Virus record (IMG/VR): IMGVR_UViG_2648501802_000002
Reading direction: 5' to 3' (one strand)
From: a virus
Lineage: Duplodnaviria; Heunggongvirae; Uroviricota; Caudoviricetes
Length of the DNA: 64,000 bases
Shown here: positions 1-64,000 of the stretch, one piece after another
Layout of the letters: every line of letters starts with the position of its first letter
Position numbering within the stretch: the first letter of the stretch is position 1
Translations under genes and position numbers: made by a program
Notes under the pieces: model-generated
Told to the model about the DNA's origin: nothing
Database searches by the model: none
The model's input: only the letters and a program-made list of their open reading frames with translations

Positions 1-1
1 C

Positions 2-259
2 ATGCTTATCGACCTGATGGCCGCGATGTCGCATAAGGACTGGCTGAGCCGTCGCCAACGGCAACAACAGGGAATTGAACGGGCTCATACGCTGGGTAAA
101 TACCGGGGATAACAGGCCGATCAGGAACGGCATCAGAAAGTCCTGTACTACTGGCAGGTCAAGAAACTAAGTATCCATGAAACGGCAGATGCGACAGGGT
201 ACAGTCCTTCACAGATATGCCGCATTCAAGCCCTTTATAGAGAGCCTGAATCGGAATAA
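2..259 (+). pseudogene. Serine recombinase (resolvase/invertase family) 3' fragment with in-frame TAA stop at 110-112; 5' end outside window
   Basis: Frame 2 reads MLIDLMAAMSHKDWLSRRQRQQQGIERAHTLGKYRG-stop-QADQERHQKVLYYWQVKKLSIHETADATGYSPSQICRI: E-helix-like segment followed by a C-terminal HTH, as in serine recombinases, interrupted by an in-frame TAA. Confidence 0.45.
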
Positions 260-365
260 AAAGTAGCCCAGGCGTTAATGGATTACCTTTCCAGGCTAAG
301 CTCATTGCTCCTGTCAGATACGCAGCCCTGCCTGTAATAATACAGACTGGGCAATGTGTTGCCAC

Positions 366-695
366 TCAGGCTGACAACTGTCGGAGGATATCCGCTGTAT
401 TATAATGAGCCCGTTTTTCTATATATTTCCCGTCTTTCAGAGTGATCATAAACATCAGAGAAAAGCGCACTTTCCTGCCGCTGGCAGGATGCCCAAGGAA
501 TTCACGGGTCTGCACGCCTTCAAAGATAAGATAGCAGGCGACTTTATCGTCTCTGGCAAAGATTTCGTGGATACGCATTGTAAATCCCGGAAAAGCATCC
601 ATATGGCCTTTTTCCTGTACGATAAACTGCTCACTGTTCAGCGGTGTATCCACCTGAGAATAGAATTTAAAATCCGGATGGCAGAGGTTTTTCAC
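366..695 (-). CDS. SnoaL-like / ester cyclase family protein
   Basis: 109-aa ORF; small alpha+beta fold protein resembling ester cyclase / NTF2-like family; first gene of a three-gene minus-strand cluster. Confidence 0.55.
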   Translation of the reverse strand: MKNLCHPDFKFYSQVDTPLNSEQFIVQEKGHMDAFPGFTMRIHEIFARDDKVACYLIFEGVQTREFLGHPASGRKVRFSLMFMITLKDGKYIEKRAHYNTADILRQLSA

Positions 696-775
696 CTCAT
701 CATATTTATTTTCTTCAATCAGACGATAAAACTTTTTAACCGTTTTGATATTTTCTTAAACAGACATATTGCACC

Positions 776-1765
776 TCATTTTTCAGTTTCTTTACCTGCC
801 GGAATATTGCCTTCCGGCGTTCCGTTAAATGTTTTTCGCCATTCACTGGGACTGACTCCCATCCGCTGCCGGAATATCTGCCGGAAAGTAATGGTGGACT
901 GAAAGCCTGCCAGTTCGGCAACCCGCTCCACTGCAATATCTGTACTTTCCAGCAGTTCCTGACTCCGCCGGAGACGCTCTGTGGTGATCCACTCCCAGAC
1001 CGTCATTCCTGTGGCCGAATGAAAATGGCGTGTAAGCGTTCTTCGGCTCATGGAGGCTAAATGGGCCAGAGTGTCAATATCATGTGGTAATCCCAGATTT
1101 GCGGACAGGTATTCCAGCAGCTGGTTTATGCGGTTATCGGACGTACTTTTGGGAATAAGCAGTTGCCGGTACTGTGCCTGTCCGCCTTCCCGGTAAGGAG
1201 GAGCAACCATCCGGCGGGCTATTTGATTAGCCGTATATCTGCCCAGGCGTTGCCGGATCACATGGAGACAACAGTCCAGTGCTGCGGCTGTACCGGCTGA
1301 GGTGATAATCCGCTCGTCCTCAACATAAAGCACGTTCACGTCCAGATGAACCGCCGGGAAAAGCATCTGGAAATCCCGTTCAGCCTCCCAGTGCGTGGCC
1401 GCCCGTTTACCATCCAGCAGACCGGTGTAAGCCAGAACAAAACTCCCCAGGCACAGGCCCACCACCTGAGCTCCATTTTTCCAGGCTGCAACCAGGGCAC
1501 TGAGCAGAGTTTCAGAAGGCCTTTCATGGATGTGTTTCCAGAAAGGAATAATAACGATATCGGCCTCTGCCAGTGCATCAAGCCCGTATTCTGCCCTCAT
1601 CGCCGTACCTTCAGCAGACCAGATAAGCCCGGGCTCTTCCGCACATACCCGGCGGCTGAAGAGGGCCTTCCCTTCCAGTATCTCCCCGAACAGGATTAAT
1701 GGAACGGAGACATGAAATGTACTGAACCCTTCGGTGATCACTATAGCGACAGTGATGGTGGACAT
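776..1765 (-). CDS. GlxA-family transcriptional regulator (DJ-1/PfpI domain + AraC-type HTH)
   Basis: 329-aa ORF; N-terminal DJ-1/PfpI-like domain (VGLCLGSFVLAYTGLLDG) and C-terminal AraC HTH (RTLTRHFHSATGMTVWEWITTERLRRSQELL). Confidence 0.7.
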   Translation of the reverse strand: MSTITVAIVITEGFSTFHVSVPLILFGEILEGKALFSRRVCAEEPGLIWSAEGTAMRAEYGLDALAEADIVIIPFWKHIHERPSETLLSALVAAWKNGAQVVGLCLGSFVLAYTGLLDGKRAATHWEAERDFQMLFPAVHLDVNVLYVEDERIITSAGTAAALDCCLHVIRQRLGRYTANQIARRMVAPPYREGGQAQYRQLLIPKSTSDNRINQLLEYLSANLGLPHDIDTLAHLASMSRRTLTRHFHSATGMTVWEWITTERLRRSQELLESTDIAVERVAELAGFQSTITFRQIFRQRMGVSPSEWRKTFNGTPEGNIPAGKETEK

Positions 1766-1780
1766 GCCATGGCCTCCGGG

Positions 1781-2557
1781 TTAAATCGTAACTGATTCAC
1801 CATCAGCAGGAGCGACAACTGACGCCTGGATCTGGTTATCGCGGGCATATTCCAGCAGTTCCTGACGGGTCAGCAGACAGTGGTTTACGGCCTCCATGTG
1901 CGTTGCCACAATCAGTGCCTCTGGTACGATACGATGGGCTTTCAGGACATCTTCCCTGCCGAAAATAATGGGGCCGAATCCGAGAACATGCGCCCAGCCC
2001 GTATTCATAATAACGACGCCAGGATTGAACCGACGTAAATTATCCTCTACAGCCTTGATCCAGATGGTATCCCCAACCAGATAGAGCGTTTTTTCGGACG
2101 GATGCTGGAAGACCACCCCACAGGCATCCCCAAGAATTGCTGCGAGTTGCGGGTTAGCATAGGCTTCGTCCGAACCATGCTGACAAACGGTTTTAATAAG
2201 TGAAATTTCGCCAAATGTGCTTTTGTCAGACAGAATAACAAGGTTGCTGAAGCCCTGGGAACGCAGGATCTTTTCATCATGTTCATTCTGAACATAAATC
2301 AGTTTATCTTTCGGGATGTGCGCAACAGCCGCTTCATCCCAGTGGTCAGGGTGTGTGTGGGTGACAATAATGGCATCCACATCCAGCAGTACATCAAGGT
2401 CAAAAGGCAGCTCAGTCATCGGGATGCGGATATCTGACCGGGCCGTTCCTTCGAATCCCGGATAGGCTTCTTTTTTCGCAAGCATCGGATCGACAAGAAA
2501 TTTTTTACCAGCGTAAGAAATGAGTTGTGTGGCGTTACGTACCTGGATGATCTTCAT
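1781..2557 (-). CDS. MBL-fold metallo-hydrolase
   Basis: 258-aa ORF with metallo-beta-lactamase motif THTHPDHWD. Confidence 0.7.
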   Translation of the reverse strand: MKIIQVRNATQLISYAGKKFLVDPMLAKKEAYPGFEGTARSDIRIPMTELPFDLDVLLDVDAIIVTHTHPDHWDEAAVAHIPKDKLIYVQNEHDEKILRSQGFSNLVILSDKSTFGEISLIKTVCQHGSDEAYANPQLAAILGDACGVVFQHPSEKTLYLVGDTIWIKAVEDNLRRFNPGVVIMNTGWAHVLGFGPIIFGREDVLKAHRIVPEALIVATHMEAVNHCLLTRQELLEYARDNQIQASVVAPADGESVTI

Positions 2558-2772
2558 TTTAGCAAGTCCTGTATTGGTTAATAACCATCAGAGCCATATC
2601 ATGATGGCCTAATGTGATAATTATGATTAAATCAGGCCTGCCTGCCACTGAAATAATGCCATATTTGGATGATATCAGGCCATTCTTCTGGCTCTCAGGT
2701 TTCAGGAATATGTCTGCTGAAAGCGGGTACAGATCTGACGCATTGAAGGGAAGTATCGTCCTTTAAGGCTTA

Positions 2773-3162
2773 TTGATGTCAGCCAGTACAAAAAATCATC
2801 TTAACGTACAATATCTTCCGTTTCCCAAACGGAGCCCACCAACGACGGAGGAACGGCGCATCGCCAATGCTCTTGGCGCTCTCCCCTGCATTGCCTGCTA
2901 TATGCCTGGAGTAATATCTAATGAGGTGTCTCTGAACCATATCGCCGGTCGTACCGCGCCGGGTTGTCACAAAAAGCAATTGCCACTTTGTAGATGGCAC
3001 CACCAGCATGCAGCACCGGCTGAAGTAAGAGAAAAATACCCCTGGCTGGTCCCTGTTCATGCCGATGGTGTGGTTGGAGGCAAGAAAGAATTCACCTTGC
3101 TGAACAAGTCAGAGATGGAGTTGCTGGCTGACGCCTATGAAATGGCAAACGTCATGCACTAA
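2773..3162 (+). CDS. ref: Ref-like recombination enhancement function protein (HNH-type endonuclease), P1 ref-like
   Basis: 129-aa ORF with Cys/His-rich HNH-like motif (CIACYMPG...NHIAGR...CHKKQLPLCRWHH) typical of P1 Ref family. Confidence 0.55.
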   Translation: MMSASTKNHLNVQYLPFPKRSPPTTEERRIANALGALPCIACYMPGVISNEVSLNHIAGRTAPGCHKKQLPLCRWHHQHAAPAEVREKYPWLVPVHADGVVGGKKEFTLLNKSEMELLADAYEMANVMH

Positions 3163-3351
3163 TAAATATATTATTTTTAATCTTAAATGATTGACAACTG
3201 ACAAGTGACTTGAGTCAGAATCATCACACGCCCGGTACGGATGGATCCCTTTTCAAATATTCCATGGACGGCACAGTCTGAGTACCGGGCGCTACCTTCT
3301 GTTGTATTGCTAAGCCGCCGCTGGTGGCTTTTCTTTTTTATAGGGGGCGAT

Positions 3352-3996
3352 ATGGATAAGAAAATATGCGTTGTTTCGATGAGCGTCGGTAAACCGGCGT
3401 CAATGACTGCTGCATGGATCAACAACGAGCTGATAATGGCTGAGCGGACCAGCTACCCTGAACGCCGCCGCGATATGGAACTCCAGCTGCTGCGCGAATT
3501 GCGAGAAAAAGAGGAAAAGGGTTTTATCGTGCTGGTGGAAGAGGAAAACAGCTTTATTACCGGTCGAGTTGGCCAGCGTGTAAGGTTGCGCGATCCCTTC
3601 ATGAACGGCAGGCCGGTACTAATTGAAGCAATGCAGATTTACAAGGAGCTGGAACGCCAGAAAGCGATCAAGTTACCGCGCAAGGAATCCGGCAAATACA
3701 TCCTCCACCAAAGCATCTTCGATTCCGAACACGATAAAAAAGGCGATGAGTTTTTCAACATCAACTGGAGCGAAATAACGACAGAGCATGTTCTGACGTT
3801 GTTATGCTGCTTCGCAACAGAATACAACAACGTGGTAAGCGCAGACTACATCAGGACAATGACAGACACCGTTACTAAACAAGACAACGAATATTCACCA
3901 TATGAGCCATTTGTAAATATGATAAAAGCATTTTATCGGATGGAGCTCGCTAAAGTTCCTCAAGGTAAATTAACAGGTAAGGATAACATCTTTTAA
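3352..3996 (+). CDS. Hypothetical phage protein (at the position P1 mat would occupy)
   Basis: Start moved to internal ATG (MDKKICV...) preceded by AGGGGG ribosome-binding site; no recognisable domain. Confidence 0.4.
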   Translation: MDKKICVVSMSVGKPASMTAAWINNELIMAERTSYPERRRDMELQLLRELREKEEKGFIVLVEEENSFITGRVGQRVRLRDPFMNGRPVLIEAMQIYKELERQKAIKLPRKESGKYILHQSIFDSEHDKKGDEFFNINWSEITTEHVLTLLCCFATEYNNVVSADYIRTMTDTVTKQDNEYSPYEPFVNMIKAFYRMELAKVPQGKLTGKDNIF

Positions 3997-4049
3997 GCAC
4001 AGTAATGAGGTGCTTAGATGTTAATATCAATATCCTAACTCTCTGCATC

Positions 4050-4739
4050 TCATAAATCTGATAGCCACTTACTATCTATGGACTCAATCTCCGTCAGCGG
4101 AATTGATGGGAAAAAATATCCCTGAGCGCCCCATAGCCCTATTCCTTTTGATAACTTATGACAATCAATGTTTTCGACGCCTTCAGCGATGATATTCGGA
4201 CATAACTTTTTTAAATTGCTAATAATGACATCAAAATGAGGCTTAATCATATGCTCTTGAAAAAATGACTTATCAAGTTTTATTGCATGGTATTTATTTT
4301 TAATTAATGCTTTCATGGTGGCGTTACCACTTCCAAAATCATCAAGCCAAACATAGTCTGTCAAAGTCAGGAGAAAGGGTATAACGTAATCCTCATCGCT
4401 TAAATCAGGGTAGTTTTCTGATATCTCAAGAACTATAAATTTATTGTTTTTAATTAACTCTTGAGTTTGTTTATTACTGTATATATATATACATGTATCA
4501 TAATCTACATTAATAGAACATAGTATATTATGGCGTTCAAAAAAACACTTGTATTTCATTATTGTGTTAAGTTGTGATTTAAGTAAATTAATCTTCATCT
4601 TATTGGTAAACATACCCAATACTCTTTGAGTAGGAAGAGCGACACCATCTTTGGAGCGAAATCTGCTTAACACTTCTACTGCAATCAACTTGTTCGTGCT
4701 CGTAGAAATGATTGGTTCTGCAATGTAGATAACTTCCAT
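4050..4739 (-). CDS. YdiV-like degenerate EAL-domain protein (AT-rich cargo)
   Basis: 229-aa ORF; aligns by eye to E. coli YdiV blocks (FIVLEISENYPDL vs FIELLINENYPHL; DDFGSGNATMKAL...KLDKSFFQE vs GNLGAGNSTMKAV...MLDKSFIQQ); very AT-rich relative to neighbours. Confidence 0.6.
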   Translation of the reverse strand: MEVIYIAEPIISTSTNKLIAVEVLSRFRSKDGVALPTQRVLGMFTNKMKINLLKSQLNTIMKYKCFFERHNILCSINVDYDTCIYIYSNKQTQELIKNNKFIVLEISENYPDLSDEDYVIPFLLTLTDYVWLDDFGSGNATMKALIKNKYHAIKLDKSFFQEHMIKPHFDVIISNLKKLCPNIIAEGVENIDCHKLSKGIGLWGAQGYFFPSIPLTEIESIDSKWLSDL

Positions 4740-4975
4740 ATCCCCACCCTCAAGTTTTAAATTGCTTGATTTTGCTCAGATAACGAGCCCCCTATATTTA
4801 CAAGAGTTACACTCTACTTTTGTAGATTAAATGTCAATTTATTTGTTTGTGATAATATTGAAAAATATCAATTAAAACAATCAAAAAATGTGACATAAAT
4901 CAATAATTTTATTTTTACACAACTTCTTGATTTCTGAGCCTAGCTATCTCTATTCTTATTCAAAGCCTCTTTAGA

Positions 4976-5710
4976 ATGGTGGTGGCCATGTCAGCAGTTT
5001 GTTACTTCATACTCATAAAGAAACCTATAAGCTTTCAATTTCTTAAGGATTTCTTAATATTAAATTATGGTGATGTGTTGTTGCTTAAGCATTCTGAGCA
5101 TGAATGCTTAAAAATCTATTCAGACAAATATATAGAATTCGAACTCAATGATAATACCGTAAGAAACTATTTATCATGCAACAACAACCATGGAAACCAA
5201 TCGCTGGATAAGTGTCCGCATTTGCTAAAAAAGTCTTTTGCCTATCCTGATTTATTAATCAGGATGATCGATAATATAAGCGATCAAAATCATATCCATT
5301 CTGATTTTAGGGAGGCAGTAACTTTTTCATTACTCTCAATTTTTAATGATGTTGATAACTTTAGAGCATTTCTTACGTCTGGTATGCCCACTTTCTCAGG
5401 GAAAGTGCGCAGCATATTTCTTTCAGATGTATCTAAACACTGGAAACTAAGAGACCTAACCGATTATCTCTACATGAGTGAAAGCTTAATAAAGAAAAAA
5501 CTATTATTGGAAAACACCTCCTTCAGTAAGTTATTACTTGATACACGGATGGCTTTTGCTATTAAATTACTAAAGCAAAATCATCCAGTCAAACAAGTAT
5601 CAGAAAGCTGTGGCTTTAGTAGTACATCGTACTTTGTGTGCCTGTTCAGGCAATATTATAATTGCACGCCACGTGAATATGCAAAACATCAATTATTATC
5701 TGGAAAATAA
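4976..5710 (+). CDS. AraC/XylS-family transcriptional regulator (GadX/AppY-like), AT-rich cargo
   Basis: 244-aa ORF; C-terminal AraC HTH (SESLIKKKLLLENTSFSKLLLDTRM...SSTSYFVCLFRQYYNCTPREY) close to GadX/AppY pattern; divergent from the EAL gene across an AT-rich intergenic region. Confidence 0.65.
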   Translation: MVVAMSAVCYFILIKKPISFQFLKDFLILNYGDVLLLKHSEHECLKIYSDKYIEFELNDNTVRNYLSCNNNHGNQSLDKCPHLLKKSFAYPDLLIRMIDNISDQNHIHSDFREAVTFSLLSIFNDVDNFRAFLTSGMPTFSGKVRSIFLSDVSKHWKLRDLTDYLYMSESLIKKKLLLENTSFSKLLLDTRMAFAIKLLKQNHPVKQVSESCGFSSTSYFVCLFRQYYNCTPREYAKHQLLSGK

Positions 5711-5748
5711 GATGCATTTATCTCCCAGATAATATTGTAATATTAAAC

Positions 5749-5997
5749 TCAGTCAGCATTTAGTAGCAGAGCATTATCTATGATGATCTGCTCCCATTCT
5801 TCGAATGCCCGGTCACGGACGCCCTGGGGAACACTGTTTGTTTTGAAATCAACGACTGTCCGCCATTTCCCGTCCGGACGGTACATGCGCAGAGCTTTAC
5901 TTCCCCCTTCCCTACGCACCTCAACGTTATGCTTGTCAGCAAACTCTTGTAATGCTCGTAGCGTCCCATGCTTTACTGTGTAGTATCGCTTTTTCAA
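5749..5997 (-). CDS. lxc: Small phage protein, lxc-like by position
   Basis: 82-aa ORF immediately downstream of the next ORF and two genes from darB, as lxc is in P1 by my recollection of gene order; no motif-level confirmation. Confidence 0.3.
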   Translation of the reverse strand: MKKRYYTVKHGTLRALQEFADKHNVEVRREGGSKALRMYRPDGKWRTVVDFKTNSVPQGVRDRAFEEWEQIIIDNALLLNAD

Positions 5998-6434
5998 GTT
6001 TTCTCTCCAGCCTGTGCCAAGGCTTCAACTTCCAAATCGTAAGACTCAAACTCATAGTCCTGGTCGTCAACTTCTTCAGGCACTGGCAGTAAATGCCAGG
6101 CTGAGTATATCTGACCATTATCAAAACGCTCCTGGCTGTAGAGCGTCGCAGCTATGAGCGTCAGCGCCGGGCGGTCATAACGGTAAATTTTGCGAACGTC
6201 ACGGTCAACGAGACGACCGAAATTACCATAACCGCGCTCCAGTAATAATTTTTTAATTTCCGGCCAGTATGGGCCATAGCTGCGGTACAGGCGGGGATTT
6301 TTCAGTAATCGCCCGCGTAGCCCTGACAGGAAGAAATCAACGTATTCGTCTTCTGTCTTTCCTAACAACGCTGTACGGAGTACCGCCTCAAGATATGTTT
6401 TATTCGGTTTTATTGTATCAGATAGTGTGGCCAT
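5994..6434 (-). CDS. ulx: Hypothetical phage protein, ulx-like by position
   Basis: 146-aa ORF directly downstream of the darB-like gene on the same strand with 4-nt overlap to the next ORF. Confidence 0.3.
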   Translation of the reverse strand: MATLSDTIKPNKTYLEAVLRTALLGKTEDEYVDFFLSGLRGRLLKNPRLYRSYGPYWPEIKKLLLERGYGNFGRLVDRDVRKIYRYDRPALTLIAATLYSQERFDNGQIYSAWHLLPVPEEVDDQDYEFESYDLEVEALAQAGEKT

Positions 6435-6467
6435 ATTATGCGACGCCCGGCGAACCGGGCGCTCCTG

Positions 6468-9110
6468 TTATGCGTATTGTTGGATGACGGCCAGAACGTC
6501 CGCCACGTTGTGTTTTGTCTCGATAATCCACCAGTTACCCGGGAAATCGCTGTTCTTCGCCTTCGCTGGCAGCCAGCGAGCGCCGAATTTCGCCTTGATT
6601 GCGTCTTTCGCACGGAAAAGAACGCCTTTCATGCCTGAGGCTTCCTGAAGCCCAAATACCTCGCCAGCGGCGAATTTTGGTGCGTACATCATCTTCAGGT
6701 CGGCGGTGGATACGCGATAATTCAGACCTAGAGACTGAGCTATGCTGGTGGCATCACCCTGTATTGATGATAACTCTTCTTGTTTCTCGTTTCTGGCGGC
6801 AATCTCTTCCTCCGTGATGTTGCCAAGGGCCAGGTTTATCCGATCAGCGTCGGCCTGTTTCTCTTCATCGGTGCGCCCGGCAAGAACCGTGTTAATTCTC
6901 TGCAATATCTCCACATGATTCTTGCGCATGCTGAGCAATTCCGGCGTAACCTCGTTAAGATCCACCAGCCCAAGGATGGCAAGGTCGGAAAACATTGATA
7001 CCAGGTTGTAGGTCATGCGATAGCTGAGTTGACCATAGGCTGATGGCAACTTCACCGCATCCATTTGATAGGCATCCATAAATTTAGAGCCGTCGTTTAC
7101 GACATCCGCTATTGCAGGTGTGATTTTCCCTGTGGTGGCGGCCTCCCTGATTGCTGTTACCCACGATTGAGTCAGCGCGGCGACTGCATGATTCAGATTG
7201 GCTTCCCGTTCTGCTGCGATGCGCGCGCTTGCTGCGTCCATTGCCTGCTTGATCTCGGCTTTATTGCTGTAAATGCCAATGGTGCCAAACTGTGCTGTGG
7301 TGATCTCATAATCTGACGCCCGGAACTCATTGGTACCGAAAATGGCATTGGTGACTTCAAGTTCAGAATCCCCGTTACGAGTAGCCCCCTGGCTTGTTTT
7401 TTCCGGCATTCTGGCGATCGCATCCGCTATTTTCTCCTGAATTGCTTCAGGGGATAGCGTATCTCCGTATGACGCGATTACATCGCCATAATTGGAGCCA
7501 AACAATTCAACCAGGAATGTTTCTGCCGAACGGATCTGGCGGTTATTCCCTTCCGACATCATACCAAGCACCCATTTTGCAATTGACGACTTCAGCGCGA
7601 CGTCACGGCGATCCGGGTAAACCGCATGCTTCAGTGGGTCCGTATAGGTACCAACAAAATCAATGCTATAGCCTGACTCTGTAGTCTGAACGCCGTATGA
7701 GTCAGTGATTTTGATCATGCCGCGCTGCTGGAAACGGTAGAAATCGTCACAGGAAATGATGTCGTTAATCCCGGCGATGGAGACGCCGCCACTGATTTTC
7801 TGCATAACAGCATCTTCATCGGGAGTTACATCAACCTGTTTATCCAGCGTCTTCACATCCCAGTTACCCGATTTGGTACCTTTGAAGGTAAAGATAATCT
7901 CCACGTCTGCGCGCAGGCTGTCGAAGTCCAGCGACTTAATGCGAACGATATCACCGGCACAATCGTAGTATTGGCCTACACGCCATGAGCGATCGCCGAT
8001 AATAAGGAACTCACTCGCATGGTTAACCAGGTCAGGATCAACATCCAGAATGCCTTTATTTATTGCATCCTCCACCAGCGGGCGCAGGCGTTTGATATCC
8101 GTCGCGGCCTTCTGAGTACGGTTCAATAATTTCTCATAGCGGGAGATGGCTTGAGAGATATTAGCCTTGCGCTGAATGGCGCTTTTCAACGACGCGCGAT
8201 ACTGTGCTAACAACGTACGGTCTGTGTGATGGACGCTACCCCAGCGGGCTTTCCAGTCTGCGTTATCAGCTGCTTTGGCCATTACCGCCTGTTTGAATTT
8301 GGCGACGTCGGCGGTGGTCTTTTCAAGTTCCGCTTTGCTTCGCTCTAATTCAGCGGTAAGCACCTCCACATCCTCACCAGCTGCGTGCTGCGCCTTGATG
8401 TAGTTCTGAAGGTCGATAGTAGCCTGTTCTTTCTGGCGAGCGCGTTGCGCGGCTTTCGCCTTATCCATTTGAACCTGCATCATTGCCAGACGTTCGCCAT
8501 CATCCTTAGCGGTATACATCTGCATTTCGATCATATCGTTGGCGTCGGCGTTCTCCATTTCTGACTTATCTGAACGGAGGATATCGGAGATCCAACCTGC
8601 TTTACGCTTCAGCGTCTTCAGTCGGTATTCATCGAAAGAACCCTTGCCGCAGTAGTAGTGAACGCGAACGCTTGCACGGTTGGAACCAACTCGGGCACCG
8701 CGACCGTTACGCTGTGCGATACTGGCTGGTGTCCATGGCAACGTCAGATGATGGATGTCAGTCGTTCCTCGATGCAGGTTGATACCCACCTCTGCCTTTT
8801 TGTTGCAGATGATGATCGGAGTCCGGCCCTCCTGGAAGTCGGCTGCAATCTTTTCCAGACCGCCCAACGACATTTCATTTTGCTGCGCGATATAGGCGTC
8901 ATACAGAGCTATTTGCTCGTTGTATTTCGCTATCTGTGCATCTGTTGGTTCATCCGGTAACTCTTTCGGCGGTTTAACCGCTTTCAGTTTCTTACCGGTT
9001 TTACCTGCCTCGGCAACCGTCTGAGCATTCAGGATCCCCACCTTTGAAGGTTCAAGGTTAAGAGCATTGCAGATAATGCGCTTGAGCTTCTGGTGTTGCG
9101 TTTTTTTCAT
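6468..9110 (-). CDS. darB: DarB-like protein, C-terminal piece: helicase C-terminal domain and long tail
   Basis: 880-aa ORF with helicase motif VI-like segment (HHLTLPWTPASIAQRNGRGARVG); contiguous with the two upstream pieces if two single-base indels are corrected. Confidence 0.6.
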   Translation of the reverse strand: MKKTQHQKLKRIICNALNLEPSKVGILNAQTVAEAGKTGKKLKAVKPPKELPDEPTDAQIAKYNEQIALYDAYIAQQNEMSLGGLEKIAADFQEGRTPIIICNKKAEVGINLHRGTTDIHHLTLPWTPASIAQRNGRGARVGSNRASVRVHYYCGKGSFDEYRLKTLKRKAGWISDILRSDKSEMENADANDMIEMQMYTAKDDGERLAMMQVQMDKAKAAQRARQKEQATIDLQNYIKAQHAAGEDVEVLTAELERSKAELEKTTADVAKFKQAVMAKAADNADWKARWGSVHHTDRTLLAQYRASLKSAIQRKANISQAISRYEKLLNRTQKAATDIKRLRPLVEDAINKGILDVDPDLVNHASEFLIIGDRSWRVGQYYDCAGDIVRIKSLDFDSLRADVEIIFTFKGTKSGNWDVKTLDKQVDVTPDEDAVMQKISGGVSIAGINDIISCDDFYRFQQRGMIKITDSYGVQTTESGYSIDFVGTYTDPLKHAVYPDRRDVALKSSIAKWVLGMMSEGNNRQIRSAETFLVELFGSNYGDVIASYGDTLSPEAIQEKIADAIARMPEKTSQGATRNGDSELEVTNAIFGTNEFRASDYEITTAQFGTIGIYSNKAEIKQAMDAASARIAAEREANLNHAVAALTQSWVTAIREAATTGKITPAIADVVNDGSKFMDAYQMDAVKLPSAYGQLSYRMTYNLVSMFSDLAILGLVDLNEVTPELLSMRKNHVEILQRINTVLAGRTDEEKQADADRINLALGNITEEEIAARNEKQEELSSIQGDATSIAQSLGLNYRVSTADLKMMYAPKFAAGEVFGLQEASGMKGVLFRAKDAIKAKFGARWLPAKAKNSDFPGNWWIIETKHNVADVLAVIQQYA

Positions 9111-9657
9111 CGGTGAAGATGATTTGCTTACCTTCTGGGAAAAACTCCTTCAGCGTGGCAATCAGCTTCGCGTATTTGGGCGTAACGGGGTGAGTTACGG
9201 TCTGTTCGTCAATGCCAAACTTGGCCAGGCGCTTATTCACTTCCTGCTCAAATGCTTCCGGTACCTGCAACTGAATAAACTCGCCCTTATCTATCAGGGA
9301 GTATTGCGATTGCTGCGTGATTGAATCATCACTGTCGTCGTCTTCGCTGGTGGCTTGTTTGGGCAAACTGTCCGCCAGCTGCTGCACCGCATCGGCGTAC
9401 TCCGGCAGGAAACGATAGGTGATCCGGCGATAGTACAGGTCCATGTCAGTACATACGCGGTCCATATCCCTGATTATTGAGAAGATCGGACGGGCTTTCT
9501 CGTGCTCAATCACGCCGTCTTCATTGACCGAGGTCATTACGCCATTGTTGGCTTTGGCCGCCGCTTCCGCCTGCTGACGCAATTCTTCATACGCCGCCAG
9601 TTGTTCTTCAGTAAGTGGTGCATCCTGCTGGTGTTCGTCCAGCTCCGGGATCTCCAC
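9058..9657 (-). CDS. darB: DarB-like protein, middle piece (linker into helicase C-terminal domain)
   Basis: 199-aa ORF; open frame extends upstream to about 9738; ends ...KQIIFTDEK at a T7/A7 run (9101-9107) where the frame switches into the downstream piece. Confidence 0.45.
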   Translation of the reverse strand: MEIPELDEHQQDAPLTEEQLAAYEELRQQAEAAAKANNGVMTSVNEDGVIEHEKARPIFSIIRDMDRVCTDMDLYYRRITYRFLPEYADAVQQLADSLPKQATSEDDDSDDSITQQSQYSLIDKGEFIQLQVPEAFEQEVNKRLAKFGIDEQTVTHPVTPKYAKLIATLKEFFPEGKQIIFTDEKNATPEAQAHYLQCS

Positions 9658-9721
9658 GGTATCCTTAACGTCTTCCGCCGTTTTAAGCGTTACCCAGCGA
9701 TGGAATATACCGCGCAGCGCA

Positions 9722-11287
9722 TCAACCCGACAATTTCGCTATAGGACCGCGACCAGGATTACCAAAGCGGTCAATCTCTGCCTGCAAACGGGATACCAGA
9801 GAAAGGCGCTGCTGTTCGATTTGTTCAGCACTATGCCCGGCGGCCTTCATATCCTGATATTCAATTAACATCCGGCCAATCATCGCCCCGCGATACAAGC
9901 GTTCACGGTATTTTTCAGGCTGGCTGTTAATCCAGTCCACCAGCTGCACCATATCGTCGCTGATTGATGTGGTGTACTTATCGCGGACATTTGCCATCTG
10001 GGTAAATGTCATGCCGAGACGGCCTTCTGTTGTAGTCAGGTTACGCTGAAGAGCCTCCCAGCTATCCGCGCCATAACTGGCAGCATCGATCTTAAGTTCC
10101 TTCCCGGCATCAGCTTCAATCCAGCGACCACCAGCATATTTTTGCCATACGCCATTAATCAGGCGCATTTCCCCTTCACCAACAACGTCTGCGGTCGGTG
10201 ACGGTTCAGCCATATCGAGCAAAGACCAGTCGATACGGCTTTCGAAACGATGAATCAGCTTCGCTTTAAGAGCCTGGTTATCAATCTGACCGTCGGCACG
10301 AACCTCAATACGCCCCTGGAAGCCCTTTTCCTGGGTGCCATGAACAAACCGGCGGCCATCCTTTTCAAACCACTTGCCAGAAATAAACGTTGGCCAAAGC
10401 ACATTTGCCGATTCAAGAGTGCTTTCATCCACCAGGGGGATTTTCTCAGCCATCTCTGCCGGATGTTTGCGCATCAGCACCACATCAACGACTGTACTGG
10501 TCCCGTTTGCGTCAAAAGTACCGGTAGGCAAGCGGTGAGCGCCAAGAAATTCAGCTTTACGGGATAAGCGCAGGCGTAACCGCTTCATGTTTGAACCTGA
10601 AACAATGGACGGCGGCACAATCACGCACATGAATCCGCCTGGCTTTATCTTGTCCAGCATGCGGAGCATGAAGTAAGAACCCATGTCCGTTTCTTCTGCG
10701 TAAGGCTTATCGATGTTGCGTGTGTTATCACGACCGCCGAACGGAACGTTACCCACAACATGGTCGAATGAATCGTTAGGCGTGCTTATAGCCAGCTGTT
10801 CGAACGGGGAAATCTGTACGCTGTCTTCCGGGTGTAACAACTGGTTTATACGACCGGAAACACTGCTGATCTCAGTCGCGGTCATCACCGTACCAACCGG
10901 TTTTGTCTCATTAAAAACGCCGGTTCCCGCCGATGGTTCCAGAGTGTTACCTACGTCCGCGCCGTAGAGCTTCATGATCTCCCAGACACCTTCAGCGATC
11001 GGCTTTGGTGTGTAATATTCGGAGACGGACCCGCCAATGCCGCCTTCACCGGTGTACCCAGCCAGGATCTGGCGCTGTTCATCTGTCAGTGTCGCGCCGT
11101 CCACCAGCGAATTAAGCAAATCTATCGCCTTCTGATTCGCCTCCCGGCGCAGTCGGTCATAGCTTTTGCCTTCCACCTTTTCCACGCCGTATTTAATCGG
11201 CGCTCGGTGAGATGTTATTGCCCTAATGTATTTCAATATTTCGCTGACACTTGAACAGCAAAACACCCCCATAAATAGCTTGTTCAT
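9722..11287 (-). CDS. darB: DarB-like protein, N-terminal piece: N6-adenine DNA methyltransferase domain
   Basis: 521-aa ORF with amino-MTase motifs (YYTPKPIAEGVWEIM; VVGNVPFGG); reading frame continues into the next piece after a 1-nt shift near 9722-9738. Confidence 0.6.
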   Translation of the reverse strand: MNKLFMGVFCCSSVSEILKYIRAITSHRAPIKYGVEKVEGKSYDRLRREANQKAIDLLNSLVDGATLTDEQRQILAGYTGEGGIGGSVSEYYTPKPIAEGVWEIMKLYGADVGNTLEPSAGTGVFNETKPVGTVMTATEISSVSGRINQLLHPEDSVQISPFEQLAISTPNDSFDHVVGNVPFGGRDNTRNIDKPYAEETDMGSYFMLRMLDKIKPGGFMCVIVPPSIVSGSNMKRLRLRLSRKAEFLGAHRLPTGTFDANGTSTVVDVVLMRKHPAEMAEKIPLVDESTLESANVLWPTFISGKWFEKDGRRFVHGTQEKGFQGRIEVRADGQIDNQALKAKLIHRFESRIDWSLLDMAEPSPTADVVGEGEMRLINGVWQKYAGGRWIEADAGKELKIDAASYGADSWEALQRNLTTTEGRLGMTFTQMANVRDKYTTSISDDMVQLVDWINSQPEKYRERLYRGAMIGRMLIEYQDMKAAGHSAEQIEQQRLSLVSRLQAEIDRFGNPGRGPIAKLSG

Positions 11288-11353
11288 TGGTAATCCTTAA
11301 CAAGTGACTAGTGTTAAATTCCGTTCAAACACGATGCGAATTATTCTAATTAA

Positions 11354-13084
<1,731 letters not shown>

Positions 13085-14340
13085 ACGGCAAACATTCCCA
13101 ATTCACAGAGTCCGACCTAAACCACATGAAGCGGCTTAGGAATTACAGACTCTCCAAGGGCTAACACTGCCAGCCCGGCAGCTTTTATATTACGGGCCGC
13201 GTTAATATCACGATCATGCTCTGCGCCACATTCCGGGCAGTGCCATTTACGAATATTAAGAGGCATTTTTTGCATGGTGAAGCCGCAACTGCTGCAACGT
13301 TTGGAAGAAGGGAAATACTGGTCGATAGCGACAATGCTACGTCCACCCCATTCTCCTTTGTACTGGAGTTGGCGTACAAGTTCGCTCCAGCCTGCGTCAG
13401 CTATTGCTTTAGACAGCTTCGGGTTACGGATCATGTTTTTCACTTTAAGGGATTCGACGCAAACAACTTGGTTTTCGTTAATCAGTTTGCGGGACAACTT
13501 ATGCAGGTTATCCATCCGACAATCGACTATTCTCGCGTGGAGGCGGGCAACCTTTAAACGTGCTTTGGCGCGGTTCTTTGAGCCTTTTTGTTTCTTGCTC
13601 AATCTGCGCTGTAACACTGCTAATCGCTTCGCGTATTTAGCGTTGTGTCGAGGATTGCCAGTTTTAAAACCGGTATCGGTGACGAACAAATCTTTTAAAC
13701 CAATATCAATGCCGACCGTGGAAACGGTGATCGGCAGTGATACAGGCTCAAACTCGCAGAGACAGGATACAAAATATCGTCCGGCAGCATCCCTGGTGAT
13801 AGTGACAGTGGATGGAGCAGACGGCAACGGACGGCTCCAGCGAACATCTAACGGCTCTTTGCTCTTTGCCATGTACAGCTTGCCGTCACGGTATTTAAAT
13901 GCGCTGGCAGTTAGTTCTGCGGCCTGTTTATGCCGCTTGCTCTTAAAAACTGGGTATGCAGCACGCCCGGCGAAAAAGTTAGCAAAAGCCGTTTGTTGGT
14001 GGCGCAGAGACTGCTGGAGGGGGACGCAGGAAACGTCATTCAGCCAAGCGAATTCTGGTTCTTTTTTCAGTGCCGTTAATTTGGCGCTGGCTTGTGCATA
14101 GCCGACCCTCTCATGGCGTGCGTAGTACGCATCGGTGCGCCAGCGAAGGAGGCTGTTATAGACAAAACGCACACACCCAAAAGTCCGGGCTAATAGCTCG
14201 GTTTGTTCGGGAGTTGGATAGAATCGATATTTATAGGCACGCTTCATGTTCTATATAATACATTGAAACTAATGAGTATATAAATGAATACACGGACGAA
14301 AATGTTATCAAAGCCAATATACCAACAGACATTAGGTAAG
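13085..14340 (-). mobile_element. IS200/IS605-family insertion sequence (tnpB-only, IS1341-like); ends approximate
   Basis: Single TnpB ORF without tnpA, inserted between the prt-like and pro-like genes; element boundaries not mapped, taken as the flanking intergenic space. Confidence 0.4.
13117..14247 (-). CDS. tnpB: TnpB (IS200/IS605 OrfB) RuvC-like RNA-guided endonuclease
   Basis: 376-aa ORF; N-terminus MKRAYKYRFYPTPEQ typical of OrfB; C-terminal zinc finger CSSCGF...CPECGAEHDRDINAARNI. Confidence 0.8.
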   Translation of the reverse strand: MKRAYKYRFYPTPEQTELLARTFGCVRFVYNSLLRWRTDAYYARHERVGYAQASAKLTALKKEPEFAWLNDVSCVPLQQSLRHQQTAFANFFAGRAAYPVFKSKRHKQAAELTASAFKYRDGKLYMAKSKEPLDVRWSRPLPSAPSTVTITRDAAGRYFVSCLCEFEPVSLPITVSTVGIDIGLKDLFVTDTGFKTGNPRHNAKYAKRLAVLQRRLSKKQKGSKNRAKARLKVARLHARIVDCRMDNLHKLSRKLINENQVVCVESLKVKNMIRNPKLSKAIADAGWSELVRQLQYKGEWGGRSIVAIDQYFPSSKRCSSCGFTMQKMPLNIRKWHCPECGAEHDRDINAARNIKAAGLAVLALGESVIPKPLHVV

Positions 14341-14359
14341 GTAGCTGGAGGGCAATATA

Positions 14360-15379
14360 ATGACTGATGTTTTGAAAACGGTCACTGACCGCTTTTGTCT
14401 CTATAGCAATGCTCGAAAAGGTCGCCAGAACGGGCGACAGTATGTATTAAGCGCGGTTAAGACCATGCTTGAAAGCAAGGAAACTCAGGAAGGTTTACGC
14501 CTTGGAGAGCTTTTCGGCTATTACGGTCACGGTCGCCGACAGCTGACCGGCAAACTGGAAGTACCAGAAACCAGCGTAATCATGGTGGAAGGTCGCCCGG
14601 TCGTAATCGACAATGTTCCAGCGTGCCGCACAGTGGCTATATCCGTTGACGACAACGGCATCGTTACCCATACACAGGAAATTCTTAACACAGAGCCGGG
14701 TAAAATTGTCGCCGCGATGATCGAAAGCCGAGCTGGTGGCTGGAGCTGGGCCACTGGCGGGCGTGAGTCCGGGAAAATCGCTGTAACCACCAGCTTCCAT
14801 GGTGTGGATTATGTGACAACGCCGAACTATATCAGTCTGGATCATCCTGCCAGCGCCGGAATGTTTGAAAGCGCGGATTCTAAATCTTTACTGGCAGAGT
14901 CCCTGGCGGCGCATGGGTACTCCGACGAGTCAGTGCAGGCCGTTATATCCCATTACGGCAAAATGGCTGAACTGGAAATGATGGTGGAGGCGACAGAGCG
15001 TACGGCAGAACTGGAAACTGCACTACTCGAAAGCCAGGGCCGCCACCTCGAAGCAATGGCCAAGATCGCAGATGCTGAAGCGCGAATCGCTTTGCTGGAG
15101 GAAACAGCGGGTATCCGCGACGATGTGCTGGCAGCAATGCAAGACGAACTGGATAACCTCCCGATCTTCGTCTCCGCCGCCCAAAAAGACGCATTCCGCC
15201 TCAAAGAACCTGGTGATGCAAAAATCGTTGCCACACTTTTCGAATCTCTGATCAAAGTTGGCGCACGCAACTTGCCTGTCACCAAGAAAATTAAGGAGGT
15301 TCCGCAAGCGGCTAACGTCCAGGCACCGCGTGAGACAAGCATCATCACGTTTAATAATTCAATCAATCCGTTTAAATAA
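14360..15379 (+). CDS. pro: Head-processing protease/scaffold-like protein (pro-like by position)
   Basis: 339-aa ORF; globular N-terminal half followed by helical acidic C-terminal half; position after prt as in P1. Confidence 0.35.
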   Translation: MTDVLKTVTDRFCLYSNARKGRQNGRQYVLSAVKTMLESKETQEGLRLGELFGYYGHGRRQLTGKLEVPETSVIMVEGRPVVIDNVPACRTVAISVDDNGIVTHTQEILNTEPGKIVAAMIESRAGGWSWATGGRESGKIAVTTSFHGVDYVTTPNYISLDHPASAGMFESADSKSLLAESLAAHGYSDESVQAVISHYGKMAELEMMVEATERTAELETALLESQGRHLEAMAKIADAEARIALLEETAGIRDDVLAAMQDELDNLPIFVSAAQKDAFRLKEPGDAKIVATLFESLIKVGARNLPVTKKIKEVPQAANVQAPRETSIITFNNSINPFK

Positions 15380-15392
15380 CCACCAAAAATAA

Positions 15393-15417
15393 CCCCGGCA
15401 GCTGCCGGGGTTCTCGT
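15393..15417 (+). terminator. Candidate intrinsic terminator after pro-like gene
   Basis: Perfect palindrome CCCCGGCAGCTGCCGGGG followed by TTCTCGTT. Confidence 0.4.
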
Positions 15418-15423
15418 TAACTA

Positions 15424-15678
15424 TTATCGCCTTCGTGCCATATATTTGCGCACCGCGCGGCGTGGACAATCTGAAGCGGTTTCTTTCTGCTGCATCAATC
15501 TCGCAGCCATGCTCAAAAATGTCAGGCACAGCCGAAGCCCGGCATACAATAGCGGTTCCAGTGGCCACGTCTCATTGAGCACATATACCGCCATGAAAAT
15601 CGAGTCAAAAACTATCGCCGCCAGCGATAACTTCATTGTCGAAAGTCGGCGGAGCTGCCGGAGTTTATTCATTGACAA
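15424..15678 (-). CDS. Small hydrophobic protein (possible membrane protein) downstream of lyz
   Basis: 84-aa ORF with hydrophobic stretch LSLAAIVFDSIFMAVYVL; overlaps lyz stop; coding status uncertain. Confidence 0.25.
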   Translation of the reverse strand: MSMNKLRQLRRLSTMKLSLAAIVFDSIFMAVYVLNETWPLEPLLYAGLRLCLTFLSMAARLMQQKETASDCPRRAVRKYMARRR

Positions 15679-16222
15679 GCCCCGTCAGGCAAAGCTGGCG
15701 TTCTTTTTCACGGCGAATCTTTAAACCTCGCAGGGGCACGCCGTTACTGTTCACGAAATCAGGGAGATGGTTACACATATTCACCCATTCCCCTTTCTGC
15801 GCCCACTTGTGGATGGACGTTTCTACTCGCATGCCTCGCGCTTTGCTGTAGTAGGTCCGTAAGCTATTGCATCCCATATTGAATGCCGCGCTTGTCATTG
15901 CACTGAAGGCATTATCGGGCATGTCTTTGCCCCGGAAGTGCTGATTAATACAGCGTTCAGCGATCAGGATATTCTTTTCCCAATCAGCGGCGATTTGCTG
16001 GTCGGTTTTTCGCACACCCGGCGTTACCCCGTGTGTATTACCGATCCCGTCAGTCCATACCCCCGCCGGGCACATGTATGGATCACGTCGGCAACCTTCA
16101 GCGTTACCAATCTGCTCAAGCCCCGCCTGGTTGGTTCGCACATTGCCATTACCCATCACGATGGTAATCATCACCGCGATAGCGCAAATTGCACCGCCTC
16201 CTGCGGCTGTTTTTCCCTTCAT
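15665..16222 (-). CDS. lyz: P1 Lyz-type SAR endolysin (glycoside hydrolase family 24 lysozyme)
   Basis: 185-aa product from internal ATG: MKGKTAAGGGAICAIAVMITIVMGNGNVRT (signal-arrest-release domain) then ...NAEGCRRDPYMCPAGVWTDGIGNTHGV; matches my memory of P1 Lyz including the three regulatory cysteines. Confidence 0.8.
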   Translation of the reverse strand: MKGKTAAGGGAICAIAVMITIVMGNGNVRTNQAGLEQIGNAEGCRRDPYMCPAGVWTDGIGNTHGVTPGVRKTDQQIAADWEKNILIAERCINQHFRGKDMPDNAFSAMTSAAFNMGCNSLRTYYSKARGMRVETSIHKWAQKGEWVNMCNHLPDFVNSNGVPLRGLKIRREKERQLCLTGLVNE

Positions 16223-16355
16223 AAAGACCTCATAAGCGAATTTTTTACGCTCCAGGACAAACACCCATTCACAGCCAATACCGACTGACTCGATCCCTTT
16301 AGAAGGCACAGGATAATGCAAATCACTTGTTAGCTACGTTTCAAAGATATACATT

Positions 16356-16372
16356 ATTGCTCTAATTAATTT
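16356..16372 (+). promoter_or_regulatory. P1 C1 repressor operator-like 17-mer upstream of ssb
   Basis: ATTGCTCTAATTAATTT, 16/17 match to the C1 operator consensus ATTGCTCTAATAAATTT as I recall it. Confidence 0.35.
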
Positions 16373-16391
16373 ATTTTATTAGGTAAGATAA

Positions 16392-16880
16392 GTGGCACAA
16401 CGCGGTGTAAACAAAGTCATCCTGATTGGTACCCTGGGGCAAGACCCGGAGATCAGGTATATACCAAATGGCGGAGCGGTCGGAAGACTCAGCATCGCAA
16501 CGAATGAATCATGGCGCGACAAGCAAACTGGCCAACAGAAAGAGCAAACAGAATGGCATAAAGTCGTTTTGTTCGGAAAACTTGCTGAAATTGCGAGTGA
16601 ATATTTACGAAAAGGTTCTCAGGTCTACATCGAAGGGAAACTTAAAACCCGTAAGTGGACAGATGACGCCGGTGTAGAACGTTACACGACGGAAATTATC
16701 GTCAGCCAGGGCGGCACCATGCAAATGATCGGCGCTCGCCGTGACGATTCACAGTCCTCAAATGGCTGGAGGCAATCAAACCAACCTCAAAACCACCAGC
16801 AATACAGCGGTGGCGGTAAACCTCAGAGCAACGCCAATAACGAACCTCCAATGGACTTTGACGACGATATTCCGTTTTGA
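16392..16880 (+). CDS. ssb: Single-stranded DNA-binding protein
   Basis: 162-aa ORF; OB-fold N-terminus ([18 protein letters not shown]...[30 protein letters not shown]), Gly/Gln-rich linker, acidic tail DFDDDIPF. Confidence 0.85.
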
Positions 16881-17077
16881 ATGTGTAAAAAACGACTGAA
16901 AGAAAAGCGGTGGTCCAAACGCCAACAAAAGCACGAACTCGCTAAAAAACGCCAAAGTTGGCAATGGCACGCGCTTTTCACGAAAAGAACACCCCGAGAT
17001 ATTGCTTTCGCTGGTGGGAAAACATTCCTGACCCACCTGAAGGCGCAATACATCAGGTTTTAAGCAGAGGAAAGACT

Positions 17078-17755
17078 ATGAATAACATGACAACGAAAGA
17101 GCTTTTGACGGCACTTCCAAAATACAAAAGCCATAAAACAGTTCGTGCCTCAAAAATCAAAGATATCGAAATTATCGCCCTAATGGATGTGGTCCTTCTT
17201 TGCAACATCGAAGTCGTTGAGCCAGAAGGGGTAAAAGTCCATGTTGATAAAATGTTTTTGCAAAAACACCGACCAGAAATTGGCGGATATCTGGTCGCTT
17301 ACGAGGACGGATCTCTGTCCTATTCACCAGAAAAAACATTTGAAGAAGGCTTTAGTCGGACTAACGACTTCTTCGAAAATGGGGTATCGCTCAGCATTGA
17401 AGGTCACAACGGGGTGACATTCATTACAGCCAAGGACGTAACTATTTCTGCTGGCGGTATCGCTACTCTACAAGAAGAAATCGACCTTGAAGCAGCCGAC
17501 TTTTCTGACGCGCTGATGTGGCTGAAGGATGGCAAGAAAGTTGCTCGACGCGGGTGGAACGGCGAAAACCAATTCTGCTGGCTGGTTCCTGAAGGACAGT
17601 ACCCGGCACGAATGGAAGCCATTAAGGGATATTTCCCCGGCGACCTCGTTCCGTATGGTGCTTATTTCGCCTTAAAAAATGCACAAGGTGTAGTTGTTCC
17701 GTGGGTTCCTTCTGTAGGCGACTTACTGGCATGTGACTGGTTTGTAGTGGAGTGA
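17078..17755 (+). CDS. Two-domain phage protein with C-terminal DUF2829-like (Tad2-like) domain
   Basis: Start at ATG 17078 with AGAGGAAAG ribosome-binding site; C-terminal segment FSDALMWLKDGKKVARRGWNG...VVVPWVPSVGDLLACDWFVV fits the DUF2829 pattern as I remember it. Confidence 0.5.
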   Translation: MNNMTTKELLTALPKYKSHKTVRASKIKDIEIIALMDVVLLCNIEVVEPEGVKVHVDKMFLQKHRPEIGGYLVAYEDGSLSYSPEKTFEEGFSRTNDFFENGVSLSIEGHNGVTFITAKDVTISAGGIATLQEEIDLEAADFSDALMWLKDGKKVARRGWNGENQFCWLVPEGQYPARMEAIKGYFPGDLVPYGAYFALKNAQGVVVPWVPSVGDLLACDWFVVE

Positions 17756-17761
17756 TTTAAC

Positions 17762-18550
17762 GTGGAAAATACTAAAGCAATTCAATACCGCCTGCGTAAT
17801 GGCCAGAGTGTCGAAGTGACCATCAATAATGATGGTGTACCTGGCGAAAAGGTTTCTATCTCTGATCTGGCTATCGAAAAAACCATCATGTGCCACCTTG
17901 GCTTTACTGAAGAAGTGAGCAAAAAGCATGGTGTAGCTATCTGGCGAACAATGGATACTGGCATGCGCAGATTCATTACCGCTCGTACCCCAGGTATGAC
18001 CATGATGGACCTCATGCAGATTGCGCCGCTGTTTGAGTGTGAACCTTTGGATGTATTCAGCAATCCAGCTATCTGCCAGCAGTTATATGGTGAGATGAAA
18101 CTCGCGGTTACCCCCATTGTGCTGCATGAAGGATCGCTTGCTGGCGTATGGAAAGTAGAGCGAATTTCAAGCTATATGCCCTTCCACATCCATGTCAACG
18201 GCGTAATCGCAGGTGAAAATCAACCTGTTTCAGTTACAAAGTCAGACCTCAAGCGCGCAATTCTTGAAGCAAGTTGTCGAGTTATCGGCCTGGGCAAACA
18301 GTCTTATGTTTTCTTCCCGGCTGGCCCTGAAGGCCCGGCAGAAATTCTGATTATGGATGCCGATCTGCTCTGGCAAATACAGTTTCTGATTGGCAAAAGC
18401 ATCATCCGCGCTGAAGAACTCGATCAGTACATTACCTGCACGATGACGGATGAAGTCAAAAGTGTGGCTATAGCCAATGCCCGGAACCTATGTCGTGCTG
18501 CATTAACAGAACTGCAAGAAAACACCACGGAAGAAGTGGAAAGCGATTAA
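17762..18550 (+). CDS. Hypothetical protein (cargo, co-oriented with DUF2829 gene)
   Basis: 262-aa ORF starting 7 nt after the previous stop; no recognisable motif. Confidence 0.4.
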   Translation: MENTKAIQYRLRNGQSVEVTINNDGVPGEKVSISDLAIEKTIMCHLGFTEEVSKKHGVAIWRTMDTGMRRFITARTPGMTMMDLMQIAPLFECEPLDVFSNPAICQQLYGEMKLAVTPIVLHEGSLAGVWKVERISSYMPFHIHVNGVIAGENQPVSVTKSDLKRAILEASCRVIGLGKQSYVFFPAGPEGPAEILIMDADLLWQIQFLIGKSIIRAEELDQYITCTMTDEVKSVAIANARNLCRAALTELQENTTEEVESD

Positions 18551-18552
18551 AA

Positions 18553-18580
18553 AAATCCCGCCGATTGGCGGGATTTCTTC
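18553..18580. terminator. Candidate bidirectional intrinsic terminator
   Basis: AAATCCCGCC-GATT-GGCGGGATTT hairpin flanked by A-run and T-rich sequence, between convergent ORFs. Confidence 0.45.
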
Positions 18581-18887
18581 AATATACGATCTGGTCTACA
18601 TGATCACCAAAATCATCGTCGTCGTCCTCATCGCCACCATCTACTGCTGGCCAATCAACAAACCAGCCAGCGTAAAGATGCAGCGTTCGGAGAACATCAC
18701 TTGCGGGAGCATCAAGGGTGTTAACGAATCCCATATAGCTATTGGGATTTGCTCCAGCTATGGCTTCAGCGATCATGTCCTCGGTAATGTCACCGGAGAT
18801 AATGCTTAAACGCCCGGAAACTTCTTCATTATCATCAAATTCGATAATGGCATCTCCGCCTAATGGCGCTGCGATTTTAATCTGCAT
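18579..18887 (-). CDS. Small acidic hypothetical protein
   Basis: 102-aa ORF, strongly acidic C-terminal region (DGGDEDDDDDFGD); last gene downstream of ddrB-like. Confidence 0.35.
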   Translation of the reverse strand: MQIKIAAPLGGDAIIEFDDNEEVSGRLSIISGDITEDMIAEAIAGANPNSYMGFVNTLDAPASDVLRTLHLYAGWFVDWPAVDGGDEDDDDDFGDHVDQIVY

Positions 18888-21864
18888 TATTTAGCTCCTT
18901 TGCCACACCTAATAACAGTTCCAGCAATCCGTCACCATTCATCAGTGATGCGGCAGCGGCCTCTTTGTCATGATACAACTGAAGAGCCATAGAGAACACT
19001 TCCGTTGCTGACGTTTTGGAAATTGTCGGAGATTTGTGTCGAAATTTACCAGAATTACTCACTGAGACAGGCGGGTATACCTTCGCCATATAAATATCAC
19101 TCAATCGAGATCTGAAGCACCATTCAGGCTTGCCACGCCCACCGATATTAACGAAAGATGGCTTATCCCCTTCAACATTGGCCTTCAGGAATGACCTGGC
19201 TTTCTCTAACAAACCCGGGTTACTGTACTCAAGATGATGACCCAGCTCGTGCCACAGTGCATTTGCATTTTCATCGTGCAAATCGACAGCAACAACACCA
19301 TTAAGATTTGCATACGCCCTACCCTTGTGGTGAATTACCCTTGATAAGGTTGATATTTTCCCGCCGGTCAGGCGATAAATATCAGCAAGTTCCTTGCGCA
19401 GGTCTATTCCACCATTCTGTCCAGCGCGGGCTTCTTCCACTTCTTCCGTGATAAAAGAGTCGGCCCACTCAAGAGCTTTTTCTTCTGATACGGATGAGTT
19501 GGTGATCGCACTGTTCATGGCAGATAACACTTTCTCGTAGACCGAATCCATACTTCGCTGATTCATTTGCCAGCGTTTCTGCGGGATATATGAAAATCGA
19601 TTGAGTAGCTGGTCAAGCTGCTCAAGTTCTTCTTCACTGACATGCTTTTTAGCCTCACCAATAATGCTGGGGAGAATAATGCCGTTAGGATTAAACGCTC
19701 GCGAAAGGAAGAGTTTCAGCGCCCCCATGCCCTCCGATGCTTCAATATCACCAATAACACGGTTAACAATGGCCGCATTCTTCGGATTAACGTCCTCCAA
19801 CGCCCTAGCTACGATTTGCAGGGACGATACGACCTCACGCTGCATATCCGTCCTGATCTCATCAATTAACTCTGGCGTTATGCCGTGCTCTTTAAGGATA
19901 TCCCGGCCTTCCGCCGTTACCCCATCGATATCACCGACATGTTTATTAACACGACTTTGCAATGCCTTAAATGCCTTCAGAATTCCACGGGCATCATCCG
20001 CTTTACTAACGGCCTTCCTGAATGCTGGCAAGAAGTCTGAGTTAACCTCATTTTGTTGATCGGCCCACTGAATGGAGGCTTCCTTCATCTCGTCCAGAGT
20101 CAGATCACCCAACGCGGTATGGTCTGTGAATATGAGCGATAACCTCTGAACCATTTCTGCCAATGGTGATACTGATTGCGCCGCGCTAAGGAATGCTTTC
20201 ACCCTGGTTGGGCGAATGGAAAACCAGTCAATAGCTGGTGGCATATCTCCGTTTTGTATCGCCTGCGCTATCTCATCAAAGCCGTCGCGCCCAAGGGAGG
20301 ATGCGTGATTTAACAATCCGCGAAGTAACGAATTGCTGATACCGAATAATCGGCACCATTTATTCACGTCGGCAACAGGCATTCGAACAAAATGCGCAAG
20401 CACTTGTACAAGCTGTTCATCCTGGGGATCTCTACGGGAAAGCAGCCTTATCAGATGAATAATGTCTTTGATGCCGGATGACCGATGTAATAGCAAGCTG
20501 GTATATGGAGCAACACCGTTGTAACTACCGCCGGAAACGGACTCGAAAAGACCGCCTGATATCCCTTGCATGCCTTCGTTTTCCAGTTCCTGAGACACCT
20601 GGCGAAGGATATCCTGTAACGACACATCACCACCGCCAAACATATCCCCCAGCGCCTGGCCCTGGTGCTGTAACTCATCATTGATACGTTGAGCCATCAA
20701 TTTAAAGGCGGTGGCCATACGCTTCGCGCTACGGTTATTCGCGACGATGAACAACGCGAGAGCTTTCACTTCCGGGGCTGTTTCGCTGAACATATCCCCC
20801 TGAGCAATGACATCGGTAATATGCTGGCCTGACTCCTTCGATTGCCTTACCAGGTCTACCGCATCTTTCAATGCCGCCAGCGCCTTTTTATCGAGGCTAT
20901 CCGCTGTCTCAATGCCATCAACAATAGTTGTCACAGCCTGCTTGTGCGCTTCTCCTGATAAAGCCTGCATCTGGACAAAATCATTGGCTGCCGCATTAAG
21001 CGCCGTCAGAACATTACGCATATCCGGATCAGGTTCTTCTGCAACCATCCTTACCAGGCGCGCATCCTTATATGCCTTGGCAAAGATCGCGTTTTGTATA
21101 CGGTCTACAAGTTGCCGCGTTGGTCGCCCATCTTCCGTTACAAGGCCAGCAGCCTGTGTGGCACCAACTTGCGTCATGAATCCGCGAATAAACGCGTCAT
21201 TACTGCGGCTAAGCAGATCTCCACTTTCTGACGGGTTAAACAACGCCATCATCGCCGGTGTTATGCTGTCGGCATCAACAAAAGCCTTTTCACTGGCTGC
21301 CATTTCCTGGAGATCAGAAATATTTGAGTCCTTGGCAAACTGAACACGGTCAGCCTTCGTTAACCGGCGGCGCACCAGTACCGGAGCCGTCATTGATTCA
21401 ACCTTTTCAGGCCGTATGCCGAATTCGGTCGCATGTTCAATCAGGTACTCCCGATACCGATCCGCATTACCGTCCTGATAGGCTTTAATGATCCCCATGG
21501 TCCGCCCATTACCTGACTCAACGGCATTGTCCTCACCAATTATTGGCGCGCCATGGCTGGATAAACCGGAATCGGTAAGCTGGGCAGGACGCAAATCCTT
21601 GGATATCTGGTTGACCTGAAGAAGGCTGGATGCGCGGGTCCGGTCGCGCGGCTGAAGTTCCTGGGGATAGTCTGGATTAATTTTCCCATCCAGAGTATTG
21701 GATACCAAAAGAACTGAGGCATCGACGATATCAAACGCTGTTTTTACCTCGTCTCCCTTCGCTGTCACCACATACGAAACCCGCCCGTAATCGGGCAGGT
21801 TTTTTAGCAGCTCGATCAGCGTTTCTATGCTGGTGGCCATCACCACCTGATCGCTTAAGCTCAT
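18877..21864 (-). CDS. ddrB: DdrB-like large capsid-associated antirestriction protein with HExxH motif
   Basis: 995-aa ORF; contains HELGHH (zincin-like); size and position (last large gene of the lydA operon) match my recollection of P1 DdrB. Confidence 0.5.
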   Translation of the reverse strand: MSLSDQVVMATSIETLIELLKNLPDYGRVSYVVTAKGDEVKTAFDIVDASVLLVSNTLDGKINPDYPQELQPRDRTRASSLLQVNQISKDLRPAQLTDSGLSSHGAPIIGEDNAVESGNGRTMGIIKAYQDGNADRYREYLIEHATEFGIRPEKVESMTAPVLVRRRLTKADRVQFAKDSNISDLQEMAASEKAFVDADSITPAMMALFNPSESGDLLSRSNDAFIRGFMTQVGATQAAGLVTEDGRPTRQLVDRIQNAIFAKAYKDARLVRMVAEEPDPDMRNVLTALNAAANDFVQMQALSGEAHKQAVTTIVDGIETADSLDKKALAALKDAVDLVRQSKESGQHITDVIAQGDMFSETAPEVKALALFIVANNRSAKRMATAFKLMAQRINDELQHQGQALGDMFGGGDVSLQDILRQVSQELENEGMQGISGGLFESVSGGSYNGVAPYTSLLLHRSSGIKDIIHLIRLLSRRDPQDEQLVQVLAHFVRMPVADVNKWCRLFGISNSLLRGLLNHASSLGRDGFDEIAQAIQNGDMPPAIDWFSIRPTRVKAFLSAAQSVSPLAEMVQRLSLIFTDHTALGDLTLDEMKEASIQWADQQNEVNSDFLPAFRKAVSKADDARGILKAFKALQSRVNKHVGDIDGVTAEGRDILKEHGITPELIDEIRTDMQREVVSSLQIVARALEDVNPKNAAIVNRVIGDIEASEGMGALKLFLSRAFNPNGIILPSIIGEAKKHVSEEELEQLDQLLNRFSYIPQKRWQMNQRSMDSVYEKVLSAMNSAITNSSVSEEKALEWADSFITEEVEEARAGQNGGIDLRKELADIYRLTGGKISTLSRVIHHKGRAYANLNGVVAVDLHDENANALWHELGHHLEYSNPGLLEKARSFLKANVEGDKPSFVNIGGRGKPEWCFRSRLSDIYMAKVYPPVSVSNSGKFRHKSPTISKTSATEVFSMALQLYHDKEAAAASLMNGDGLLELLLGVAKELNNAD

Positions 21865-21876
21865 CCCTGTTACGCC

Positions 21877-22242
21877 TTATGCTGCCTCTTTAATGTTGGC
21901 GGCTATCCATGCCGCCGTGTGCTGTTTAACCTGGTCCAGATCGATGTATGTGCCAACATATTGACTCAAGTCCTGCAACGTACCGATAAATGCATCGGTG
22001 CTCTGATCGACGAATTTATCAGCCAGGAAATCAGCAACCAGTTTTGGCACACCATCATGTACCGAAGGTTGTTTTTCCTCGCCACTACCGCCGCCGGACG
22101 CGCCGTACCCCATCTGTTGCATGATCTGGTCAATTTCATCGCTGATATCCAGCAACTCCATGCCACTCGCGGTAGCCGCTTTGGACATCAGAGCATCCAA
22201 CTTATCGCTGAGATCCATTAACTCAATAGCTGATAGTGTCAT
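21877..22242 (-). CDS. ddrA: DdrA-like protein
   Basis: 121-aa ORF between darA-like and ddrB-like genes. Confidence 0.4.
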   Translation of the reverse strand: MTLSAIELMDLSDKLDALMSKAATASGMELLDISDEIDQIMQQMGYGASGGGSGEEKQPSVHDGVPKLVADFLADKFVDQSTDAFIGTLQDLSQYVGTYIDLDQVKQHTAAWIAANIKEAA

Positions 22243-24158
22243 GCCGCTACCCCCGCTTTCTGGATTGCTACCAGCAGATCAGCCAGGTGGCGAGCTGCGC
22301 CGTTAACCAGCTCTTCGTTTTCCTCAAAACGTCCGGCAGCCTGAAGGGCTGCAATCGCTTCCCGGACATTGCCCCGGGCGTTACGGATCTCCGCCATGTC
22401 AGTGCTTTGTATATCCATCACGTTATTGAGATATTCAATGGCTTTATTAGCCTCTGCATCTGCTTCGCTAACCGTTTCATCAGGCTGTGCCGGGGCCGGT
22501 TCTGGCTGAGTAATCTCACCGACTTCGGCCTGCAATGCATTGATCATGCTCTGCACCATTTTCTCGGTGCCAGCGCCCCCAGGAAACGCAATATTGGGGA
22601 AAGTTTTTTGAAACTGAGTTTTCAGCATTACGCGGAACTCGTCTGGTGAGCTGGTGGCCAGCTCCAGAGCTTTTTGTGCATATTTGCCAAACGGACCATT
22701 AGTAAGTGTCTTCGCCAGGAAGTCGAAAGAATCCTCGCGAGGCAATAACTTCAGGTCGTACTCACTCATTTGCTGATCAGAAAGCGGGGTATCGTAAGTA
22801 GCAATGCCGTAGCGTGCATATTCATAATACGGGTCACCTTCATCAGGGCGCGGCAGAATTGCTTTGTTACCTTCAGGTATTGCGCCAGGGGCCGCCGGAC
22901 GCATTTGCAGGGCATATCGATATGCACCTACAGAGACTTCTGGTTCAGGCGAAGAGCTACCGGTATCCTCCGCTGGTTCAGGCTCGACGTTTTCCGGTTT
23001 ATGTTCTTCTGGTTGGACCAGGTATTCCGATACATTACCCGCTTTATAGGCTTTAAACAGCTTGCCGATCGCATCTGCCATGTCCACACCCTGTATGGAT
23101 TTAGCCTTGATCATGTATACGCTGCCATCCGGATCGGTTAACTGGATATACCCTTCGCCGCCCCCAATGAATTGCTTCATTGATGCACCATTACTGAGCG
23201 TCACTTCCCCGTCCATATGCATACGATTTTTGATACTGGCAAGGCGATCCGTCAGCGCGCGAGAGTGCCCACCAGTCATCCCCGCTGGAGCAATGGTATC
23301 GCGCCCACCAGTGCGATTGAGCTGATCAATCTCCGTCTGCAAACGCTCATTCTCTTCATAAAGAGAATCCGCTTCCGATGCAACAGCGTTAATTTTCTGC
23401 TCCAGATCTGCCTTCTGCCCTTCTACCGCTGCCACCTGATCCGCGAGGTCGCTCATGGCATCCTCTTTCTGGTCACTGTCAGCCTGTAGTTGGGTTATTT
23501 CATCAACAAGGGCTTTTTTCTTCTTCTGCGCACGCTGGAATTTTGCCGAGTTTTTCTCTGCAAGGTTGGCAAGTTTCATGGTGACCTGCGCCAGCGTCAT
23601 ATCACGTCCACTCATCGGAGCAACGGTGTGAGTAACGTCTTTTTTATTCAGTAAGAACTGGAAAGCAACCAGCGTATCGCTATTGGTGATCCGGTTTTCC
23701 GCTGTCGGGCTATGAAACAGAATGCTGATAGTCTGACCATCACTGAGCGGAATAATGGCTGGCAGGACTGGCAGCCCGTTAACGTTACGTGCCCGGCCAA
23801 TTTCAGCGCCGCCGATCGCGCGCGCGCCGCTCTGGGCCACATCCCCCGTTTTATCACTCCCCGCAGAGATTCCGGTACCATTCAGCTTCTGGTTCAATGC
23901 CCGGACAAATGCCTGCATGGTCCGGTGTAACTGCAAACGAGTAGAACTAATCGCCTCCAATAAATCCGTAGCACACCAGTGGATCGGCGTGTCATAGAAG
24001 AACGTTGCCTCGATTTCCTCCAGGGTGTTGGATTCCGTCATCAGATAGCGGTCCTGACCAGCCATTAATGCGCGATATTCATCATCAGTCACCGGCGGGG
24101 GAAGCACGTCAAGCCCCGGCTTAATCGTCACCCCTTTATTGATATTGAACTGTTCCAT
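22239..24158 (-). CDS. darA: DarA-like capsid-internal antirestriction protein
   Basis: 639-aa ORF with central coiled-coil; size and order match recollection of P1 DarA precursor. Confidence 0.5.
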   Translation of the reverse strand: MEQFNINKGVTIKPGLDVLPPPVTDDEYRALMAGQDRYLMTESNTLEEIEATFFYDTPIHWCATDLLEAISSTRLQLHRTMQAFVRALNQKLNGTGISAGSDKTGDVAQSGARAIGGAEIGRARNVNGLPVLPAIIPLSDGQTISILFHSPTAENRITNSDTLVAFQFLLNKKDVTHTVAPMSGRDMTLAQVTMKLANLAEKNSAKFQRAQKKKKALVDEITQLQADSDQKEDAMSDLADQVAAVEGQKADLEQKINAVASEADSLYEENERLQTEIDQLNRTGGRDTIAPAGMTGGHSRALTDRLASIKNRMHMDGEVTLSNGASMKQFIGGGEGYIQLTDPDGSVYMIKAKSIQGVDMADAIGKLFKAYKAGNVSEYLVQPEEHKPENVEPEPAEDTGSSSPEPEVSVGAYRYALQMRPAAPGAIPEGNKAILPRPDEGDPYYEYARYGIATYDTPLSDQQMSEYDLKLLPREDSFDFLAKTLTNGPFGKYAQKALELATSSPDEFRVMLKTQFQKTFPNIAFPGGAGTEKMVQSMINALQAEVGEITQPEPAPAQPDETVSEADAEANKAIEYLNNVMDIQSTDMAEIRNARGNVREAIAALQAAGRFEENEELVNGAARHLADLLVAIQKAGVAA

Positions 24159-24159
24159 G

Positions 24160-24771
24160 TTAATTTCCTGCTTTCAGTTGCTTAAGACGGCGTTTGAGTT
24201 CGCCATTCCGTGCCTTTTCGTTATTGAGTCGGCCCGTCTCCTTATCCAACTTCGCCCGCAAATCTGTGATCTGCTGTTGATTGAAAGACACCGAATTCTG
24301 CGCGGACTTATAAGCGGCAACCACCTGAGCATTCCGCTGTTTTGCTTCTTGCAGGCGCTGAAAGTTGGATTTAACTGCCGGTTTCTTGTCTACCGGATTG
24401 GCAACACGCTTCGCTTTGGCGATCAGTGATTTCTGGAATTTCGCAGAGTTTTTGCGGGCCGCTTGCCCCATGACGGTACCAAGCGTCTTGATATCTGGCG
24501 ACTGTGCGTTAGGAATAGATTTTCCATTCAGTTTCACAGCCGATATATCACCAGTATCGTTTACCTGTATGGCAAGAATTTGTCCGTCGTTAAGAACCAG
24601 TTTTGCGGTTTTAACTTTAACGCCATCTTTCGTTGTTGCGCGGTTGCTGGAGTCAACCTCAATTACCGTAACACCGGTTTTATTGATCGCCGCGATAAGG
24701 GATTTCAGCCCCTTTTCATTAACCTGGTCAAAATCGACCGTTGCATACTTATTTTTCGTCATCTGACACAT
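24160..24771 (-). CDS. hdf: Hdf-like protein
   Basis: 203-aa ORF between lydB-like and darA-like genes. Confidence 0.4.
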   Translation of the reverse strand: MCQMTKNKYATVDFDQVNEKGLKSLIAAINKTGVTVIEVDSSNRATTKDGVKVKTAKLVLNDGQILAIQVNDTGDISAVKLNGKSIPNAQSPDIKTLGTVMGQAARKNSAKFQKSLIAKAKRVANPVDKKPAVKSNFQRLQEAKQRNAQVVAAYKSAQNSVSFNQQQITDLRAKLDKETGRLNNEKARNGELKRRLKQLKAGN

Positions 24772-25192
24772 CCTGTGCGAGATTTATTACGTAACTTCTG
24801 CGGATTTGCTGAGTAACAGGGAAAATCCGATACAACGGGTTAATGAACGAGTCGCCATGCGTAACCATGACGTTGAAATGCCACAGTCGCTCTCCTTTAC
24901 CCATATATTCAGTGGGTATGTACAACCATTCACTGTTTTCGCCCTGTTCAGCCGACGTCAGACAACGTTGTTCGCCTTCAATCACTGTCGTCGGCTTCTG
25001 AACATCGCGGATCCAATATCTGACCGTTGCGCCGCGCAAAAACGGGAATTTAGACCGGTATTTGAACGGCACCCGAATGAAACCCGGTTTAATTTCCACA
25101 TCACCAAGTTCTAAATGCGTGATGTCCTTGCGTTTTAGCAAATAGCGATCGGCTAAGGCTAACGCAAGAACGCATACACCCCAGCCAATCAT
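24749..25192 (-). CDS. lydB: LydB-like protein (putative antiholin/lysis regulator)
   Basis: 147-aa ORF with N-terminal hydrophobic segment, directly downstream of holin-like gene. Confidence 0.45.
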   Translation of the reverse strand: MIGWGVCVLALALADRYLLKRKDITHLELGDVEIKPGFIRVPFKYRSKFPFLRGATVRYWIRDVQKPTTVIEGEQRCLTSAEQGENSEWLYIPTEYMGKGERLWHFNVMVTHGDSFINPLYRIFPVTQQIRRSYVINLAQDVSDDEK

Positions 25193-25518
25193 TTCCCACC
25201 TCCCTTTTTCACCAAACTTGTAAGAACATTCAGAATGCTATCGATATTCACTCGTTTCATCCCTGAAATCACCTCATGACCGTTATTGCTGGCTATCGTT
25301 ACCATTAAGTACGTAATTGATAACTCCCAGCCTTCGTGTTGCCCCAATAGGTACGCCACCGCGCCAGCTGTCACTGCAACAAAGATCTCCGTAACCAATC
25401 CCAACAAGTTGCCAGACTGGCGACCATCTCGGACATCCATCAGGAACGTGCCTATCCCACCAATTACTGAAAGCAGGAGCGCAATAGCAACTGGAGCTAA
25501 TTCCTGTGTGTCAAGCAC
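25189..25518 (-). CDS. lydA: LydA-like holin
   Basis: 109-aa ORF with three hydrophobic helices and charged C-terminus KKGGGK. Confidence 0.55.
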   Translation of the reverse strand: MLDTQELAPVAIALLLSVIGGIGTFLMDVRDGRQSGNLLGLVTEIFVAVTAGAVAYLLGQHEGWELSITYLMVTIASNNGHEVISGMKRVNIDSILNVLTSLVKKGGGK

Positions 25519-25590
25519 AAGTTCCCTCCTACGTTGTCAGGAGGTAATGGTATGCAAAGTAACTTCTCAACCGGTCATGTTACTTGACAT

Positions 25591-25616
25591 CCTCCACGTC
25601 CTTTAGAGCGTGGAGG
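25591..25616. other. 8-bp perfect inverted repeat hairpin immediately 5' of the intron-like element
   Basis: CCTCCACG-(10 nt loop)-CGTGGAGG, 4 nt upstream of the GTGCG start at 25621. Confidence 0.4.
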
Positions 25617-25620
25617 ATGT

Positions 25621-26460
25621 GTGCGCCCAGCATGGGCGCGATCTTGGAGGTGAAAGCCCTCCCGCGAGCTGACCACAGCGAGCGAAAGGAAGTGCAACTG
25701 CGTGAGGGCGGCTAGGCGTGGGGAGGAAGCACGGAATGAACCCGTGAGCCGATGAACAAGAATCGGATATGAGGCGCGATGGAGCAAGGCGAGCAGGCAC
25801 ATCACTGCGAAGCTTTCGTGACAAAGTCGCGTAGATCCGACGGTTGTGCGGGGAAGGATCGCGTTCTTACCTGGGGAGTTCTCGCCTCATGCCTGAAAGG
25901 GCAACGTCGTAAGACGGAGCGAGAAGTCAGCAGAGGCCGTAGTAGTCAGGACTCCGACGAAGGGCCGAACGAGAAGGAAAGCCAAAAGATATGACTCTTG
26001 ACAGGACATTGCGTCAGAAGCCGGGGAAGCCCGGTACGGACCCGCATGCCGGGTGGTGTGGCAGGGGCGCAGCCTTGTGCTCCCCCCTATGCCGATCAAG
26101 CAGAACATTGTGCTGGGCCTCTGACGCATCTCCTTGATGGTCTTGGCATCGTGCTTAAGTGGATTGGTGTCGTCTCTGATAGGCTCATGGAGGCAGAATG
26201 AAACTCAAAAATCCGGGACAGCACGCAAAACAGGCTGCACAAAAAGCGCAGGTTGCGTAGGAGTGGAATCCCGCTCCCAAAAAATGGTGCAGAAGTTGCG
26301 GCAGTGGTCATCCGACGCACTGGAAAATAACAAACCCGCCGTGACCAGAATCGGAGGCCTGAGGGAGTGACCGTAAAACCGGATAACCCAGGCAGCAAAT
26401 ACCCGCTGGATGAGGCATGGTTCCGGCAGATAATACCGAAAACCGCCAGACACACTGGAT
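25621..26460 (+). mobile_element. Group II intron 5' fragment (domains I-III-like RNA, no intact maturase ORF); 3' boundary approximate
   Basis: Starts GTGCGCCCAGCATGGGCG (compare Ll.LtrB GTGCGCCCAGATAGGGTG); shares motifs GCGAAAG, AATCGG, GTCGC and CGTAGTAGTC...GAAGGG with LtrB domains I-III; GNRA-rich; only short ORFs on either strand. Confidence 0.5.
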
Positions 26461-26516
26461 AATCAGTAGAAATAACCCATTAAAATCATTATAATAATTG
26501 GGCACATTATTATATT

Positions 26517-27080
26517 ATGCTGAATAATAGAGACATGAATATTAATGAACTTAAAGACTGTATTCACTATGAAGTAATCGGTAGCGAGCGTCCTTTCTCC
26601 TGGCGAAAGGCAATTGTTCGCGCAATAAAACATAGAAGAGTTCGTTATTTATTTTGGTGGCGCATAGCCAAATACCTTTTTGATAAAGGCGGATACTGTC
26701 GGAAGATTGCGGGGAAAATGGAACGTTTCATTCTTGATAAATATAGTGTAACAGTCCCTTTAACTGTAAATATAGGGAAAGGCTTTGATATTTCTTATCT
26801 CAACGGTGTTGTTATCGGTCACAAAGTAACCATTGGTGAAAATTGTTCAATAAAACCAGGGGTAACTATTGGGCTACGTGGTGATTTTAATGATATGGAT
26901 ATTGTTATAGGACATAATGTGACCATTGGTTGTAATGCCACCATTCTTGGTGGCAAAGTGCGTATAGGAAACAATGTCACAATAGGTGCTCATGCATTGG
27001 TATTGCATGATATTCCTGATGATTCAACATTCATCACTAAATTTCAGTCTGAAGTTATCTGCTCGTCCTCTTGCACATAA
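26517..27080 (+). CDS. Hexapeptide-repeat (left-handed beta-helix) acetyltransferase, AT-rich cargo
   Basis: 187-aa ORF with tandem hexapeptide repeats ([23 protein letters not shown]...[34 protein letters not shown]); 3' end overlaps the convergent tfa stop by 37 nt. Confidence 0.7.
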
Positions 27081-27661
27081 CCCTGATTCATCAGCTCTGG
27101 CCATACGATATCCGGAGCTGTACTGGTGTCAATTCGACTCACTAATACTCTGTATTTTCTCCAGGAATCCAGTTGTGAATTTTCCTCGGTTGTTGCTATT
27201 TCAAGATTAACTGCATCCTGCAGAATTGCGATGTTATCTGTTGCCTCCTGAATCAACCTTGCCTTTTTCTCTTCCGCTTCCCGTATCCGAAACAGTTTTT
27301 CTGCTTCCTCATCCTTCACCCAGGATACGCCGTCCCACTTCTGATACTCCCCTGCTGGCGACAACCAGGTGACATTCTCTGGTAACGGTCCGAGTTCAGA
27401 AATAAACAACGCGTCCCCCGATGCCACGTCATAGACCGTTTTACCACGATGGTCTTCAACAATAATCCATGATTCATTTTCACTGTTAAAAACTGCCACA
27501 AAGCCAGCAGGAATTTCCGGTGGGGCGATATCTGTAGAATTAGCTGGTAGCCCTGTATGAGGTGGAATATATGCGTCACCTTCACCAATAAACTCATTAG
27601 TTCCGGCGAGCAGGTTATAAATTTTTACAGTACGTGATTGTTCACTCATTCTGAATGCCAT
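27044..27661 (-). CDS. tfa: Tail fibre assembly protein (lambda Tfa-like) with altered C-terminal tail
   Basis: 205-aa ORF; [60 protein letters not shown]... nearly matches lambda Tfa; last about 16 residues differ. Confidence 0.8.
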
Positions 27662-28552
27662 TATGCAAGCCTCACAATATAATTAAATGCGATGTTTTTA
27701 ACGGTGTTTTCCGAGTTACCAGCAGCGTTAACGGTGATGGTGTGTCCATGTGAACCAATCGCAACAGAGTGCGTATGAGCGCCAATATCAACTGTATGTG
27801 CATGCGCCCCTGCACTTGCAGCGGTGCCTGATACTGAGTGGGTGTGTGCACCAGAAGAAGGCACAGTTCCATTCCCCACCACAGTGCCGCTTGATGAGCC
27901 ATCAAGCCAGTCGAAATTCATACCGCCACCATCTGGTCTCCTTAATGGAACGGTATGAGTATGTGCGCCAGCACTATTTGCAGTACCAGATACATTGTGG
28001 GTATGTGCACCTGTGTTATTCGTTGATTTAGTACCGTAATCAAACGAAGATGTGGTTTTCGTACCCAAATCCGTATTGGATGCGCTGGCGCTGTGGGTGT
28101 GCGATTTAATGCCATCCTGTTCCAGAGACAATACGTCCCGACCACTGGCGGGTTTGCCCTTGATTGTCCAGCCACGCATATCCGGGATCACGCCTGACGG
28201 ATAAGCGGCTGCAAGTTTCGGGTATGCAGATTTGTCAAAAGTCTGTCCCTGCATCAGGGCGTAACCAGACGGCACAGTATCTGATGGCCACGGATGCGGA
28301 ACACCAACAGGAAGGACCTCAATATCCCCGGAACCATCAAACGAAACGTTATTAATTTTACGGGCTGTTTTCAGCTTTGTAGCCGTTGAGGCATTGCCGG
28401 ACAGCTCACCAGAAATGCCACCAACAACTGTTAGATCACCAGTTATTGTGCCGCCTGAACTTTCCAGTTTTTTAGCAACATCACTCTTAATAGAGTCGAT
28501 TTCTTTTTTTCAGATTAGTTATATCTGCTGGTATCGTTGTCACTGTTGCCAT
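27661..28552 (-). CDS. Tail fibre receptor-binding protein (lambda Stf C-terminal domain-like); frame broken at an A7/T7 run
   Basis: ATG at 28552 ([16 protein letters not shown]) then frame switch at T7 run 28504-28510 into ...[40 protein letters not shown]...[11 protein letters not shown], which matches lambda Stf C-terminus. Confidence 0.6.
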
Positions 28553-28725
28553 ATTAATTCCTTACGCCCATTCCCGCAGCGGTTGTTCTAATTGAACTTC
28601 AAAACCATCAAACATTTGTTGTTTCAAACTGTTGTTTAAAATACGAACATTAACGAAGAAGCCATCATTTTTAATCACTGTTGGTTCTTCGTTCTCGCCG
28701 TTTGGTATTTCGGTATATGTAACAC

Positions 28726-30153
28726 CTACAACATCAAGAAGAATGTTGTTTTGCAGCTCTTCATTATCGTGGTGCCGAGTTCTCTTAAACCAAGGTATTG
28801 GATAACAGCAAGGACGCTTGTTTTGGACAGAATATCGCGACCGACTGACGTTAAGTCAGTCTGAGAAACAGTGTCTGTACCGGTAAAGTACGGCAGTTTA
28901 TTTGCGCCTGTAGCAAGACCAGCAAGCGCGGTTAAAGTTGCATCCAGAGGCTGTTTGCCTGCCAGCGCATTTGTCATTGTTGTCGCAAAGTTCGGGTCAT
29001 TACCAAGTGCTGCGGCAAGCTCATTCAGGGTATCAAGAGCTTCTGGTGATGAACCAACCAATGCGGATATGGCAGCTCTTACATAAGCAGTCGTAGCAAT
29101 CTGCGTATTATTTGTGCCCTGCGCAGCCGTAGGCGCAGTAGGGACTCCCGTTAATGCAGGGCTTGCCAAAGGCGCTTTGAGGGCTAGGGCATTGTTGATA
29201 GTTGTGCTGAAATTCGGGTCGTTATTGATCGCAGCAGCTATTTCTTTAAGCGTATCCAGTGTGCCAGGTGCACCGTTGATAAGTGCCGTTATAGCTGACT
29301 TAACAAAGGCTGTATTTGCGATCTGCGTGCTATTTGTACCTTGCGCTGCCGTCGGCGCGGTTGGCGTTCCTGTCAGACTCGGGCTTTCTATTGGCGCTTT
29401 GGTATCAGCAAGACCTTTTACAGACTTAACGGCTTTAGGGGTAGCCGCCATTGTTTCGCTGTCGCTGTTAGTTTCGCTACTGAGCTGAACTAATCCCTTT
29501 TGCGTTGTGCTTGCATCCTGTGCCGTATACTTGCTTTTCGCCAGATCGTAGGCTTTTTTAGCTGCCAGCGAACTTGCAGCAACATCACTTCTGCTACTGG
29601 TTACAGAGTCTGAAATATCAATGCCGATCGTGCGGTTAATACGCTCGGATGTATCAATCATCTCCTGGGTAATGGCTGATACGCCAGCAGGGATATTCAC
29701 CGTACAAACAAGCAGCTCTCCATCTCCTAACTGATATGAATCGGTATAGGTTCTGGCAACAAATTCAGCCGCATGAATATGTGACGCGGTATTAACCTGA
29801 TAGGTATCCTCTCCAAGGAGGTATCTTCCCTTCAGCACAATTGCATATTTCTTGCCTTCACTAAGTGCAAGAGAAATATCCTTACGGTGCCGAATAGTTA
29901 CCTGGTAGAATTCACCAATATCCACTGACGCAGCGCCAGCAGTTTTATCACCATCCACTGAGGTGATTAACAGGTTCATACCACCGCCAGGCTTCGGCAG
30001 GAAACCGGCATAAAACCCAGGATCAACAATTCCCCTGAATTTTCGGTTTAGCGCGGCTGACAGATATGGTTCGTGGTATTGCACATCAGCCACCAGAGCC
30101 AGTGACTCGGGCGATGGGTAAGTAACTGATGTAACAACTGTAACGTCATTCAT
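28726..30153 (-). CDS. Tail fibre protein, constant part (P1 S / lambda Stf middle-region-like)
   Basis: Start at ATG 30153 (MNDVTVV...); contains fibre repeats GTPTAPTAAQGTN.TQIANTAFV and ...TALAGLATGANKLPYF...GRDILSKTSV as in lambda Stf; frame ends 12 codons after the crossover site. Confidence 0.6.
   Translation of the reverse strand: MNDVTVVTSVTYPSPESLALVADVQYHEPYLSAALNRKFRGIVDPGFYAGFLPKPGGGMNLLITSVDGDKTAGAASVDIGEFYQVTIRHRKDISLALSEGKKYAIVLKGRYLLGEDTYQVNTASHIHAAEFVARTYTDSYQLGDGELLVCTVNIPAGVSAITQEMIDTSERINRTIGIDISDSVTSSRSDVAASSLAAKKAYDLAKSKYTAQDASTTQKGLVQLSSETNSDSETMAATPKAVKSVKGLADTKAPIESPSLTGTPTAPTAAQGTNSTQIANTAFVKSAITALINGAPGTLDTLKEIAAAINNDPNFSTTINNALALKAPLASPALTGVPTAPTAAQGTNNTQIATTAYVRAAISALVGSSPEALDTLNELAAALGNDPNFATTMTNALAGKQPLDATLTALAGLATGANKLPYFTGTDTVSQTDLTSVGRDILSKTSVLAVIQYLGLRELGTTIMKSCKTTFFLML
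28773..28798. other. Din-family DNA invertase crossover site (gix/cix/hix-like 26-bp dyad) inside tail fibre gene
   Basis: TTCTCTTAAACCAAGGTATTGGATAA: 12-bp inverted half-sites around a central AA; lies where the fibre constant region ends. Confidence 0.5.
28885..29420. repeat. Tandem repeats of about 180 bp within tail fibre gene; coordinates approximate
   Basis: Protein-level repeat (...PTAPTAAQGTN.TQIA.TA.V..AI.AL...P..LDTL.E.AAA..NDPNF.TT..NALA.K.P) occurs twice, with matching DNA repeats. Confidence 0.4.
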
Positions 30154-30164
30154 CAAGCATATCC

Positions 30165-30599
30165 TTATGCTATAGTCGTGTTGATGGCCATAACTGCGGT
30201 ATATGTTTTTCCCACATACAGCGAGTCTTCCTGAACACAAATAATTGCGATGGGCTTATTCTCGTTATCCAGAACAACCAGAGTGTTGAATGGATAGTTT
30301 TTCCCTTCCTGCAACTGGCTTTGATCAAGGTCCATTCGGACAGTAATTATCCCGCCAGAGTAGGTTGGGACGAGGTTGATGGTGCAAAATTGACTGGTCA
30401 GTTCTGCCAACTCGAAAGTCTTTGGCAGTTCTCCAATGTCATAAGTACCATCTTCATTTTTGGTAACCAGCGAACTGGTGCCGAAAACGGCCTTGCTGAT
30501 TAAAAATCGAGAGCCTTTGTTAATGGACGATTCAGCGCGTCGCTGATAGTAATAATCCAACAACTGACTCTTATAGAGATTTGTTGAGACGTCAGACAT
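30165..30599 (-). CDS. Tail fibre-associated protein (P1 R-like by position)
   Basis: 144-aa ORF immediately upstream of the fibre gene. Confidence 0.35.
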   Translation of the reverse strand: MSDVSTNLYKSQLLDYYYQRRAESSINKGSRFLISKAVFGTSSLVTKNEDGTYDIGELPKTFELAELTSQFCTINLVPTYSGGIITVRMDLDQSQLQEGKNYPFNTLVVLDNENKPIAIICVQEDSLYVGKTYTAVMAINTTIA

Positions 30600-30677
30600 G
30601 ATTTTCCCTAATCAATGTTGTGAAGCCTCATTGTAAGAGAAGTAACTTGTCACCCCGCCCTGCGGACGGGGTAATTG

Positions 30678-31517
30678 TCAGGCATCGCTATCCAGCAGCA
30701 AATCATCTGCGCGGGAGCGATCAAACGTAGGCGTTGCTTTCACAATAGTGCCGCCCGGCGTTGCAGTGATCGGGGCACTAATCGACGTAACTCCGGCAAG
30801 CGAAGTTGTATCCGAAGTTTCAAACCAGCAGTACGCTTTTTCGGTATCAGAAATCTCGTTCAAAGTGATCATGTCGGCCTGTTCATTTACAACAACCGAC
30901 AAATAGAGCGTAAGCCCATCAAACACTATATGCAGTGGCAGTAGAGGCTTTACGAACTGATTAAACTTTCTGAGAATTTCTTCTGTAATTGCGGACTGAT
31001 CTATCGTGCCAGTAATACCCATTGTCCTGGCCAGGTCGTTTATGGGAATACTGATCATCCCTCTGGAAGTCAGAAACATCTCGCCGAATGTGCCGCCAGT
31101 AGTCTCCAGTGTGCTTTCTGGTATTAGAACTGTGCCATAGGGATGACGCTCAAGGTCCACCGGTGCATATATCGGATCCCATAAAACAGAAATACCGTTA
31201 AATTCGCGGTAAATTGTCTGGTTTATAGGACGTTCAGTTCCCTTAAAGTGGATCTCATCAAGCCGCTGTTGTAACAACATCGGAACGGAAGATGAGTTCG
31301 AGGTTCTGATAGTAAAGAACTGGCCAAGTTCATTTGTCCTGGTCTCCAGATCCTCCTTGCTCATGGAGAAAATAGACTTCCGGTTGGTAATTCGCTCCAA
31401 CCATGGGTCAACAAAGGTGTCCATCATTGACTGAACCAAATCAGCCAATGATTTATAGAGCAATGACTTTTGCTTAGCTGATGTAAGCCGGTTATTAAAC
31501 CAGGAACGCTGCATCAC
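30678..31517 (-). CDS. Baseplate/tail structural protein
   Basis: 279-aa ORF in tail module, overlapping stop/start with upstream gene. Confidence 0.35.
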   Translation of the reverse strand: MMQRSWFNNRLTSAKQKSLLYKSLADLVQSMMDTFVDPWLERITNRKSIFSMSKEDLETRTNELGQFFTIRTSNSSSVPMLLQQRLDEIHFKGTERPINQTIYREFNGISVLWDPIYAPVDLERHPYGTVLIPESTLETTGGTFGEMFLTSRGMISIPINDLARTMGITGTIDQSAITEEILRKFNQFVKPLLPLHIVFDGLTLYLSVVVNEQADMITLNEISDTEKAYCWFETSDTTSLAGVTSISAPITATPGGTIVKATPTFDRSRADDLLLDSDA

Positions 31518-32947
31518 TCCTCCTCATACGAAATATTAAAGGTGGAGCTTTCTGTATCCAGATAAACGAAATCGTAAAAGCCGTTGGACTCATTCCACTC
31601 GACAAATTCCAGATAAAAGTCGCGGAAATAACCCAGCGTTTCGATAAACGCCCAAACGTCTTTTTTCTTAATCAGGATGTACTTTCCGACGCGGTTCGGA
31701 TCAAAGAAAGTTGAGTCGCGCCCAAATTTTGTTTCCAGTGCCGACTTCAGCTCATCGGTCACATTCTCAATGGTCAGGCTTGCCGATATCCGTCCGGTGA
31801 TGGTTATCTTAAATGGTAGTTTTCTGACCTCTTTATAAGAGAATTTCTTGTTCAGTTCATTCGGTACCTTCTTAAAGGCAGTCAGGATCATTTCTTCAAG
31901 CTCTGACTGGCTTTTATTTGGATGCCATCCTGAAATAAATATCTTATTGATATTCTGAACATTATAAGCACCATCTAATTTCTCTTGCTGGCCTTCGCCC
32001 CATGCCTTTACCCAGGACAGCCCCGGGATGTTACGAACCAGAAAATACGTATAGTCCCCGCCCCATACGACCTGATCATCATAGGCAAGGTAATATTGTG
32101 CACGGTTACGTGTGATCTCCGTTGTTTCAGCATCGGTACCTGCGGTTATAGGTGTCGTTGTCTTAACTGAAATCAAATTAGCTAAATCAGCCGCAGAATC
32201 GACAGGCGTCAGGTTTTGGCCAGCAACCAGGGTTATATCGCCGTTGGTGCACCATACCTTAAGCGTAATTGTCGAACCTTCTGGCGGTATTTGCCCAATT
32301 AGCCCATCGCCGAATCGAACCCCCAACTGCTCGGATGGTTTATAAAACTCAACGTAGACCTGGCTTTTACTACCGGCTAACCGGAACATAGTGCTGGAAG
32401 ACCACTGCGTGGTCTTCCCATCGGTTGTCACGAATACTTCCAGCTTATAGCAGACAGCAGTAAGAGCCTTTGATAACACGACTTCCAGAAATTCTTTGGC
32501 TGCCGTAACGGTATATGTCACCTCCTGGATTTCCAACTGTGCCACTTCTACCGTACCGGTGCCGTCAACCAACCTGCATACATCCATAGTCATGTAAGGG
32601 TACTGGTCGTCAGATATTAAAGGCATGTTTTTGGGGATTACCGCTGGGGCATCTTCACTTGTGGCGGTGATCTCAATCATCCCCGATGACGGTGTTGGCT
32701 TGGTACCAACATAACTGTTCGTTTCTGCCGCAGCCAGGATAGAGGAACGCCGCGTCGCGGTCGATATAAAGCCTTCAGCCAGCGCCGCATCGGCATACTG
32801 AAAGCACCTGTAGACAATCTGGGTAATAAACAATGTCAGCATCGAGACAAATTGAGAGCCGACAAACTTCGACCAGAATGAATCTTTCTCGACAAGCTCT
32901 TCAAACTCTGCACGAATACTGTCTTTAGTCGGTGTTGTTTTACTCAT
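31514..32947 (-). CDS. Baseplate protein (J-like)
   Basis: 477-aa ORF in tail module between sit-like and fibre genes. Confidence 0.4.
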   Translation of the reverse strand: MSKTTPTKDSIRAEFEELVEKDSFWSKFVGSQFVSMLTLFITQIVYRCFQYADAALAEGFISTATRRSSILAAAETNSYVGTKPTPSSGMIEITATSEDAPAVIPKNMPLISDDQYPYMTMDVCRLVDGTGTVEVAQLEIQEVTYTVTAAKEFLEVVLSKALTAVCYKLEVFVTTDGKTTQWSSSTMFRLAGSKSQVYVEFYKPSEQLGVRFGDGLIGQIPPEGSTITLKVWCTNGDITLVAGQNLTPVDSAADLANLISVKTTTPITAGTDAETTEITRNRAQYYLAYDDQVVWGGDYTYFLVRNIPGLSWVKAWGEGQQEKLDGAYNVQNINKIFISGWHPNKSQSELEEMILTAFKKVPNELNKKFSYKEVRKLPFKITITGRISASLTIENVTDELKSALETKFGRDSTFFDPNRVGKYILIKKKDVWAFIETLGYFRDFYLEFVEWNESNGFYDFVYLDTESSTFNISYEEE

Positions 32948-33303
32948 AGCACCACGTCCTGTGTGATAGTTATATCCCTGATACGAATGGATATTTTCAA
33001 CTTATCAAAAGCATCTCCCTCGGCTACTGACAAGCCAGAAATCGGTATGTCAGGTAAATCTACCGTCAGTTTTTGCAACAGCATTGCCTCAACCGCAATT
33101 TGAACATGCGACAAGTTGGTCGGTTCGTGTTTAAACTGCGGTAAAACATTGCCCCATGACGGATCTCCGTATACCTCACCCTGATAAGTGTTTAGCCACT
33201 CATATAAACGAGCGCCCCAGGCCTCCTCCTGGGACTCATACGTTTTTACGCCGGATAACTCCAGCGTCAGCAAAGGATCAATTTCGTTATTGTTGGCCAT
33301 CAA
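32944..33303 (-). CDS. Small baseplate-associated protein
   Basis: 119-aa ORF translationally coupled between sit-like and baseplate genes. Confidence 0.35.
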   Translation of the reverse strand: MMANNNEIDPLLTLELSGVKTYESQEEAWGARLYEWLNTYQGEVYGDPSWGNVLPQFKHEPTNLSHVQIAVEAMLLQKLTVDLPDIPISGLSVAEGDAFDKLKISIRIRDITITQDVVL

Positions 33304-36300
33304 TCAACTCTCGCGTAGTCATTCATCAACGGATCATCAATTGACAGTGGCACCGTGCGCATAACGCCCGGTTGAGGCGTGCTGACCTTTACGACAGTTC
33401 CCTGGCCTTTCGCCGAGTCTTTAGTGTGCTCTTCAATCCTGGCAAGCAATGAGGTCATCTGCGCAAACAGCCGCTTCGTTTCACCATCAAGTGAAACGGT
33501 ATTATCAGCCAACTGCATTGTCGGCTTGGCACCAGAGCCGCCAAGGTCACTAATAACCTGTCCGTCTATCTGCATACGACCGGTTGGTTGCTGCAAATCG
33601 TTGGCGGCAGTCGTCACCTGGGACGTGGAGGCTGGTTGAGGAGAGTTATTTGAGCGCATTCCCCGGGCATTAATGAGTTTGTCATACAGCCCATCAATCC
33701 CCATTTGTGCACCGAGTTGGTCAAAGTAACTTGAGTTGTTTGCTACCGGACGTGCCTCTTCAACTGGCATAGGTGTATCAACATACACATTGCCAGCAGC
33801 CGTTGCGGTTCCCCTTCCTCGTGCACGTTCTTCGAGGGTTCCCTGAACGACTTCCCGACGCATCCCCCGACCATTCATGAATTTGTTGACCAGATCGTTA
33901 ACGCCAACAGCATTACCGATTTTGTCTACCAAACCGCCTTTCTCAAACGGGCTATCACCAGGGGTAAACGCCAGACCAGTAGACTGATCGATAACGGCGT
34001 TATCAGGCAGTGGTCCCCTCACTCCATATTGCGCCCCACCCTGTGCTCCTGCTCCAGGTGTATAGATTTCACCACCTAAATAGCGAGCACGATGAGTATT
34101 GACCTTGATCGCGTACTCACGGTTTTCTTTCGATAAGTCACCTGTGCCTTTTTTCCACTTATTGATAGTGCCAAACCCAGCATTATATGCAGTGATGGCC
34201 TCGTTTAAGTCTCCATTGGCTTGCTTCAGATACTTGCTCATGAGAAGAGCCGCAGCTTCTGCCGATTTCACAGGATCAAATGCATCCTGTTCCGATATCC
34301 CTGTCTCTTTACGAGCAATACTCGTGAACTGGAACATCCCGAGTGCGCCACCACTTAACTTTCCATCTGGTGATCTTGTAAGCGGAGACTTTGCGTTAGG
34401 ATCCCCTCCTGATTCAGTTGCCGCAATCGAGTAAAGAGTGCCTTCAGGAAGGCCATATTTATTCTCTAGTTCAGCAAAATACGGAGCCAGCTTATCCAGA
34501 TTTGCCTTACCTTCAGCGCCAAGGCTTCCGACTTTTACATCTAAGTTGCCATTGTTGTAGGTATCCGCAGCTTTCTGAATGTCATTCCTAGTGCCAGTAG
34601 TATTAAGCGACGATGATGATGAGCTATTTTGACCAATAGCATTATCAATTTTCTGCAACGCTCGATTGCCCGTTTCTACGGCATTTGCATTGATAATCTG
34701 ATTGGCAGTTTCTTTAACTGTTTTATTGCTATCTTTCGCCGTCTCTAGGGATGCATTTACAACACGAGTGACAATATTAGCCTTTTTAGGGGTATATTCA
34801 GTCTTAGGAGCATTGTCCTCCTGACTTTCTTTAGCTGGTGTTTTTAATTCAGGTGTAACCTCTTTCGCATCCGCTTTGTTGACTAGCTTTGATGCAACCC
34901 AGGCCACAGGGGTGCTCTGAACAGCGGCATCGGCAACCTTACCAGGAAGCTCTTTTGCGGCATTCCATAGATTACTACCAGCCTCTTTAATGTATTTTCC
35001 CGGGTTCTTAATGAAATCAATTGCACTATCAATTGCATCACTGAAAACCTTTTTCAGGTTATCGACAGTAAAGAAGTCTTTGATGGCGTCTAATTTTTCG
35101 TTCAGACTCTTGGTTGTGTCACTGAACCAGGCTGAAATAGCATCGCCAATCTTGGCTGTGTAATCGTTGAATGTTGTGGATATGGTGTCACCAAGGTTAG
35201 AAATATATGTTTCTAAATTGGTAATCCCACTATCAATGGCCTGGGCAATACTTTCCGTCGAAAATGATTGCAACATATTGCCGATATCCTCAAATCCAAG
35301 TGATTTGAGAACGCCACCAATGGCATTGCTAATACCAGATACCAGTCCTCCCATATCGAGAACGTTAGCCAGTGTATAAGCCGCTTTTTGCTGAAAAGAT
35401 GGATCTTCCCCATCCTTAAGCCCAAAGGTCCGACGTTGTGCTTCTGTATCATTCCAACCGGTTACCGCATCATAGATACCTCCAGCCACCGTGCCGACTA
35501 GCGGAATTGCGCGTAAAGCCCCCTTTGCAAAAGCCTTAACACCTAGTTTCTCCAATCCCTTAGTTGCAAGTTTTCCGGCACCGCGAGTAGCCAATTCGCC
35601 AGCTTCTTTGGCAGCAGCTTTTTTCCCACCAAAGCCCAATAAGCTTGCAACTTTTTTTATACCTAAAGCGCCTAGTGCCATCGAGCCAACTTTCTTTAGT
35701 GCCCCACGGCAAAAAATAAGGGAAGCAATACCACCGGCCCCCTTCCCTAACAGGCTAAATAATTTGGACAGCAAGCCGCCCTTCTTTTTCCCGGTGTTTT
35801 TGGCTATCTGATCAAGGGCGCTGAGAATCTTGTCATTGCCCTCTTTAATTTCGCTGGTCTGATCCTGAAGTTCCTGAACCGTCCGTTTTTGGGTGTTAAC
35901 CTGAACGACATCGGCACTACTTTGCGATTTACGCCTAAAAAAACCTTTTCTACGGCTGTTATCGTCATTGCCACGAATCACATCGGCAATTGACTTTCTG
36001 GCACCATTAAGCGAACCGCCAACTTCTTTTGATATTCCGCCAAGCTCCTTTCCTGCTGCCCACAATGGACCAGCAACGGCATAACCTAAAGCATCGACGG
36101 CACGAGTCTCTGAAGGGTTACCTATGCCTTCAGCTACTTTTGACAGTTTTTTTAATAAACCCGATTCAGCATTTAGACGCTCATCATCCTCTTTGCGCCT
36201 AGCTTTTTCAGCACGTTCAGCACGGGCATCTTCCGCTGCGGCCTTACTCCCTGACTTCCCAATAAAACGACCACGCGCATCGCGTTGGTTTTGGCTTTTT

Positions 36301-36728
36301 TGCGCACCGCCTTTTTGACCGAACATTTCGCGAGCGTGTTCGGCTGCTTCGGTCCGTTGTGCCTTTACATCCTCTGGTATAGCCTTCCTGCGTCGTTTTT
36401 TACCCTTTGGTGTGGTTGATTTGGCCCGCTGTTCCTGTTGAGCAACATCTTCCTGAACTACACGAGAAACGTCCCCTAAGTTAAGCCGTTTCATTGCCTC
36501 AACAATAGGGTCCACTGATGGCGCATTGGCCACAAAGTCTGGCCGTGAATTTTCGATTGTGCGATTTAATGCCGACACACTGCGAGAGACAGGATCAACA
36601 GTTGCAACGCGCCCCCCTTTCAAATCTTCAACAGCTTCCCGGATACCTGCAAGCTCTTCCAGCTCTTTTGCGCTGGCGGTTTCAACTGTCCTTATAACAT
36701 CGTCAATGTTGGCGTTTTTTCGTTCCAT
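33300..36728 (-). CDS. sit: Sit-like tape-measure/injection protein with soluble lytic transglycosylase domain
   Basis: 1142-aa ORF; Gly/Ala/Lys-rich repetitive centre; SLT motifs ATESGGDPNAKSP...GALGMFQF...AYNAG; size matches recollection of P1 Sit. Confidence 0.6.
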   Translation of the reverse strand: MERKNANIDDVIRTVETASAKELEELAGIREAVEDLKGGRVATVDPVSRSVSALNRTIENSRPDFVANAPSVDPIVEAMKRLNLGDVSRVVQEDVAQQEQRAKSTTPKGKKRRRKAIPEDVKAQRTEAAEHAREMFGQKGGAQKSQNQRDARGRFIGKSGSKAAAEDARAERAEKARRKEDDERLNAESGLLKKLSKVAEGIGNPSETRAVDALGYAVAGPLWAAGKELGGISKEVGGSLNGARKSIADVIRGNDDNSRRKGFFRRKSQSSADVVQVNTQKRTVQELQDQTSEIKEGNDKILSALDQIAKNTGKKKGGLLSKLFSLLGKGAGGIASLIFCRGALKKVGSMALGALGIKKVASLLGFGGKKAAAKEAGELATRGAGKLATKGLEKLGVKAFAKGALRAIPLVGTVAGGIYDAVTGWNDTEAQRRTFGLKDGEDPSFQQKAAYTLANVLDMGGLVSGISNAIGGVLKSLGFEDIGNMLQSFSTESIAQAIDSGITNLETYISNLGDTISTTFNDYTAKIGDAISAWFSDTTKSLNEKLDAIKDFFTVDNLKKVFSDAIDSAIDFIKNPGKYIKEAGSNLWNAAKELPGKVADAAVQSTPVAWVASKLVNKADAKEVTPELKTPAKESQEDNAPKTEYTPKKANIVTRVVNASLETAKDSNKTVKETANQIINANAVETGNRALQKIDNAIGQNSSSSSSLNTTGTRNDIQKAADTYNNGNLDVKVGSLGAEGKANLDKLAPYFAELENKYGLPEGTLYSIAATESGGDPNAKSPLTRSPDGKLSGGALGMFQFTSIARKETGISEQDAFDPVKSAEAAALLMSKYLKQANGDLNEAITAYNAGFGTINKWKKGTGDLSKENREYAIKVNTHRARYLGGEIYTPGAGAQGGAQYGVRGPLPDNAVIDQSTGLAFTPGDSPFEKGGLVDKIGNAVGVNDLVNKFMNGRGMRREVVQGTLEERARGRGTATAAGNVYVDTPMPVEEARPVANNSSYFDQLGAQMGIDGLYDKLINARGMRSNNSPQPASTSQVTTAANDLQQPTGRMQIDGQVISDLGGSGAKPTMQLADNTVSLDGETKRLFAQMTSLLARIEEHTKDSAKGQGTVVKVSTPQPGVMRTVPLSIDDPLMNDYARVD

Positions 36729-36809
36729 GATCTTATCGCCTACCGTTTCGGTTTAAGTTTTTCTTCCAGTTTCTCCAACAGGAAAAACGCATAGGATTCA
36801 GTAAGCCTT

Positions 36810-37550
36810 TCAGCGTCCTGAATCGGTATACCCCCATACAAAACCAGGTTGGACACTAAGGTCTGATAGCTTTTCAATCCCCACCTGTGGAATGAAGTCG
36901 GTAGCCCGAAAGGGCACCCACAGACGGGTATATGCACCCTCTGTGGACTCCTTTTTATCCTGATTTGGGCATTTATGCGGCGGGAGACGAAGACGCATTT
37001 CACCTTTATCGATGTAGCACGGCAAACCATGTTCGAGCTTTTCATGAGCCAGTCGGATGTGTGCCGCCAGCTTCATAAATTCAGTATCAATGGCCATCCG
37101 TTTAATCGTTTCATAACGACGCTCAGCCTGATCTTCACGAGTACCGCTAACATCGTTATAAAGCTCACACTGATAAGCGAATTCCCAAAAACGCAAATCA
37201 ACGATCGCTTCTTTGAATTCCGCGTCGTCTTCAGGTGGCAATGCTGCACGGCGCATCTCCAGCATTTCCATTGCCCAACCATCAAGCGGCACGATACGCC
37301 ATTGATAAGGCACTCCCTCTACAGACACCTCAATATCGTCAATGAACGGTTCCGCTTCCAGGACCTGGATATCTTCAGCCAGGGCATTCATATCGCAATC
37401 GTAATAATGCTCTTTACCGCAATGTTTACAGGTGTAGGTGAATGTCTCGACCGGTGTTTCACGGGAGCCGGTAAATATCCACCATAACGCGGTAATCCGG
37501 TCCTGCGCCGTCCATGTCAGGGGATCATGTTTCGCGGGTTCAGCCAGCAA
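36810..37550 (-). CDS. Hypothetical protein at the lambda/P1-like junction; no ATG start as sequenced
   Basis: 246-aa ORF begins at TTG directly after the truncated stf stop; contains CKHCGKEHYYDC; may be 5'-truncated. Confidence 0.3.
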   Translation of the reverse strand: MLAEPAKHDPLTWTAQDRITALWWIFTGSRETPVETFTYTCKHCGKEHYYDCDMNALAEDIQVLEAEPFIDDIEVSVEGVPYQWRIVPLDGWAMEMLEMRRAALPPEDDAEFKEAIVDLRFWEFAYQCELYNDVSGTREDQAERRYETIKRMAIDTEFMKLAAHIRLAHEKLEHGLPCYIDKGEMRLRLPPHKCPNQDKKESTEGAYTRLWVPFRATDFIPQVGIEKLSDLSVQPGFVWGYTDSGR

Positions 37551-37555
37551 GGCTT

Positions 37556-38036
37556 TTAAATACGCGCTGCCGCCTGTGCGCTGTTAGCTGCATTCGTTTC
37601 TGAGGTTTTCGCCGCGTTCTTTCGATGATGCCGCTGCAGTTTCGGATTTCTTTGCCGCCGCTGCGCTCTGAGAGGCGGCTTCAGCGTTGCGTGCCGCTTC
37701 TTCCACCATTTCCTCAAAACGACGCAATGCCTCCGGCATGACATCATCTTCCGTCATGGCACCGAGAAAATCATTCAGCGTACCTGGTCTGGAACCTTCA
37801 TAGACGGTAATGGTCCCGGCATGTGAAGGCGGAAAACCTTCAACCAGCAGGGTGACGCTGTACTGACCATACTCAACATCCATGCTGTAACGCCCGGCTT
37901 CATCCGGATTTTCAGAGGCCACCGTGTTCACCAGTACCGTGGTGCTGTTACGCTTTGCCTTCAGTTGAATAGTGCAGTTCTGTATTGGTTTTCCCGCACC
38001 ATCTTTCAGCACACCTGAGATTTTTACTGCTGCCAT
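37556..38036 (-). pseudogene. stf: Side tail fibre stf, N-terminal fragment only, truncated and frameshifted
   Basis: MAAVKISGVLKDGAGKPIQNCTIQLKAKRNSTTVLVNTVASENPDEAGRYSMDVEYGQYSV... matches lambda Stf N-terminus; frame breaks after ...AAASSKE and an alternative frame ends ...KTSETNAANSAQAAARI-stop at 37556. Confidence 0.6.
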
Positions 38037-38046
38037 ATCCACTCCA

Positions 38047-38073
38047 CAAAAAAGCCGCCTGAACCGGCGGGCT
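38047..38073 (-). terminator. Candidate intrinsic terminator after lom
   Basis: Minus-strand hairpin CCGCC-GGTTCAG-GCGG followed by CTTTTTTGTGG. Confidence 0.35.
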
Positions 38074-38099
38074 GTCATAACACTGTGTTACCTGGCTAA

Positions 38100-38700
38100 T
38101 CAGAACTTATAACCGACACCACCGATGAAACCGTCAGTGCGCCAGTCGCCACTGCCGGAGCCTTCATAAGCAATATCAATGGCCACGGATTCGGTCGGGT
38201 TAAACTGCACGCCAGCTCCCCACGCCAGAGACGTGTTGCTGTGGCGATCGTCATCACTTCCGGTCAGCACATCGTGCGTTTTCCCCTTGTTGTCAGTTAC
38301 GCGGAGATAATCCCCGGAGAACGTCGAAACACGGCTGTAAGCCACACCTGCCATCGCATAAGCACTGAACCATTCATTCACGCGTACAGATGGCCCCGCC
38401 ATCATGCTGAACCAGCGGTTACGCACTGAATCTTCATGCCAGCGGGTATCGCTGTAATGCGTTTTTTGCTCATCTTTGGCATTGGCATAACTGAATGACG
38501 TCACCAGCCCCAGCGTGTCCGTAAATTCATAACGGTATTTCACGTTAATGCCCTTCAGGTCATCACTGCCTGGCATATCAGTATGGGCCCTGAAGATACC
38601 CGGCGCTTAGTGTGGACTGATGCTCTGCTGCGCTCGCTGGCGTACCAGCGGCAACCAGCCAGACTACTGCGGACAGAATAACAGCACATAATTTACGCAT
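38100..38700 (-). pseudogene. lom: Lom outer-membrane protein gene, frameshifted after the signal peptide
   Basis: ATG at 38700 gives MRKLCAVILSAVVWLVAAGTPASAAEHQSTLSAGYLQGPY-stop (38578-38580); remainder MPGSDDLKGINVKYRYEFTDTLG... in another frame matches lambda Lom; break at a G3 run. Confidence 0.75.
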
Positions 38701-38702
38701 AA

Positions 38703-41700
38703 TTACCTCTCGCTTTTCTGCAATAAAAAAGGCGTCATTTCTGACGCCCGTATTGGGGTTATAAAATTCAGCTGATACTGATGCCTGCGGTGGCTTTCTT
38801 CATCACCACAACCAGCAAATCGCTGATACTTGCTGTGGGATACCAGCCATTTACCCACCATGCTGATACCGAAAACTCCAGTGTCATTACCACTGCCTGC
38901 AGGCATATCAATAACACCCGTGTATATCAGAGTATTATCCAGAGCCGTTCGGTTATAAATTTCAGCCCCCGTTTTTTCTCCTATCAGACGGCATGACGAA
39001 TAAGTATCGCTATTTCTCCGTTCATCGTCTGGCACCGCTGAAAGCCACCGCCGGATAACAATTTGCCGGTCAAACGGCTGATCGTCATAAACCCTGACGG
39101 TAATGGTCCCTGATGGCCACCGTTCCGGTGCACGGGAGTCACGGGGGAAAGCTTTGCCCACTGTTTTAACGAGATCGCCTTCAATCTGGTTCGCGGACAG
39201 TTTTCCCAGAACCCGGCAGTTCTCGTTAATCGTGACGTTGTTGAGCGTCCCGGAGTTCGCATTCACGTTACCGCTGATATCGGCATTTTTTGCCGTCAGC
39301 CGCCCGTCCGGTGTCAGGGAAAATGCCGGAGGATTACCGCCGCTGGTAATGGTGGGAGCCGTCAGATATTTCAGGAACACTTCATTCATAAATATCTGAT
39401 CGCCCTGACCAACAAACATCGGCTTTGTGTTGCCATTCGCAGGATTAATCATCGCAATCCTGTCCGCCGCCAGCAGCACCTGACTCTGCATACCGTCAGG
39501 GGTATTCTCAATACCGGCACCAATACCCGCGATATAAAGGCGTCCGTCCTGCATCTGCTGCAGCTTCACAGCCCACATGCTGTTCAGGTTATTATTTGTA
39601 TCAACCTGAACCTTCTGTATCTGCTGAATTGCCGCACTCTGGTCTTCCAGTTTCTTATTGACGGTCTGCGTGATTTCATTGCTGACATCCGTAATGGACG
39701 TCCTGATTTCAGCCAGGTCAGGCGCAAGCTGACCGTTATCAATCTGCGTCCACAGCTCCTGAGCCAGATGGCTTTTCCCTATCTCTCCTTTGAAAAAATC
39801 CAGATAGCCGGATGCATCATCACTCGGCTGGCCAACAGCCTCCACAAATGCCGATTTGCCAACGGTGTTCACACTGCGGATGTAAAAATAATAATCATGG
39901 CCCGGTTTGATATTGATACTGGCGGCTATCCAGTACAGCGCCGTGCCAAGATAGCGGGCTGTGGTTTCAACCTGCCTGATATCGGTAATCCGCTTTTCCG
40001 AGAACCAGAACTCAAACTGTACCGTCGGGTCATAAATGGCAAGATGCGGCGTGGCGGTTATCTGAAAATAGCCCGGCGTCAGCTCAATCCTCGACGGTGC
40101 TGCCGGTGCGGCAATCCGGAACGATACCGACGCCGCATCGCCCTGCTGCCCCCACGCATTTACCGCCCGGACTGTCAGCCTGTAGTTCCCCAGCGCCAGT
40201 TGCGTGAAGCGGTATGTGGTTTCCGTCGTCCGGGCCGTGCTGACCAGCCGCTCACTGCCGTCGTCCGCTGTTACGGTCAGACGGAGCAGGAAGCTCACGC
40301 CCTTCACCACCTTCGGTGTGTCCCATCGCGCCAGCACCTGATATTCCCCGCTGTCTGCAGTGACTTCTGCGGTCAGGTGCTGCACCGCTGGCGGCGTGAC
40401 ACCATTCACCGTGCCACTCTGTTCGCCGTCAAAGTGCGCCCCGTTATCCACGATGGCCTCTTTTTCCGGCACATGCTGCACGGCGGTGATGGCATACGTG
40501 CCGTCGTCGTTCTCACGGATACTCACGCAGCGGAACAGGCGCTGGCGCAGCGTCGGCAGCTTCAGCCCCCATACGCTGTATTCAGCAACACCCTCAGGAA
40601 CACGGCTCACTTTTACCTTCACGCCGTCGTTGACGGACTGAACCTCCACGCTGACCGGATTGCCACTTCCGTCAACCAGGCTTATCAGCGTGGTACCGGA
40701 GGATGGCAGCGTGATTTCACGGTCGAGCGTCAGCGTCCGGGTCTGGCTGTTCACCGCCAGCACACGACCACCGGTGCTGATACCGGCATAGTCATCATCG
40801 CAGATTTCAATAACATCGCCCGGTACATGGCGAAGCCCTTCTGCGCCGACGCTGAAATCCACGGTCTGCGTCTCCAGCAGCTCCGTTTTAATCAGCCACA
40901 GCCCGGCGCGGTGTGCCTGCCCCCGGCTGGTACAGCCAAAGGCATCCATCTTCGTAACATTACGACCGTAACGGGCAATGGCCTGCGTATCTTCAACAAG
41001 CTCTGTCGCCGTCTCCCAGCCGTTGTCCGGGTCAATCCAGTTCACCTCAACGGCATTATGGCGGTCTTTCAGGGCGCTGAAGCTGTAGCGGAACGGCGCG
41101 CCATCATCCGGCATCACCACATTACTGCGGTTATAGGTCCACGCCTTATCCGACGGTCGGTCCTGCACGAACGTCAGCGTCTGCCCGTTCCATACCGGCA
41201 TACAGCGCATCGCCGAGCAGAAATCACTGAGAACGTCCCACGCCTTGCGCTGTGTGGTCAGGTACGCATTACAGGTGATGCGCGGCTCCGTGCCGCCAAA
41301 GCCGTCCGGCACTGACTGGTCGCAGTACTGGCCGATGACATACAGCGCCCATTTGTCCACATCCGCCGCACCAAGACGTTTCCCCATGCCGTAGCGCGGA
41401 TGGGTCAGCATATCCCACAGACACCAGGCCATGTTGTTGCTGTATGCTGGCTTAAACGTTCCGTCCCAGATACCGCTGTATTGTCGCGTCTGCGGGTTAT
41501 AGTTCGACGGCACCTGCAGAATGCGCCCGCGAAGATGATAATTACGACTCACCTGCTGGCTGCCGAACTGCTCCGAGTCCACCTGTACGCCGACCAGTGC
41601 CGTGTTCGGGTAGCACTGTTTCACATCGATGATTTCGGTGTATGACGACCAGAGCGTTTTGTTCTGCAGCTGGTCTGTGGTGCTGTCCGGCGTCATCCTG

Positions 41701-42245
41701 CGCATCCGGATATTAAACGGGCGCGGCGGCAGGTTATCCACCACCACCGAGGCCAGATACTGCGAGGTGGTTTTGCCTTTAATGGTGATGTCTTTTTCCG
41801 TCACCCAGCCACCGTTACGCTGTATCTGAACCAGCAGGCGGACTTCCGACGGATTCCGGTCCCCCTTTGAGGTGGTTTCCACCAGTGCCTGCACACCGAA
41901 GGTAAAGCGCAGACGGTCGATGTTTGCAGACGTGATGGTCCGGGTAATCGGCGTGTCGTACTTCACTTCCGTACCCAGCACCGTCTCGGAGCCGGAGGAT
42001 TCAAACCCCTCCGGCGGTGTCTGCTCCTGCTCACCGGCACGGAACACCACCGTGACACCGGAGATGTTGGTATTCCCCTCAGTGTCCAGCACCGGCGTAC
42101 TGTTCAGCAGCACGCTTTTTAATCCATCCACCGGACCTTCAACCGGCCCTTCGCTGATGGCATCGATCACACTCAGCAACTGCGTGGACTTCAGGTTGTC
42201 CTTCGCTTCGCGCGGGGTATGCCCCTTACTGCTTCCTTTACTCAT
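38703..42245 (-). CDS. J: Tail tip host-specificity protein J
   Basis: 1180-aa ORF following I; lambda J-like throughout. Confidence 0.85.
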
Positions 42246-42305
42246 TCCTCACGCTCCATAAATGACAAAACCGCCCGCAGGCGGTTTCACATAAAACATT
42301 TTGCA

Positions 42306-42977
42306 TCAGCGACCAATCACCACAACCTGACCACCGTCCCCTTCGTCTGCCGTGCTGATCTCCTGAGAAACCACGCGTGACCCCACGCGCATTTCCCCGT
42401 ACAGAACAGGCAGAACATTGCCCTGGGCAACCATGTTATCCAGTGAGGAGAAATAGGTGTTCTGCTTACCGTTATCCGTTGTCTGTGTACGGGGAGTTCT
42501 GGCTTTCGGTGCCAGCATCTGCGCCACACCACCGAGGACCATACTGGCACCGAGAGAAAACAGGATGCCGGTCATACCACCGGCCCCAATGGCTGCCCCC
42601 CATGCTGCAAGGGTGGCTCCGGCGGTAAAGAATGATCCGGCAATGGCGGCAGCCCCCAGGACAATCTGGAATACGCCACCTGACTTGGCCCCGGCGACTC
42701 TGGGAACAATATGAATCACAGCGCCATCAGGCAGAGTCTCATGTAACTGCGCCGTTAACCCGGACGTGCTGACGTCCCGCCCGGCAATCCGTACCTGATA
42801 CCAGCCGTCGCTCAGTTTCTGACGAAACGCCGGGAGCTGTGTGGCCAGTGCCCGGATGGCTTCAGCCCCCGTTTTCACACGAAGGTCGATGCGGCGACCA
42901 AATCGTTGTAAATCCCCGTAAAGGCAGATGCGCGCCATGCCCGGTGACGCCAGAGGGAGTGTGTGCGTCGCTGCCAT
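42306..42977 (-). CDS. I: Tail assembly protein I
   Basis: 223-aa ORF; lambda I-like, Gly/Ala-rich hydrophobic centre. Confidence 0.8.
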   Translation of the reverse strand: MAATHTLPLASPGMARICLYGDLQRFGRRIDLRVKTGAEAIRALATQLPAFRQKLSDGWYQVRIAGRDVSTSGLTAQLHETLPDGAVIHIVPRVAGAKSGGVFQIVLGAAAIAGSFFTAGATLAAWGAAIGAGGMTGILFSLGASMVLGGVAQMLAPKARTPRTQTTDNGKQNTYFSSLDNMVAQGNVLPVLYGEMRVGSRVVSQEISTADEGDGGQVVVIGR

Positions 42978-43619
42978 TTGTCGGTGTACCTCTCTCGTTT
43001 GCTCAGTTGTTCAGGAATATGGTGCAGCAGCTCACCGTCACCACAGTAAATGGCGGCATGATTCGGCACCGATGAACCAAAACAGCACAGCAGCACATCG
43101 CCCGGCTGCGCCGCTGACAACGGCACCTGATACAGCCCTGTGGCCTCCAGATTATCCAGATAGAGATTCTGACCGTGACGCCACCAGTCATCCCCGCGAT
43201 GAAAATCCGGCATCTCAATCCCCGCCAGATGATAAGCATCCCGGAACAGCGTGTAACAGTCCGTCACCCCCGTGCTCAAAGCGCCGCCCGGTGAGATGCG
43301 GCACACAGCGGAACTTATGAATCGCCCCCCGGCAGACCAGCCACCACGGCAAATCACTCTGCACCTGCAGCCGCCGGTCAGCCTCACTCAGCCAGGGCAG
43401 ACCACCGGGGTGGCTGTGGACCAGCGCCACAATCTCACCCTGCATTTCTGCCTGCAGCCAGTCCTCCGGAGCCATCCGGAAATAATCCTCCGGCTCACCG
43501 GAAATATTCACGCCGGGAAAATATCTTTCCCCCTCCGGCGTGCTTACCACGAAGCCGCACGACTCCGCTGGCGCACATCGCCGGGCGTGCGCCAGAATCG
43601 CTGATTCTGTCTGTGTCAT
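42875..43619 (-). CDS. K: Tail assembly protein K (MPN/JAB + NlpC/P60); frame broken at a C5/G5 run as sequenced
   Basis: Upstream ORF MTQTESAILAHARRCAPAESCGFVVSTPEGERYF...HSHPGG...TGRRFEH switches frame at 43267-43271 into GVTDCYTLFRDAYHLAGIEMPDF...NHAAIYCGDGELLHH; together this is near-identical to lambda K. Confidence 0.8.
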
Positions 43620-43624
43620 GGGAT

Positions 43625-44323
43625 TTACTGCGAAAGTTTGTTAATGGAAAGGAAGCCGCCAAAGTTGCCGACGTTATTGCGAAACTTACAGCCACTCAGG
43701 CATTTGCTGCATTTATCCTTCGTGATATCGGACGTCGGCTGGTCATATTCATCCGCGACCGCCGGACCGCTATAACCGCACTCATCGCCGCGATAGGTCC
43801 AGGTGCAGGTGTTGGCCAGCATGATACGTCCCGGAAAAACAGCGCCATCCGTTTCAGTCGGCGTGGACAGTACAAAAGAGGCACTGACCGCGCTCAGTTC
43901 GCTGCACTGCTCGATGCGCCAGCGGCTGATCACCTCCTGCTCCGGATCGGCTTCGCTGTTTCCGTTGACGAAGTTCACCGCATCCAGAAAGCGGGCGTAA
44001 ACCTTACGCCGGACCACCGTTCCGCCGACCAGACTCTGCAGATCTTCCGCCATCCCGGTGATCATGCCGTGCAGGTTAGAGACCGTCAGTGTCGGACGGG
44101 CAGCACTGCCCTTGCCGTTCATCTCAAATCCACTCCCCTGAATGGGATAGGCCTGATACTGCCGACTCTGCCAGGTGACAGACTCACCTTTTTCGTTCTG
44201 CTCATTACAGAAAAAGTAGCGATCCCCGTCTACCTCTGTCAGGTCGATTTCCCAGAGCACCACGCTGGCAGACTGCTCCGCACGAATGCATTCATTCAGC
44301 GTTTCCTGTTGTATGTCCTGCAT
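43625..44323 (-). CDS. L: Minor tail protein L
   Basis: 232-aa ORF; lambda L-like with C-terminal Cys cluster. Confidence 0.85.
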   Translation of the reverse strand: MQDIQQETLNECIRAEQSASVVLWEIDLTEVDGDRYFFCNEQNEKGESVTWQSRQYQAYPIQGSGFEMNGKGSAARPTLTVSNLHGMITGMAEDLQSLVGGTVVRRKVYARFLDAVNFVNGNSEADPEQEVISRWRIEQCSELSAVSASFVLSTPTETDGAVFPGRIMLANTCTWTYRGDECGYSGPAVADEYDQPTSDITKDKCSKCLSGCKFRNNVGNFGGFLSINKLSQ

Positions 44324-44661
44324 CAGATCACCACTTCGTCAAACTGACACGAAAAATCGGTATAGGTGATATGTTCTGTCGCTGACCACGTTCGACACAC
44401 CACTCTGATTTTTCTGTTAATACCCGGCGGGCGCCAAAAAAAAGATTTATAGCCTTCATGCCGGGCTAAAAATTTTTCAAATGAATCACGTTCATTCGCC
44501 TCAACTTTGAAATCACAGGTGAAAACGCGCAGAGAATGATTAAGTCCATTTGGACTTCGTTGCTCATAACCATCGCCAAATCTTACAGTTTTTATCGATG
44601 GTTTATTTTCTGTTTTCATTCCATCCTCTGGTAACCAGTGAAATTCTTCCGTATTAGCCAC
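44323..44661 (-). CDS. M: Minor tail protein M
   Basis: 112-aa ORF between H and L, lambda M-like size and position. Confidence 0.8.
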
Positions 44662-47600
44662 TTAACATTCCCCCATCACGTCGCATATTTAACAGATTGC
44701 CCTGCACCCGCTGATCAACCATCCCCATAAGTGCTTTTATTGCCTGAGGGCCAATCTCTCCATTCTGGCCGTCATTTTGAATAGTGATTTGGTATACAGG
44801 GGCATAGGTAATATCTCCGCCTCCATTACCACTTTTACTATTAATAGCTCTGACACCAAGAGAACCATCGGAAGTTCGTGTTAATGGCATAATGGCTTCC
44901 GGACCAGCCTCACCAAAAACACCAGCCCCTCTTGCAAAAGCAAAAAATTGCGGGGAATCATAAATACCGTTCGAATACGTGTTCAATGACGGAGACTCAT
45001 AAACACCGCCCTTTGCATTCGGAATAAATTTACTAATAGCACTCCCGATAGTTCCTAAAATCCCCCCAGAAGAACTGTTACTAATGCTGTCGAAAATCCC
45101 AGTAATTGAAGCCTTTAATGCTATTCGACTAAGATCCGAAATCACGGAAGTAGCGAAAGAACGAAAATTTGCCTTGCCTGTCGTGACAAAATCACCCAGC
45201 GCATCGGTCATTCCATCAAACATCTGAGTCGTGGTTGATTTTATCTGCTCACTGATATCCTTAGTGTCATCCAGCCAGTTATTGAATCCCTGGGAGGCAC
45301 CACTAACCCAGTCTCCTGCCTGAATATCGAGCTGCTCGTTTTTCTGTCTGACAATTTCTTTTTCTCGTTCCAGAGCATCATTCAGAGCCTGCATTTTCTC
45401 CTGAAAAACATGATTTGACATCCCACGGGATTTATCTGCATAGTCACGTTCAAGTTGCAGACGCTGATTGTTATATTCACGTTCAATCCGCAGTAATTCC
45501 TGCTGGCGTTGCTGATTTTTATCGCCAACCCCATAACCAGCAATCTGAATATCATACCCCTGTTGACGATTATCAATCGAAGCCTGCAATGAATCACGCC
45601 ATGCAGCTATTTCGGCGGATTCCTTGATTAGCCTGTTATTTTTTTCAATCGCAACATTTTTCTCCATCAACGCGGTTATTTCTTCCAGGTGTAAGAGAAG
45701 CGATTTCTGATCCTGGGTTAATTTCGATGACGGTCGTGACTCCAGGTCGGCAATCTGCTGACGCCACTTAACCAGTTCCTGTTCAGAGGAACTTAATTTA
45801 ACGGTTAATTCAGTTTGTGAACTTAGTAACGCATTCTGTTGATTCAGATGATCAATCATTCGTTGGGCAGCATCATCCGAATAACCTTTCGCCTTTGGTT
45901 GCTTTGGATCTTTATAACGCTCATTTATTTGAGCGATAAAATTATTATATTCTTCCTTTGAATACTGACTCTTTAGCTTTTCCAGTTTTGCAAGTTCACT
46001 AGCTCTCTGCTGCTCCCGGGTCTGATATTGTTTTGAAAAGGCATCTGCTCTCTGTCTGAGTTCAATTCCTTCCTGTTGTCGCTTGTTGTAATCGTTTATT
46101 GATGAATTTAGGACGTCCTGAGCAATTTTTTCTGCTTGAAGTACGCCCAATTGCTGCTTTAATCGTGCCAGCCTTTTATTTTGAGCTCCGCCATCTCCAA
46201 TGCCACCTAACCCGAAAACTCCGGGTCGGGTATTTTTTTCTATTTCATCAATTTGACGGAGAACATCTGAGATTTTTTGATCAAGGGAGGCCTCACGGCC
46301 AATGTCCAGCATGGAATCCCATGCCCATTTTGCGGAGTCTGCGACAGCTTTCCATGCAGTCTCAAGATAACCAAGATTTTCTTTAATCTGGTTGGTGCGC
46401 TGGATCATTGAGGATGAGTATTCTTCTGTCGCAATGCGGGCGGCCTCCTGCTGGTTCCCTTCATCCTGTAGCGCCTTAATCTGGTTATAAGTCGCAAGTG
46501 TCAGAAAATGGTACTGATCATTAAGTTTTGATATGGCACTGACAGGATCCTTTGCAATTTCATTGAAGTCATTAACCAGTTGTTCGGTTGATATTCCTGT
46601 TACTTCGCTCGTTTTTACTATCGCTGTCGTCACTTGCTCCAGCGAACTGCTCGCTACCTTTCCCGAACGCACAAGCTGATTTAATACTGCCGCCGCAGCA
46701 CCAGTTGTCGAATCAGCCGCATTCCCGGCACGTTGAGCTATATCGCCCAATTGCCCGCTGGTTGTCCCCAACTGATTTCCGGTAAGAATAAGAGATTTAT
46801 TAAATTCGTCCTGCTCCTGAGAGCCTTTATAGTAAGCCAGTCCTAAGACCCCAACGGCTGCTGCGGCCAGGGTAAAAGGATTAATTAATCCCAGCACATA
46901 AGAACCTACACCTTTGATCGCCGGGCCAATCCCACCGAACATATCTTTTAGCTGGCCGCCCTGCTGCATTAACACCATAAATGGCGACTGACCAGTGGAC
47001 AACCCAACAACAATATCCGTCATTTGTGCAGGCAACATGCGCATAGCAAAAGCCGTTTGTTTTGCCGACATTCCGGTTTTGCTTAATTGTGATTGAGTAA
47101 CCTCAAGCTCACTCCGCATAGCACGAAGTTTTCCAGAAAGCTCCTCATACATTTCAGGAGAAAGCATCCCCTTAGCTTTTGCTTCATTGAGCTGTTTCTG
47201 TTGTTCTACCAGACGATTAAAAGCAGTTCCGACAGGATCAAGTTGAGCAATCAGACGTTGCAAAGCAACAACCTGTTCATCATGCGCTTTTGCTGCTTCT
47301 CGCTCTGCCTGAGCCTCTCCGGTAAGCTCTCGCCGTGTTTCCTGTATTTTTCGGCTATAATTCTCAAACTGAGAACCATTTATTTTCCCGGATGCAAACG
47401 CAGCATTAAGTTCATCATGCTGTTGTTCAAGATTTCTTAGCGCCGCAGCCAGAGGGTCGATCTTGTCCAGCATTCTTTGAAAGGCCTGAGCCTGCGCTTC
47501 CTGCTGGGCGGCAGCAAGTTTTCCGGCCTTCTCGGCTTCTCTCTGCGCTTGCGCAACCCCGCTCAATTCCTCTGTGGTTTCATTAAGTTTACGGACAAGA

Positions 47601-47887
47601 AATTCATATTCTTCTTTATCAATAAGCCCTTTATCGAAAAATTTCTTTAATTCAGAATAGCGTCGACCGACAGTATCAATTGCGGCACCAACTGGATCAA
47701 TAGCTGCTTTTAATTTTGCGAGCGCGTTCTTCTCATCTTCTGTTGCCTTAGTCACTTTCCCTGCGCTATTTGCAGCAGTTTCCCCAGCCTGCGTCATTTT
47801 GACTAATGAGGAGGTCAGATTGTCAGCATTATTTTTCGCTCCAGTGCTATCAATAATTATTGCGAGACGCGAGGTTTGCTCTGCCAT
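44654..47887 (-). CDS. H: Tail tape measure protein H
   Basis: 1077-aa coiled-coil-rich ORF downstream of G/T. Confidence 0.85.
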
Positions 47888-47902
47888 TTATTAAAACTCC
47901 TG

Positions 47903-47932
47903 ACAACAAAAAACCCACCGCGAAGTGGGTTT
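47903..47932 (-). terminator. Candidate intrinsic terminator between G/T and H
   Basis: Minus-strand hairpin AAACCCAC-TTCGCG-GTGGGTTT followed by TTTGTTG. Confidence 0.35.
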
Positions 47933-48052
47933 CAGGCGACATAATAGTAGATATAGCGATTACGAGGCCACGCAATGCTTTTCTCCAGGAGCATCATCGA
48001 TTTAATTAAAGACACCATCACATCTCTGTAACAGAGTGTACGTAATTAACAA

Positions 48053-48373
48053 CTACACACACTGCTCCTGAAAATACTGGTCATCCAGTGCAAAGATCAC
48101 TGCTTCAAATTCATCGCGCTCAATCAATACCGGATGAGTGGCTAAATATTCATTTATCTCTGTCAGAGATAAAGGCAAAGGCACCCCAGCCATTCCAGCA
48201 TAACGTCGGGCACGGGATATTACCGAATAGGCGTACAACAACTCCTTAAGCACCGGGTCTATTTCTGGTTCCGGTATCGGTGGCAACCTGAGTTTTTCTC
48301 GCTTCCATCTTGCCTTTTCCCCCCTTTCTCCCCCGAACTCCGATAACCACCGCTGGGCAGCTATGGCTTTTTT
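48053..48373 (-). CDS. T: Tail assembly chaperone T-extension (expressed as G-T fusion by -1 frameshift)
   Basis: -1 frame downstream of the slip site is open to 48053 (...KKAIAAQRWLSEF...PEPEIDPVLKELLYAYSV...); no independent start. Confidence 0.6.
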   Translation of the reverse strand, partial: KKAIAAQRWLSEFGGERGEKARWKREKLRLPPIPEPEIDPVLKELLYAYSVISRARRYAGMAGVPLPLSLTEINEYLATHPVLIERDEFEAVIFALDDQYFQEQCV

Positions 48374-48756
48374 ATCGTATCCTGCTTCTGCTGCTCTTTA
48401 CCCTGGGCGATGCTGGCTGCTTCTGCAAGGATCTGCCAGTACAACTCTGGATTCTGCTTAAGCAGCGCGATCCCTCGTTCTGCCGTATATTCCAGTGCAA
48501 CCTCAACACCATTAACCAGTTCACCAACCCCTTTCCAGTCTTTCAGCAGATAACGAGCGGCATTATCAATGAGTAAATCATCAACAGAATCCACCTCGGA
48601 AACCTTTGAAATATCAAACTCCTTCGTTCCGACGTGCAAACTGGCATCCATTTTCTCAATGTGGCGACGGATTAATGCATTACGGGAGCGATACTGATCG
48701 TTATCGCTGCTTGCCACCAACAGTTTTAACCCGTCTACAGGTTTTAAGTCCTTCAT
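48361..48756 (-). CDS. G: Tail assembly chaperone G
   Basis: Start set at internal ATG (MKDLKPVDG...) preceded by GGAGAA; ends ...KEQQKQDTIKKP immediately after the slippery site. Confidence 0.65.
   Translation of the reverse strand: MKDLKPVDGLKLLVASSDNDQYRSRNALIRRHIEKMDASLHVGTKEFDISKVSEVDSVDDLLIDNAARYLLKDWKGVGELVNGVEVALEYTAERGIALLKQNPELYWQILAEAASIAQGKEQQKQDTIKKP
48367..48373 (-). other. Programmed -1 ribosomal frameshift slippery heptamer A-AAA-AAG (G/T)
   Basis: Minus strand ...GAT ACG ATA AAA AAG CCA TAG: heptamer AAAAAAG three codons before the G stop; -1 frame continues open. Confidence 0.55.
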
Positions 48757-48883
48757 TGGCGTAAACCAGCGTTCTCCACCAATGATAATTTTCTGATTAA
48801 GAATAAACATCCATAACCTCATTCAATGCGTCCCCCTGTAGGGCAGTACCACAGGAGGAATAACGGAAAATCAACTAATCGCC

Positions 48884-49834
48884 TCAGCACTGGCTTTTGC
48901 GATCACGGCAGCCGGGGAATTTTTTTTTTCTGGTTATCGTAGGTGCTTCATCTGCTGCGGTAATGCTCAATTGAACCTGGATAATGTCGCTATTACCCCC
49001 ATCAGGCCATTCACCTGACACCTGAACCTTCGGGAAACTGAAAGTGTATGCCCCCTCTCCATTCGAAAGCGTGAAGCTGAACGGAACTGTTTCTCCAGTC
49101 AGTGTTTTACTCCAGATTTCCCACGCGGCTTTAGACCATGAAAGCGTCACCGTACCGGACGGTGTAAAAGTAGTCGGAATATTTGCTCCTGCATAAGGCG
49201 AGCCAGTCCCGATACAACGCTGTGTCTGGAGTTTGTTATCGAACTGAATATCAAAACTGTCGATACAAAAACCGTTACCTCCGGCAACACCATTCAGGCT
49301 TACTGCTGAAACCTCCTTAAACGAATAACGTAGCTTTCCTGCACTATCCACAGGTTCGCCTTTGATAAAATTCGTATCATCGGCCTTTGATTCCCAGTCC
49401 AGTCCGGCAAAGGTTACGGTCGCTGTAATATCGCCGTCGTTAGGGATCTGCATTTTCCATGAGCCAACCTGCGCTCCTCTGACGACAGAGGCAATTCCGA
49501 CATCGGACGCATAGGTCGCCAGAGAAAATGTTATTCGCTCATTCCCCATTGTCAGAGAATCGCCTGACCATTCCGCGCCGAAACAGGATGCAAGAAAATC
49601 ATCATGTTGACCCCAGCGAAATTTGGTACCAACATCACCGCCGACATCCACAGTGCCAGGCGTCGCCCCCTGAGCCATCCGGGAGCCACCAATCTCATTA
49701 TTTTCGCCTTTATTATGGGTGGGTTTTACTCCCCAGCTTGTGCGTTTTAATAAACTCCAGTCACCACTTGCTGGCGTAGTGCCTGCAACCGTCTCCCGGA
49801 TAAATGCCGAGATAACCTTTGCACCTGAACTCAC
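48884..49834 (-). CDS. V: Major tail protein (V-like); 3' end probably shifted by an A10 run
   Basis: 316-aa ORF; A10 run at 48925-48934 near 3' end; with one fewer A the product would end ...SPAAVIAKASAEAIS rather than ...FPGCRDRKSQC. Confidence 0.7.
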   Translation of the reverse strand: MSSGAKVISAFIRETVAGTTPASGDWSLLKRTSWGVKPTHNKGENNEIGGSRMAQGATPGTVDVGGDVGTKFRWGQHDDFLASCFGAEWSGDSLTMGNERITFSLATYASDVGIASVVRGAQVGSWKMQIPNDGDITATVTFAGLDWESKADDTNFIKGEPVDSAGKLRYSFKEVSAVSLNGVAGGNGFCIDSFDIQFDNKLQTQRCIGTGSPYAGANIPTTFTPSGTVTLSWSKAAWEIWSKTLTGETVPFSFTLSNGEGAYTFSFPKVQVSGEWPDGGNSDIIQVQLSITAADEAPTITRKKKFPGCRDRKSQC

Positions 49835-49860
49835 AGGAGCCTCCTATGTCATTAATTGCG

Positions 49861-50253
49861 CTAGAGCGCGCGATATGGAATTTGAAGATTAAGCTGGAAC
49901 CAGCCATTCTTTTCGCCAACGGCTATTGAGGAAACAGCCTGGTAACTGAGACGATCGTCATCCTGAAACTCAAACAGTTCCCGCAATTTATCGGCTGTCT
50001 CAGTAATGAGTTTTGAACCAGAACCTGCGGGGACAAATAACTGAATAATGATTATCCCCGTGCGATAAACAATCGGCCCCGCGCCAATTTCATTAACTCC
50101 AGCCTGCCCGGGAATATTACTTAACCGCGCCCAGATTAACTTACCGGAAGGATCGAACGTTGGCGCGTTCGGATACAATACGTCTTTTCCATCAATAATC
50201 GTCTGTGCCGTCATTCTGGAAATAACCGTATTTCTGATTTCAGTAAACGTCAT
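49861..50253 (-). CDS. Tail completion/terminator protein (U-like)
   Basis: 130-aa ORF immediately upstream of major tail gene. Confidence 0.5.
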   Translation of the reverse strand: MTFTEIRNTVISRMTAQTIIDGKDVLYPNAPTFDPSGKLIWARLSNIPGQAGVNEIGAGPIVYRTGIIIIQLFVPAGSGSKLITETADKLRELFEFQDDDRLSYQAVSSIAVGEKNGWFQLNLQIPYRAL

Positions 50254-50630
50254 TTGTAAGCCTGTAAAACACCATGAAAAGCGTTGGCATACACGCCAGT
50301 TGGCGCTTGTTGTGAATGACCGTTTTCAAGAGCCTCTGCATAAGGAAGGTTATTCTGGATATAAATAACTCCGTAATTTGCAGCTTTCGAAATAACCCCG
50401 ATCCCACGCTGAACAGCAATCGTACCGTTCGGATCCACGTTATCAGATATACCAAAATCGGGATGCTGTAACGACACCAGGTTGTTATTTCTGAAACGTC
50501 CGGTATCAACCGGAGCAGCAATATCAATAGCAGTAAGAATCTGAATAGCGATGTAGCGAATCTTCAGCCCTACATCTTCCTCAATCATCCCGGCAAATAT
50601 TGACGGTTCTATATCCCATGCCTTTGCCAT
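50250..50630 (-). CDS. Head-tail adaptor/tail attachment protein
   Basis: 126-aa ORF, translationally coupled within head-tail joining cluster. Confidence 0.45.
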   Translation of the reverse strand: MAKAWDIEPSIFAGMIEEDVGLKIRYIAIQILTAIDIAAPVDTGRFRNNNLVSLQHPDFGISDNVDPNGTIAVQRGIGVISKAANYGVIYIQNNLPYAEALENGHSQQAPTGVYANAFHGVLQAYK

Positions 50631-51014
50631 TTACGCTCTCCTTAACTGGATAGAGTAAACTGATGCGGAAGGATCTACACTTGCTGTAATTACCTCGTAT
50701 CGTTGTAACTGCCTTGATACAGGATCATAAATCTCAATAATATGGTCGACAGCTGGTTTATCCGTAACCTCGCATACCAGAGCGGTTAATTTAAGGTCAC
50801 CATGCAAAATATTAATCCCATCAATTCTGCCCAGCTTATAACGTGTCAACACGCCTCGCCCGGTATAGATTGCGGTGGATTCGCCGCCAGTTTCCGTCAC
50901 AGGATCCCAGTGCCGGTGCGTAACGTAAGAACCAGAAAAATCACTCACGGCGTCCGCTAAATCCTCATCAAAAGCAGCGGCAACCTCTGACTGAATCTCT
51001 TCACGAAGCCCCAT
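50631..51014 (-). CDS. Head-tail connector protein
   Basis: 127-aa ORF in head-tail joining cluster. Confidence 0.45.
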   Translation of the reverse strand: MGLREEIQSEVAAAFDEDLADAVSDFSGSYVTHRHWDPVTETGGESTAIYTGRGVLTRYKLGRIDGINILHGDLKLTALVCEVTDKPAVDHIIEIYDPVSRQLQRYEVITASVDPSASVYSIQLRRA

Positions 51015-51409
51015 TATCCCCCCCTCACAACCCTGACTTGTGAGCGACTAAGTCCGTACGGTTTCAGCAGTGCTATCGCAAGCTGTAAATCGGGTTCAAG
51101 CAATGCAGTGCTGTTTGCTGGCAACTCAGAAAATGATTTCGATACACTGACCCCGTCAGCCGACACGGCTTTACTGATAACAACGCCAGAATCATTTTTC
51201 TGCTGAAACAACTTACCGAATGAGGCAATTCTGGCTGCATATGCTCCCGCAAGTTTTACCTCTTCCGGAATACGGGATGGGTTAATTTTCAGGTTGAAGC
51301 CATTAAGCCAGGCATTAGCCATTAAAACAGCTTTATTTTTAGCGTTCTCACTCGTCCAGGCGTTCCCAAACGCATTATCAACGTCATCACAGGTCACGTA
51401 AGTGATCAT
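51014..51409 (-). CDS. Head completion/DNA-packaging connector protein
   Basis: 131-aa ORF downstream of capsid gene. Confidence 0.45.
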   Translation of the reverse strand: MITYVTCDDVDNAFGNAWTSENAKNKAVLMANAWLNGFNLKINPSRIPEEVKLAGAYAARIASFGKLFQQKNDSGVVISKAVSADGVSVSKSFSELPANSTALLEPDLQLAIALLKPYGLSRSQVRVVRGG

Positions 51410-51412
51410 GTG

Positions 51413-51589
51413 TTACTCCTGAGTTTTCCAGCCCATAGCCTTCCAGTTGTCAACTTCATCAGGATGAACATTAGCGATAGTTGGTGCGCCGGGAAACATC
51501 TGATAATCGGTCACCATAACCACTAACTCAATTTGCGTTTTTTGTGCGGCTTCACGCTGTGCTCTTTGCTCTTTAGTTAATCCGGCCAT
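51413..51589 (-). CDS. Small phage protein (58 aa) between capsid and connector genes
   Basis: ORF not in supplied track (<60 aa): MAGLTKEQRAQREAAQKTQIELVVMVTDYQMFPGAPTIANVHPDEVDNWKAMGWKTQE; fills the gap exactly. Confidence 0.3.
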   Translation of the reverse strand: MAGLTKEQRAQREAAQKTQIELVVMVTDYQMFPGAPTIANVHPDEVDNWKAMGWKTQE

Positions 51590-51631
51590 ATGCCCCCCAT
51601 TAAAAATGGGGCCGAAGCCCCGTTTGAATGT

Positions 51632-52771
51632 TTAACCAAGAATCAGACAACCATGTGCCGGCTTCACTGATGAAACACCCCATGCCAGTCCAACTTCATA
51701 GCGCACCTGGCGATACTGACGATACAGTGCAATCTGGAACGTAATCCCTGAAATCGGGTCCGTAACATTCATTACATCATCAGCATTATCGCCACCTTCC
51801 GGCATTGCCGGAGTACGGGATGCCAGCAGAAACGCGTTGCGATCAAACGCCATATTTGCCGTAAAGGCCCCAACAACTGTGATGGCAGTATCATCGGCCA
51901 GATCCTGACGCAGTCCGGGCGCTGCAAGAGTAATCAGATTGCTGGTCGCTGCTGCCACAACATACTGATTCGGATCACCAGCGAACGTAACAATCTGACC
52001 TGCAGAAATACTCCCCGAACCAGTATCAATGGAAATAAGAACATCGCCTTCTTTTTTCTCTCCATTCACGAGATAACCAGTTGCAGCAACCTTTGGCGCT
52101 CGTTTCACACCTGCCGAACTGTGAATATTGAATCCCTCCAGACGCCCCAACACGCCCTCACGCAGTAGCTGTTCAGTGCCGGATTCATTCACTTTAAACA
52201 ATACAGACTGTTTTCCGCGCAAATTAGCAATGGCAGTGGAGCCAAGCACCATCTGCAGATCGGTTGTCGGTGCGCCGTTATCCTCCAGAACCTGACGAGC
52301 CAGAGCAGCATCAGAAAGATCATCTTTAACACCAAACGGCGTTGTCCCTGCGGTTCCCACGGCGCGGGAAGCACCGAAATACAACGCACCAAGATCAGCC
52401 TCAACCTCGTTTGCAAGGGCGCGAAAAGCCTGCTTGAACTGATCAGCCAGAATGGTGTTGTAAGTCCCTGAAGGGCCAAGAGCCAGTTGTTCTTCACCAT
52501 TCCATTTAACCGGTGCCATTTTGGATTTAGTAATTTTTACATCAACAGTGCCAATATTTTGATCACCGGTATTCGGAGCTGACGGCCCCGGTACGATATC
52601 TTCGGTTTTCGCCTCAGGCGCAACTGGCGCGGTTACCGTCTGATCTTTTGCTGCGGCGTCAGCTTTTGCGTTTTTTGCTACCGCAGGGATAAAACCTACC
52701 TGCTCACGGGATACAACATCCAGGGCGGTATAAATAGTCGGGATCAACCCGGTCAGGGTATTTCCAGCCAT
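51632..52771 (-). CDS. Major capsid protein
   Basis: Start moved to internal ATG (MAGNTLTGLIP...) with AAGGA ribosome-binding site; about 380 aa, follows scaffold gene. Confidence 0.7.
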   Translation of the reverse strand: MAGNTLTGLIPTIYTALDVVSREQVGFIPAVAKNAKADAAAKDQTVTAPVAPEAKTEDIVPGPSAPNTGDQNIGTVDVKITKSKMAPVKWNGEEQLALGPSGTYNTILADQFKQAFRALANEVEADLGALYFGASRAVGTAGTTPFGVKDDLSDAALARQVLEDNGAPTTDLQMVLGSTAIANLRGKQSVLFKVNESGTEQLLREGVLGRLEGFNIHSSAGVKRAPKVAATGYLVNGEKKEGDVLISIDTGSGSISAGQIVTFAGDPNQYVVAAATSNLITLAAPGLRQDLADDTAITVVGAFTANMAFDRNAFLLASRTPAMPEGGDNADDVMNVTDPISGITFQIALYRQYRQVRYEVGLAWGVSSVKPAHGCLILG

Positions 52772-52869
52772 AATTAAATATTCCTTAAAAATTTGCGTAA
52801 TTGTGAATAGATGGAGTAATGAGCTATCCAGCCCTGACACCAGCTCCCATCCGGAAGCTGACAAATGTG

Positions 52870-53634
52870 TTAATCAACGATTGTGATACCGTCTTTCAAT
52901 GCGTTTTGCTTACCTGCAACATCCAGTGCATCAAAAGCAGAGCGTTTCATCGTTTTCTGACCAATATCATGCTGTGTCGGACGGGAGCCGCCGCCATTGT
53001 TGCCACTGGCTTTCAGGATGTAGTCTTTCTGAGGGTAATTTTCGACAAGGAACTCCAGCGCCTCATCAAACTGCGCCAGTTCGCCAGGCTTCGCGCGGGA
53101 ATAAATTTTGTTGCCGGAAGCGTCATAAGCAACGATCCTCCCTTCTTCCACTTTGAATGCCTGCCCGAAGCGGGCTTGTAATAAATCTGCCGGGATCGCA
53201 ATTTTATCGGCAATATATTTTGAACCCGCAAAACTACCGCCAATCATAGAATCGTAAAGCTGCTTCTCCAGCATCTGAGAGCGTTGCTTTTCTTCATCTA
53301 ATTGCTGCTGAAAATTTTTCGTAATTTCTGCCTTAACCTGGTCAACCTGTCCCGCATCGAGCAGCTTTTTCTGGTCGATTTTTGACAGCATTTCCAGTGC
53401 CTCGATCGCCTTCTTCGGGTCTTCGATAGCGGCAAACTTAGCCAGTTTTTCCTCTGCAGCTTCTTTAGCCAGGCGATGATTTTTTGCCTCGCCATTAAGC
53501 TCTGTAATTTTTTTTGTCGCCAGCGGTGCATCGAAGCCAATTTCTTTACCATCGTCGTGCACATAAACTGGCAGGCCAGCAGTATCAATTTCTGCGTATT
53601 GTTTTCCGTTAATCTCGACCGTTTTCAGTTTCAT
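52870..53634 (-). CDS. Capsid scaffolding protein
   Basis: Start moved to internal ATG (MKLKTVEINGKQYAEID...); helical, charged, between head-morphogenesis and capsid genes. Confidence 0.6.
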   Translation of the reverse strand: MKLKTVEINGKQYAEIDTAGLPVYVHDDGKEIGFDAPLATKKITELNGEAKNHRLAKEAAEEKLAKFAAIEDPKKAIEALEMLSKIDQKKLLDAGQVDQVKAEITKNFQQQLDEEKQRSQMLEKQLYDSMIGGSFAGSKYIADKIAIPADLLQARFGQAFKVEEGRIVAYDASGNKIYSRAKPGELAQFDEALEFLVENYPQKDYILKASGNNGGGSRPTQHDIGQKTMKRSAFDALDVAGKQNALKDGITIVD

Positions 53635-53738
53635 ATTAGTACCTGGTTTAAGTCTTCCGACAGTTACGCTGCTCACCATCCGGATCGCAGCAATAAAAAA
53701 GGCCACCCGAAGGTAGCCTGTTGTAATAAATGATTTAT

Positions 53739-54854
53739 TTAAATCCCTGCTTTTCTGAATACCTGTGCATCACGCTCACGGAGCTGCTTCAGCGTCAGCC
53801 ATTCGCCTTTATCGGTGTAAAATTCATCTGGCGACATACCACCATCCCGAATCAGCTTTGCTCGGGTTTCCCCCACAATCTGTTTTTGTCTGGTGTAAGG
53901 CTGACGCAAAAACCATTCCCTGTAGGTTGTATCTCCGGCCACCACGCCATCCATGCTGGCCCGCTCAGCCGGGGAAATATCGCGAACATCAATACCCAGT
54001 TCCTTCGCTGATTTCAGAATGAACGTTTCCGTTGAGCGGCAGCAGAAATGAATTTTTCCCGGCCCCTGCAAATAAGGCACGCTGTGACCTACAGGTTTAT
54101 TATTCAGCGTATATTTGAGGCGATCCCTGATTCGACATTGTGGCGTAGTACGATTATCAAGCGTTGATAACCATTGCTTACCCTTAATCAAATCATTATT
54201 CGCGCTGGCAAAACTCTCACGGGCAGTAGCAGCAAGATGTCCAACCGCTGTTTTTGCAATGCTGGCCGCATTAGCCCGGCTCATCTGCAATGCACCATCC
54301 TGAAATCCCTTACTGACATGTCCCCGAATTTTTCTTGCGATCTGCTCATTGGTATCCCCCAGCAAAAAACCCTGACGCACTGTATTTGTTATGCGTCTGA
54401 GCCGATCCGCCTCAAGATCTGAGGCCCACTCACTGAGCAGTCGTCCCTGGAATGGTCGCGCCATTGCAGCGGCATAAAGTGCATCAGGAGAGATACCAAC
54501 CAGAGGGTGAACATCAGCAACAAAATCAGGTAGCATAGAATCAAACAGACTTAACTGATAACCAGCCTCATAAATTGCCAGCTCGTTCAGCTCTCCGGAG
54601 AGACTGGTAAACATGCTGTTAATAGCAGTGCGGTTAACCTTTCTGACGCTCGCCAGAAGTGACTCCAGGCGCTTAACGGTAAAATTACCTGGATCGAGGC
54701 TGTCCAGTGCTATCAGCAGGCGAGCAGTAAGTTCCGCATCGCTGTCATTCAGTATTTTCACCATTCTGGCAGCCACGCCAGTGCTATAGCGGGATATCCA
54801 GACTGCATGAGCAATTGATTCATCACGCAGCCGTTCATTCACGGTTTGCATCAT
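53739..54854 (-). CDS. Head morphogenesis protein (Mu F / SPP1 gp7-like)
   Basis: 371-aa ORF directly downstream of portal. Confidence 0.7.
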   Translation of the reverse strand: MMQTVNERLRDESIAHAVWISRYSTGVAARMVKILNDSDAELTARLLIALDSLDPGNFTVKRLESLLASVRKVNRTAINSMFTSLSGELNELAIYEAGYQLSLFDSMLPDFVADVHPLVGISPDALYAAAMARPFQGRLLSEWASDLEADRLRRITNTVRQGFLLGDTNEQIARKIRGHVSKGFQDGALQMSRANAASIAKTAVGHLAATARESFASANNDLIKGKQWLSTLDNRTTPQCRIRDRLKYTLNNKPVGHSVPYLQGPGKIHFCCRSTETFILKSAKELGIDVRDISPAERASMDGVVAGDTTYREWFLRQPYTRQKQIVGETRAKLIRDGGMSPDEFYTDKGEWLTLKQLRERDAQVFRKAGI

Positions 54855-56241
54855 TGATTTCCATCAGCATTACACTCTGATTTTTTAATTCATCGATCAC
54901 TTCCTCTGGACGGGAATCCTGATCGATAAATTTCAACGCCTGCAACACCCGAACCGCATCAATCTGACGTATATCACCGCCCTGACGCAATGACTGAACA
55001 GCCAGCGCGGAGGATGAGTCAAACACCTGGGCAGATACATCCAGTTCAGTGCGCACATCCACATTGCCACCGCAACTCTCTCCGATCCATTCCGCCATTA
55101 TCTGGAGAATATTATCGAGGGCATCTTCGAGGGAGTTCGCCATTGTATAAAGCGGCGAGTTTTCCTGCATTCGCTCTTCATTAGTCTGATCAACAGATTT
55201 GGTGGATGTATTTTCAGCACGCAGAAGTTTAGCGCCGGCATGACGCATCTGATTTTCCAGCTTCTCAAGTGATGTTTCGCCAGATTCTATCGCTGCGCCA
55301 CTATGTTCAACATATTCGAGGCCATTTTTTGTTCTGTCCTCAAAAATCGTAGCGGTGGATGCACCAACCGTCAGTTCTTCATTCCTGTCCAGCCCGTAGG
55401 CCACCAGCAATGGAACGCGGGTAACATGAAGAATATTGTCCTGCTCGCTCTGGCTTTGCCAGTGCTTGATATTCAGCAAGCCAAGATTAAGCAATGGCGG
55501 TGTACCACGCATAAATCCTGTTTTCTTCGTGTACAGTGTTACCAGAGGAATATCATCACGGCTGGTATTCCATGACTCATGAAGCGTCCAGACAGATTCG
55601 CCATTAGTGCCTTCGCTACGTCGATAAATTTCAACTCGACGGGGCATAATATGGCGGATCTGCTCCACCTTCTTCTGCCCGAAATCATCACCATCAATAA
55701 TGATGACCTCTTTTATACGCAAATCAGTGAGAACAACTTTCCCTTTTTCAACTTTCGATTTCCATCCAATAACCTGGCGTGGATTCAGCATCGTAACGTA
55801 CGGACGACCACCGGTCGCGTTTTCATCGGCTTTTGTACGAATCTCTTTCATATCCGTTCGTGGATAGTCCACCAGCGCATGTGCCACACCATACTGAAAT
55901 GCGAGGCTGAAAAATTGCTGGGCCCACACATCCAGTCGGCTCCCCTCCATGTCGATATTTTCTGCATATTCCCTGATTTTTGCCGGCGTTTCCTCACTCA
56001 ATACTGTCGGCTCTGCAAATATGCGCCCAATATTTTGCTTGATGCTTTCTTCATACACAGGAAGTAGCGTAGCCACAGACAGGCGTTTTTTATAAGCGTC
56101 TTCATCTTCGTTAGGCCATTTTGGGAGATAATTTTCCCCCTGCCTGCGCATTTCAAGCGTACCGCCCATCAGTGCGTCGTTAATATCCCACGCCTCCAGC
56201 ATATCGTTATAGTCGAGGTTGGGTGTTGATATATCAGCCAT
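54835..56241 (-). CDS. Portal protein
   Basis: 468-aa ORF immediately downstream of terminase large subunit. Confidence 0.75.
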   Translation of the reverse strand: MADISTPNLDYNDMLEAWDINDALMGGTLEMRRQGENYLPKWPNEDEDAYKKRLSVATLLPVYEESIKQNIGRIFAEPTVLSEETPAKIREYAENIDMEGSRLDVWAQQFFSLAFQYGVAHALVDYPRTDMKEIRTKADENATGGRPYVTMLNPRQVIGWKSKVEKGKVVLTDLRIKEVIIIDGDDFGQKKVEQIRHIMPRRVEIYRRSEGTNGESVWTLHESWNTSRDDIPLVTLYTKKTGFMRGTPPLLNLGLLNIKHWQSQSEQDNILHVTRVPLLVAYGLDRNEELTVGASTATIFEDRTKNGLEYVEHSGAAIESGETSLEKLENQMRHAGAKLLRAENTSTKSVDQTNEERMQENSPLYTMANSLEDALDNILQIMAEWIGESCGGNVDVRTELDVSAQVFDSSSALAVQSLRQGGDIRQIDAVRVLQALKFIDQDSRPEEVIDELKNQSVMLMEINDANRE

Positions 56242-56243
56242 AA

Positions 56244-57554
56244 TTAAATCCGAAGTGATGTGACTCTTCCGGTCGGTTTGACAATAGGGAATTGCTTAAC
56301 GATGAAATAACCTCCTGCATCATTCGGGTGATCATTGCCAGATTTTTTATCAGGCTCCCCCTTCTCATCCCAGACCTGTTGCTCCAGAGATTCGGCATAT
56401 AACGGGCAACGCTTCACATTAACTTTATAGCGACGCTCACCATTGGCATTGCAGAACATTGCATTCATTGAGTTAACGCGATCTTTTACTGGCGGGTTCG
56501 AGCTGTTCACCACAACGTTAAAACCAGCCTGCTTAAGCTGGGCTATATCCGTCGTACTTGCGTTACTTGATTTTCTGGAATCCCCGGAAGCATCTGGATA
56601 AATATAAATTTCCCTCACTTTCCGGTAATCATTCCCATCATACAGCCAGAAGCGTTCTTTAATGATGCGGATCATATCCGGCGTATCGTAGGCATTGATG
56701 ATTTCAGTTACCGCACATGGAAGCCCCAAACGCAGCACATGGACGATTCCCGCCATCTTTCCAACGTTAAAATCCATCCCAATATAAATCGGCTCCCCTG
56801 GCTGCTCCACTTCTTCGCAATTATTCAGTTTCCGGTCAAACTGATGGTAAACAGTACCACTTGTCAGGTTAGTAAACTGTCCTCGAAGATAGGCTTTAAT
56901 CAGCTCTGGAGGGTATGATTCAAGAAGCGAAGGAATGTAATCTGCTGGCAGGTTCTTTTCATTATCGAAAGTAGATGCCTGCACCAGACCATACAGTGAG
57001 GCCAGCTCTGTTTTTTCACGCACGGCTTTAACAAACTGCTCGTAGACAAATTTGAATCCTTCCGGCGTGGTTGTAACGTCAATACCGTTGCGAAGTCCAT
57101 CAATCTTATAACGCATACGTGCAATTATCTTGCGCCACGCCGTTCTGGCTTTTTCCTTCGGCAAAATGTCCAGTTCATCCACCAACGCATTACCAATTTT
57201 GAAACCGACGATCGTTTGTGGCTTCTCCATCGATCTGCAGATAGTGGTTCCCCGATACTGGCGTCCGTAATAAAAGTGAACCTCTTTATTTCCCTCATTA
57301 ATTTTTACGTTCAATCCCCAGTCAGCAGCAACTTCTTCCACTGTAGGGTAAAAAATATCGCGAATTTGGGGATACGTTGGCGCAAAATATCCCTGATTTA
57401 TACCTGGATGCTCCCAAATCCCCTTGCATATGCCGCCACACCCAACCCATGTTTTGCCCGAGCCAAAACCAGCAATATAGGCTTTAAATTTATGGGGCAT
57501 TGAAAGAAATCGCGCCTGAGGCACATTAAGCGTCGGAGAGATCATCTTCATCAC
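56244..57554 (-). CDS. Terminase large subunit
   Basis: 436-aa ORF with Walker A AGFGSGKTW and C-terminal nuclease-like region. Confidence 0.85.
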   Translation of the reverse strand: MMKMISPTLNVPQARFLSMPHKFKAYIAGFGSGKTWVGCGGICKGIWEHPGINQGYFAPTYPQIRDIFYPTVEEVAADWGLNVKINEGNKEVHFYYGRQYRGTTICRSMEKPQTIVGFKIGNALVDELDILPKEKARTAWRKIIARMRYKIDGLRNGIDVTTTPEGFKFVYEQFVKAVREKTELASLYGLVQASTFDNEKNLPADYIPSLLESYPPELIKAYLRGQFTNLTSGTVYHQFDRKLNNCEEVEQPGEPIYIGMDFNVGKMAGIVHVLRLGLPCAVTEIINAYDTPDMIRIIKERFWLYDGNDYRKVREIYIYPDASGDSRKSSNASTTDIAQLKQAGFNVVVNSSNPPVKDRVNSMNAMFCNANGERRYKVNVKRCPLYAESLEQQVWDEKGEPDKKSGNDHPNDAGGYFIVKQFPIVKPTGRVTSLRI

Positions 57555-58620
57555 TCCTTACTCTGGCATCAACCACATTAATATTGATCGCCACAGGCTG
57601 GGGATGTTCATTATCTTCCACCGTTTCGATCTCTTTGCGCAGCTTCTGGTTTTCCATTCTGCGCCGTTCAATTTCCAGTTCCTGTAGCCGTTTATCTGCA
57701 CATAAAGCCCCGCCAGCAGAAAACAAACGCAACAATTCACGCCGGGCGGCAGCCTTATCCTCCAGCAGGATCTCAACGCCGAATTTTCCGAATTTTGCCC
57801 CTGCATATAATTGCCGCGCATCCCCATCAAGCAGAGTGGTATCAGCCATATAAAGCTGTCCCGTTCCCTCACCGCAGCACTTCGGGCAGTCCGGATTGGG
57901 TATGGCGTTATCAACAAAGCCGAGGCCTCCATATTCCGGTTCGGGTTTGCCATCTCTGGAAGCCTGCGCCGCTGCCTTGTCGAATTCTGCTATATCGCGC
58001 CACTGGTAGAGATGATTCTCGCCCCAGCAATAACGGCAGTTAACACGGCGAAATTGTGCAAGCTGATTGGGGTCGGCCAGGACAATAGCCATCAACTGAC
58101 TCACTAGTAAATCCAGGTCTGCGGTATAGCGTTTCTGGTACTGATTGCGGAAGTAGCTGATAGCGCGAAAAACCCTGGCATTTCTAAGCATACGACTGGC
58201 GTTGCTGTTAGCTGTCGCACCTTGCCCCTCATAACCGGCTAGTCGGTACGCCTCTGTCGGCTTTTTACCCTGAGCAACAAGCATCGCAAACTTAGCCTGC
58301 TGGTCAGAAATGCCGAATTCATCGGGACAGAACGAAAATTCCTCCGCGTCGCCCTCATTCAGGCCCGCATCGAATACTGGCTTTTTTTCCTGAGATTTTT
58401 CGTTCCGCTTTTGTGCAGTCTGCGCAGATTTTTTCTGCGCACTTTTTTGCGCAGTTTTGCACATTTCTGTCTGCGCATTTTTCGGAGTTTTTTTGATGTA
58501 ACGACGGGCTGTTGCGTAATTCAGTCCCCTTGCTTCACACCATGCCACCGGAGATATACCGGAGCGGGTGTATTCAGCAATATACTCCTGCTGCAACGCC
58601 CCCCAGTCCGGTCTGCTCAT
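57526..58620 (-). CDS. Terminase small subunit
   Basis: 364-aa ORF; N-terminal HTH (MSRPDWGALQQEYIAEYTRSGISPVAWCEARGLNYATARRY); overlaps terminase large start. Confidence 0.65.
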   Translation of the reverse strand: MSRPDWGALQQEYIAEYTRSGISPVAWCEARGLNYATARRYIKKTPKNAQTEMCKTAQKSAQKKSAQTAQKRNEKSQEKKPVFDAGLNEGDAEEFSFCPDEFGISDQQAKFAMLVAQGKKPTEAYRLAGYEGQGATANSNASRMLRNARVFRAISYFRNQYQKRYTADLDLLVSQLMAIVLADPNQLAQFRRVNCRYCWGENHLYQWRDIAEFDKAAAQASRDGKPEPEYGGLGFVDNAIPNPDCPKCCGEGTGQLYMADTTLLDGDARQLYAGAKFGKFGVEILLEDKAAARRELLRLFSAGGALCADKRLQELEIERRRMENQKLRKEIETVEDNEHPQPVAININVVDARVRSDEDDLSDA

Positions 58621-58623
58621 CAG

Positions 58624-58875
58624 TTAGTCCTGATTTTTATCCACCCTGAGTAGTTCGCGCAGAGCAAAGGCATCCCCTTTTCTGGCAAGCTTAAACAATG
58701 CCGCTCGTAACTCGGCTTCACCTTTCGCTCTGCCCTTACGGATGGCCGCATAAAAATCTGTCATTGCTTCCCGATTTTCTTTCAGTCGGTTCAGATCAAC
58801 ATCCAGAACGTCAGCGATTTGTTGTGCAGTCATCCGGCACGCTGCCAGAGACTCGACTTTCGAATACGGAATCAT
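58624..58875 (-). CDS. Small hypothetical protein upstream of terminase
   Basis: 83-aa helical ORF; overlaps upstream ORF by 65 nt so true start uncertain. Confidence 0.3.
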   Translation of the reverse strand: MIPYSKVESLAACRMTAQQIADVLDVDLNRLKENREAMTDFYAAIRKGRAKGEAELRAALFKLARKGDAFALRELLRVDKNQD

Positions 58876-59764
58876 TTGTCACCCCCATTGATATGCAGGG
58901 TGTCTTCTTCCTGTATTTTTCGTGAAGGATTTTTACTGCAGCGTTGTTCCAGGTGACCTGATGGTGAATGCGTTTATGGCTGGCACCCATCAGTGAGATT
59001 TTTACGCACGACGGCGCATACATGACGGAGTAAAAACTTTTAACGTAGGTTCCGGAATCCAGATACAGCTCGGTCATTCCGCCGCTGTTTTTCTGCGTCT
59101 GTTTCTGCCCTAACTGGACAGCACCGATCGTCATAAACAATTCACCACAGCGACCGAGATTCGTGTACGTATTCACATCCTCGTTAATGCGCCCCATGAA
59201 TGAGAACGGTCGATCAACCGAACAGATAAAGCTGTTCATTGCCTTGCGTTTCACCCACGAAGCATGGCCGCCATTGTCACCAAGAAAATCCCCGCCCTGC
59301 GACATAGCGATGGAAAGAGCAGGTATTGATTCGTAGTACGCCAGCATTTCAGAAAGGATCGCATCCAGTTTCCTTATCGGAAAATAGGCCTGGTCATAGT
59401 TGCGATCCACCCGAAACTGGAACTCGTGATAATCATCATCGAGCTGAATGAAGTATTTACACCCGACCAGTTTTGCCAGGTCGAAACAGGCATTACGGGC
59501 GTAAAAAATTGAGCGGCGGTCACAGAAATTATCGGCTTCGTCAAAACGACTGGCGATATCGGCTTTGGAAAACACCAGCACCTGTTCACCAAATTCAGCC
59601 ATGTACTGATTCCGTGTCTTATCTTCATCATCAACAACGATAAAAATTTTCCCGGTATAGCCAGCACGACGCAACGTCCGGTAAGTCAGAACTTTGTCCG
59701 GTCGCCCGTGAGTCAGAATAAAGGCGCAAAAATCATCACGCATATTCCTCCTCCTCACCACCAT
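58811..59764 (-). CDS. Hypothetical protein with GT-A-like fold features (DXD-type motifs)
   Basis: 317-aa ORF; FILTHGRPDKVL...IFIVVDDED and FIQLDDDY resemble nucleotide-sugar transferase motifs; function unverified. Confidence 0.4.
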   Translation of the reverse strand: MVVRRRNMRDDFCAFILTHGRPDKVLTYRTLRRAGYTGKIFIVVDDEDKTRNQYMAEFGEQVLVFSKADIASRFDEADNFCDRRSIFYARNACFDLAKLVGCKYFIQLDDDYHEFQFRVDRNYDQAYFPIRKLDAILSEMLAYYESIPALSIAMSQGGDFLGDNGGHASWVKRKAMNSFICSVDRPFSFMGRINEDVNTYTNLGRCGELFMTIGAVQLGQKQTQKNSGGMTELYLDSGTYVKSFYSVMYAPSCVKISLMGASHKRIHHQVTWNNAAVKILHEKYRKKTPCISMGVTNDSVFESRVSGSVPDDCTTNR

Positions 59765-60527
59765 GCATGATCTCCACCATGCGCTGCGTCATCCGGACAA
59801 ATCCATTTTCAATAGCCTGCTGATAATCAATGATCACCAGCGCCGACTCCTCGAAAAAACACTGAATTTCAGAGGGGGCGTGAGCGTAATAGTCCGCAAT
59901 TCTGCTGAAATTAAACACCGTGTGACGTTCTGCCGCACACAGGAGGAATTTCTCAATATCAGGCTCAAGGGACGCCGAACGTATCCGGCTGATCAGCTCC
60001 TGAGTTTTCGTATCGTCGTACAGTTCACTGATATCCGGTTTACCGCCCGACGGCTCATAAACAGGCGTATCAATTTTCGTCGCATACGGCTCCTCCTCAT
60101 TTCCTGTACCGGGCAAAACATCCGTCAACAGTTCATCAATTTCTGTCGGGATGAAGCCTGTCAGGGAGACATCAAAATCAGCATTGATTAGGTCCGACAG
60201 CTCCATCCGCAACAGATCTTCATCCCAGCCAGCATTCATCGGCAGGCGATTATCTGCCAGGCGGTACGCCTTTTTCTGCTCATCCGTCAGGCCAGACAGA
60301 ACAATGACCGGAACAGAATCCATTTTGAGCATTTCAGCCGCCATAACACGACCGTGACCCGCAATAATTTCGCCCTTTTCGTCAATCAGCACCGGATTAG
60401 TCCAGCCGAATTGCTTAATACTTTCTACCAGTTGTGCCACCTGCTCAGGGCTGTGCGTCCTGGCGTTGTGCGCATACGGTGACAATTCTTGTAATGGGCG
60501 ATAGACTATCTTTAATTTCTCGCTCAT
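59736..60527 (-). CDS. ParB-like nuclease domain protein (YnaK-like)
   Basis: 263-aa ORF; ParB N-terminal domain motif (VLIDEKGEIIAGHGRVMAAEML). Confidence 0.7.
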   Translation of the reverse strand: MSEKLKIVYRPLQELSPYAHNARTHSPEQVAQLVESIKQFGWTNPVLIDEKGEIIAGHGRVMAAEMLKMDSVPVIVLSGLTDEQKKAYRLADNRLPMNAGWDEDLLRMELSDLINADFDVSLTGFIPTEIDELLTDVLPGTGNEEEPYATKIDTPVYEPSGGKPDISELYDDTKTQELISRIRSASLEPDIEKFLLCAAERHTVFNFSRIADYYAHAPSEIQCFFEESALVIIDYQQAIENGFVRMTQRMVEIMHGGEEEEYA

Positions 60528-60664
60528 ACAGCCTTGCTTTATGAATAAAACGCACCCCAGCAGCCAGTGCTACTGGGGACGGAGGGGTTGCTGGTAAAGT
60601 TAGGTATTGGATCAATGAGTGAGTCAACATAATATTAAACTCACAATTATAAATCAGCCATATA

Positions 60665-62140
60665 TTAGGAGCGCCAAAAAAAACCTGAAAACAATATAAT
60701 AACAGGATAAATTTCAAGGCGACCAAGAATCATAGCTATGCACATTAAACATTTTGCAATGTCATTAAGCACTCCGAATGACGATGCAGTAGCCCCAAAA
60801 CCTAATCCCATATTATTAATACATGCAGCCACTGTTGCAAATGATGTAAGAAAATCATATCCCATACCATTTAACACCAGTATAAAAAACACCGTGAAGA
60901 GAGTATAAAGAAAAAAGAAACTCCATACAGACCTCATTACACGATCTGTAACTATCTTCCCTCCTACATTTACACTCAACAACGCTCTGGGATGAGAAAG
61001 CTGATTTATCTCGTGTTTGCTTTGTTTGAAAAGTATAAGAAATCGAAGTGACTTAATTCCACCACAAGTTGAACCTATACATCCCCCAAAGAAACTTGAC
61101 AACAGCAAAAACACTATCGTGTGCGTGGGCCAACTTGCATAATCCTGCGTAGCTAAACCATTATCAGTGAGCATGGAGCTGGCAAGAAAAAACGAATGAA
61201 TAAAACTTCCATGCAAGTCATACATACCTATATGCCAGACCTGGAAAGAGGTAACAATGATCACCCCTAAGGCTATTAACAGAAAGAAACGAAGTTCAAT
61301 ATCTCTGATTAAAGGTTTTATCGTTTTCCTGCTAATAACAATATACCAAAGAGTGAAGTTGAAAGCCGATAGCAGGGAAAAAGAACCAGCCACCAGCTCA
61401 ACCAAATAGTTATTAAAATATCCGATACTCTCGCTATGAGTTGAGAAACCACCAAGCGAAACTGTGGAAATCCCGTGACAAATAGCATCAAACAAAGGCA
61501 TTCCTGCAAGTCTATAACAGACAATACAAGCAATACCTAATAAAGAATAAGTTATCCACAGTGTCCGTGACGTATCGGCCAGGCGGGGAGTGAGTTTGTC
61601 ATCCTTAAATGGCCCCGGCATTTCTGACTGATAAAGCTTTGCACCACCAATACCCAATAATGGCAATACAGCAACCGCCAGAACAATAACTCCTAAACCA
61701 CCTATAAAATTTAACTGTGACCGATAGTACAAATATGCCCGAGGTAATGAACTAACATCATCAATTACAGTTGCTCCTGTTGTTGTTATTCCAGAAACCC
61801 CTTCAAACAGAGCATCAATGAACGTTAAATTAAGTTCTGAGTCAATCCATAAAGGGAATGCACTAATAACAGAAAACAAAATCCAAAACATTACAATTAT
61901 AATAAACCCATCACGGGTACGTAATTGAATGCCAGATTTCTTAGTTGTATACCACGCTCCGCCACCAATGCAAAAAAATATAACGAAAGTTATAAAGAAA
62001 ACGAACAGGCTTTTTTCTTTATAAAACAATGCTACAACCATTGGTGGCAACATTGAAAGACTATAGAGCCAAACCAGGAACCCACACATATGAGTAACAA
62101 CTCTTACATGAGATGTATTCATATCTAAATATTCTTTCAA
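60665..62140 (-). CDS. trkG: TrkH/TrkG-family potassium uptake membrane protein (Rac trkG-like cargo)
   Basis: 491-aa polytopic membrane ORF, AT-rich; N-terminus MNTSHVRVVTHMCGFLVWLYSLSMLPP as I recall for E. coli TrkG; sits between lysis cassette and packaging genes as in Rac. Confidence 0.8.
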   Translation of the reverse strand: MKEYLDMNTSHVRVVTHMCGFLVWLYSLSMLPPMVVALFYKEKSLFVFFITFVIFFCIGGGAWYTTKKSGIQLRTRDGFIIIVMFWILFSVISAFPLWIDSELNLTFIDALFEGVSGITTTGATVIDDVSSLPRAYLYYRSQLNFIGGLGVIVLAVAVLPLLGIGGAKLYQSEMPGPFKDDKLTPRLADTSRTLWITYSLLGIACIVCYRLAGMPLFDAICHGISTVSLGGFSTHSESIGYFNNYLVELVAGSFSLLSAFNFTLWYIVISRKTIKPLIRDIELRFFLLIALGVIIVTSFQVWHIGMYDLHGSFIHSFFLASSMLTDNGLATQDYASWPTHTIVFLLLSSFFGGCIGSTCGGIKSLRFLILFKQSKHEINQLSHPRALLSVNVGGKIVTDRVMRSVWSFFFLYTLFTVFFILVLNGMGYDFLTSFATVAACINNMGLGFGATASSFGVLNDIAKCLMCIAMILGRLEIYPVIILFSGFFWRS

Positions 62141-62259
62141 TTATAACCACCTTGCTGCAATATTATGATTATACTGTATAAAATTTAACTCCTCTTAGAT
62201 CTTACTTCACTGTTCCTTATGAAACAATCATCAAAATGAATCATATTGTAGTTAAGATT

Positions 62260-62724
62260 TTACTTTAAACACTGCTCGGTTATGTATTGCTGAGCACCTT
62301 CAAGTTGGGCCTGCATCATTACCAGTCGTTCCCGGAGGGTGAAATAATCCCGTTCAGCGGTGTCTGCCAGTCGGGGGGAGGCTGCATTATCCACGCCGGA
62401 GGCGGTGGTGGCTTCACGCACTGACTGACAGACTGCTTTGATGTGCAACCGACGACGACCAGCGGCAACATCATCACGCAGAACATCATTTTCAGCTTTC
62501 GCATCAGCTAACTCCTTCGTGTATTTTGCATCGAGCGCAGCAACATCACGCTGACGCATCTGCATGTCAGTAATTGCCGCGTTCGCCAGCTTCAGTTCTC
62601 TGGCATTTTTGTCGCGCTGTTCTTTGTAGGCGATGGCGTTATCACGGTAATGATTAACACCCCATGACAGGCAGACGACGATGCAGATAACCAGAGCGGA
62701 GATAATCGCGGTTACTCTGTTCAT
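62260..62724 (-). CDS. Rz: Spanin inner-membrane subunit Rz
   Basis: [55 protein letters not shown]... near-identical to lambda Rz; start set at MNRV. Confidence 0.8.
62319..62504 (-). CDS. Rz1: Spanin outer-membrane lipoprotein subunit Rz1 (embedded in Rz, +1 frame)
   Basis: 61-aa ORF with lipobox LVVVGC and proline run [15 protein letters not shown]. Confidence 0.75.
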
Positions 62725-63218
62725 TGCTGACCCCACAAACAGATTTCACGCTCAATCTCACGACGAGTCATGAGACCTTTCCATTGCTTACCGCCAGCAT
62801 ATGTCCAGCGACGTAGCTGATCACATGCGCCTTTGATATCGCCCTGGTTTATTTTGCGAAGAAGCGTCGATGTTCTGAAATTGCCAGCACCCACGTTGTA
62901 AACGAATGAGTAAAGAGCGCCGCGCGTTGTTTCCGGTATATCGACTTTGATGTACGGGTTAATTTGTCTGGCGACCGTGGCAAGGTCTTTATTCAAGAGT
63001 GTTTTGCATTCTGCTTTGGTATACGTTTTACCGAGCATGATGTCTTTTCCTGTATGCCCGTGACATACAGTCCATACACCAACAATATCTTTGTATGGTA
63101 TGTAGCTGACACCTTCCAGACCATCGTTACCACTTGGGCCAGTGATTAACACTGATGCTATAGCAATTGCTCCGCCACCAATAGCAGCAGCAACGACTTT
63201 TCGTAATGATGGAGGCAT
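62721..63218 (-). CDS. R: P21 R-type SAR endolysin (GH24 lysozyme)
   Basis: 165-aa ORF; [27 protein letters not shown] signal-arrest-release domain and lysozyme core; matches remembered P21 R. Confidence 0.85.
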
Positions 63219-63433
63219 TATTCACCTCTCGCAGCCTTGCGCTTATCTTCTTTAATCTTGAAATAAAGGTTTGTCAGGTACGTCAGCAGGCCAAATACCA
63301 GACTACCCAGCACACCGATTGCAGCCCACTGTGACGGAGTTACTCTATCGAGCAACTGTAAAAACCAGTAGCCAGCACTGCCTGCGGAGGTGCCGTAGGC
63401 AATGCCTGTTGAAATTTTGTCCATGGATTTCAT
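63218..63433 (-). CDS. S: Pinholin S21 (dual-start holin/antiholin)
   Basis: [71 protein letters not shown], 71 aa; dual-start MKSMDK; matches remembered S21. Confidence 0.8.
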
Positions 63434-63535
63434 AGCCTCACCTCCGCACGGAACGGATGGCATAGTTATTATGTGTAGGCTTTCAGACACATCAATCAGA
63501 GCCTTAATTGATATATATGCTGGAGACGATGCAAT

Positions 63536-63562
63536 ATAAAAAGCTCGCCGTAGCGAGCTAAT
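63536..63562 (-). terminator. Candidate intrinsic terminator upstream of lysis cassette
   Basis: Minus-strand hairpin AGCTCGC-TACG-GCGAGCT followed by TTTTTAT. Confidence 0.4.
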
Positions 63563-63684
63563 AAAATGTATTTCTCTGATATTATGTTTATTTGTATTAG
63601 CTCAGACTTGACATCACAGGTTTCGTATATAGAACATCATCAAATCTGTCAGTTTGCTATGAATGAGATATAGTAACTGAAGAG

Positions 63685-64000
63685 CTAACCTCGCATGTCA
63701 AAGCCAGATTTCTGAAAATCTCTGTAGACTTCCGGATTGTTGAAGGCCGGAAATTTGGCTTTATGAGCTGCGGACTTTATCGCTTCGCAATAGGCTTTAT
63801 CACCGTTACTGGTAGATATTTTTAACGCCGTACCATCCTGAGAGAATTCCATATGCAACCTGCATTTTTTCCCTTTCCAGTTATGCGGCTCATCAAGTTT
63901 GGCATTAATTGCAGCTCTGATTCCCCGCGCTTGCGCCCCCCATTCATCCTGATCATCCCAGCGTCCTGAACTGCAACTACCTGTAGCAGTAGTTTTGTGG
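63685..64000 (-). CDS. Partial ORF (3' end only; 5' end beyond window), TolA C-terminal-domain-like protein
   Basis: Minus-strand frame reads ...NWKGKKCRLHMEFSQDGTALKISTSNGDKAYCEAIKSAAHKAKFPAFNNPEVYRDFQKSGFDMRG-stop (stop at 63685-63687); weak resemblance to TolA domain III. Confidence 0.3.
   Translation of the reverse strand, partial: HKTTATGSCSSGRWDDQDEWGAQARGIRAAINAKLDEPHNWKGKKCRLHMEFSQDGTALKISTSNGDKAYCEAIKSAAHKAKFPAFNNPEVYRDFQKSGFDMRG

Follow-up and report, generated by a model that had tools for sequence, protein, structure and literature searches.

Analysis of a 64,000-nucleotide stretch of viral DNA (IMG/VR record IMGVR_UViG_2648501802_000002; hereafter, the window) identified a 26-bp sequence in its tail-fibre locus as a probable relic cixR site of the P1 Cin switch, carried by a decaying P1-like prophage. 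We assign this reading, in which an inherited and non-working site records a two-layer history leading to a dead fibre, a probability of about 0.85. The site would have been inherited by descent within the P1-like prophage and would no longer operate in recombination, and it presumably survives because it is also coding sequence (VIQYLGLRE, the end of the constant part of gene S). The finding is one of ordinary prophage decay. The features involved are the following, with positions referring to the window:

25579-26516, plus strand: 938-bp filler, where P1 has lydC-cin-cixL-Sv'-U'
26517-27080, plus strand: hexapeptide-repeat acetyltransferase gene (Pfam Hexapep), annotated 'serine acetyltransferase'
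27044-27661, minus strand: tfa, tail-fibre assembly chaperone (Pfam Caudo_TAP, 2.3e-39; phrog_105)
27661-28552, minus strand: hybrid distal fibre gene, with an N-terminus of L003 type and a collar and His-rich receptor-binding C-terminus of the type found in the cin-less lineage
28331-28423, minus strand: conserved fibre box, putative place of homologous crossover between two parental fibre types
28424-28771, minus strand: foreign 348-bp patch of AREA_494-plasmid type, replacing about 1.4 kb of the S variable part
28562-28771, minus strand: headless phrog_1361 remnant (function unknown), codons 24-92 and stop, without a start codon
28726-30153, minus strand: truncated tail-fibre gene S, the constant part (Sc) plus 14 nonsense codons, 475 aa (967-1181 aa in relatives)
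28771-28772, no strand: blunt junction private to this sequence, lying 8 bp beyond the edge of the 26-mer and 20 bp away from the central AA
28780-28805, no strand: cixR, Cin crossover site, its minus strand coding for the end of Sc
28792-28793, no strand: central AA dinucleotide, the strand-exchange position in P1 (P1 annotation mapped by alignment)
30165-30599, minus strand: gene R, which precedes S in the P1 fibre operon (syntenic with P1 R-S and 95% identical to it)

The sequence TTCTCTTAAACCAAGGTATTGGATAA at 28780-28805 is identical in 26/26 positions to the annotated P1 cixR, and its half-sites TTCTCTTAAACC and TTATCCAATACC flank a central AA in the 12-2-12 imperfect dyad that characterizes the 26-bp cix and gix sites of the Din family. 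It agrees with P1 cixL in 22/26 positions and with Mu gix in 21/26, and presents one mismatch to the TTNTCNNAAACCNNGGTTTNNGANAA consensus. The 26-mer has a single match in the window, with 0 expected from shuffled sequences, and it is present with 26/26 identity both in the relative L003 and in a cin-less plasmid. The site closes the Sc of a P1-like tail-fibre gene S, which is encoded on the minus strand. The annotated crossover of P1, between positions 36480 and 36481 (7023/7024 in the P1 locus L001), was placed on the central dinucleotide through an alignment that pairs L001 7001 with window position 28770. These alignments, and the position of the site at the Sc/Sv boundary, uphold the proposal of the initial annotation that a genuine Din-family crossover site lies where the fibre constant region ends; the 26-mer is real, and its actual end at 28805 falls 5 bp past the one originally assigned.

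From 28772 towards higher coordinates, the window shares 95-97% DNA identity with Sc from P1, L003 and L005, and the S product (MNDVTV...LGLRELGTTIMKSCKTTFFLML, followed by a stop) matches the phrog_454 tail fibre over residues 1-465, as well as Pfam Phage_fiber_2. Beyond cixR the Sc frame meets an out-of-frame gene fragment, reads ...VIQYLGLRELGT and reaches a stop 14 codons past the junction and 17 codons past the site, confirming an early stop for which a distance of 12 codons had been claimed. At the junction, identity of L003 type ends at 28771 and identity of Sc type begins at 28772, and the conserved Sv-proximal flank has been lost in the window alone among the aligned sequences. Approximately 1.4 kb of the S variable part is exchanged here for the 348-bp patch (1401 bp separate the equivalent points in L005, and 1590 bp in L003). 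As a result, S is 475 aa long and lacks a trimerisation or receptor domain at its C-terminus.

In a megablast search of complete E. coli genomes, positions 28380-28771 were 97-99% identical to 19 E. coli plasmids and no chromosome was matched. The donor type of the patch is represented by AREA_494 (NZ_CP123334) and by 48-kb plasmids of the P2-tail type (e.g. NZ_CP070136), in which a small 92-aa gene is followed by a distal fibre gene (MATVTT…) and tfa. The module is complete in these plasmids, and AREA_494, which retains cin and cixL, has it within a Cin-invertible segment. All that is left of the module in the window is 69 small-gene codons together with the 5' end of the distal gene, specific to the patch as far as 28424 and followed by the crossover in 28331-28423. 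The second frame that had been taken for a 65-residue tail (...HDNEELQNNILLDVVGVTY...QPLREWA and stop) does exist and comprises 69 codons (28565-28771), but it is not an alternative fibre C-terminus. It corresponds to the 3' part of the 92-aa phrog_1361 gene, matching L003 6182-6391 within an annotated CDS at 6182-6460, and the first 23 codons, with the start, have been lost. The phrog_1361 match is full length (E = 1.8e-35), the ORF listing of the window contains no ORF at the remnant, and searches of Pfam, NCBIfam and PDB sequences for the function of the 92-aa protein returned no matches.

The alignment of L003 type (28331-28771) and that of L005 type (24001-28423) overlap only in the conserved box at 28331-28423. 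Both breakpoints are visible in the sequence and private to this element, and they suggest that a homologous crossover in the conserved box and an illegitimate join 8 bp from cixR put 348 bp from another fibre module in the place of about 1.4 kb of variable part; from their arrangement we infer the order of events, in which an extra A would later have shifted the frame of the distal fibre gene. This gene, which matches Pfam Collar and Phage_fiber as well as phrog_295, presents a +1 frameshift in an A-run (T7 at 28504-28510, versus T6 in L003), and encodes 21 aa and a stop as written or, with one A removed, a 296-aa ORF. From an S without its C-terminal domain, a headless phrog_1361 gene and a frameshifted receptor-binding ORF, we infer that the element cannot make functional fibres. 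The earlier suggestion of a fibre locked in one orientation hence understates the damage, as no invertible segment is left and the fibre is, by its sequence, predicted to be broken and not merely locked. Adsorbing particles are unlikely to be formed from this element, which is therefore a poor candidate for transducing its own cargo.

Only the present sequence shows the private junction, and the same is true of the homopolymer frameshift; the junction at 28771/28772 was not found in complete E. coli genomes, PLSDB, GTDB representatives, IMG/VR or JGI metagenomes. It could hence be argued that this junction, and perhaps also the T7 run and a second illegitimate junction at 37564/37565, are assembly or sequencing errors, and that the real fibre is intact and of parental type, with the site still an orphan cixR. 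Both illegitimate junctions are absent from all other sequences searched, fibre genes are repeat-rich and hard to assemble, and the frameshift falls within a homopolymer. Misassembly by repeat collapse, however, joins sequences through shared k-mers, and the two sides share here only GTG or CGC. Furthermore, on its left the patch ends in a conserved box with a clean homologous crossover, which is what real recombination would produce, and the patch carries SNPs of its own relative to all 19 plasmid copies. We consequently regard an artefactual truncation as improbable, while granting it some weight.

A Din switch comprises an inverted partner site a few kb away on the same molecule, an adjacent serine invertase, a Fis-dependent recombinational enhancer (located inside the 5' part of cin in P1) and the in-frame joining of a constant 5' part to alternative 3' parts, and none of these elements was found in the window. 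No second crossover site was detected in the 64 kb, whether the 26-mer was searched with as many as 3 mismatches allowed or a degenerate Din consensus with as many as 4; the same consensus scan recovered both sites in P1, L003 and JL22. The best tblastn match of the P1 and L003 Cin proteins on the window had E = 1.1, and blastn with the P1 lydC-cin-enhancer-C-segment DNA (L001 1787-7000) matched only the cix site and the fibre box. The pattern scans and tblastn thus bear out, for the 64-kb window, the initial claim of an orphan site with neither partner nor invertase nearby. The degraded recombinase noted at 2-259 is indeed a pseudogene fragment, the C-terminal portion of a serine recombinase interrupted by an internal stop, but it is not a cin remnant: it is of resolvase type and lies 28 kb away, within a cargo island flanked by cra and ref, and a relative likewise has it annotated as a pseudogene. 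The gene at 26517-27080, whose 187-aa product has a size fitting for an invertase, was rejected as a candidate on account of its hexapeptide acetyltransferase identity; its matches to EpsC/CysE/WcaB-like NCBIfam models all fall under the family cut-offs.

The comparison with the P1 C-segment system outlines what has been retained and what has been lost. The window shares with P1 the identical 26-bp cixR, located likewise where Sc ends and read in the same frame, as well as the upstream operon genes R, 16, bplA, pmgA and sit (approximately 95% identity). It differs from P1 in lacking cin, the enhancer, cixL and the C segment, and its homology ends 22 bp inside the would-be invertible segment. 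The Mu G segment (gin/gix) shares the same 26-bp site family and the same logic of fibre-tip switching, but has two inverted sites and an adjacent invertase where the window has one site and no invertase. The Min system of p15B is another switch of this type.

A closer parallel is provided by cin-less P1-like plasmids (E. coli elppa9 plasmid unnamed5, NZ_CP083486; 1579; MINF_9A). In these, lydC-cin-C segment has likewise given way to the filler, the acetyltransferase gene, tfa and a fixed fibre tip, a single cixR is present, and identity to the window amounts to 97% over 28772-31000. The flank at 24001-28423 is 98.35% identical to NZ_CP083486, the one plasmid of this lineage that was checked over its full length (94,363 bp). 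The whole plasmid contains one cix-type site and no Cin by either tblastn or annotation. Its fibre ORF is intact, reading across the site to give 1181 aa, and next come tfa, under the annotation 'tail fiber assembly protein', and the acetyltransferase gene. The window presents the replacement block and the single cixR without a continuous full-length S: in contrast to the uninterrupted 1181-aa S of the cin-less plasmids, it has 1401 bp swapped for 348 foreign bp, plus the frameshift. In the first layer of the history, which the comparison shows to be lineage-wide, lydC-cin (with its enhancer)-cixL-Sv'-U'-U-Sv was swapped for a filler of 0.9 kb, the acetyltransferase gene, tfa and a variable part that is fixed, yielding an intact one-site fibre gene without an invertase. 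P1 identity ends at 25578, immediately left of the filler, which holds a 5' fragment of a group II intron at 25702-25965 (Rfam group-II-D1D4-3, 95.5 bits; D1D4-1, 46.8 bits) and is found in 29 E. coli genomes at a coverage of at least 80%. The acetyltransferase gene is convergent with tfa and overlaps it, and at least 80% of 26400-30300 is covered by 26 complete E. coli records. Orphan cix sites are not unusual; a full invertase is absent from seven of the 12 IMG/VR loci that have the same 26-mer and at least 5.5 kb on its Sv side. JL22, considered as a functional cin-less comparator, was discarded because cin, cixL and cixR are still present in it, and it illustrates only the variability of the region.

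Din invertases (Gin, Cin, Hin, Pin) complement one another, and a related lambdoid prophage of another strain has pinR beside its fibre genes. An active switch, with a partner site and invertase outside the window or with a Pin-type invertase of the host acting in trans, can hence be envisaged, but it is very improbable. The distance of cin and cixL from cixR is 4-5 kb in P1-like genomes, an interval that the window covers completely and in which neither is present; the fully checked relative NZ_CP083486 has no partner site or Cin on its whole replicon. With a single site there would be no inversion, even with a Pin-type invertase in trans. Nor would an inversion bring anything to expression, as the gene that follows the site is not in frame and has lost its start.

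Intact relatives divide this region into S, the 92-aa protein, a 365-aa distal protein and tfa, and low-level transcriptional slippage is possible at A-runs. A short S, restricted to Sc, could thus work with a separate distal receptor-binding protein read by slippage at the A7 run, but we give little credence to this two-piece arrangement. The S of the relatives keeps about 490 (L003) or 315 (L004) residues past the site that are missing here, the 92-aa gene that is complete in them is incomplete in the window, and S ends in 14 out-of-frame residues, a layout seen in no other sequence. It is likewise very doubtful that orphan cix sites serve as docking points for Pin- or Cin-type invertases of co-resident prophages, acting in trans and capturing fibre-tip cassettes intermolecularly. 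The junction 8 bp from the site would then be the scar of a failed capture, but the breakpoint misses the crossover dinucleotide, and at its other end the patch was joined by ordinary homologous crossover. Finally, Cin-mediated deletions and fusions at quasi-sites (cixQ) were reportedly described in P1 by Iida and co-workers in 1984-87, and the junction is strikingly near the site (8 bp), but a Cin- or Pin-made deletion between cixR and a quasi-cix site in the phrog_1361 gene is essentially refuted by the breakpoint position, 20 bp off the central dinucleotide at which serine invertases exchange, with canonical cixR sequence retained in the two half-sites and for another 8 bp towards Sv, and no cix resemblance at the other parental breakpoint (L003 6385-6420).

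Under the preferred reading of a relic cixR, the weight of these results falls mainly on annotation. The 26-mer should be labelled as cixR (relic), S as a truncated pseudogene, the '65-residue tail' as a phrog_1361 gene fragment and the distal fibre gene as frameshifted. The locus also provides a small, clean case of the loss of the Cin host-range switch in P1-like phage-plasmids and of fibre rebuilding via crossovers in conserved boxes, both of which have already been described for the P1-like group (PMC6906374, PMC9603915), where lydC-cin-Sv'-U'-U-S is one of eight hypervariable regions (PMC9603915).

The assignment of the element to the P1-like group (Punavirus) is supported by the synteny darA-hdf-lydB-lydA … S-R-16-bplA-pmgA-sit-pmgB, and by 95-99% identity to P1 and P1-like plasmids over 1-25578 and 28772-37564. 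The majority of the other P1 genes in the window are intact, and any decay is therefore recent. Decay elsewhere in the element is seen at 37564/37565, where pmgB is interrupted and continues illegitimately into a lambdoid prophage. This neighbouring prophage was rejected as a source of the patch, because the patch has no nucleotide similarity to the related lambdoid L006 and its megablast matches are all on plasmids. L006 presents the same layout of stf, a gene of about 93 aa and a distal fibre gene.

The 26-mer TTCTCTTAAACCAAGGTATTGGATAA occurs once in the window, at 28780-28805, where dinucleotide-preserving shuffles predict no matches even at three mismatches. It comprises half-sites TTCTCTTAAACC and, as reverse complement, TTATCCAATACC, which agree at 8 of 12 positions and flank a central AA. 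The sequence is identical to annotated P1 cixR (26/26), with 22/26 matches to P1 cixL and 21/26 to Mu gix, and its central AA (28792/28793) is the annotated P1 crossover point. The window constitutes a P1-like phage-plasmid from 1 to ~37564, and from 28770/28772 rightwards it presents 95-97% identity to Sc, the constant part of the P1 tail fibre gene S, continuing into R, 16, bplA, pmgA and sit. The initial annotation had described an invertase crossover site resembling gix, cix or hix; by sequence, position and descent, the 26-mer is cixR, beyond merely cix-like. The two reading frames reported at the site, one running through …SKTSVLAVIQYLGLRELGT to TIMKSCKTTFFLML and a stop, the other ending in …HDNEELQNNILLDVVGVTYTEIPNGENEEPTVIKNDGFFVNVRILNNSLKQQMFDGFEVQLEQPLREWA and a stop, are also present. 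Retention of the site presumably reflects its role as coding sequence for a conserved peptide. The genes at the site locus lie on the minus strand, and the features considered here are as follows.

2-259, plus strand, C-terminal part of a resolvase-type serine recombinase
25579-26516, plus strand, 938-bp filler in place of lydC-cin
26517-27080, plus strand, acetyltransferase gene
27044-27661, minus strand, tfa
28552 to 27661, minus strand, hybrid distal fibre gene
28424-28771, 348-bp patch
28780-28805, cixR
30153 to 28726, minus strand, truncated S

The claim that the site lacks a partner and an invertase was borne out. A mismatch-tolerant scan with a degenerate Din-site consensus, which picks up the two sites of P1, of the cin-positive plasmid NZ_CP123334 (strain AREA_494) and of JL22, returned 28780-28805 as the sole match in the 64-kb window at up to four mismatches. 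No Cin gene was found there by tblastn with Cin (best E = 1.1), and blastn with the P1 lydC-cin(+enhancer)-C segment DNA returned only the cix site and a short fibre box. The site is hence an orphan cixR, whether or not the junction discussed below is real. Two candidate invertases were discarded. The 187-aa product of 26517-27080 fits in size, but is a hexapeptide acetyltransferase. The recombinase at 2-259, which has an internal stop (…GKYRG*QADQ…) and is annotated as a pseudogene in the relative NC_017653 ("frameshifted; internal stop"), is of resolvase type and unrelated to cin; the cargo island that holds it has genes for an ester cyclase, a GlxA regulator and an MBL hydrolase and is flanked by cra and ref.

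According to PMC9603915, eight regions are hypervariable, lydC-cin-Sv'-U'-U-S among them. E. coli elppa9 plasmid unnamed5 (NZ_CP083486) matches window positions 24001-28423 at 98.35% identity. Its fibre gene forms one uninterrupted 1181-aa ORF passing through the same 26-mer; tfa and an acetyltransferase gene in convergent orientation come next, and cin is missing. The whole 94,363-bp plasmid contains a single cix-type site; tblastn at E up to 1 detects no Cin on it, and its annotation lists no serine recombinase. At least 80% of 26400-30300 is covered by 26 complete E. coli records, and the filler is carried by 29 genomes. The exact 26-mer was also identified in 77 IMG/VR contigs, 12 of which extend at least 5.5 kb on the side of Sv, the variable part of S; five of these encode a full Cin and cixL and seven lack a full invertase, providing independent support for the orphan cixR as a lineage trait and no peculiarity of the window. 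The locus is of the same kind as the P1 Cin/C-segment system, cut down to one of its four parts: the crossover site is present, and no partner site, invertase, enhancer or in-frame variable part was found in the window. It is a member of the cin-less P1-like lineage, differing from it by its broken S gene, and nothing in it is new in kind.

The filler includes a 5' fragment of a group II intron, especially at 25620-25965 (Rfam D1D4-3, 95.5 bits; D1D4-1, 46.8 bits), which begins with GTGCG at 25620 directly after a hairpin (CCTCCACG…CGTGGAGG); neither D5-D6 nor a reverse-transcriptase ORF was detected in it, and all listed relatives (8 full-length matches) lack RefSeq annotation for it. The acetyltransferase gene converges on tfa with a 37-bp overlap. 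Its product (EpsC/CysE/WcaB-like) falls under every NCBIfam cut-off, and its position beside the fibre genes suggests, speculatively, an enzyme modifying surface polysaccharide (the receptor) rather than one of cysteine biosynthesis.

The conserved Sv-proximal sequence left of the site, encoding LGTSGEKIPLLSTANTW…, is kept over at least 80 bp in P1 cixR and cixL, NZ_CP123334, the 48-kb plasmid NZ_CP070136 and the cin-less plasmid, and, as checked over 12 bp, in 72 IMG/VR loci. The window retains just 8 bp of it (28772-28779), and at 28771/28772 identity changes to another sequence. Positions 28331-28771 are 97.5% identical to NZ_CP123334 5952-6391, which takes in the last 210 bp of a gene for a 92-aa product and the start of the gene for a 365-aa "phage tail protein". 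The 92-aa product belongs to phrog_1361 (full-length match, E = 1.8e-35), a family of no assigned function, and its module with the distal fibre gene is shared by 19 E. coli plasmids, which include P1-like ones and ones of ~48 kb with P2-type tails. The 65-residue tail initially read as the end of the fibre is thus a remnant of this separate gene, codons 24-92 without the first 23 codons and the start, and the ORF listing of the window contains no ORF for it. Since both parental types align over a 93-bp box (28331-28423), the left end of the patch marks an ordinary homologous crossover; a blunt illegitimate join forms the right end. Relative to the elppa9 type, 348 bp stand in place of 1401 bp; relative to the AREA_494 type, 1590 bp are absent.

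An artefactual origin of this junction would be consistent with its absence from 5,426 complete E. coli genomes, 72,556 PLSDB plasmids, GTDB representative genomes, IMG/VR and JGI metagenomes, all five collections searched. A second unique illegitimate join, with CGC microhomology and found in no complete E. coli genome, lies at 37564/37565 (context 36810-38078), where P1 pmgB lacking its 5' end meets approximately codon 157 of a lambdoid stf (side-tail-fibre) gene. Beyond it, lom, J and the remainder of a full lambdoid tail cluster extend to 64000. Apparently the P1-like element has fused with a lambdoid prophage on the chromosome, unless the contig is chimeric. Repeat-collapse misassembly, however, would leave a shared k-mer, and the joins share only GTG or CGC, making an artefact at 28771/28772 improbable and favouring genuine events in an element that is decaying and probably integrated in the chromosome. 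Strand exchange by serine invertases takes place at the central dinucleotide; the canonical sequence here covers both half-sites plus eight bases beyond them towards Sv, placing the break 20 bp from the exchange point, and the other parental breakpoint bears no cix resemblance, so the junction is not an invertase product.

The truncated S encodes 475 aa (967-1181 aa in relatives), ends in 14 out-of-frame residues and lacks a C-terminal domain. The hybrid distal gene carries T7 at 28504-28510 (A7 on the coding strand), compared to T6 in NZ_CP123334, the sole copy read directly of the 19 plasmids. As written, it encodes 21 aa before a stop; minus one A, it yields a protein of 296 aa that has a collar domain and ends in a His-rich receptor-binding part. 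The T7, which frameshifts the gene, may stem from a genuine mutation or from an error in sequencing, or it may be a tract prone to slippage. Judging from these sequences, the element would be unable to make a functional fibre. The fibre, initially considered locked in one orientation, is better described as having lost its switch and had its gene truncated, the orphan status of the site standing.

Related arrangements were observed elsewhere. NZ_CP070136 represents an unrelated class of phage-plasmids, ~48 kb in size, whose baseplate genes are of P2 type. It has the terminal part of Sc, including a cix-like site (7987-8012, 25/26), and also the same S/92-aa/distal fibre/tfa module (5132-8838), directly adjoining repA; no invertase is annotated within the 12 kb examined. 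The IMG/VR contig IMGVR_UViG_2690316068_000001 presents exact cixR-type 26-mers at 91-116 (minus) and 4098-4123 (plus), inverted and separated by 4 kb, in the places of P1 cixL and cixR, and no Cin was detected in the 13.7 kb covered. In the C segment of NZ_CP123334, weak cix-like 26-mers at 3244-3269 and 5783-5808 (four mismatches to the consensus) form an exactly inverted pair inside the two opposed fibre genes. The pair may simply belong to a longer inverted repeat, or it may be a secondary crossover site of the type that multi-site systems such as p15B Min possess.

Follow-up and report, generated by a model that had tools for sequence, protein, structure and literature searches.

A predicted TAGT-family glycosyltransferase paired with a ParB-like protein ahead of the terminase in a Rac-like Escherichia coli prophage

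Results

Two overlapping genes upstream of the terminase

The window analysed here, the whole stretch of 64,000 nucleotides of IMG/VR record IMGVR_UViG_2648501802_000002, is an intact Rac-like lambdoid prophage of E. coli. Its late operon carries, between the lysis genes and the terminase, two overlapping genes; these and all other features described below lie on the minus strand. The first, at 59736..60527, encodes a 263-residue protein of the YnaK family of ParB/Srx proteins (Pfam ParB_N; PHROG 620, E = 8.5e-91). The second lies in an open reading frame of 317 amino acids with an ATG start, at 58811..59764, which a sequence-only reading of this DNA had located between a ParB-like gene and the terminase small subunit, where it is indeed found. 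Downstream of it are the small (57526-58620) and large (56244-57554) terminase subunits, with matches to Pfam Terminase_2, Terminase_6N and Terminase_6C across the region 56244..58620.

A small open reading frame at 58624..58875, not mentioned in that reading, sits between the second gene, whose 3' end it overlaps, and the small subunit. It has 83 codons (69 amino acids from 58833 in RefSeq), resembles the middle part of a terminase small-subunit family (PHROG 309, E = 8.3e-23, positions 145-218 of 319), and is outside the conserved module of other phages.

The true start of the second gene is probably the ATG at 59743, which codes for Met8 of the 317-residue frame, because the RefSeq protein (WP_001204037.1) and the homologues begin there; the alternative is the upstream ATG at 59764. 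With this start, the gene spans 58811..59743 and encodes 310 amino acids. Its ATG overlaps the stop codon of the ParB-like gene as ATGCGTGA, and GAGGAGGAGGA precedes the ATG. At this coupling junction (59736..59756), where the TGA of ynaK at 59736-59738 overlaps the ATG at 59741-59743, the codons GAG GAG GAG encode the C-terminal glutamates of the ParB-like protein and are also the Shine-Dalgarno sequence of the next gene.

Residues 1 to about 280 of the 310-residue protein form a conserved core, followed by a non-conserved tail (281-310) that is modelled with low confidence (pLDDT 53-60). The protein is basic, with a core pI of 8.6, and we found in it no signal peptide and no membrane or hydrophobic segment (maximum 19-residue hydropathy 1.08). 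The gene is under strong purifying selection: compared with its enterobacterial orthologues, pN is 0.12-0.27 and pS is 0.73-0.93, values given in place of dN/dS since synonymous sites are saturated.

Family, fold and active site

Judged from its sequence and its structural model, the 310-residue protein is a genuine sugar transferase of the TAGT (TET-associated glycosyltransferase) family, with a GT-A fold. This family, reportedly defined by Iyer et al. in 2013, corresponds to Pfam PF20691, which the protein matches over profile positions 4-205 of 205 with 121 bits (cutoff 27.5; E = 8.4e-35); the same domain is precomputed on all its close homologues. The match to PHROG 842 has E = 1.2e-103, and homologues with E < 1e-3 form 1,324 clusters at 50% identity. 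These matches lie well outside what chance would give. The AlphaFold2 model has a pLDDT of 89.6 and a pTM of 0.85. Compared with the PDB by Foldseek, it resembles, among the matches listed at E <= 0.001, GT-A-type nucleotide-sugar enzymes, nearly all of them glycosyltransferases; in BFVD, it matches TAGT-domain phage proteins, with E down to 1.4e-28, and a T-even-type beta-glucosyl-HMC-alpha-glucosyltransferase. A sequence search of the PDB with TAGT yields no match, and PADLOC assigns it to no defence system. In NCBIfam, nothing meaningful was matched by TAGT, by the sulfotransferase fusion or by the P-loop N-domain that some TAGTs carry as a fusion. The earlier suggestion of a GT-A-like, DXD-motif nucleotide-sugar transferase is thus borne out by PF20691, the AlphaFold model and the fold searches: structure prediction and profile searches gave a GT-A fold, with neither a nuclease nor a PAPS-reductase fold among the outcomes.

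The active-site signature of DNA-modifying GT-A enzymes, R...DDD...ED(Y/F) (bioRxiv 10.1101/2023.12.21.572611), is kept, but its third motif ends in EDV rather than EDY/F. In what follows, residue numbers refer to the 310-residue form and conservation to a family alignment of 57 sequences. The arginine of the signature is Arg14 of the motif HGRPD (59702..59704); its DDD is D102-D104 of LDDDY (59432..59440), the predicted DXD motif for metal and nucleotide sugar; both are conserved in at least 90% of the sequences. The ED belongs to N187-E188-D189 in NEDVN (59177..59185), of which N187 and D189 are invariant. The two motifs that had first drawn attention to the frame, FIVVDDED and FIQLDDDY, are read directly from the sequence: the former contains D38-D41 (59621..59632), with D41 invariant, and the LDDDY of the latter proves in the alignment to be the conserved DDD motif of the family. 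Also invariant are H260 and H261 (58961..58966), which we take to be a candidate for the C-terminal metal ligand typical of GT-A enzymes.

The ParB-like partner

YnaK is strongly acidic, with a pI of 4.5 and a net charge of -25. Residues 1-140 (60108..60527) are predicted to form an N-domain with the ParB/Srx NTP-binding fold (PHROG 498, E = 1.2e-50; PADLOC MTase_II, E = 2.3e-38), in which residues resembling Boxes I, II and III (NPR, GHxR and DN) are largely conserved. A tblastn search against phages (407 records) shows that, in many sampled matches, this N-domain shares 30-54% identity with stretches covered by genes annotated as DNA methyltransferases, among them those of Streptococcus, Vibrio, Pseudomonas, Rhizobium, Wolbachia WO and Methanoculleus viruses. 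In such methyltransferases, which act on canonical bases, the ParB domain matches N-terminal positions of the methyltransferase profiles, and in several sampled phages the match lies near the record end or packaging genes. YnaK, by contrast, is a protein in its own right, has a C-domain of its own and is paired with a catalytic partner that would transfer a sugar. This kinship of its N-domain with DNA-methyltransferase genes points to DNA.

The remainder of the protein, residues 141-263 (59739..60107), consists of a linker and a C-domain that we call TAGT-specific on the basis of co-occurrence: all 28 of the 28 phage records that have the C-domain, in the same phage groups as the TAGT matches, carry TAGT, and the C-domain was seen only beside TAGT genes. 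An invariant motif, Y148-x6-P155-x-Y157-E158 (60045-60086), is probably located in the linker; it is still kept in Vibrio phages, where the partner is reduced to the C-domain. Neither a helix-turn-helix nor any other recognisable DNA-binding domain was found in YnaK, and the conserved C-domain has no Pfam or PDB homologue; designed armadillo repeats, which appeared in a PDB profile search of this domain with E > 1e-3, were set aside as chance matches. The single-sequence structure model of YnaK has a pLDDT of 37. Given this extreme acidity and the lack of any recognisable DNA-binding domain, the role of YnaK may be not that of a DNA clamp but that of a regulator, of a DNA mimic or even of the substrate.

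Pairing and distribution

A YnaK-type gene lies directly upstream of TAGT in 87 of 90 IMG/VR loci, in a count that rests on a six-frame HMM search, with spacings from -10 to +24 nucleotides; in most loci, the two genes overlap by 1-10 nucleotides. The three exceptions are two loci in which a domain is fused at the N-terminus of TAGT, and one in which the genes are 3.2 kb apart. The reverse search, starting from YnaK, finds TAGT in 80 of 80 IMG/VR loci. In GTDB, the pairing is present in 71 of 71 loci, which span upwards of 20 phylum-level groups of bacteria and one MAG labelled as an archaeon. It is also found in the haloarchaeal virus HHTV-2 and in phages of Lactobacillus, Nocardia and Porphyromonas. 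YnaK and TAGT are an obligate and translationally coupled pair. This partnership, together with the lack of the usual acceptor-making enzymes described below, goes beyond what had been read from the sequence at first.

In some 85-95 of 101 loci, the pair is followed by a terminase large subunit as the first large open reading frame downstream; these subunits belong to four different families. In Vibrio phages of 191 kb, the C-domain-only partner and TAGT stand among genes for a clamp, SSB, a primase and a helicase. Additions that would tailor a glycan accompany some members of the family: tandem or fused TAGTs, fusions to SAM-methyltransferases and fusions to sulfotransferases. Some variants of the module have an inserted phosphatase/sugar-phosphate nucleotidyltransferase gene, and some include a TagD/RfaE-like nucleotidyltransferase.

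The TAGT gene is present in 867 of 5,426 complete E. coli genomes. The module also occurs in dairy Lactobacillus phages and in genomes of Veillonella, Bacteroides and Clostridia, many of which are gut-derived MAGs. Fragmented copies of TAGT are found in some phages of Lactobacillus delbrueckii (Ld17, LL-Ku and Ld25A). In the literature, we found neither an account of the ParB-TAGT module nor DNA-modification data for phages that carry it.

Enzymes that would make an acceptor

Unmodified DNA offers no hydroxyl group for glycosylation. To our knowledge, all phage DNA glycosylation described so far begins at a hydroxylated pyrimidine (5hmC, 5hmU or 5-hydroxycytosine), and we know of no precedent for the glycosylation of a canonical base. 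Neither a TET/JBP dioxygenase nor a dCMP or dUMP hydroxymethylase is annotated or detected in the complete genomes of Lactobacillus phage c5 and phage phi jlb1, two small phages that also lack a C5-methyltransferase. The Rac-like prophages of E. coli SE11 and ST2747 likewise contain no TET/JBP dioxygenase or hydroxymethylase, no gp42 or alpha-glucosyltransferase homologue is annotated in the Rac-like prophage, and the tail region of the window holds no acceptor-making enzyme. Around 78 non-redundant loci, the 143 neighbouring open reading frames match 78 Pfam families, and the 25 most frequent of these include no hydroxylase. In short, the association that gives the TAGT family its name, with TET/JBP (5mYOX) enzymes or a source of 5-hydroxymethyl-pyrimidine, is absent from the loci examined. 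A C5-methyltransferase does occupy a variable slot in one of the two prophages SE11 and ST2747.

Comparison with known systems

One member of PF20691 is the beta-glucosyl-HMC-alpha-glucosyltransferase of T2 and T6, a phage-encoded, post-replicative enzyme that adds glucose to glucosyl-5hmC DNA (PMC13216743). The T6 protein belongs to the same Pfam family, with 37 bits, and a T-even-type homologue from Klebsiella phage PKO111 has the same GT-A fold as our model (E = 7e-8, TM 0.56). However, BLASTP finds no similarity between the T6 enzyme and TAGT (E = 1.6), and, at E <= 1e-5, T-even phages are absent from the tblastn matches of TAGT. A two-helix insert of about 24 residues (GGMTxLY...GTYVKSFYSV, around residues 222-242), found in this subfamily, is missing from the T6 enzyme. 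Its gene adjoins that of dCMP hydroxymethylase, in the replication region, and its reaction needs 5hmC and the alpha-glucosyltransferase; unlike the TAGT loci, the region of T6 that was examined has no annotated ParB-type gene. The product name attached to PHROG 842 derives from this T2/T6 enzyme. We found no orthology to that enzyme, with its accompanying dCMP hydroxymethylase and alpha-glucosyltransferase, and the name should not be transferred to the gene described here.

A second group of relatives, which share the signature and the GT-A fold, are the 5mYOX-associated phage enzymes. They glycosylate 5hmC in DNA, and their R...DDD...EDY/F site is common to the base-J glucosyltransferase of trypanosomes, a likeness that we take from the literature; Pyle et al. 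also describe ParB-like and terminase genes near them (bioRxiv 10.1101/2023.12.21.572611). These enzymes act on 5hmC or 5hmU supplied by a neighbouring methyltransferase and dioxygenase, or by a ThyA-like enzyme, whereas no such supplier was found in the complete genomes examined here or recurred among the neighbours of TAGT.

For the partner, a close parallel is the pair 5mYOX176/ParB176, in which a DNA-modifying enzyme stands beside a cognate ParB-like protein whose N-domain binds nucleotides and is joined by a linker to a C-domain (PMC13229309). YnaK may have the architecture described there. Such ParB-like proteins, which have no DNA-binding domain, activate phage T-dioxygenases specifically on double-stranded DNA, and the specificity of each cognate pair that has been reported for them (PMC13229309) has its counterpart in the exclusive co-occurrence of the YnaK C-domain with TAGT. 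The adjacent cognate ParB-like gene is likewise common to both systems (87 of 90, 80 of 80 and 71 of 71 TAGT loci in the searches above). The enzyme, however, is a dioxygenase in one case and a predicted glycosyltransferase in the other, and the enzymes linked to the ParB-dependent class of 5mYOX are kinases, amidotransferases and amino-acid transferases, not glycosyltransferases (PMC13229309).

Finally, the literature attributes a homologous glycosyltransferase domain to GREB1, a large protein of eukaryotes that reportedly transfers O-GlcNAc to the oestrogen receptor (PMC7968844) and that is neither paired with a ParB-like protein nor set in a phage genome. The E. coli TAGT protein is itself called 'GREB1-related protein' in UniRef and in part of the RefSeq records.

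Discussion

We propose, tentatively, that the gene encodes a DNA glycosyltransferase which is expressed late, acts with the help of a ParB-like protein and marks phage DNA ahead of packaging, a reading that we rate as slightly short of probable. Phage DNA and a virion protein had both been named as possible targets at first; the evidence gathered favours DNA, and the most likely acceptor is phage DNA. The soluble TAGT would use a nucleotide-activated sugar and a divalent metal held by the DDD motif, and would work as a two-protein unit with YnaK, the product of the translationally coupled upstream gene, whose C-domain would be a dedicated adaptor. By analogy with the ParB-dependent thymine dioxygenases of phages, YnaK may activate TAGT or hold it on double-stranded DNA. 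The two genes, which immediately precede the terminase, would be expressed as part of the late operon, such that replicated DNA is glycosylated shortly before it is packaged and, once injected, is shielded from the nucleases of the next host. Against this DNA reading stand the lack of an acceptor-forming enzyme in the genomes and neighbourhoods examined, the lack of pairwise BLASTP similarity to the biochemically characterised T6 enzyme, and the report that the animal family member GREB1 glycosylates a protein (PMC7968844).

If the target is DNA, YnaK and TAGT could be self-sufficient, the ParB-like protein gating the enzyme or clamping it on double-stranded DNA, and the sugar, or a tailored glycan in some lineages, being put directly on DNA with canonical bases. 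This conjecture, which is rather doubtful, implies that a sugar is linked through N or O to an unmodified base or to the backbone.

The main rival to a DNA target is a protein target, which we consider unlikely. TAGT would then glycosylate YnaK as lead candidate, perhaps at the tyrosines, both invariant, of its linker motif Y-x6-P-x-Y-E-P, or else another phage or host protein, and the ParB-like protein would be a substrate or a glyco-regulated factor. The lack of a hydroxylated base would no longer pose a problem. YnaK is the sole protein conserved with TAGT across bacteria and archaea, and its Tyr/Pro/Tyr-Glu motif survives even in the C-domain-only version of Vibrio; enzymes of the GT-A type that act on protein side chains (ppGalNAcT2, ColGalT1 and SunS) are among the structural neighbours, and GREB1, as reported (PMC7968844), is a protein O-GlcNAc transferase. 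However, every prokaryotic or viral relative with a known acceptor acts on DNA, and the clade of the YnaK N-domain is fused or adjacent to DNA methyltransferases. Terminase and structural proteins are ruled out as a common target because their families differ between phages, and a glycosylated ParB would have no apparent function.

It is improbable, in our estimation, that TAGT is a conventional glycosyltransferase of 5hmC, 5hmU or glucosyl-5hmC in DNA whose acceptor is supplied in trans, that is, a portable remnant of a larger TET/JBP pathway, which in phages without a hydroxylase would be idle or limited to rare oxidised bases. The family is named for its TET/JBP association, and its known acceptors are hydroxymethyl-pyrimidines or sugars on them; in metaviromes, ParB and glycosyltransferase domains co-occur with 5mYOX genes, at 27% and 31% (PMC13229309); and the fragmented copies in Ld17, LL-Ku and Ld25A indicate that the gene can decay. 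An idle remnant, however, fits poorly with a two-gene module kept, with intact catalytic residues, in hundreds of hydroxylase-free lineages, with the strong purifying selection on TAGT, and with the gain by the module of its own donor-synthesis and glycan-tailoring genes.

Least probable of all is a target that is neither DNA nor protein, such as a nucleotide, RNA or, for lysogenic conversion or superinfection exclusion in the manner of TarP or Gtr, a cell-envelope polymer: the closest solved structures are GT2-like, with acceptors of the polysaccharide or teichoic-acid type, Pyle et al. liken phage GT-A enzymes to the prophage TarP (bioRxiv 10.1101/2023.12.21.572611), some module variants include a TagD/RfaE-like nucleotidyltransferase, and ParB-fold proteins bind NTPs (PMC12704722). 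TAGT, however, shows neither the membrane association nor the envelope-polymer setting (Gtr flippase or teichoic-acid genes) of TarP/GtrB-type enzymes: it is devoid of a signal peptide and of a membrane or hydrophobic segment, and its gene adjoins the terminase within the late operon instead of occupying the position of a lysogeny-expressed moron. The gene is also present in the cos phage c5, annotated without an integrase, and in a virus of haloarchaea, hosts that have no envelope polymer in common with E. coli, and it is always coupled to that of a ParB-like protein.

What makes the locus of interest is the conjunction of an enzyme conserved under strong selection without a maker of hydroxylated pyrimidines, a private ParB-like partner, and a site where DNA passes to the terminase. 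Either DNA is modified through a new acceptor chemistry, or the function of this large branch within the "DNA glycosyltransferase" family is a different one; in both cases the annotation in PHROGs and RefSeq phage records, beta-glucosyl-HMC-alpha-glucosyltransferase, would have to be corrected. The proposed activity, if real, would extend the role of ParB-like activators from dioxygenases to glycosyltransferases. Should canonical DNA be glycosylated directly, this would be a previously undescribed DNA modification chemistry, carried by phages of more than 20 bacterial phylum-level groups, by archaeal viruses and by the Rac-like prophages of about one sixth of sequenced E. coli strains. Since the module occurs in many E. 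coli genomes, in dairy Lactobacillus phages and in gut-derived MAGs, it may affect restriction evasion, host range, the design of phage therapy, and base-calling in nanopore or PacBio reads of induced prophage DNA.

E. coli K-12 has no TAGT gene: a deletion in its Rac prophage starts inside ynaK and leaves 87 amino acids of the YnaK protein. We considered ydaY as a possible remnant of TAGT in K-12 and rejected it, as ydaY sits in the tail region of intact relatives. Free of TAGT, K-12 offers a clean host in which YnaK and TAGT can be tested.

A GT-A-type glycosyltransferase gene before the terminase

The sequence-only reading had proposed a GT-A-like sugar transferase of 317 amino acids at 58811-59764, from the motifs FIVVDDED and FIQLDDDY. 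The open reading frame exists, on the minus strand, and both motifs can be read in it; its true start is likely the ATG at 59743, which gives a protein of 310 amino acids. This is the RefSeq start of the identical protein in E. coli SE11 (WP_001204037.1), and the homologues all start at the matching position. This ATG overlaps the stop of ynaK, the gene upstream, as ATGCGTGA, with GAGGAGGAGGA before it. The C-terminal 30 residues or so are unconserved, and the enterobacterial orthologues stop near residue 289.

The protein is a bona fide member of Pfam family PF20691, the TET-associated glycosyltransferases (TAGT), scoring 121 bits where the curated cutoff is 27.5, and PHROG 842 is matched too. 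From 57 diverse homologues, AlphaFold2 gives a confident model (pLDDT 89.6, pTM 0.85), with low confidence in the C-terminal tail. Searched with Foldseek against the PDB at E <= 0.001, it retrieves GT-A-type nucleotide-sugar enzymes, nearly all of them glycosyltransferases, among which are ppGalNAc-T2, SpsA, GnT-I, ColGalT1 and SunS; E values about 1e-4 and TM scores of 0.40-0.45 indicate that TAGT is without a close solved relative. Among viral models, the same kind of search finds TAGT-domain proteins, with E down to 1e-28, and a T-even-type beta-glucosyl-HMC-alpha-glucosyltransferase at E = 7e-8. Pyle et al. (bioRxiv 10.1101/2023.12.21.572611) describe an R...DDD...ED(Y/F) signature in phage DNA-modifying GT-A enzymes and in the base-J glucosyltransferase; it is reproduced here by the residues that the family conserves or keeps invariant (R14, D41, D102-D104, N187, D189 and H260/H261). 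Family match, model, fold and signature agree: the sugar-transferase assignment was correct. TAGT has no hydrophobic segment and is predicted to be soluble; its core is basic, with a pI of 8.6.

PHROGs and RefSeq phage records name the protein after the T-even beta-glucosyl-HMC-alpha-glucosyltransferase. We reject this orthology: BLASTP between TAGT and the T6 enzyme is non-significant, the T6 enzyme lacks a two-helix insert specific to the subfamily of TAGT, and the T-even genomic context is absent. Of 5,426 complete E. coli genomes, 867 carry a near-full-length copy of the gene at 95% nucleotide identity or more, under the label "hypothetical" or "GREB1-related".

An obligate partner

The ParB/Srx-type protein YnaK, encoded at 59736-60527 on the minus strand, is not an incidental neighbor. 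The pairing was checked both ways, on loci recovered by TAGT and then on loci recovered by YnaK. Of the 90 loci recovered by TAGT, 87 have a YnaK-type ORF immediately upstream in the same orientation, at -10 to +24 nucleotides; two of the three exceptions have an extra N-terminal P-loop domain on TAGT, and the third has 3.2 kb between the genes. Conversely, TAGT lies downstream in all 80 loci recovered by YnaK, adjacent in 68 and separated by one inserted gene in 12. With one genome per species in GTDB, the pairing holds in 71 of 71 loci with sufficient upstream sequence. The hosts include Proteobacteria, Bacillota, Bacteroidota, Ignavibacteria, Verrucomicrobia, Kiritimatiellae, Planctomycetota, Acidobacteriota, Chlorobi, Spirochaetes, candidate-phyla-radiation lineages and one archaeon-labeled MAG. 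The pair is found too in haloarchaeal virus HHTV-2, in Lactobacillus phages phi jlb1 and c5, in Nocardia phage NTR1, and in a Porphyromonas phage (27% identical) whose ParB aligns with YnaK end to end.

From residue 1 to about 140, YnaK is a ParB/Srx N-domain; a conserved linker and C-domain follow (141-263), for which searches of Pfam and the PDB found no relative. The N-domain alone occurs in 407 records of a phage database and, in many of those sampled, it is 30-54% identical to stretches under annotated DNA-methyltransferase genes. The C-domain occurs in only 28 phage records, in the same phage groups as the matches to TAGT. In Vibrio phages of 191-195 kb (pv27, L177 8459-9888, and likewise phiKT1024, Va1 and phiTY18) the partner keeps only the linker motif and C-domain, 139 amino acids without the ParB N-domain. 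Because the two halves differ so in distribution, the C-domain is a putative TAGT-specific adaptor, and the ParB domain would be a generic accessory common to DNA-modifying enzymes.

Both domains of YnaK are very acidic (pI 4.5, net charge -25 in 263 amino acids); the family median pI is about 4.5, the opposite of the basic TAGT. Such acidity is out of the ordinary in a ParB supposed to associate with DNA, and recalls DNA-mimic anti-restriction proteins.

Genomic position of the pair

The window is an intact relative of the E. coli Rac prophage. Its minus strand carries, in order, holin (63218-63490), lysozyme (62721-63218), Rz/Rz1 (62260-62736), trkG (60665-62140), ynaK, TAGT, a small ORF, TerS, TerL and portal. 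The potassium-transporter moron trkG, which sits likewise between lysis genes and ynaK in K-12 Rac, splits the pair from the lysis cassette as a same-strand cargo gene. In K-12 MG1655 (NC_000913.3 1425377-1425980, locus L178) ynaK is cut to 87 amino acids and abuts ydaY, and TAGT, terminase, portal and head genes are deleted, so that K-12 lacks TAGT and is a natural null host. We considered ydaY as a remnant of TAGT and rejected it: it is a tail-region gene.

The small ORF (58624-58875, minus strand; 83 amino acids, 69 in RefSeq) overlaps the unconserved 3' tail of the TAGT gene by 23-65 nucleotides. Its match to a terminase-small-subunit PHROG is confined to the central positions 145-218 of 319. 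The TerS that follows it, of 364 amino acids, shows a weak N-terminal resemblance to an IS66 TnpA-type HTH. The small ORF may encode a split or accessory protein of packaging specificity.

In 101 non-redundant TAGT loci we classified the large ORF that comes first downstream, within 2.6 kb. Terminase large subunits dominate, with counts that may overlap in part (Terminase_6N 38, Terminase_3 33, GpA 17, TerL_ATPase 6), and a long TerS comes first in 8 more; the four terminase families are distant to unrelated. The Vibrio phages depart from this, with the pair among sliding clamp, SSB, primase and helicase genes. Both contexts are those of DNA transactions.

A missing acceptor

The family is named after its association with TET/JBP dioxygenases, and all its biochemically defined prokaryotic and viral relatives act on 5hmC, 5hmU or a sugar already on them (PMC13216743; bioRxiv 10.1101/2023.12.21.572611). 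The TAGT of the window lacks that association, and a source of the acceptor base is absent from the phages and prophages examined. The complete genomes of c5 (31.8 kb) and phi jlb1 (38.3 kb) encode no dioxygenase, ThyA-like hydroxymethylase or C5-methyltransferase, and their larger unassigned ORFs have no match in Pfam. The Rac-like prophages of SE11 and ST2747, otherwise near-identical, have no dioxygenase or hydroxymethylase; they differ in a variable slot between the replication genes and DUF1367. In ST2747 (L259 15806-19305) this moron slot holds a DNA cytosine-C5 methyltransferase, which no dioxygenase accompanies, together with an O-methyltransferase and an ATPase on the opposite strand; in SE11 (L001 30827-34086), a DUF262 (GmrS-like) protein, a TPR protein and an IS3. 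In the window, the tail region has only structural genes and an acetyltransferase, and no acceptor-base enzyme. A Pfam census covered 143 ORFs, upstream or intervening, of 78 non-redundant loci and matched 78 families; the frequent ones are ordinary replication, recombination and lysis genes and an inserted nucleotidyltransferase, and neither TET_JBP nor thymidylate-synthase-like families are among the 25 most frequent.

"Solitary" homologues of TAGT were left unexplained in 288 of 753 phage genomes by a 2026 NAR study of T4 glucosyltransferases (PMC13216743), and Pyle et al. (bioRxiv 10.1101/2023.12.21.572611) set aside about 65% of their glycosyltransferase contigs, which had no neighboring base-modification enzyme. 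Our literature search found no description of the module formed by the YnaK C-domain and TAGT, nor DNA tests on any carrier phage. As an annotation, glycosyltransferase is an ordinary answer; the sharp question, and one that is cheaply answerable, is posed by a gene, present in one sequenced E. coli strain in six, that is obligately paired with ParB and has no acceptor pathway.

A proposed role and its alternatives

We tentatively propose, at somewhat less than even odds, that YnaK and TAGT form a late-expressed, post-replicative DNA glycosylation unit. TAGT would be the catalyst, and YnaK an NTP-binding adaptor that activates it or keeps it on dsDNA. Late expression would limit a potentially toxic activity to the lytic phase and would mark DNA shortly ahead of packaging, much as Mu Mom or late-expressed phage methyltransferases do. 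The weak point is chemical, since canonical DNA offers no hydroxyl acceptor, and we know of no precedent for glycosylation of an unmodified base; the strongly novel version, with canonical DNA as the acceptor, takes about half of the proposal's likelihood and is itself doubtful. In favor of DNA are the known acceptors of the family, the kinship of the YnaK N-domain with stretches under methyltransferase genes, the position of the pair before terminase or in a replisome module, and the need for a target common to bacteria and archaea, for which DNA qualifies. There is also a precedent: ParB-like proteins reported to have a nucleotide-binding domain and a C-terminal domain, and no DNA-binding domain, switch on phage thymine dioxygenases, specifically on dsDNA and in cognate pairs (PMC13229309). 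Those systems resemble YnaK-TAGT in the pairing and differ in the catalytic partner.

The extreme acidity of YnaK is unexpected for a DNA clamp; it would fit a regulator occupying the DNA groove of the enzyme, a DNA mimic, or a substrate. Glycosylation of a protein instead of DNA has YnaK as its obvious candidate, with an invariant Y-x6-P-x-Y-E motif, and GREB1 as a precedent (PMC7968844); set against the DNA acceptors of the known relatives, we hold it unlikely. That the acceptor is supplied in trans, or that TAGT is an idle remnant, is more improbable still. Synonymous sites between TAGT and its enterobacterial orthologues are saturated (pS 0.73-0.93) while pN is only 0.12-0.27, hence the gene is under strong purifying selection. 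Other cellular targets are the least probable of all.

Variants of the module

Two TAGT genes stand in tandem in a Sphingomicrobium prophage (L002 2207-3938), and fusions join TAGT to an N-terminal P-loop domain with a Walker A motif, to a SAM-methyltransferase at either end, to a carbohydrate-type sulfotransferase, or to a second TAGT (family proteins P0151, P0186, P0199; P0128, P0130, P0167; P0164; P0147, P0148). In 12 of 80 loci (L110 5722-6717, and L101, L104, L114, L119, L121, L127, L130, L133, L140, L147 and L162) the inserted gene that separates ParB from TAGT encodes 331 amino acids, a histidine phosphatase of the alpha-ribazole-phosphatase type fused to a sugar- or polyol-phosphate nucleotidyltransferase resembling TagD and RfaE domain II; presumably it makes a dedicated activated donor. 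These glycan-building additions point to the use of a nucleotide-activated donor and to a product that can be an elaborated glycan.

A fragmented or partial TAGT, in two tblastn pieces or 14-63% of the length, occurs in several c5-related phages of Lactobacillus delbrueckii (KJ564037, Ld17; AY739900, LL-Ku; KJ564036, Ld25A; KF188410, phiLdb): some lineages of dairy phages show decay of the module. One metagenomic phage with the P-loop N-domain on its TAGT has a radical-SAM gene (L013 80-1042), distantly like MoaA and viperin and under all family cutoffs, immediately upstream of ParB. Another metagenomic phage carrying the pair has four consecutive GT2-family glycosyltransferase genes right after the major capsid gene (L015 17837-20316, L016 8659-11138), which could be a virion-glycosylation cluster. 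In the window itself, the part beyond the lambda-like gpJ tail-tip gene (at 31514-36728 on the minus strand and 26517-27080 on the plus strand) encodes an SLT lytic-transglycosylase domain in a protein of 1,142 amino acids, a baseplate-J/gp6-like protein, tail-fibre and fibre-assembly proteins and, from the opposite strand, a hexapeptide-repeat acyltransferase whose gene resembles cargo.

Follow-up and report, generated by a model that had tools for sequence, protein, structure and literature searches.

A trkG potassium-uptake gene as low-GC cargo between the lysis and packaging genes of a Rac-like prophage

The gene at 60665..62140 on the minus strand of the window, by which we mean the whole stretch of 64,000 nucleotides analysed here, is with high probability a lysogenic-conversion ('moron') gene: a trkG whose product is identical to TrkG of Escherichia coli K-12, carried in a low-GC cassette in a variable slot and providing the host with a second route for K+. 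Published work already covers the position of trkG within Rac, its low GC content, its control by H-NS and the transport properties of its product, as well as active Rac-like phages; the observation as such is therefore already known. Intact Rac-like prophages with trkG are common, and the observation carries little weight as a discovery. What is added here are the exact points at which K-12 Rac was joined after its deletions, as seen against an intact relative, how far the cassette extends, evidence for the variability of the slot and a probable correction of the trkG start codon by six codons.

Results

Identity of the transporter

The open reading frame starts with TTG at 62140 and codes for 491 amino acids, exactly as described in an earlier note on this DNA that had called the product a TrkH/TrkG-family transporter. 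The family models agree: the product matches Pfam TrkH (PF02386) over residues 46-489 with E=5e-145 and 484 bits (cut-off 27) and NCBIfam TIGR00933 with 415 bits (cut-off 331). It can be aligned end to end with the TrkH structures 3pjz and 4j9u from V. parahaemolyticus (E=1e-120), and the profile phrog_1916, which has 491 positions, covers its residues 1-491; in PHROGs, the family is entered as phage-borne with function unknown. Four M1-P-M2 repeats, each with a conserved pore-loop glycine, are present in the product, and the glycines G122, G230/G231, G328 and G445/G447 (491-aa numbering) are invariant in 19 sequences of the TrkG clade. Invariant in 19 TrkG-clade sequences is also D327 (D333 in the 491-aa numbering); the motif NGLATQD of the product has its aspartate five residues past the third pore-loop glycine.

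Within the family, the BLASTP comparison with TrkG and TrkH that the earlier note had proposed gave a clear answer. Translated from the ATG at 62122, the product is identical to K-12 TrkG (b1363) in 485 of 485 residues, whereas its score with the TrkH equivalog model NF008020 is 449.7 bits, well below the cut-off of 866. From these two results the gene is assigned to the paralogue TrkG and not to the chromosomal TrkH; it is the prophage-borne paralogue of trkH and encodes the membrane subunit of a Trk K+ uptake system. A 2-kb segment with trkG is 100% identical to loci annotated as trkG in many E. coli genomes. TrkH, the transporter of the core genome, belongs to the same fold family and has the same four pore-loop glycine motifs, but it is a paralogue and not an orthologue of the TrkG in the window, with an identity of ~41% (PMC9898762). 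In contrast to TrkH, TrkG is Na+ dependent with D327, and it is AT-rich and repressed by H-NS (PMC9898762).

Neighbouring genes

The earlier note had placed trkG between Rz/Rz1 and the ParB-like and terminase genes, and this is indeed the order found, with all genes on the minus strand. On the lysis side lie a P21-type holin (63218-63490; Pfam Phage_holin_2_1, 4.5e-35) and a lysozyme (62721-63218; Pfam Phage_lysozyme, 1.8e-45), both 100% identical to rrrD/essD of SE11, followed by the i-spanin Rz (62260..62736; Pfam Phage_lysis, E=4e-53) with the o-spanin lipoprotein Rz1 embedded in it (62319-62504), which is identical to K-12 RzoR in 60 of 61 residues (98%). On the other side of trkG, a protein of 263 amino acids with a ParB/Srx N-terminal domain (59736..60527; Pfam ParB_N; phrog_620, E=8.5e-91) is followed by a TAGT-like glycosyltransferase (58811..59764; Pfam TAGT PF20691, E=8.4e-35; phrog_842, E=1.2e-103), the two genes overlapping by 29 nt. 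The packaging genes then comprise a small TerS-like ORF (58624-58875), TerS (57526-58620) and TerL (56244-57554). The stretch 56244-58875 has matches to Pfam Terminase_2 and Terminase_6N/6C and to phrog_309 and is 100% identical to SE11.

The ParB/Srx and TAGT-like pair (58811-60527) lies directly upstream of TerS, and no TET/JBP gene is found nearby. The label of phrog_842 is 'beta-glucosyl-HMC-alpha-glucosyltransferase', and Pfam TAGT stands for TET-Associated Glycosyltransferase; the ParB-like protein and the glycosyltransferase may be a DNA-modification pair that acts around packaging. Just upstream of the holin, a gene for a protein with a TolA C-terminal domain (63688-64000, continuing past the end of the window) is 100% identical to the copy in the SE11 prophage, where a second tolA-like gene adjoins the first. 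A protein of this kind might interfere with colicins that depend on Tol, or with filamentous phages.

Base composition and extent of the cassette

That trkG is more AT-rich than the flanking phage genes, as the earlier note had remarked, is confirmed by its GC content of 37.8% against ~50%, or, in exact terms, 0.378 with a GC3 of 0.321 versus 0.499 for the Rac-like backbone (37566-60600). No other stretch of 1476 bp within the Rac-like part has so low a GC content (next lowest 0.423; z = -2.6). Over the whole 64 kb, 2.3% of non-overlapping intervals are as AT-rich as trkG, all of them in the P1-like part described below. Since GC3 is low too, the amino-acid bias of a membrane protein is not the sole cause of the AT-richness.

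The cargo is a low-GC cassette of 1.66 kb, about 60598-62259, which consists of an AT-rich leader/promoter region (62141..62259, minus strand; 26-32% GC), trkG and an AT-rich 3' tail past the trkG stop (60598..60664, minus strand). The GC content around this tail (60600-60699) is 0.29. In loci without trkG, homology with the window covers the packaging genes and breaks off at 60597 in six cases and at 60550 in three; from the break at 60597 the edge on the ParB side is placed at ~60598. The edge on the Rz side, at ~62259, the base past the Rz stop, is set by composition alone, as an empty site that shares this Rz end was not found; here, GC drops from 0.59 at 62300-62399 to 0.26-0.32 at 62100-62299. 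A chimeric query made of the ParB flank and the Rz flank detected no locus joined without trkG in 5,426 complete E. coli genomes, and in an exact search of viral contigs for the Rz 3' end, 75 out of 75 matches ran into the trkG leader, with no empty site among them.

Just upstream of the ParB-like gene, a terminator-like hairpin with a 10-bp stem followed by UGCGUUUUAU is present at 60555..60578 on the minus strand (-22.8 kcal/mol, z=-2.45). It was found in six of nine relatives that lack trkG, and a diverged hairpin occupies the equivalent place in the locus L067. As its DNA is common to relatives without trkG, the hairpin belongs to the phage backbone and is ruled out as the cargo's own terminator. 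It is the sole convincing hairpin here, and thus a 3' terminator owned by the cargo was not found.

Start codon, leader and promoter

In reference annotations trkG starts with the ATG at 62122, giving 485 amino acids; the TTG at 62140 is six codons upstream and gives 491. A Shine-Dalgarno sequence, AAGGTGG (62147..62153, minus strand), is positioned 6 nt upstream of the TTG, and none is seen in the sequence before the annotated ATG. Shine-Dalgarno sequence and TTG are kept at the equivalent position in the homologs from E. fergusonii (GGAGGtataaTTG) and Pectobacterium (GGGAGttttcaTTG), and TrkG homologs of 491 residues have I, L, F or H at the site of the methionine annotated in E. coli. Taken together with the length of the PHROGs profile, this argues that the TTG is probably the true start, that the 491-aa form is probably the real product of trkG and that the annotated form is probably six codons short.

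The leader (62141-62259) is identical to that of K-12. A perfect TATAAT is found in it at 62173-62168, and a promoter-like site at 62269-62240 reaches into it; a promoter scan of the trkG region gave five promoter-like matches versus 6.7 expected in shuffled sequence. The fragment upstream of trkG from K-12 drives a luciferase reporter, and expression from the K-12 leader is documented by reporter and qRT-PCR data (PMC9898762). We infer that the trkG promoter lies within 62141-62259.

Comparison with Rac of K-12

The window has the gene order rzpR-rzoR-trkG-ynaK-ydaY-ynaA of Rac with near-identity. In the synteny comparison with K-12 proposed in the earlier note, the order rzpR-rzoR-trkG-ynaK was recovered exactly: 60274-62704 corresponds in blastn to K-12 rzpR'-rzoR-trkG-ynaK with seven differences in 2431 bp (99.7%), none of them in the trkG leader and two in trkG, both synonymous. 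A second stretch, 46953-48712, corresponds to K-12 ydaY-ynaA (99.9% over 1760 bp, blastn). What lies in between in the window, 11.56 kb at 48713..60273, is deleted in K-12: the ParB-like gene has lost its C-terminal two thirds there, and the glycosyltransferase, TerS and TerL, the portal and head genes, the connectors and the tail tube are gone altogether. Where this deletion was joined (window 60274) there is a microhomology of 1-2 nt, and K-12 ynaK is the first 87 codons of the ParB-like gene of 263 codons. K-12 Rac has nothing of the DNA right of 62704, so that the 5' end of Rz, the lysozyme and the holin are absent; as homology ends there, K-12 rzpR is a 5'-truncated pseudogene. Protein and leader of trkG are thus identical in the cryptic prophage and in the window, but the neighbours, which are whole in the window, were lost in K-12 by the 11.56-kb deletion and a second one on the Rz 5' side. 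The suggestion that the window holds a relative of Rac fuller than what remains in K-12 is well founded, since it keeps both 48713-60273 and the DNA right of 62704.

Full-length Rac-like relatives

Over 40368-64000, the window is 98.9% identical to the full-length Rac-like prophage of E. coli strain SE11, and the order of genes from gpJ to the holin is unchanged. The SE11 prophage extends into the Rac early genes ydaSTUV, sieB, kilR, racC and recET; in our case the Rac early region and the attachment site lie beyond the window, whose right edge is at 64000, the prophage being cut on the left at 37565. The late region had been called largely complete, and indeed, of the 26 late genes annotated for SE11, the window has 24 in intact form, with 99-100% amino-acid identity. 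The closest relatives, SE11 and ON470595.1, carry recET/int/ttcA. ON470595.1 (vB_EcoS-683R6) has trkG in the equivalent slot (99.6%), and its record extends to int, ttcA and dbpA; a Salmonella phage record in GenBank also has trkG in the equivalent slot. Active Rac-like phages at ttcA have been described, namely KingRac (Frazao et al. 2019, PMC6731689) and Sp10/CP-933R (PMC4632033).

Compared with full prophages of the SE11/ON470595.1 type, the prophage in the window is frameshifted by +1 in each of two genes, tail K and lom, and its side-tail-fibre gene is cut at 37565. The tail K gene (C40 peptidase, 42875-43619) is split by an insertion that turns C4 into C5 near 43266, and in lom (38100-38700) the frame of the signal peptide is lost by an insertion near 38588 (GG to GGG). 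A deletion of 1 nt is also seen near 38056, in the hairpin downstream of lom. All three indels fall in homopolymer runs and thus reflect either errors of sequencing or early prophage decay.

Prevalence and variability of the slot

The 3' end of trkG is present in 1,616 of 5,426 complete E. coli genomes, and 846 of these 1,616 have complete ParB-like and glycosyltransferase genes as in the window. Remnants of the K-12 type match no more than the 36% of this stretch that lies beyond the deletion joint. The protein cluster of TrkG at 90% identity has 4,894 member sequences. Among 80 viral contigs with a ParB-like protein 95-100% identical to that of the window, 71 have trkG upstream; the remaining nine lack trkG in upstream DNA of 2.2 kb or more, where a different lysis cassette and small ORFs are found instead. 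Presence in 71 relatives and absence in nine identify the boundary between lysis and packaging genes as a variable cargo slot.

In two of the 75 viral contigs with linked trkG (L106 and L156), ungapped identity ends within the 5' part of trkG, ~280-290 nt past the Rz stop, which suggests that an indel or insertion disrupts the gene.

Homologs in other Enterobacterales

The TrkG-type clade is spread across Enterobacterales, with identities of 79% (E. fergusonii), 77% (Citrobacter), 75% (Pectobacterium) and ~62% (Xenorhabdus); the nearest of these homologs is thus only 79% identical. The contexts are not Rac-like: the gene lies between porin and DJ-1-like genes in E. fergusonii, directly after pth-ychF in Pectobacterium and, in Serratia, in a P4-like island with AlpA, a D5-type primase and IS fragments. 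No flanks are shared with these three, the similarity being limited to the coding sequence. GC contents are 0.43 (Pectobacterium) and 0.45 (Serratia) vs 0.50 for the flanks, and 0.42 vs 0.44 in E. fergusonii. That trkG of the Rac-like prophage is of foreign origin is supported by these contexts.

The Serratia island was seen in contigs of the Serratia marcescens type (L010/L011), where a TrkG-type gene (66% identity) is found in a P4-like integrative island next to a gene for a Na+/alanine symporter, IS fragments and a helicase-like gene of 1960 codons (DUF4011/AAA_11/AAA_12). TrkG-type transporters are apparently carried by several kinds of mobile elements.

Discussion

TrkG of K-12 takes up K+ in a Na+-dependent manner, conducts Na+ as well, and depends on the host gating (RCK) protein TrkA; its Na+ dependence is linked to D327, and it is able to back up TrkH (PMC9898762). 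Expression of trkG is partly, not fully, repressed by H-NS, and also by StpA; in Rac it has a GC content of 38%, versus 53% for trkH, and it is regarded as phage-acquired (PMC9898762). No trkA gene is present in the 64-kb window. From these data and the features described above, the following picture emerges. The trkG cassette occupies a variable slot of a Rac-like lambdoid prophage, with the lysis cassette on one side and the ParB-like/terminase module on the other, and very probably acts as a lysogenic-conversion gene that is expressed from the repressed prophage. It would be transcribed from its own upstream region, damped partially by H-NS because it is AT-rich, and its product would work with TrkA of the host and give the cell a second K+ route suited to Na+-containing habitats. 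In addition, trkG is oriented like the late operon and no terminator-like site is found from the Rz stop (62260) to the start of trkG, so read-through from the late promoter probably leads to its transcription late in lytic growth as well.

In two properties, its presence or absence in close relatives at one position and its deviant base composition, trkG agrees with the definition of a moron. In other respects the classic signature is incomplete: promoter-like matches do not exceed those in shuffled sequence, and the strong hairpin downstream is part of the backbone. A moron at the lysis/packaging boundary is well exemplified among lambdoid phages by bor of lambda, downstream of Rz. Like bor, trkG would be a non-essential cargo of deviant composition in a slot that separates the lysis genes from the next module, present in some relatives only and, as is typical of lambdoid morons, expressed from the prophage; unlike morons of the bor type, it has no cargo-owned terminator that we could find, and it encodes a transporter with 12 helices and not a small surface protein.

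Is it the host that benefits, or the phage? A function mainly for the phage, in which TrkG made late would tune K+ content or membrane potential for virion production or holin timing, would suit the position of trkG on the strand of the late genes directly after Rz, the lack of a terminator-like site in between, the absolute linkage by which the Rz 3' end is followed by trkG in each of 75 viral contigs and in every complete genome examined, and the entry of the family in PHROGs as phage-borne with function unknown. We consider it quite unlikely, since nine of 73 informative relatives with the same packaging module manage without trkG and since trkG is kept and functional in K-12, where a lytic cycle is impossible (PMC9898762); AT-richness and control by H-NS, too, are what one would expect of an accessory gene expressed in the host. 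Relatives without the gene and non-inducible remnants with it thus argue against a primary role in the phage. The narrower idea that late expression of trkG in intact Rac-like phages alters K+/Na+ flux or membrane potential and thereby affects the timing or yield of lysis is unlikely, too. A benefit for the lysogen would, on the other hand, explain why trkG survived in remnants such as K-12 Rac despite the loss of the phage genes around it.

This benefit is deduced from retention, as no growth condition that impairs a K-12 trkG deletion was found under the stresses tested (PMC9898762). The same result, along with the near-identical trkG sequences across strains that recent spread would produce, could be taken to mean that trkG is a neutral passenger, of use to neither host nor phage and kept by linkage and a recent spread of Rac-like prophages. 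This is very unlikely given that trkG is intact in remnants where the deletions on either side stop only ~400-560 bp away from it, that both differences from K-12 trkG are synonymous and that trkG is, together with recE, among the few Rac genes well conserved in 154 genomes (PMC5700373). Finally, the gene might be taken for an orthologue of chromosomal trkH, or a trkH-like gene beside phage DNA, with a low GC content that reflects membrane-protein bias; Pfam and NCBIfam do place the product in the TrkH family, and Phe, Ile and Leu are abundant in transmembrane proteins. The equivalog score of 449.7 bits against 866, the identity of 100% to TrkG versus ~41% to TrkH (PMC9898762), the phage genes that flank it left and right over more than 20 kb and synonymous sites that are AT-rich as well (GC3 0.32) leave practically no room for this reading, and we regard it as refuted.

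It should be mentioned that the Rac-like prophage is not flanked by chromosomal DNA on its left. A flank with uspF/ompN, as in K-12 or ST2747, was looked for and not found; at 37565 the prophage meets P1-like phage-plasmid DNA (1-37565, with darA, baseplate genes, sit and pmgB), which is 96-99% identical to E. coli plasmids of ~95 kb and to P1/P7. The break is clean, with an overlap of 1 nt, and truncates genes on both sides: pmgB (36810-37550) lacks ~47 N-terminal codons, and of the N-terminal side-tail-fibre gene (37584-38078) 164 of 791 codons are left. No record among complete E. coli genomes or phage records spans the joint, which stems either from contigs that were concatenated or joined in assembly, or from illegitimate recombination between P1 and Rac. 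The P1-like part has further low-GC patches at 3506-6085 and 26323-27328. The former includes genes for an EAL-domain protein (4050-4739, minus strand) and an AraC-type regulator (4976-5710, plus strand), and an ORF at 3241-3996 has no family match; the latter has a gene for a hexapeptide-repeat acyltransferase (26517-27080). Both patches look like variable cargo of the phage-plasmid.
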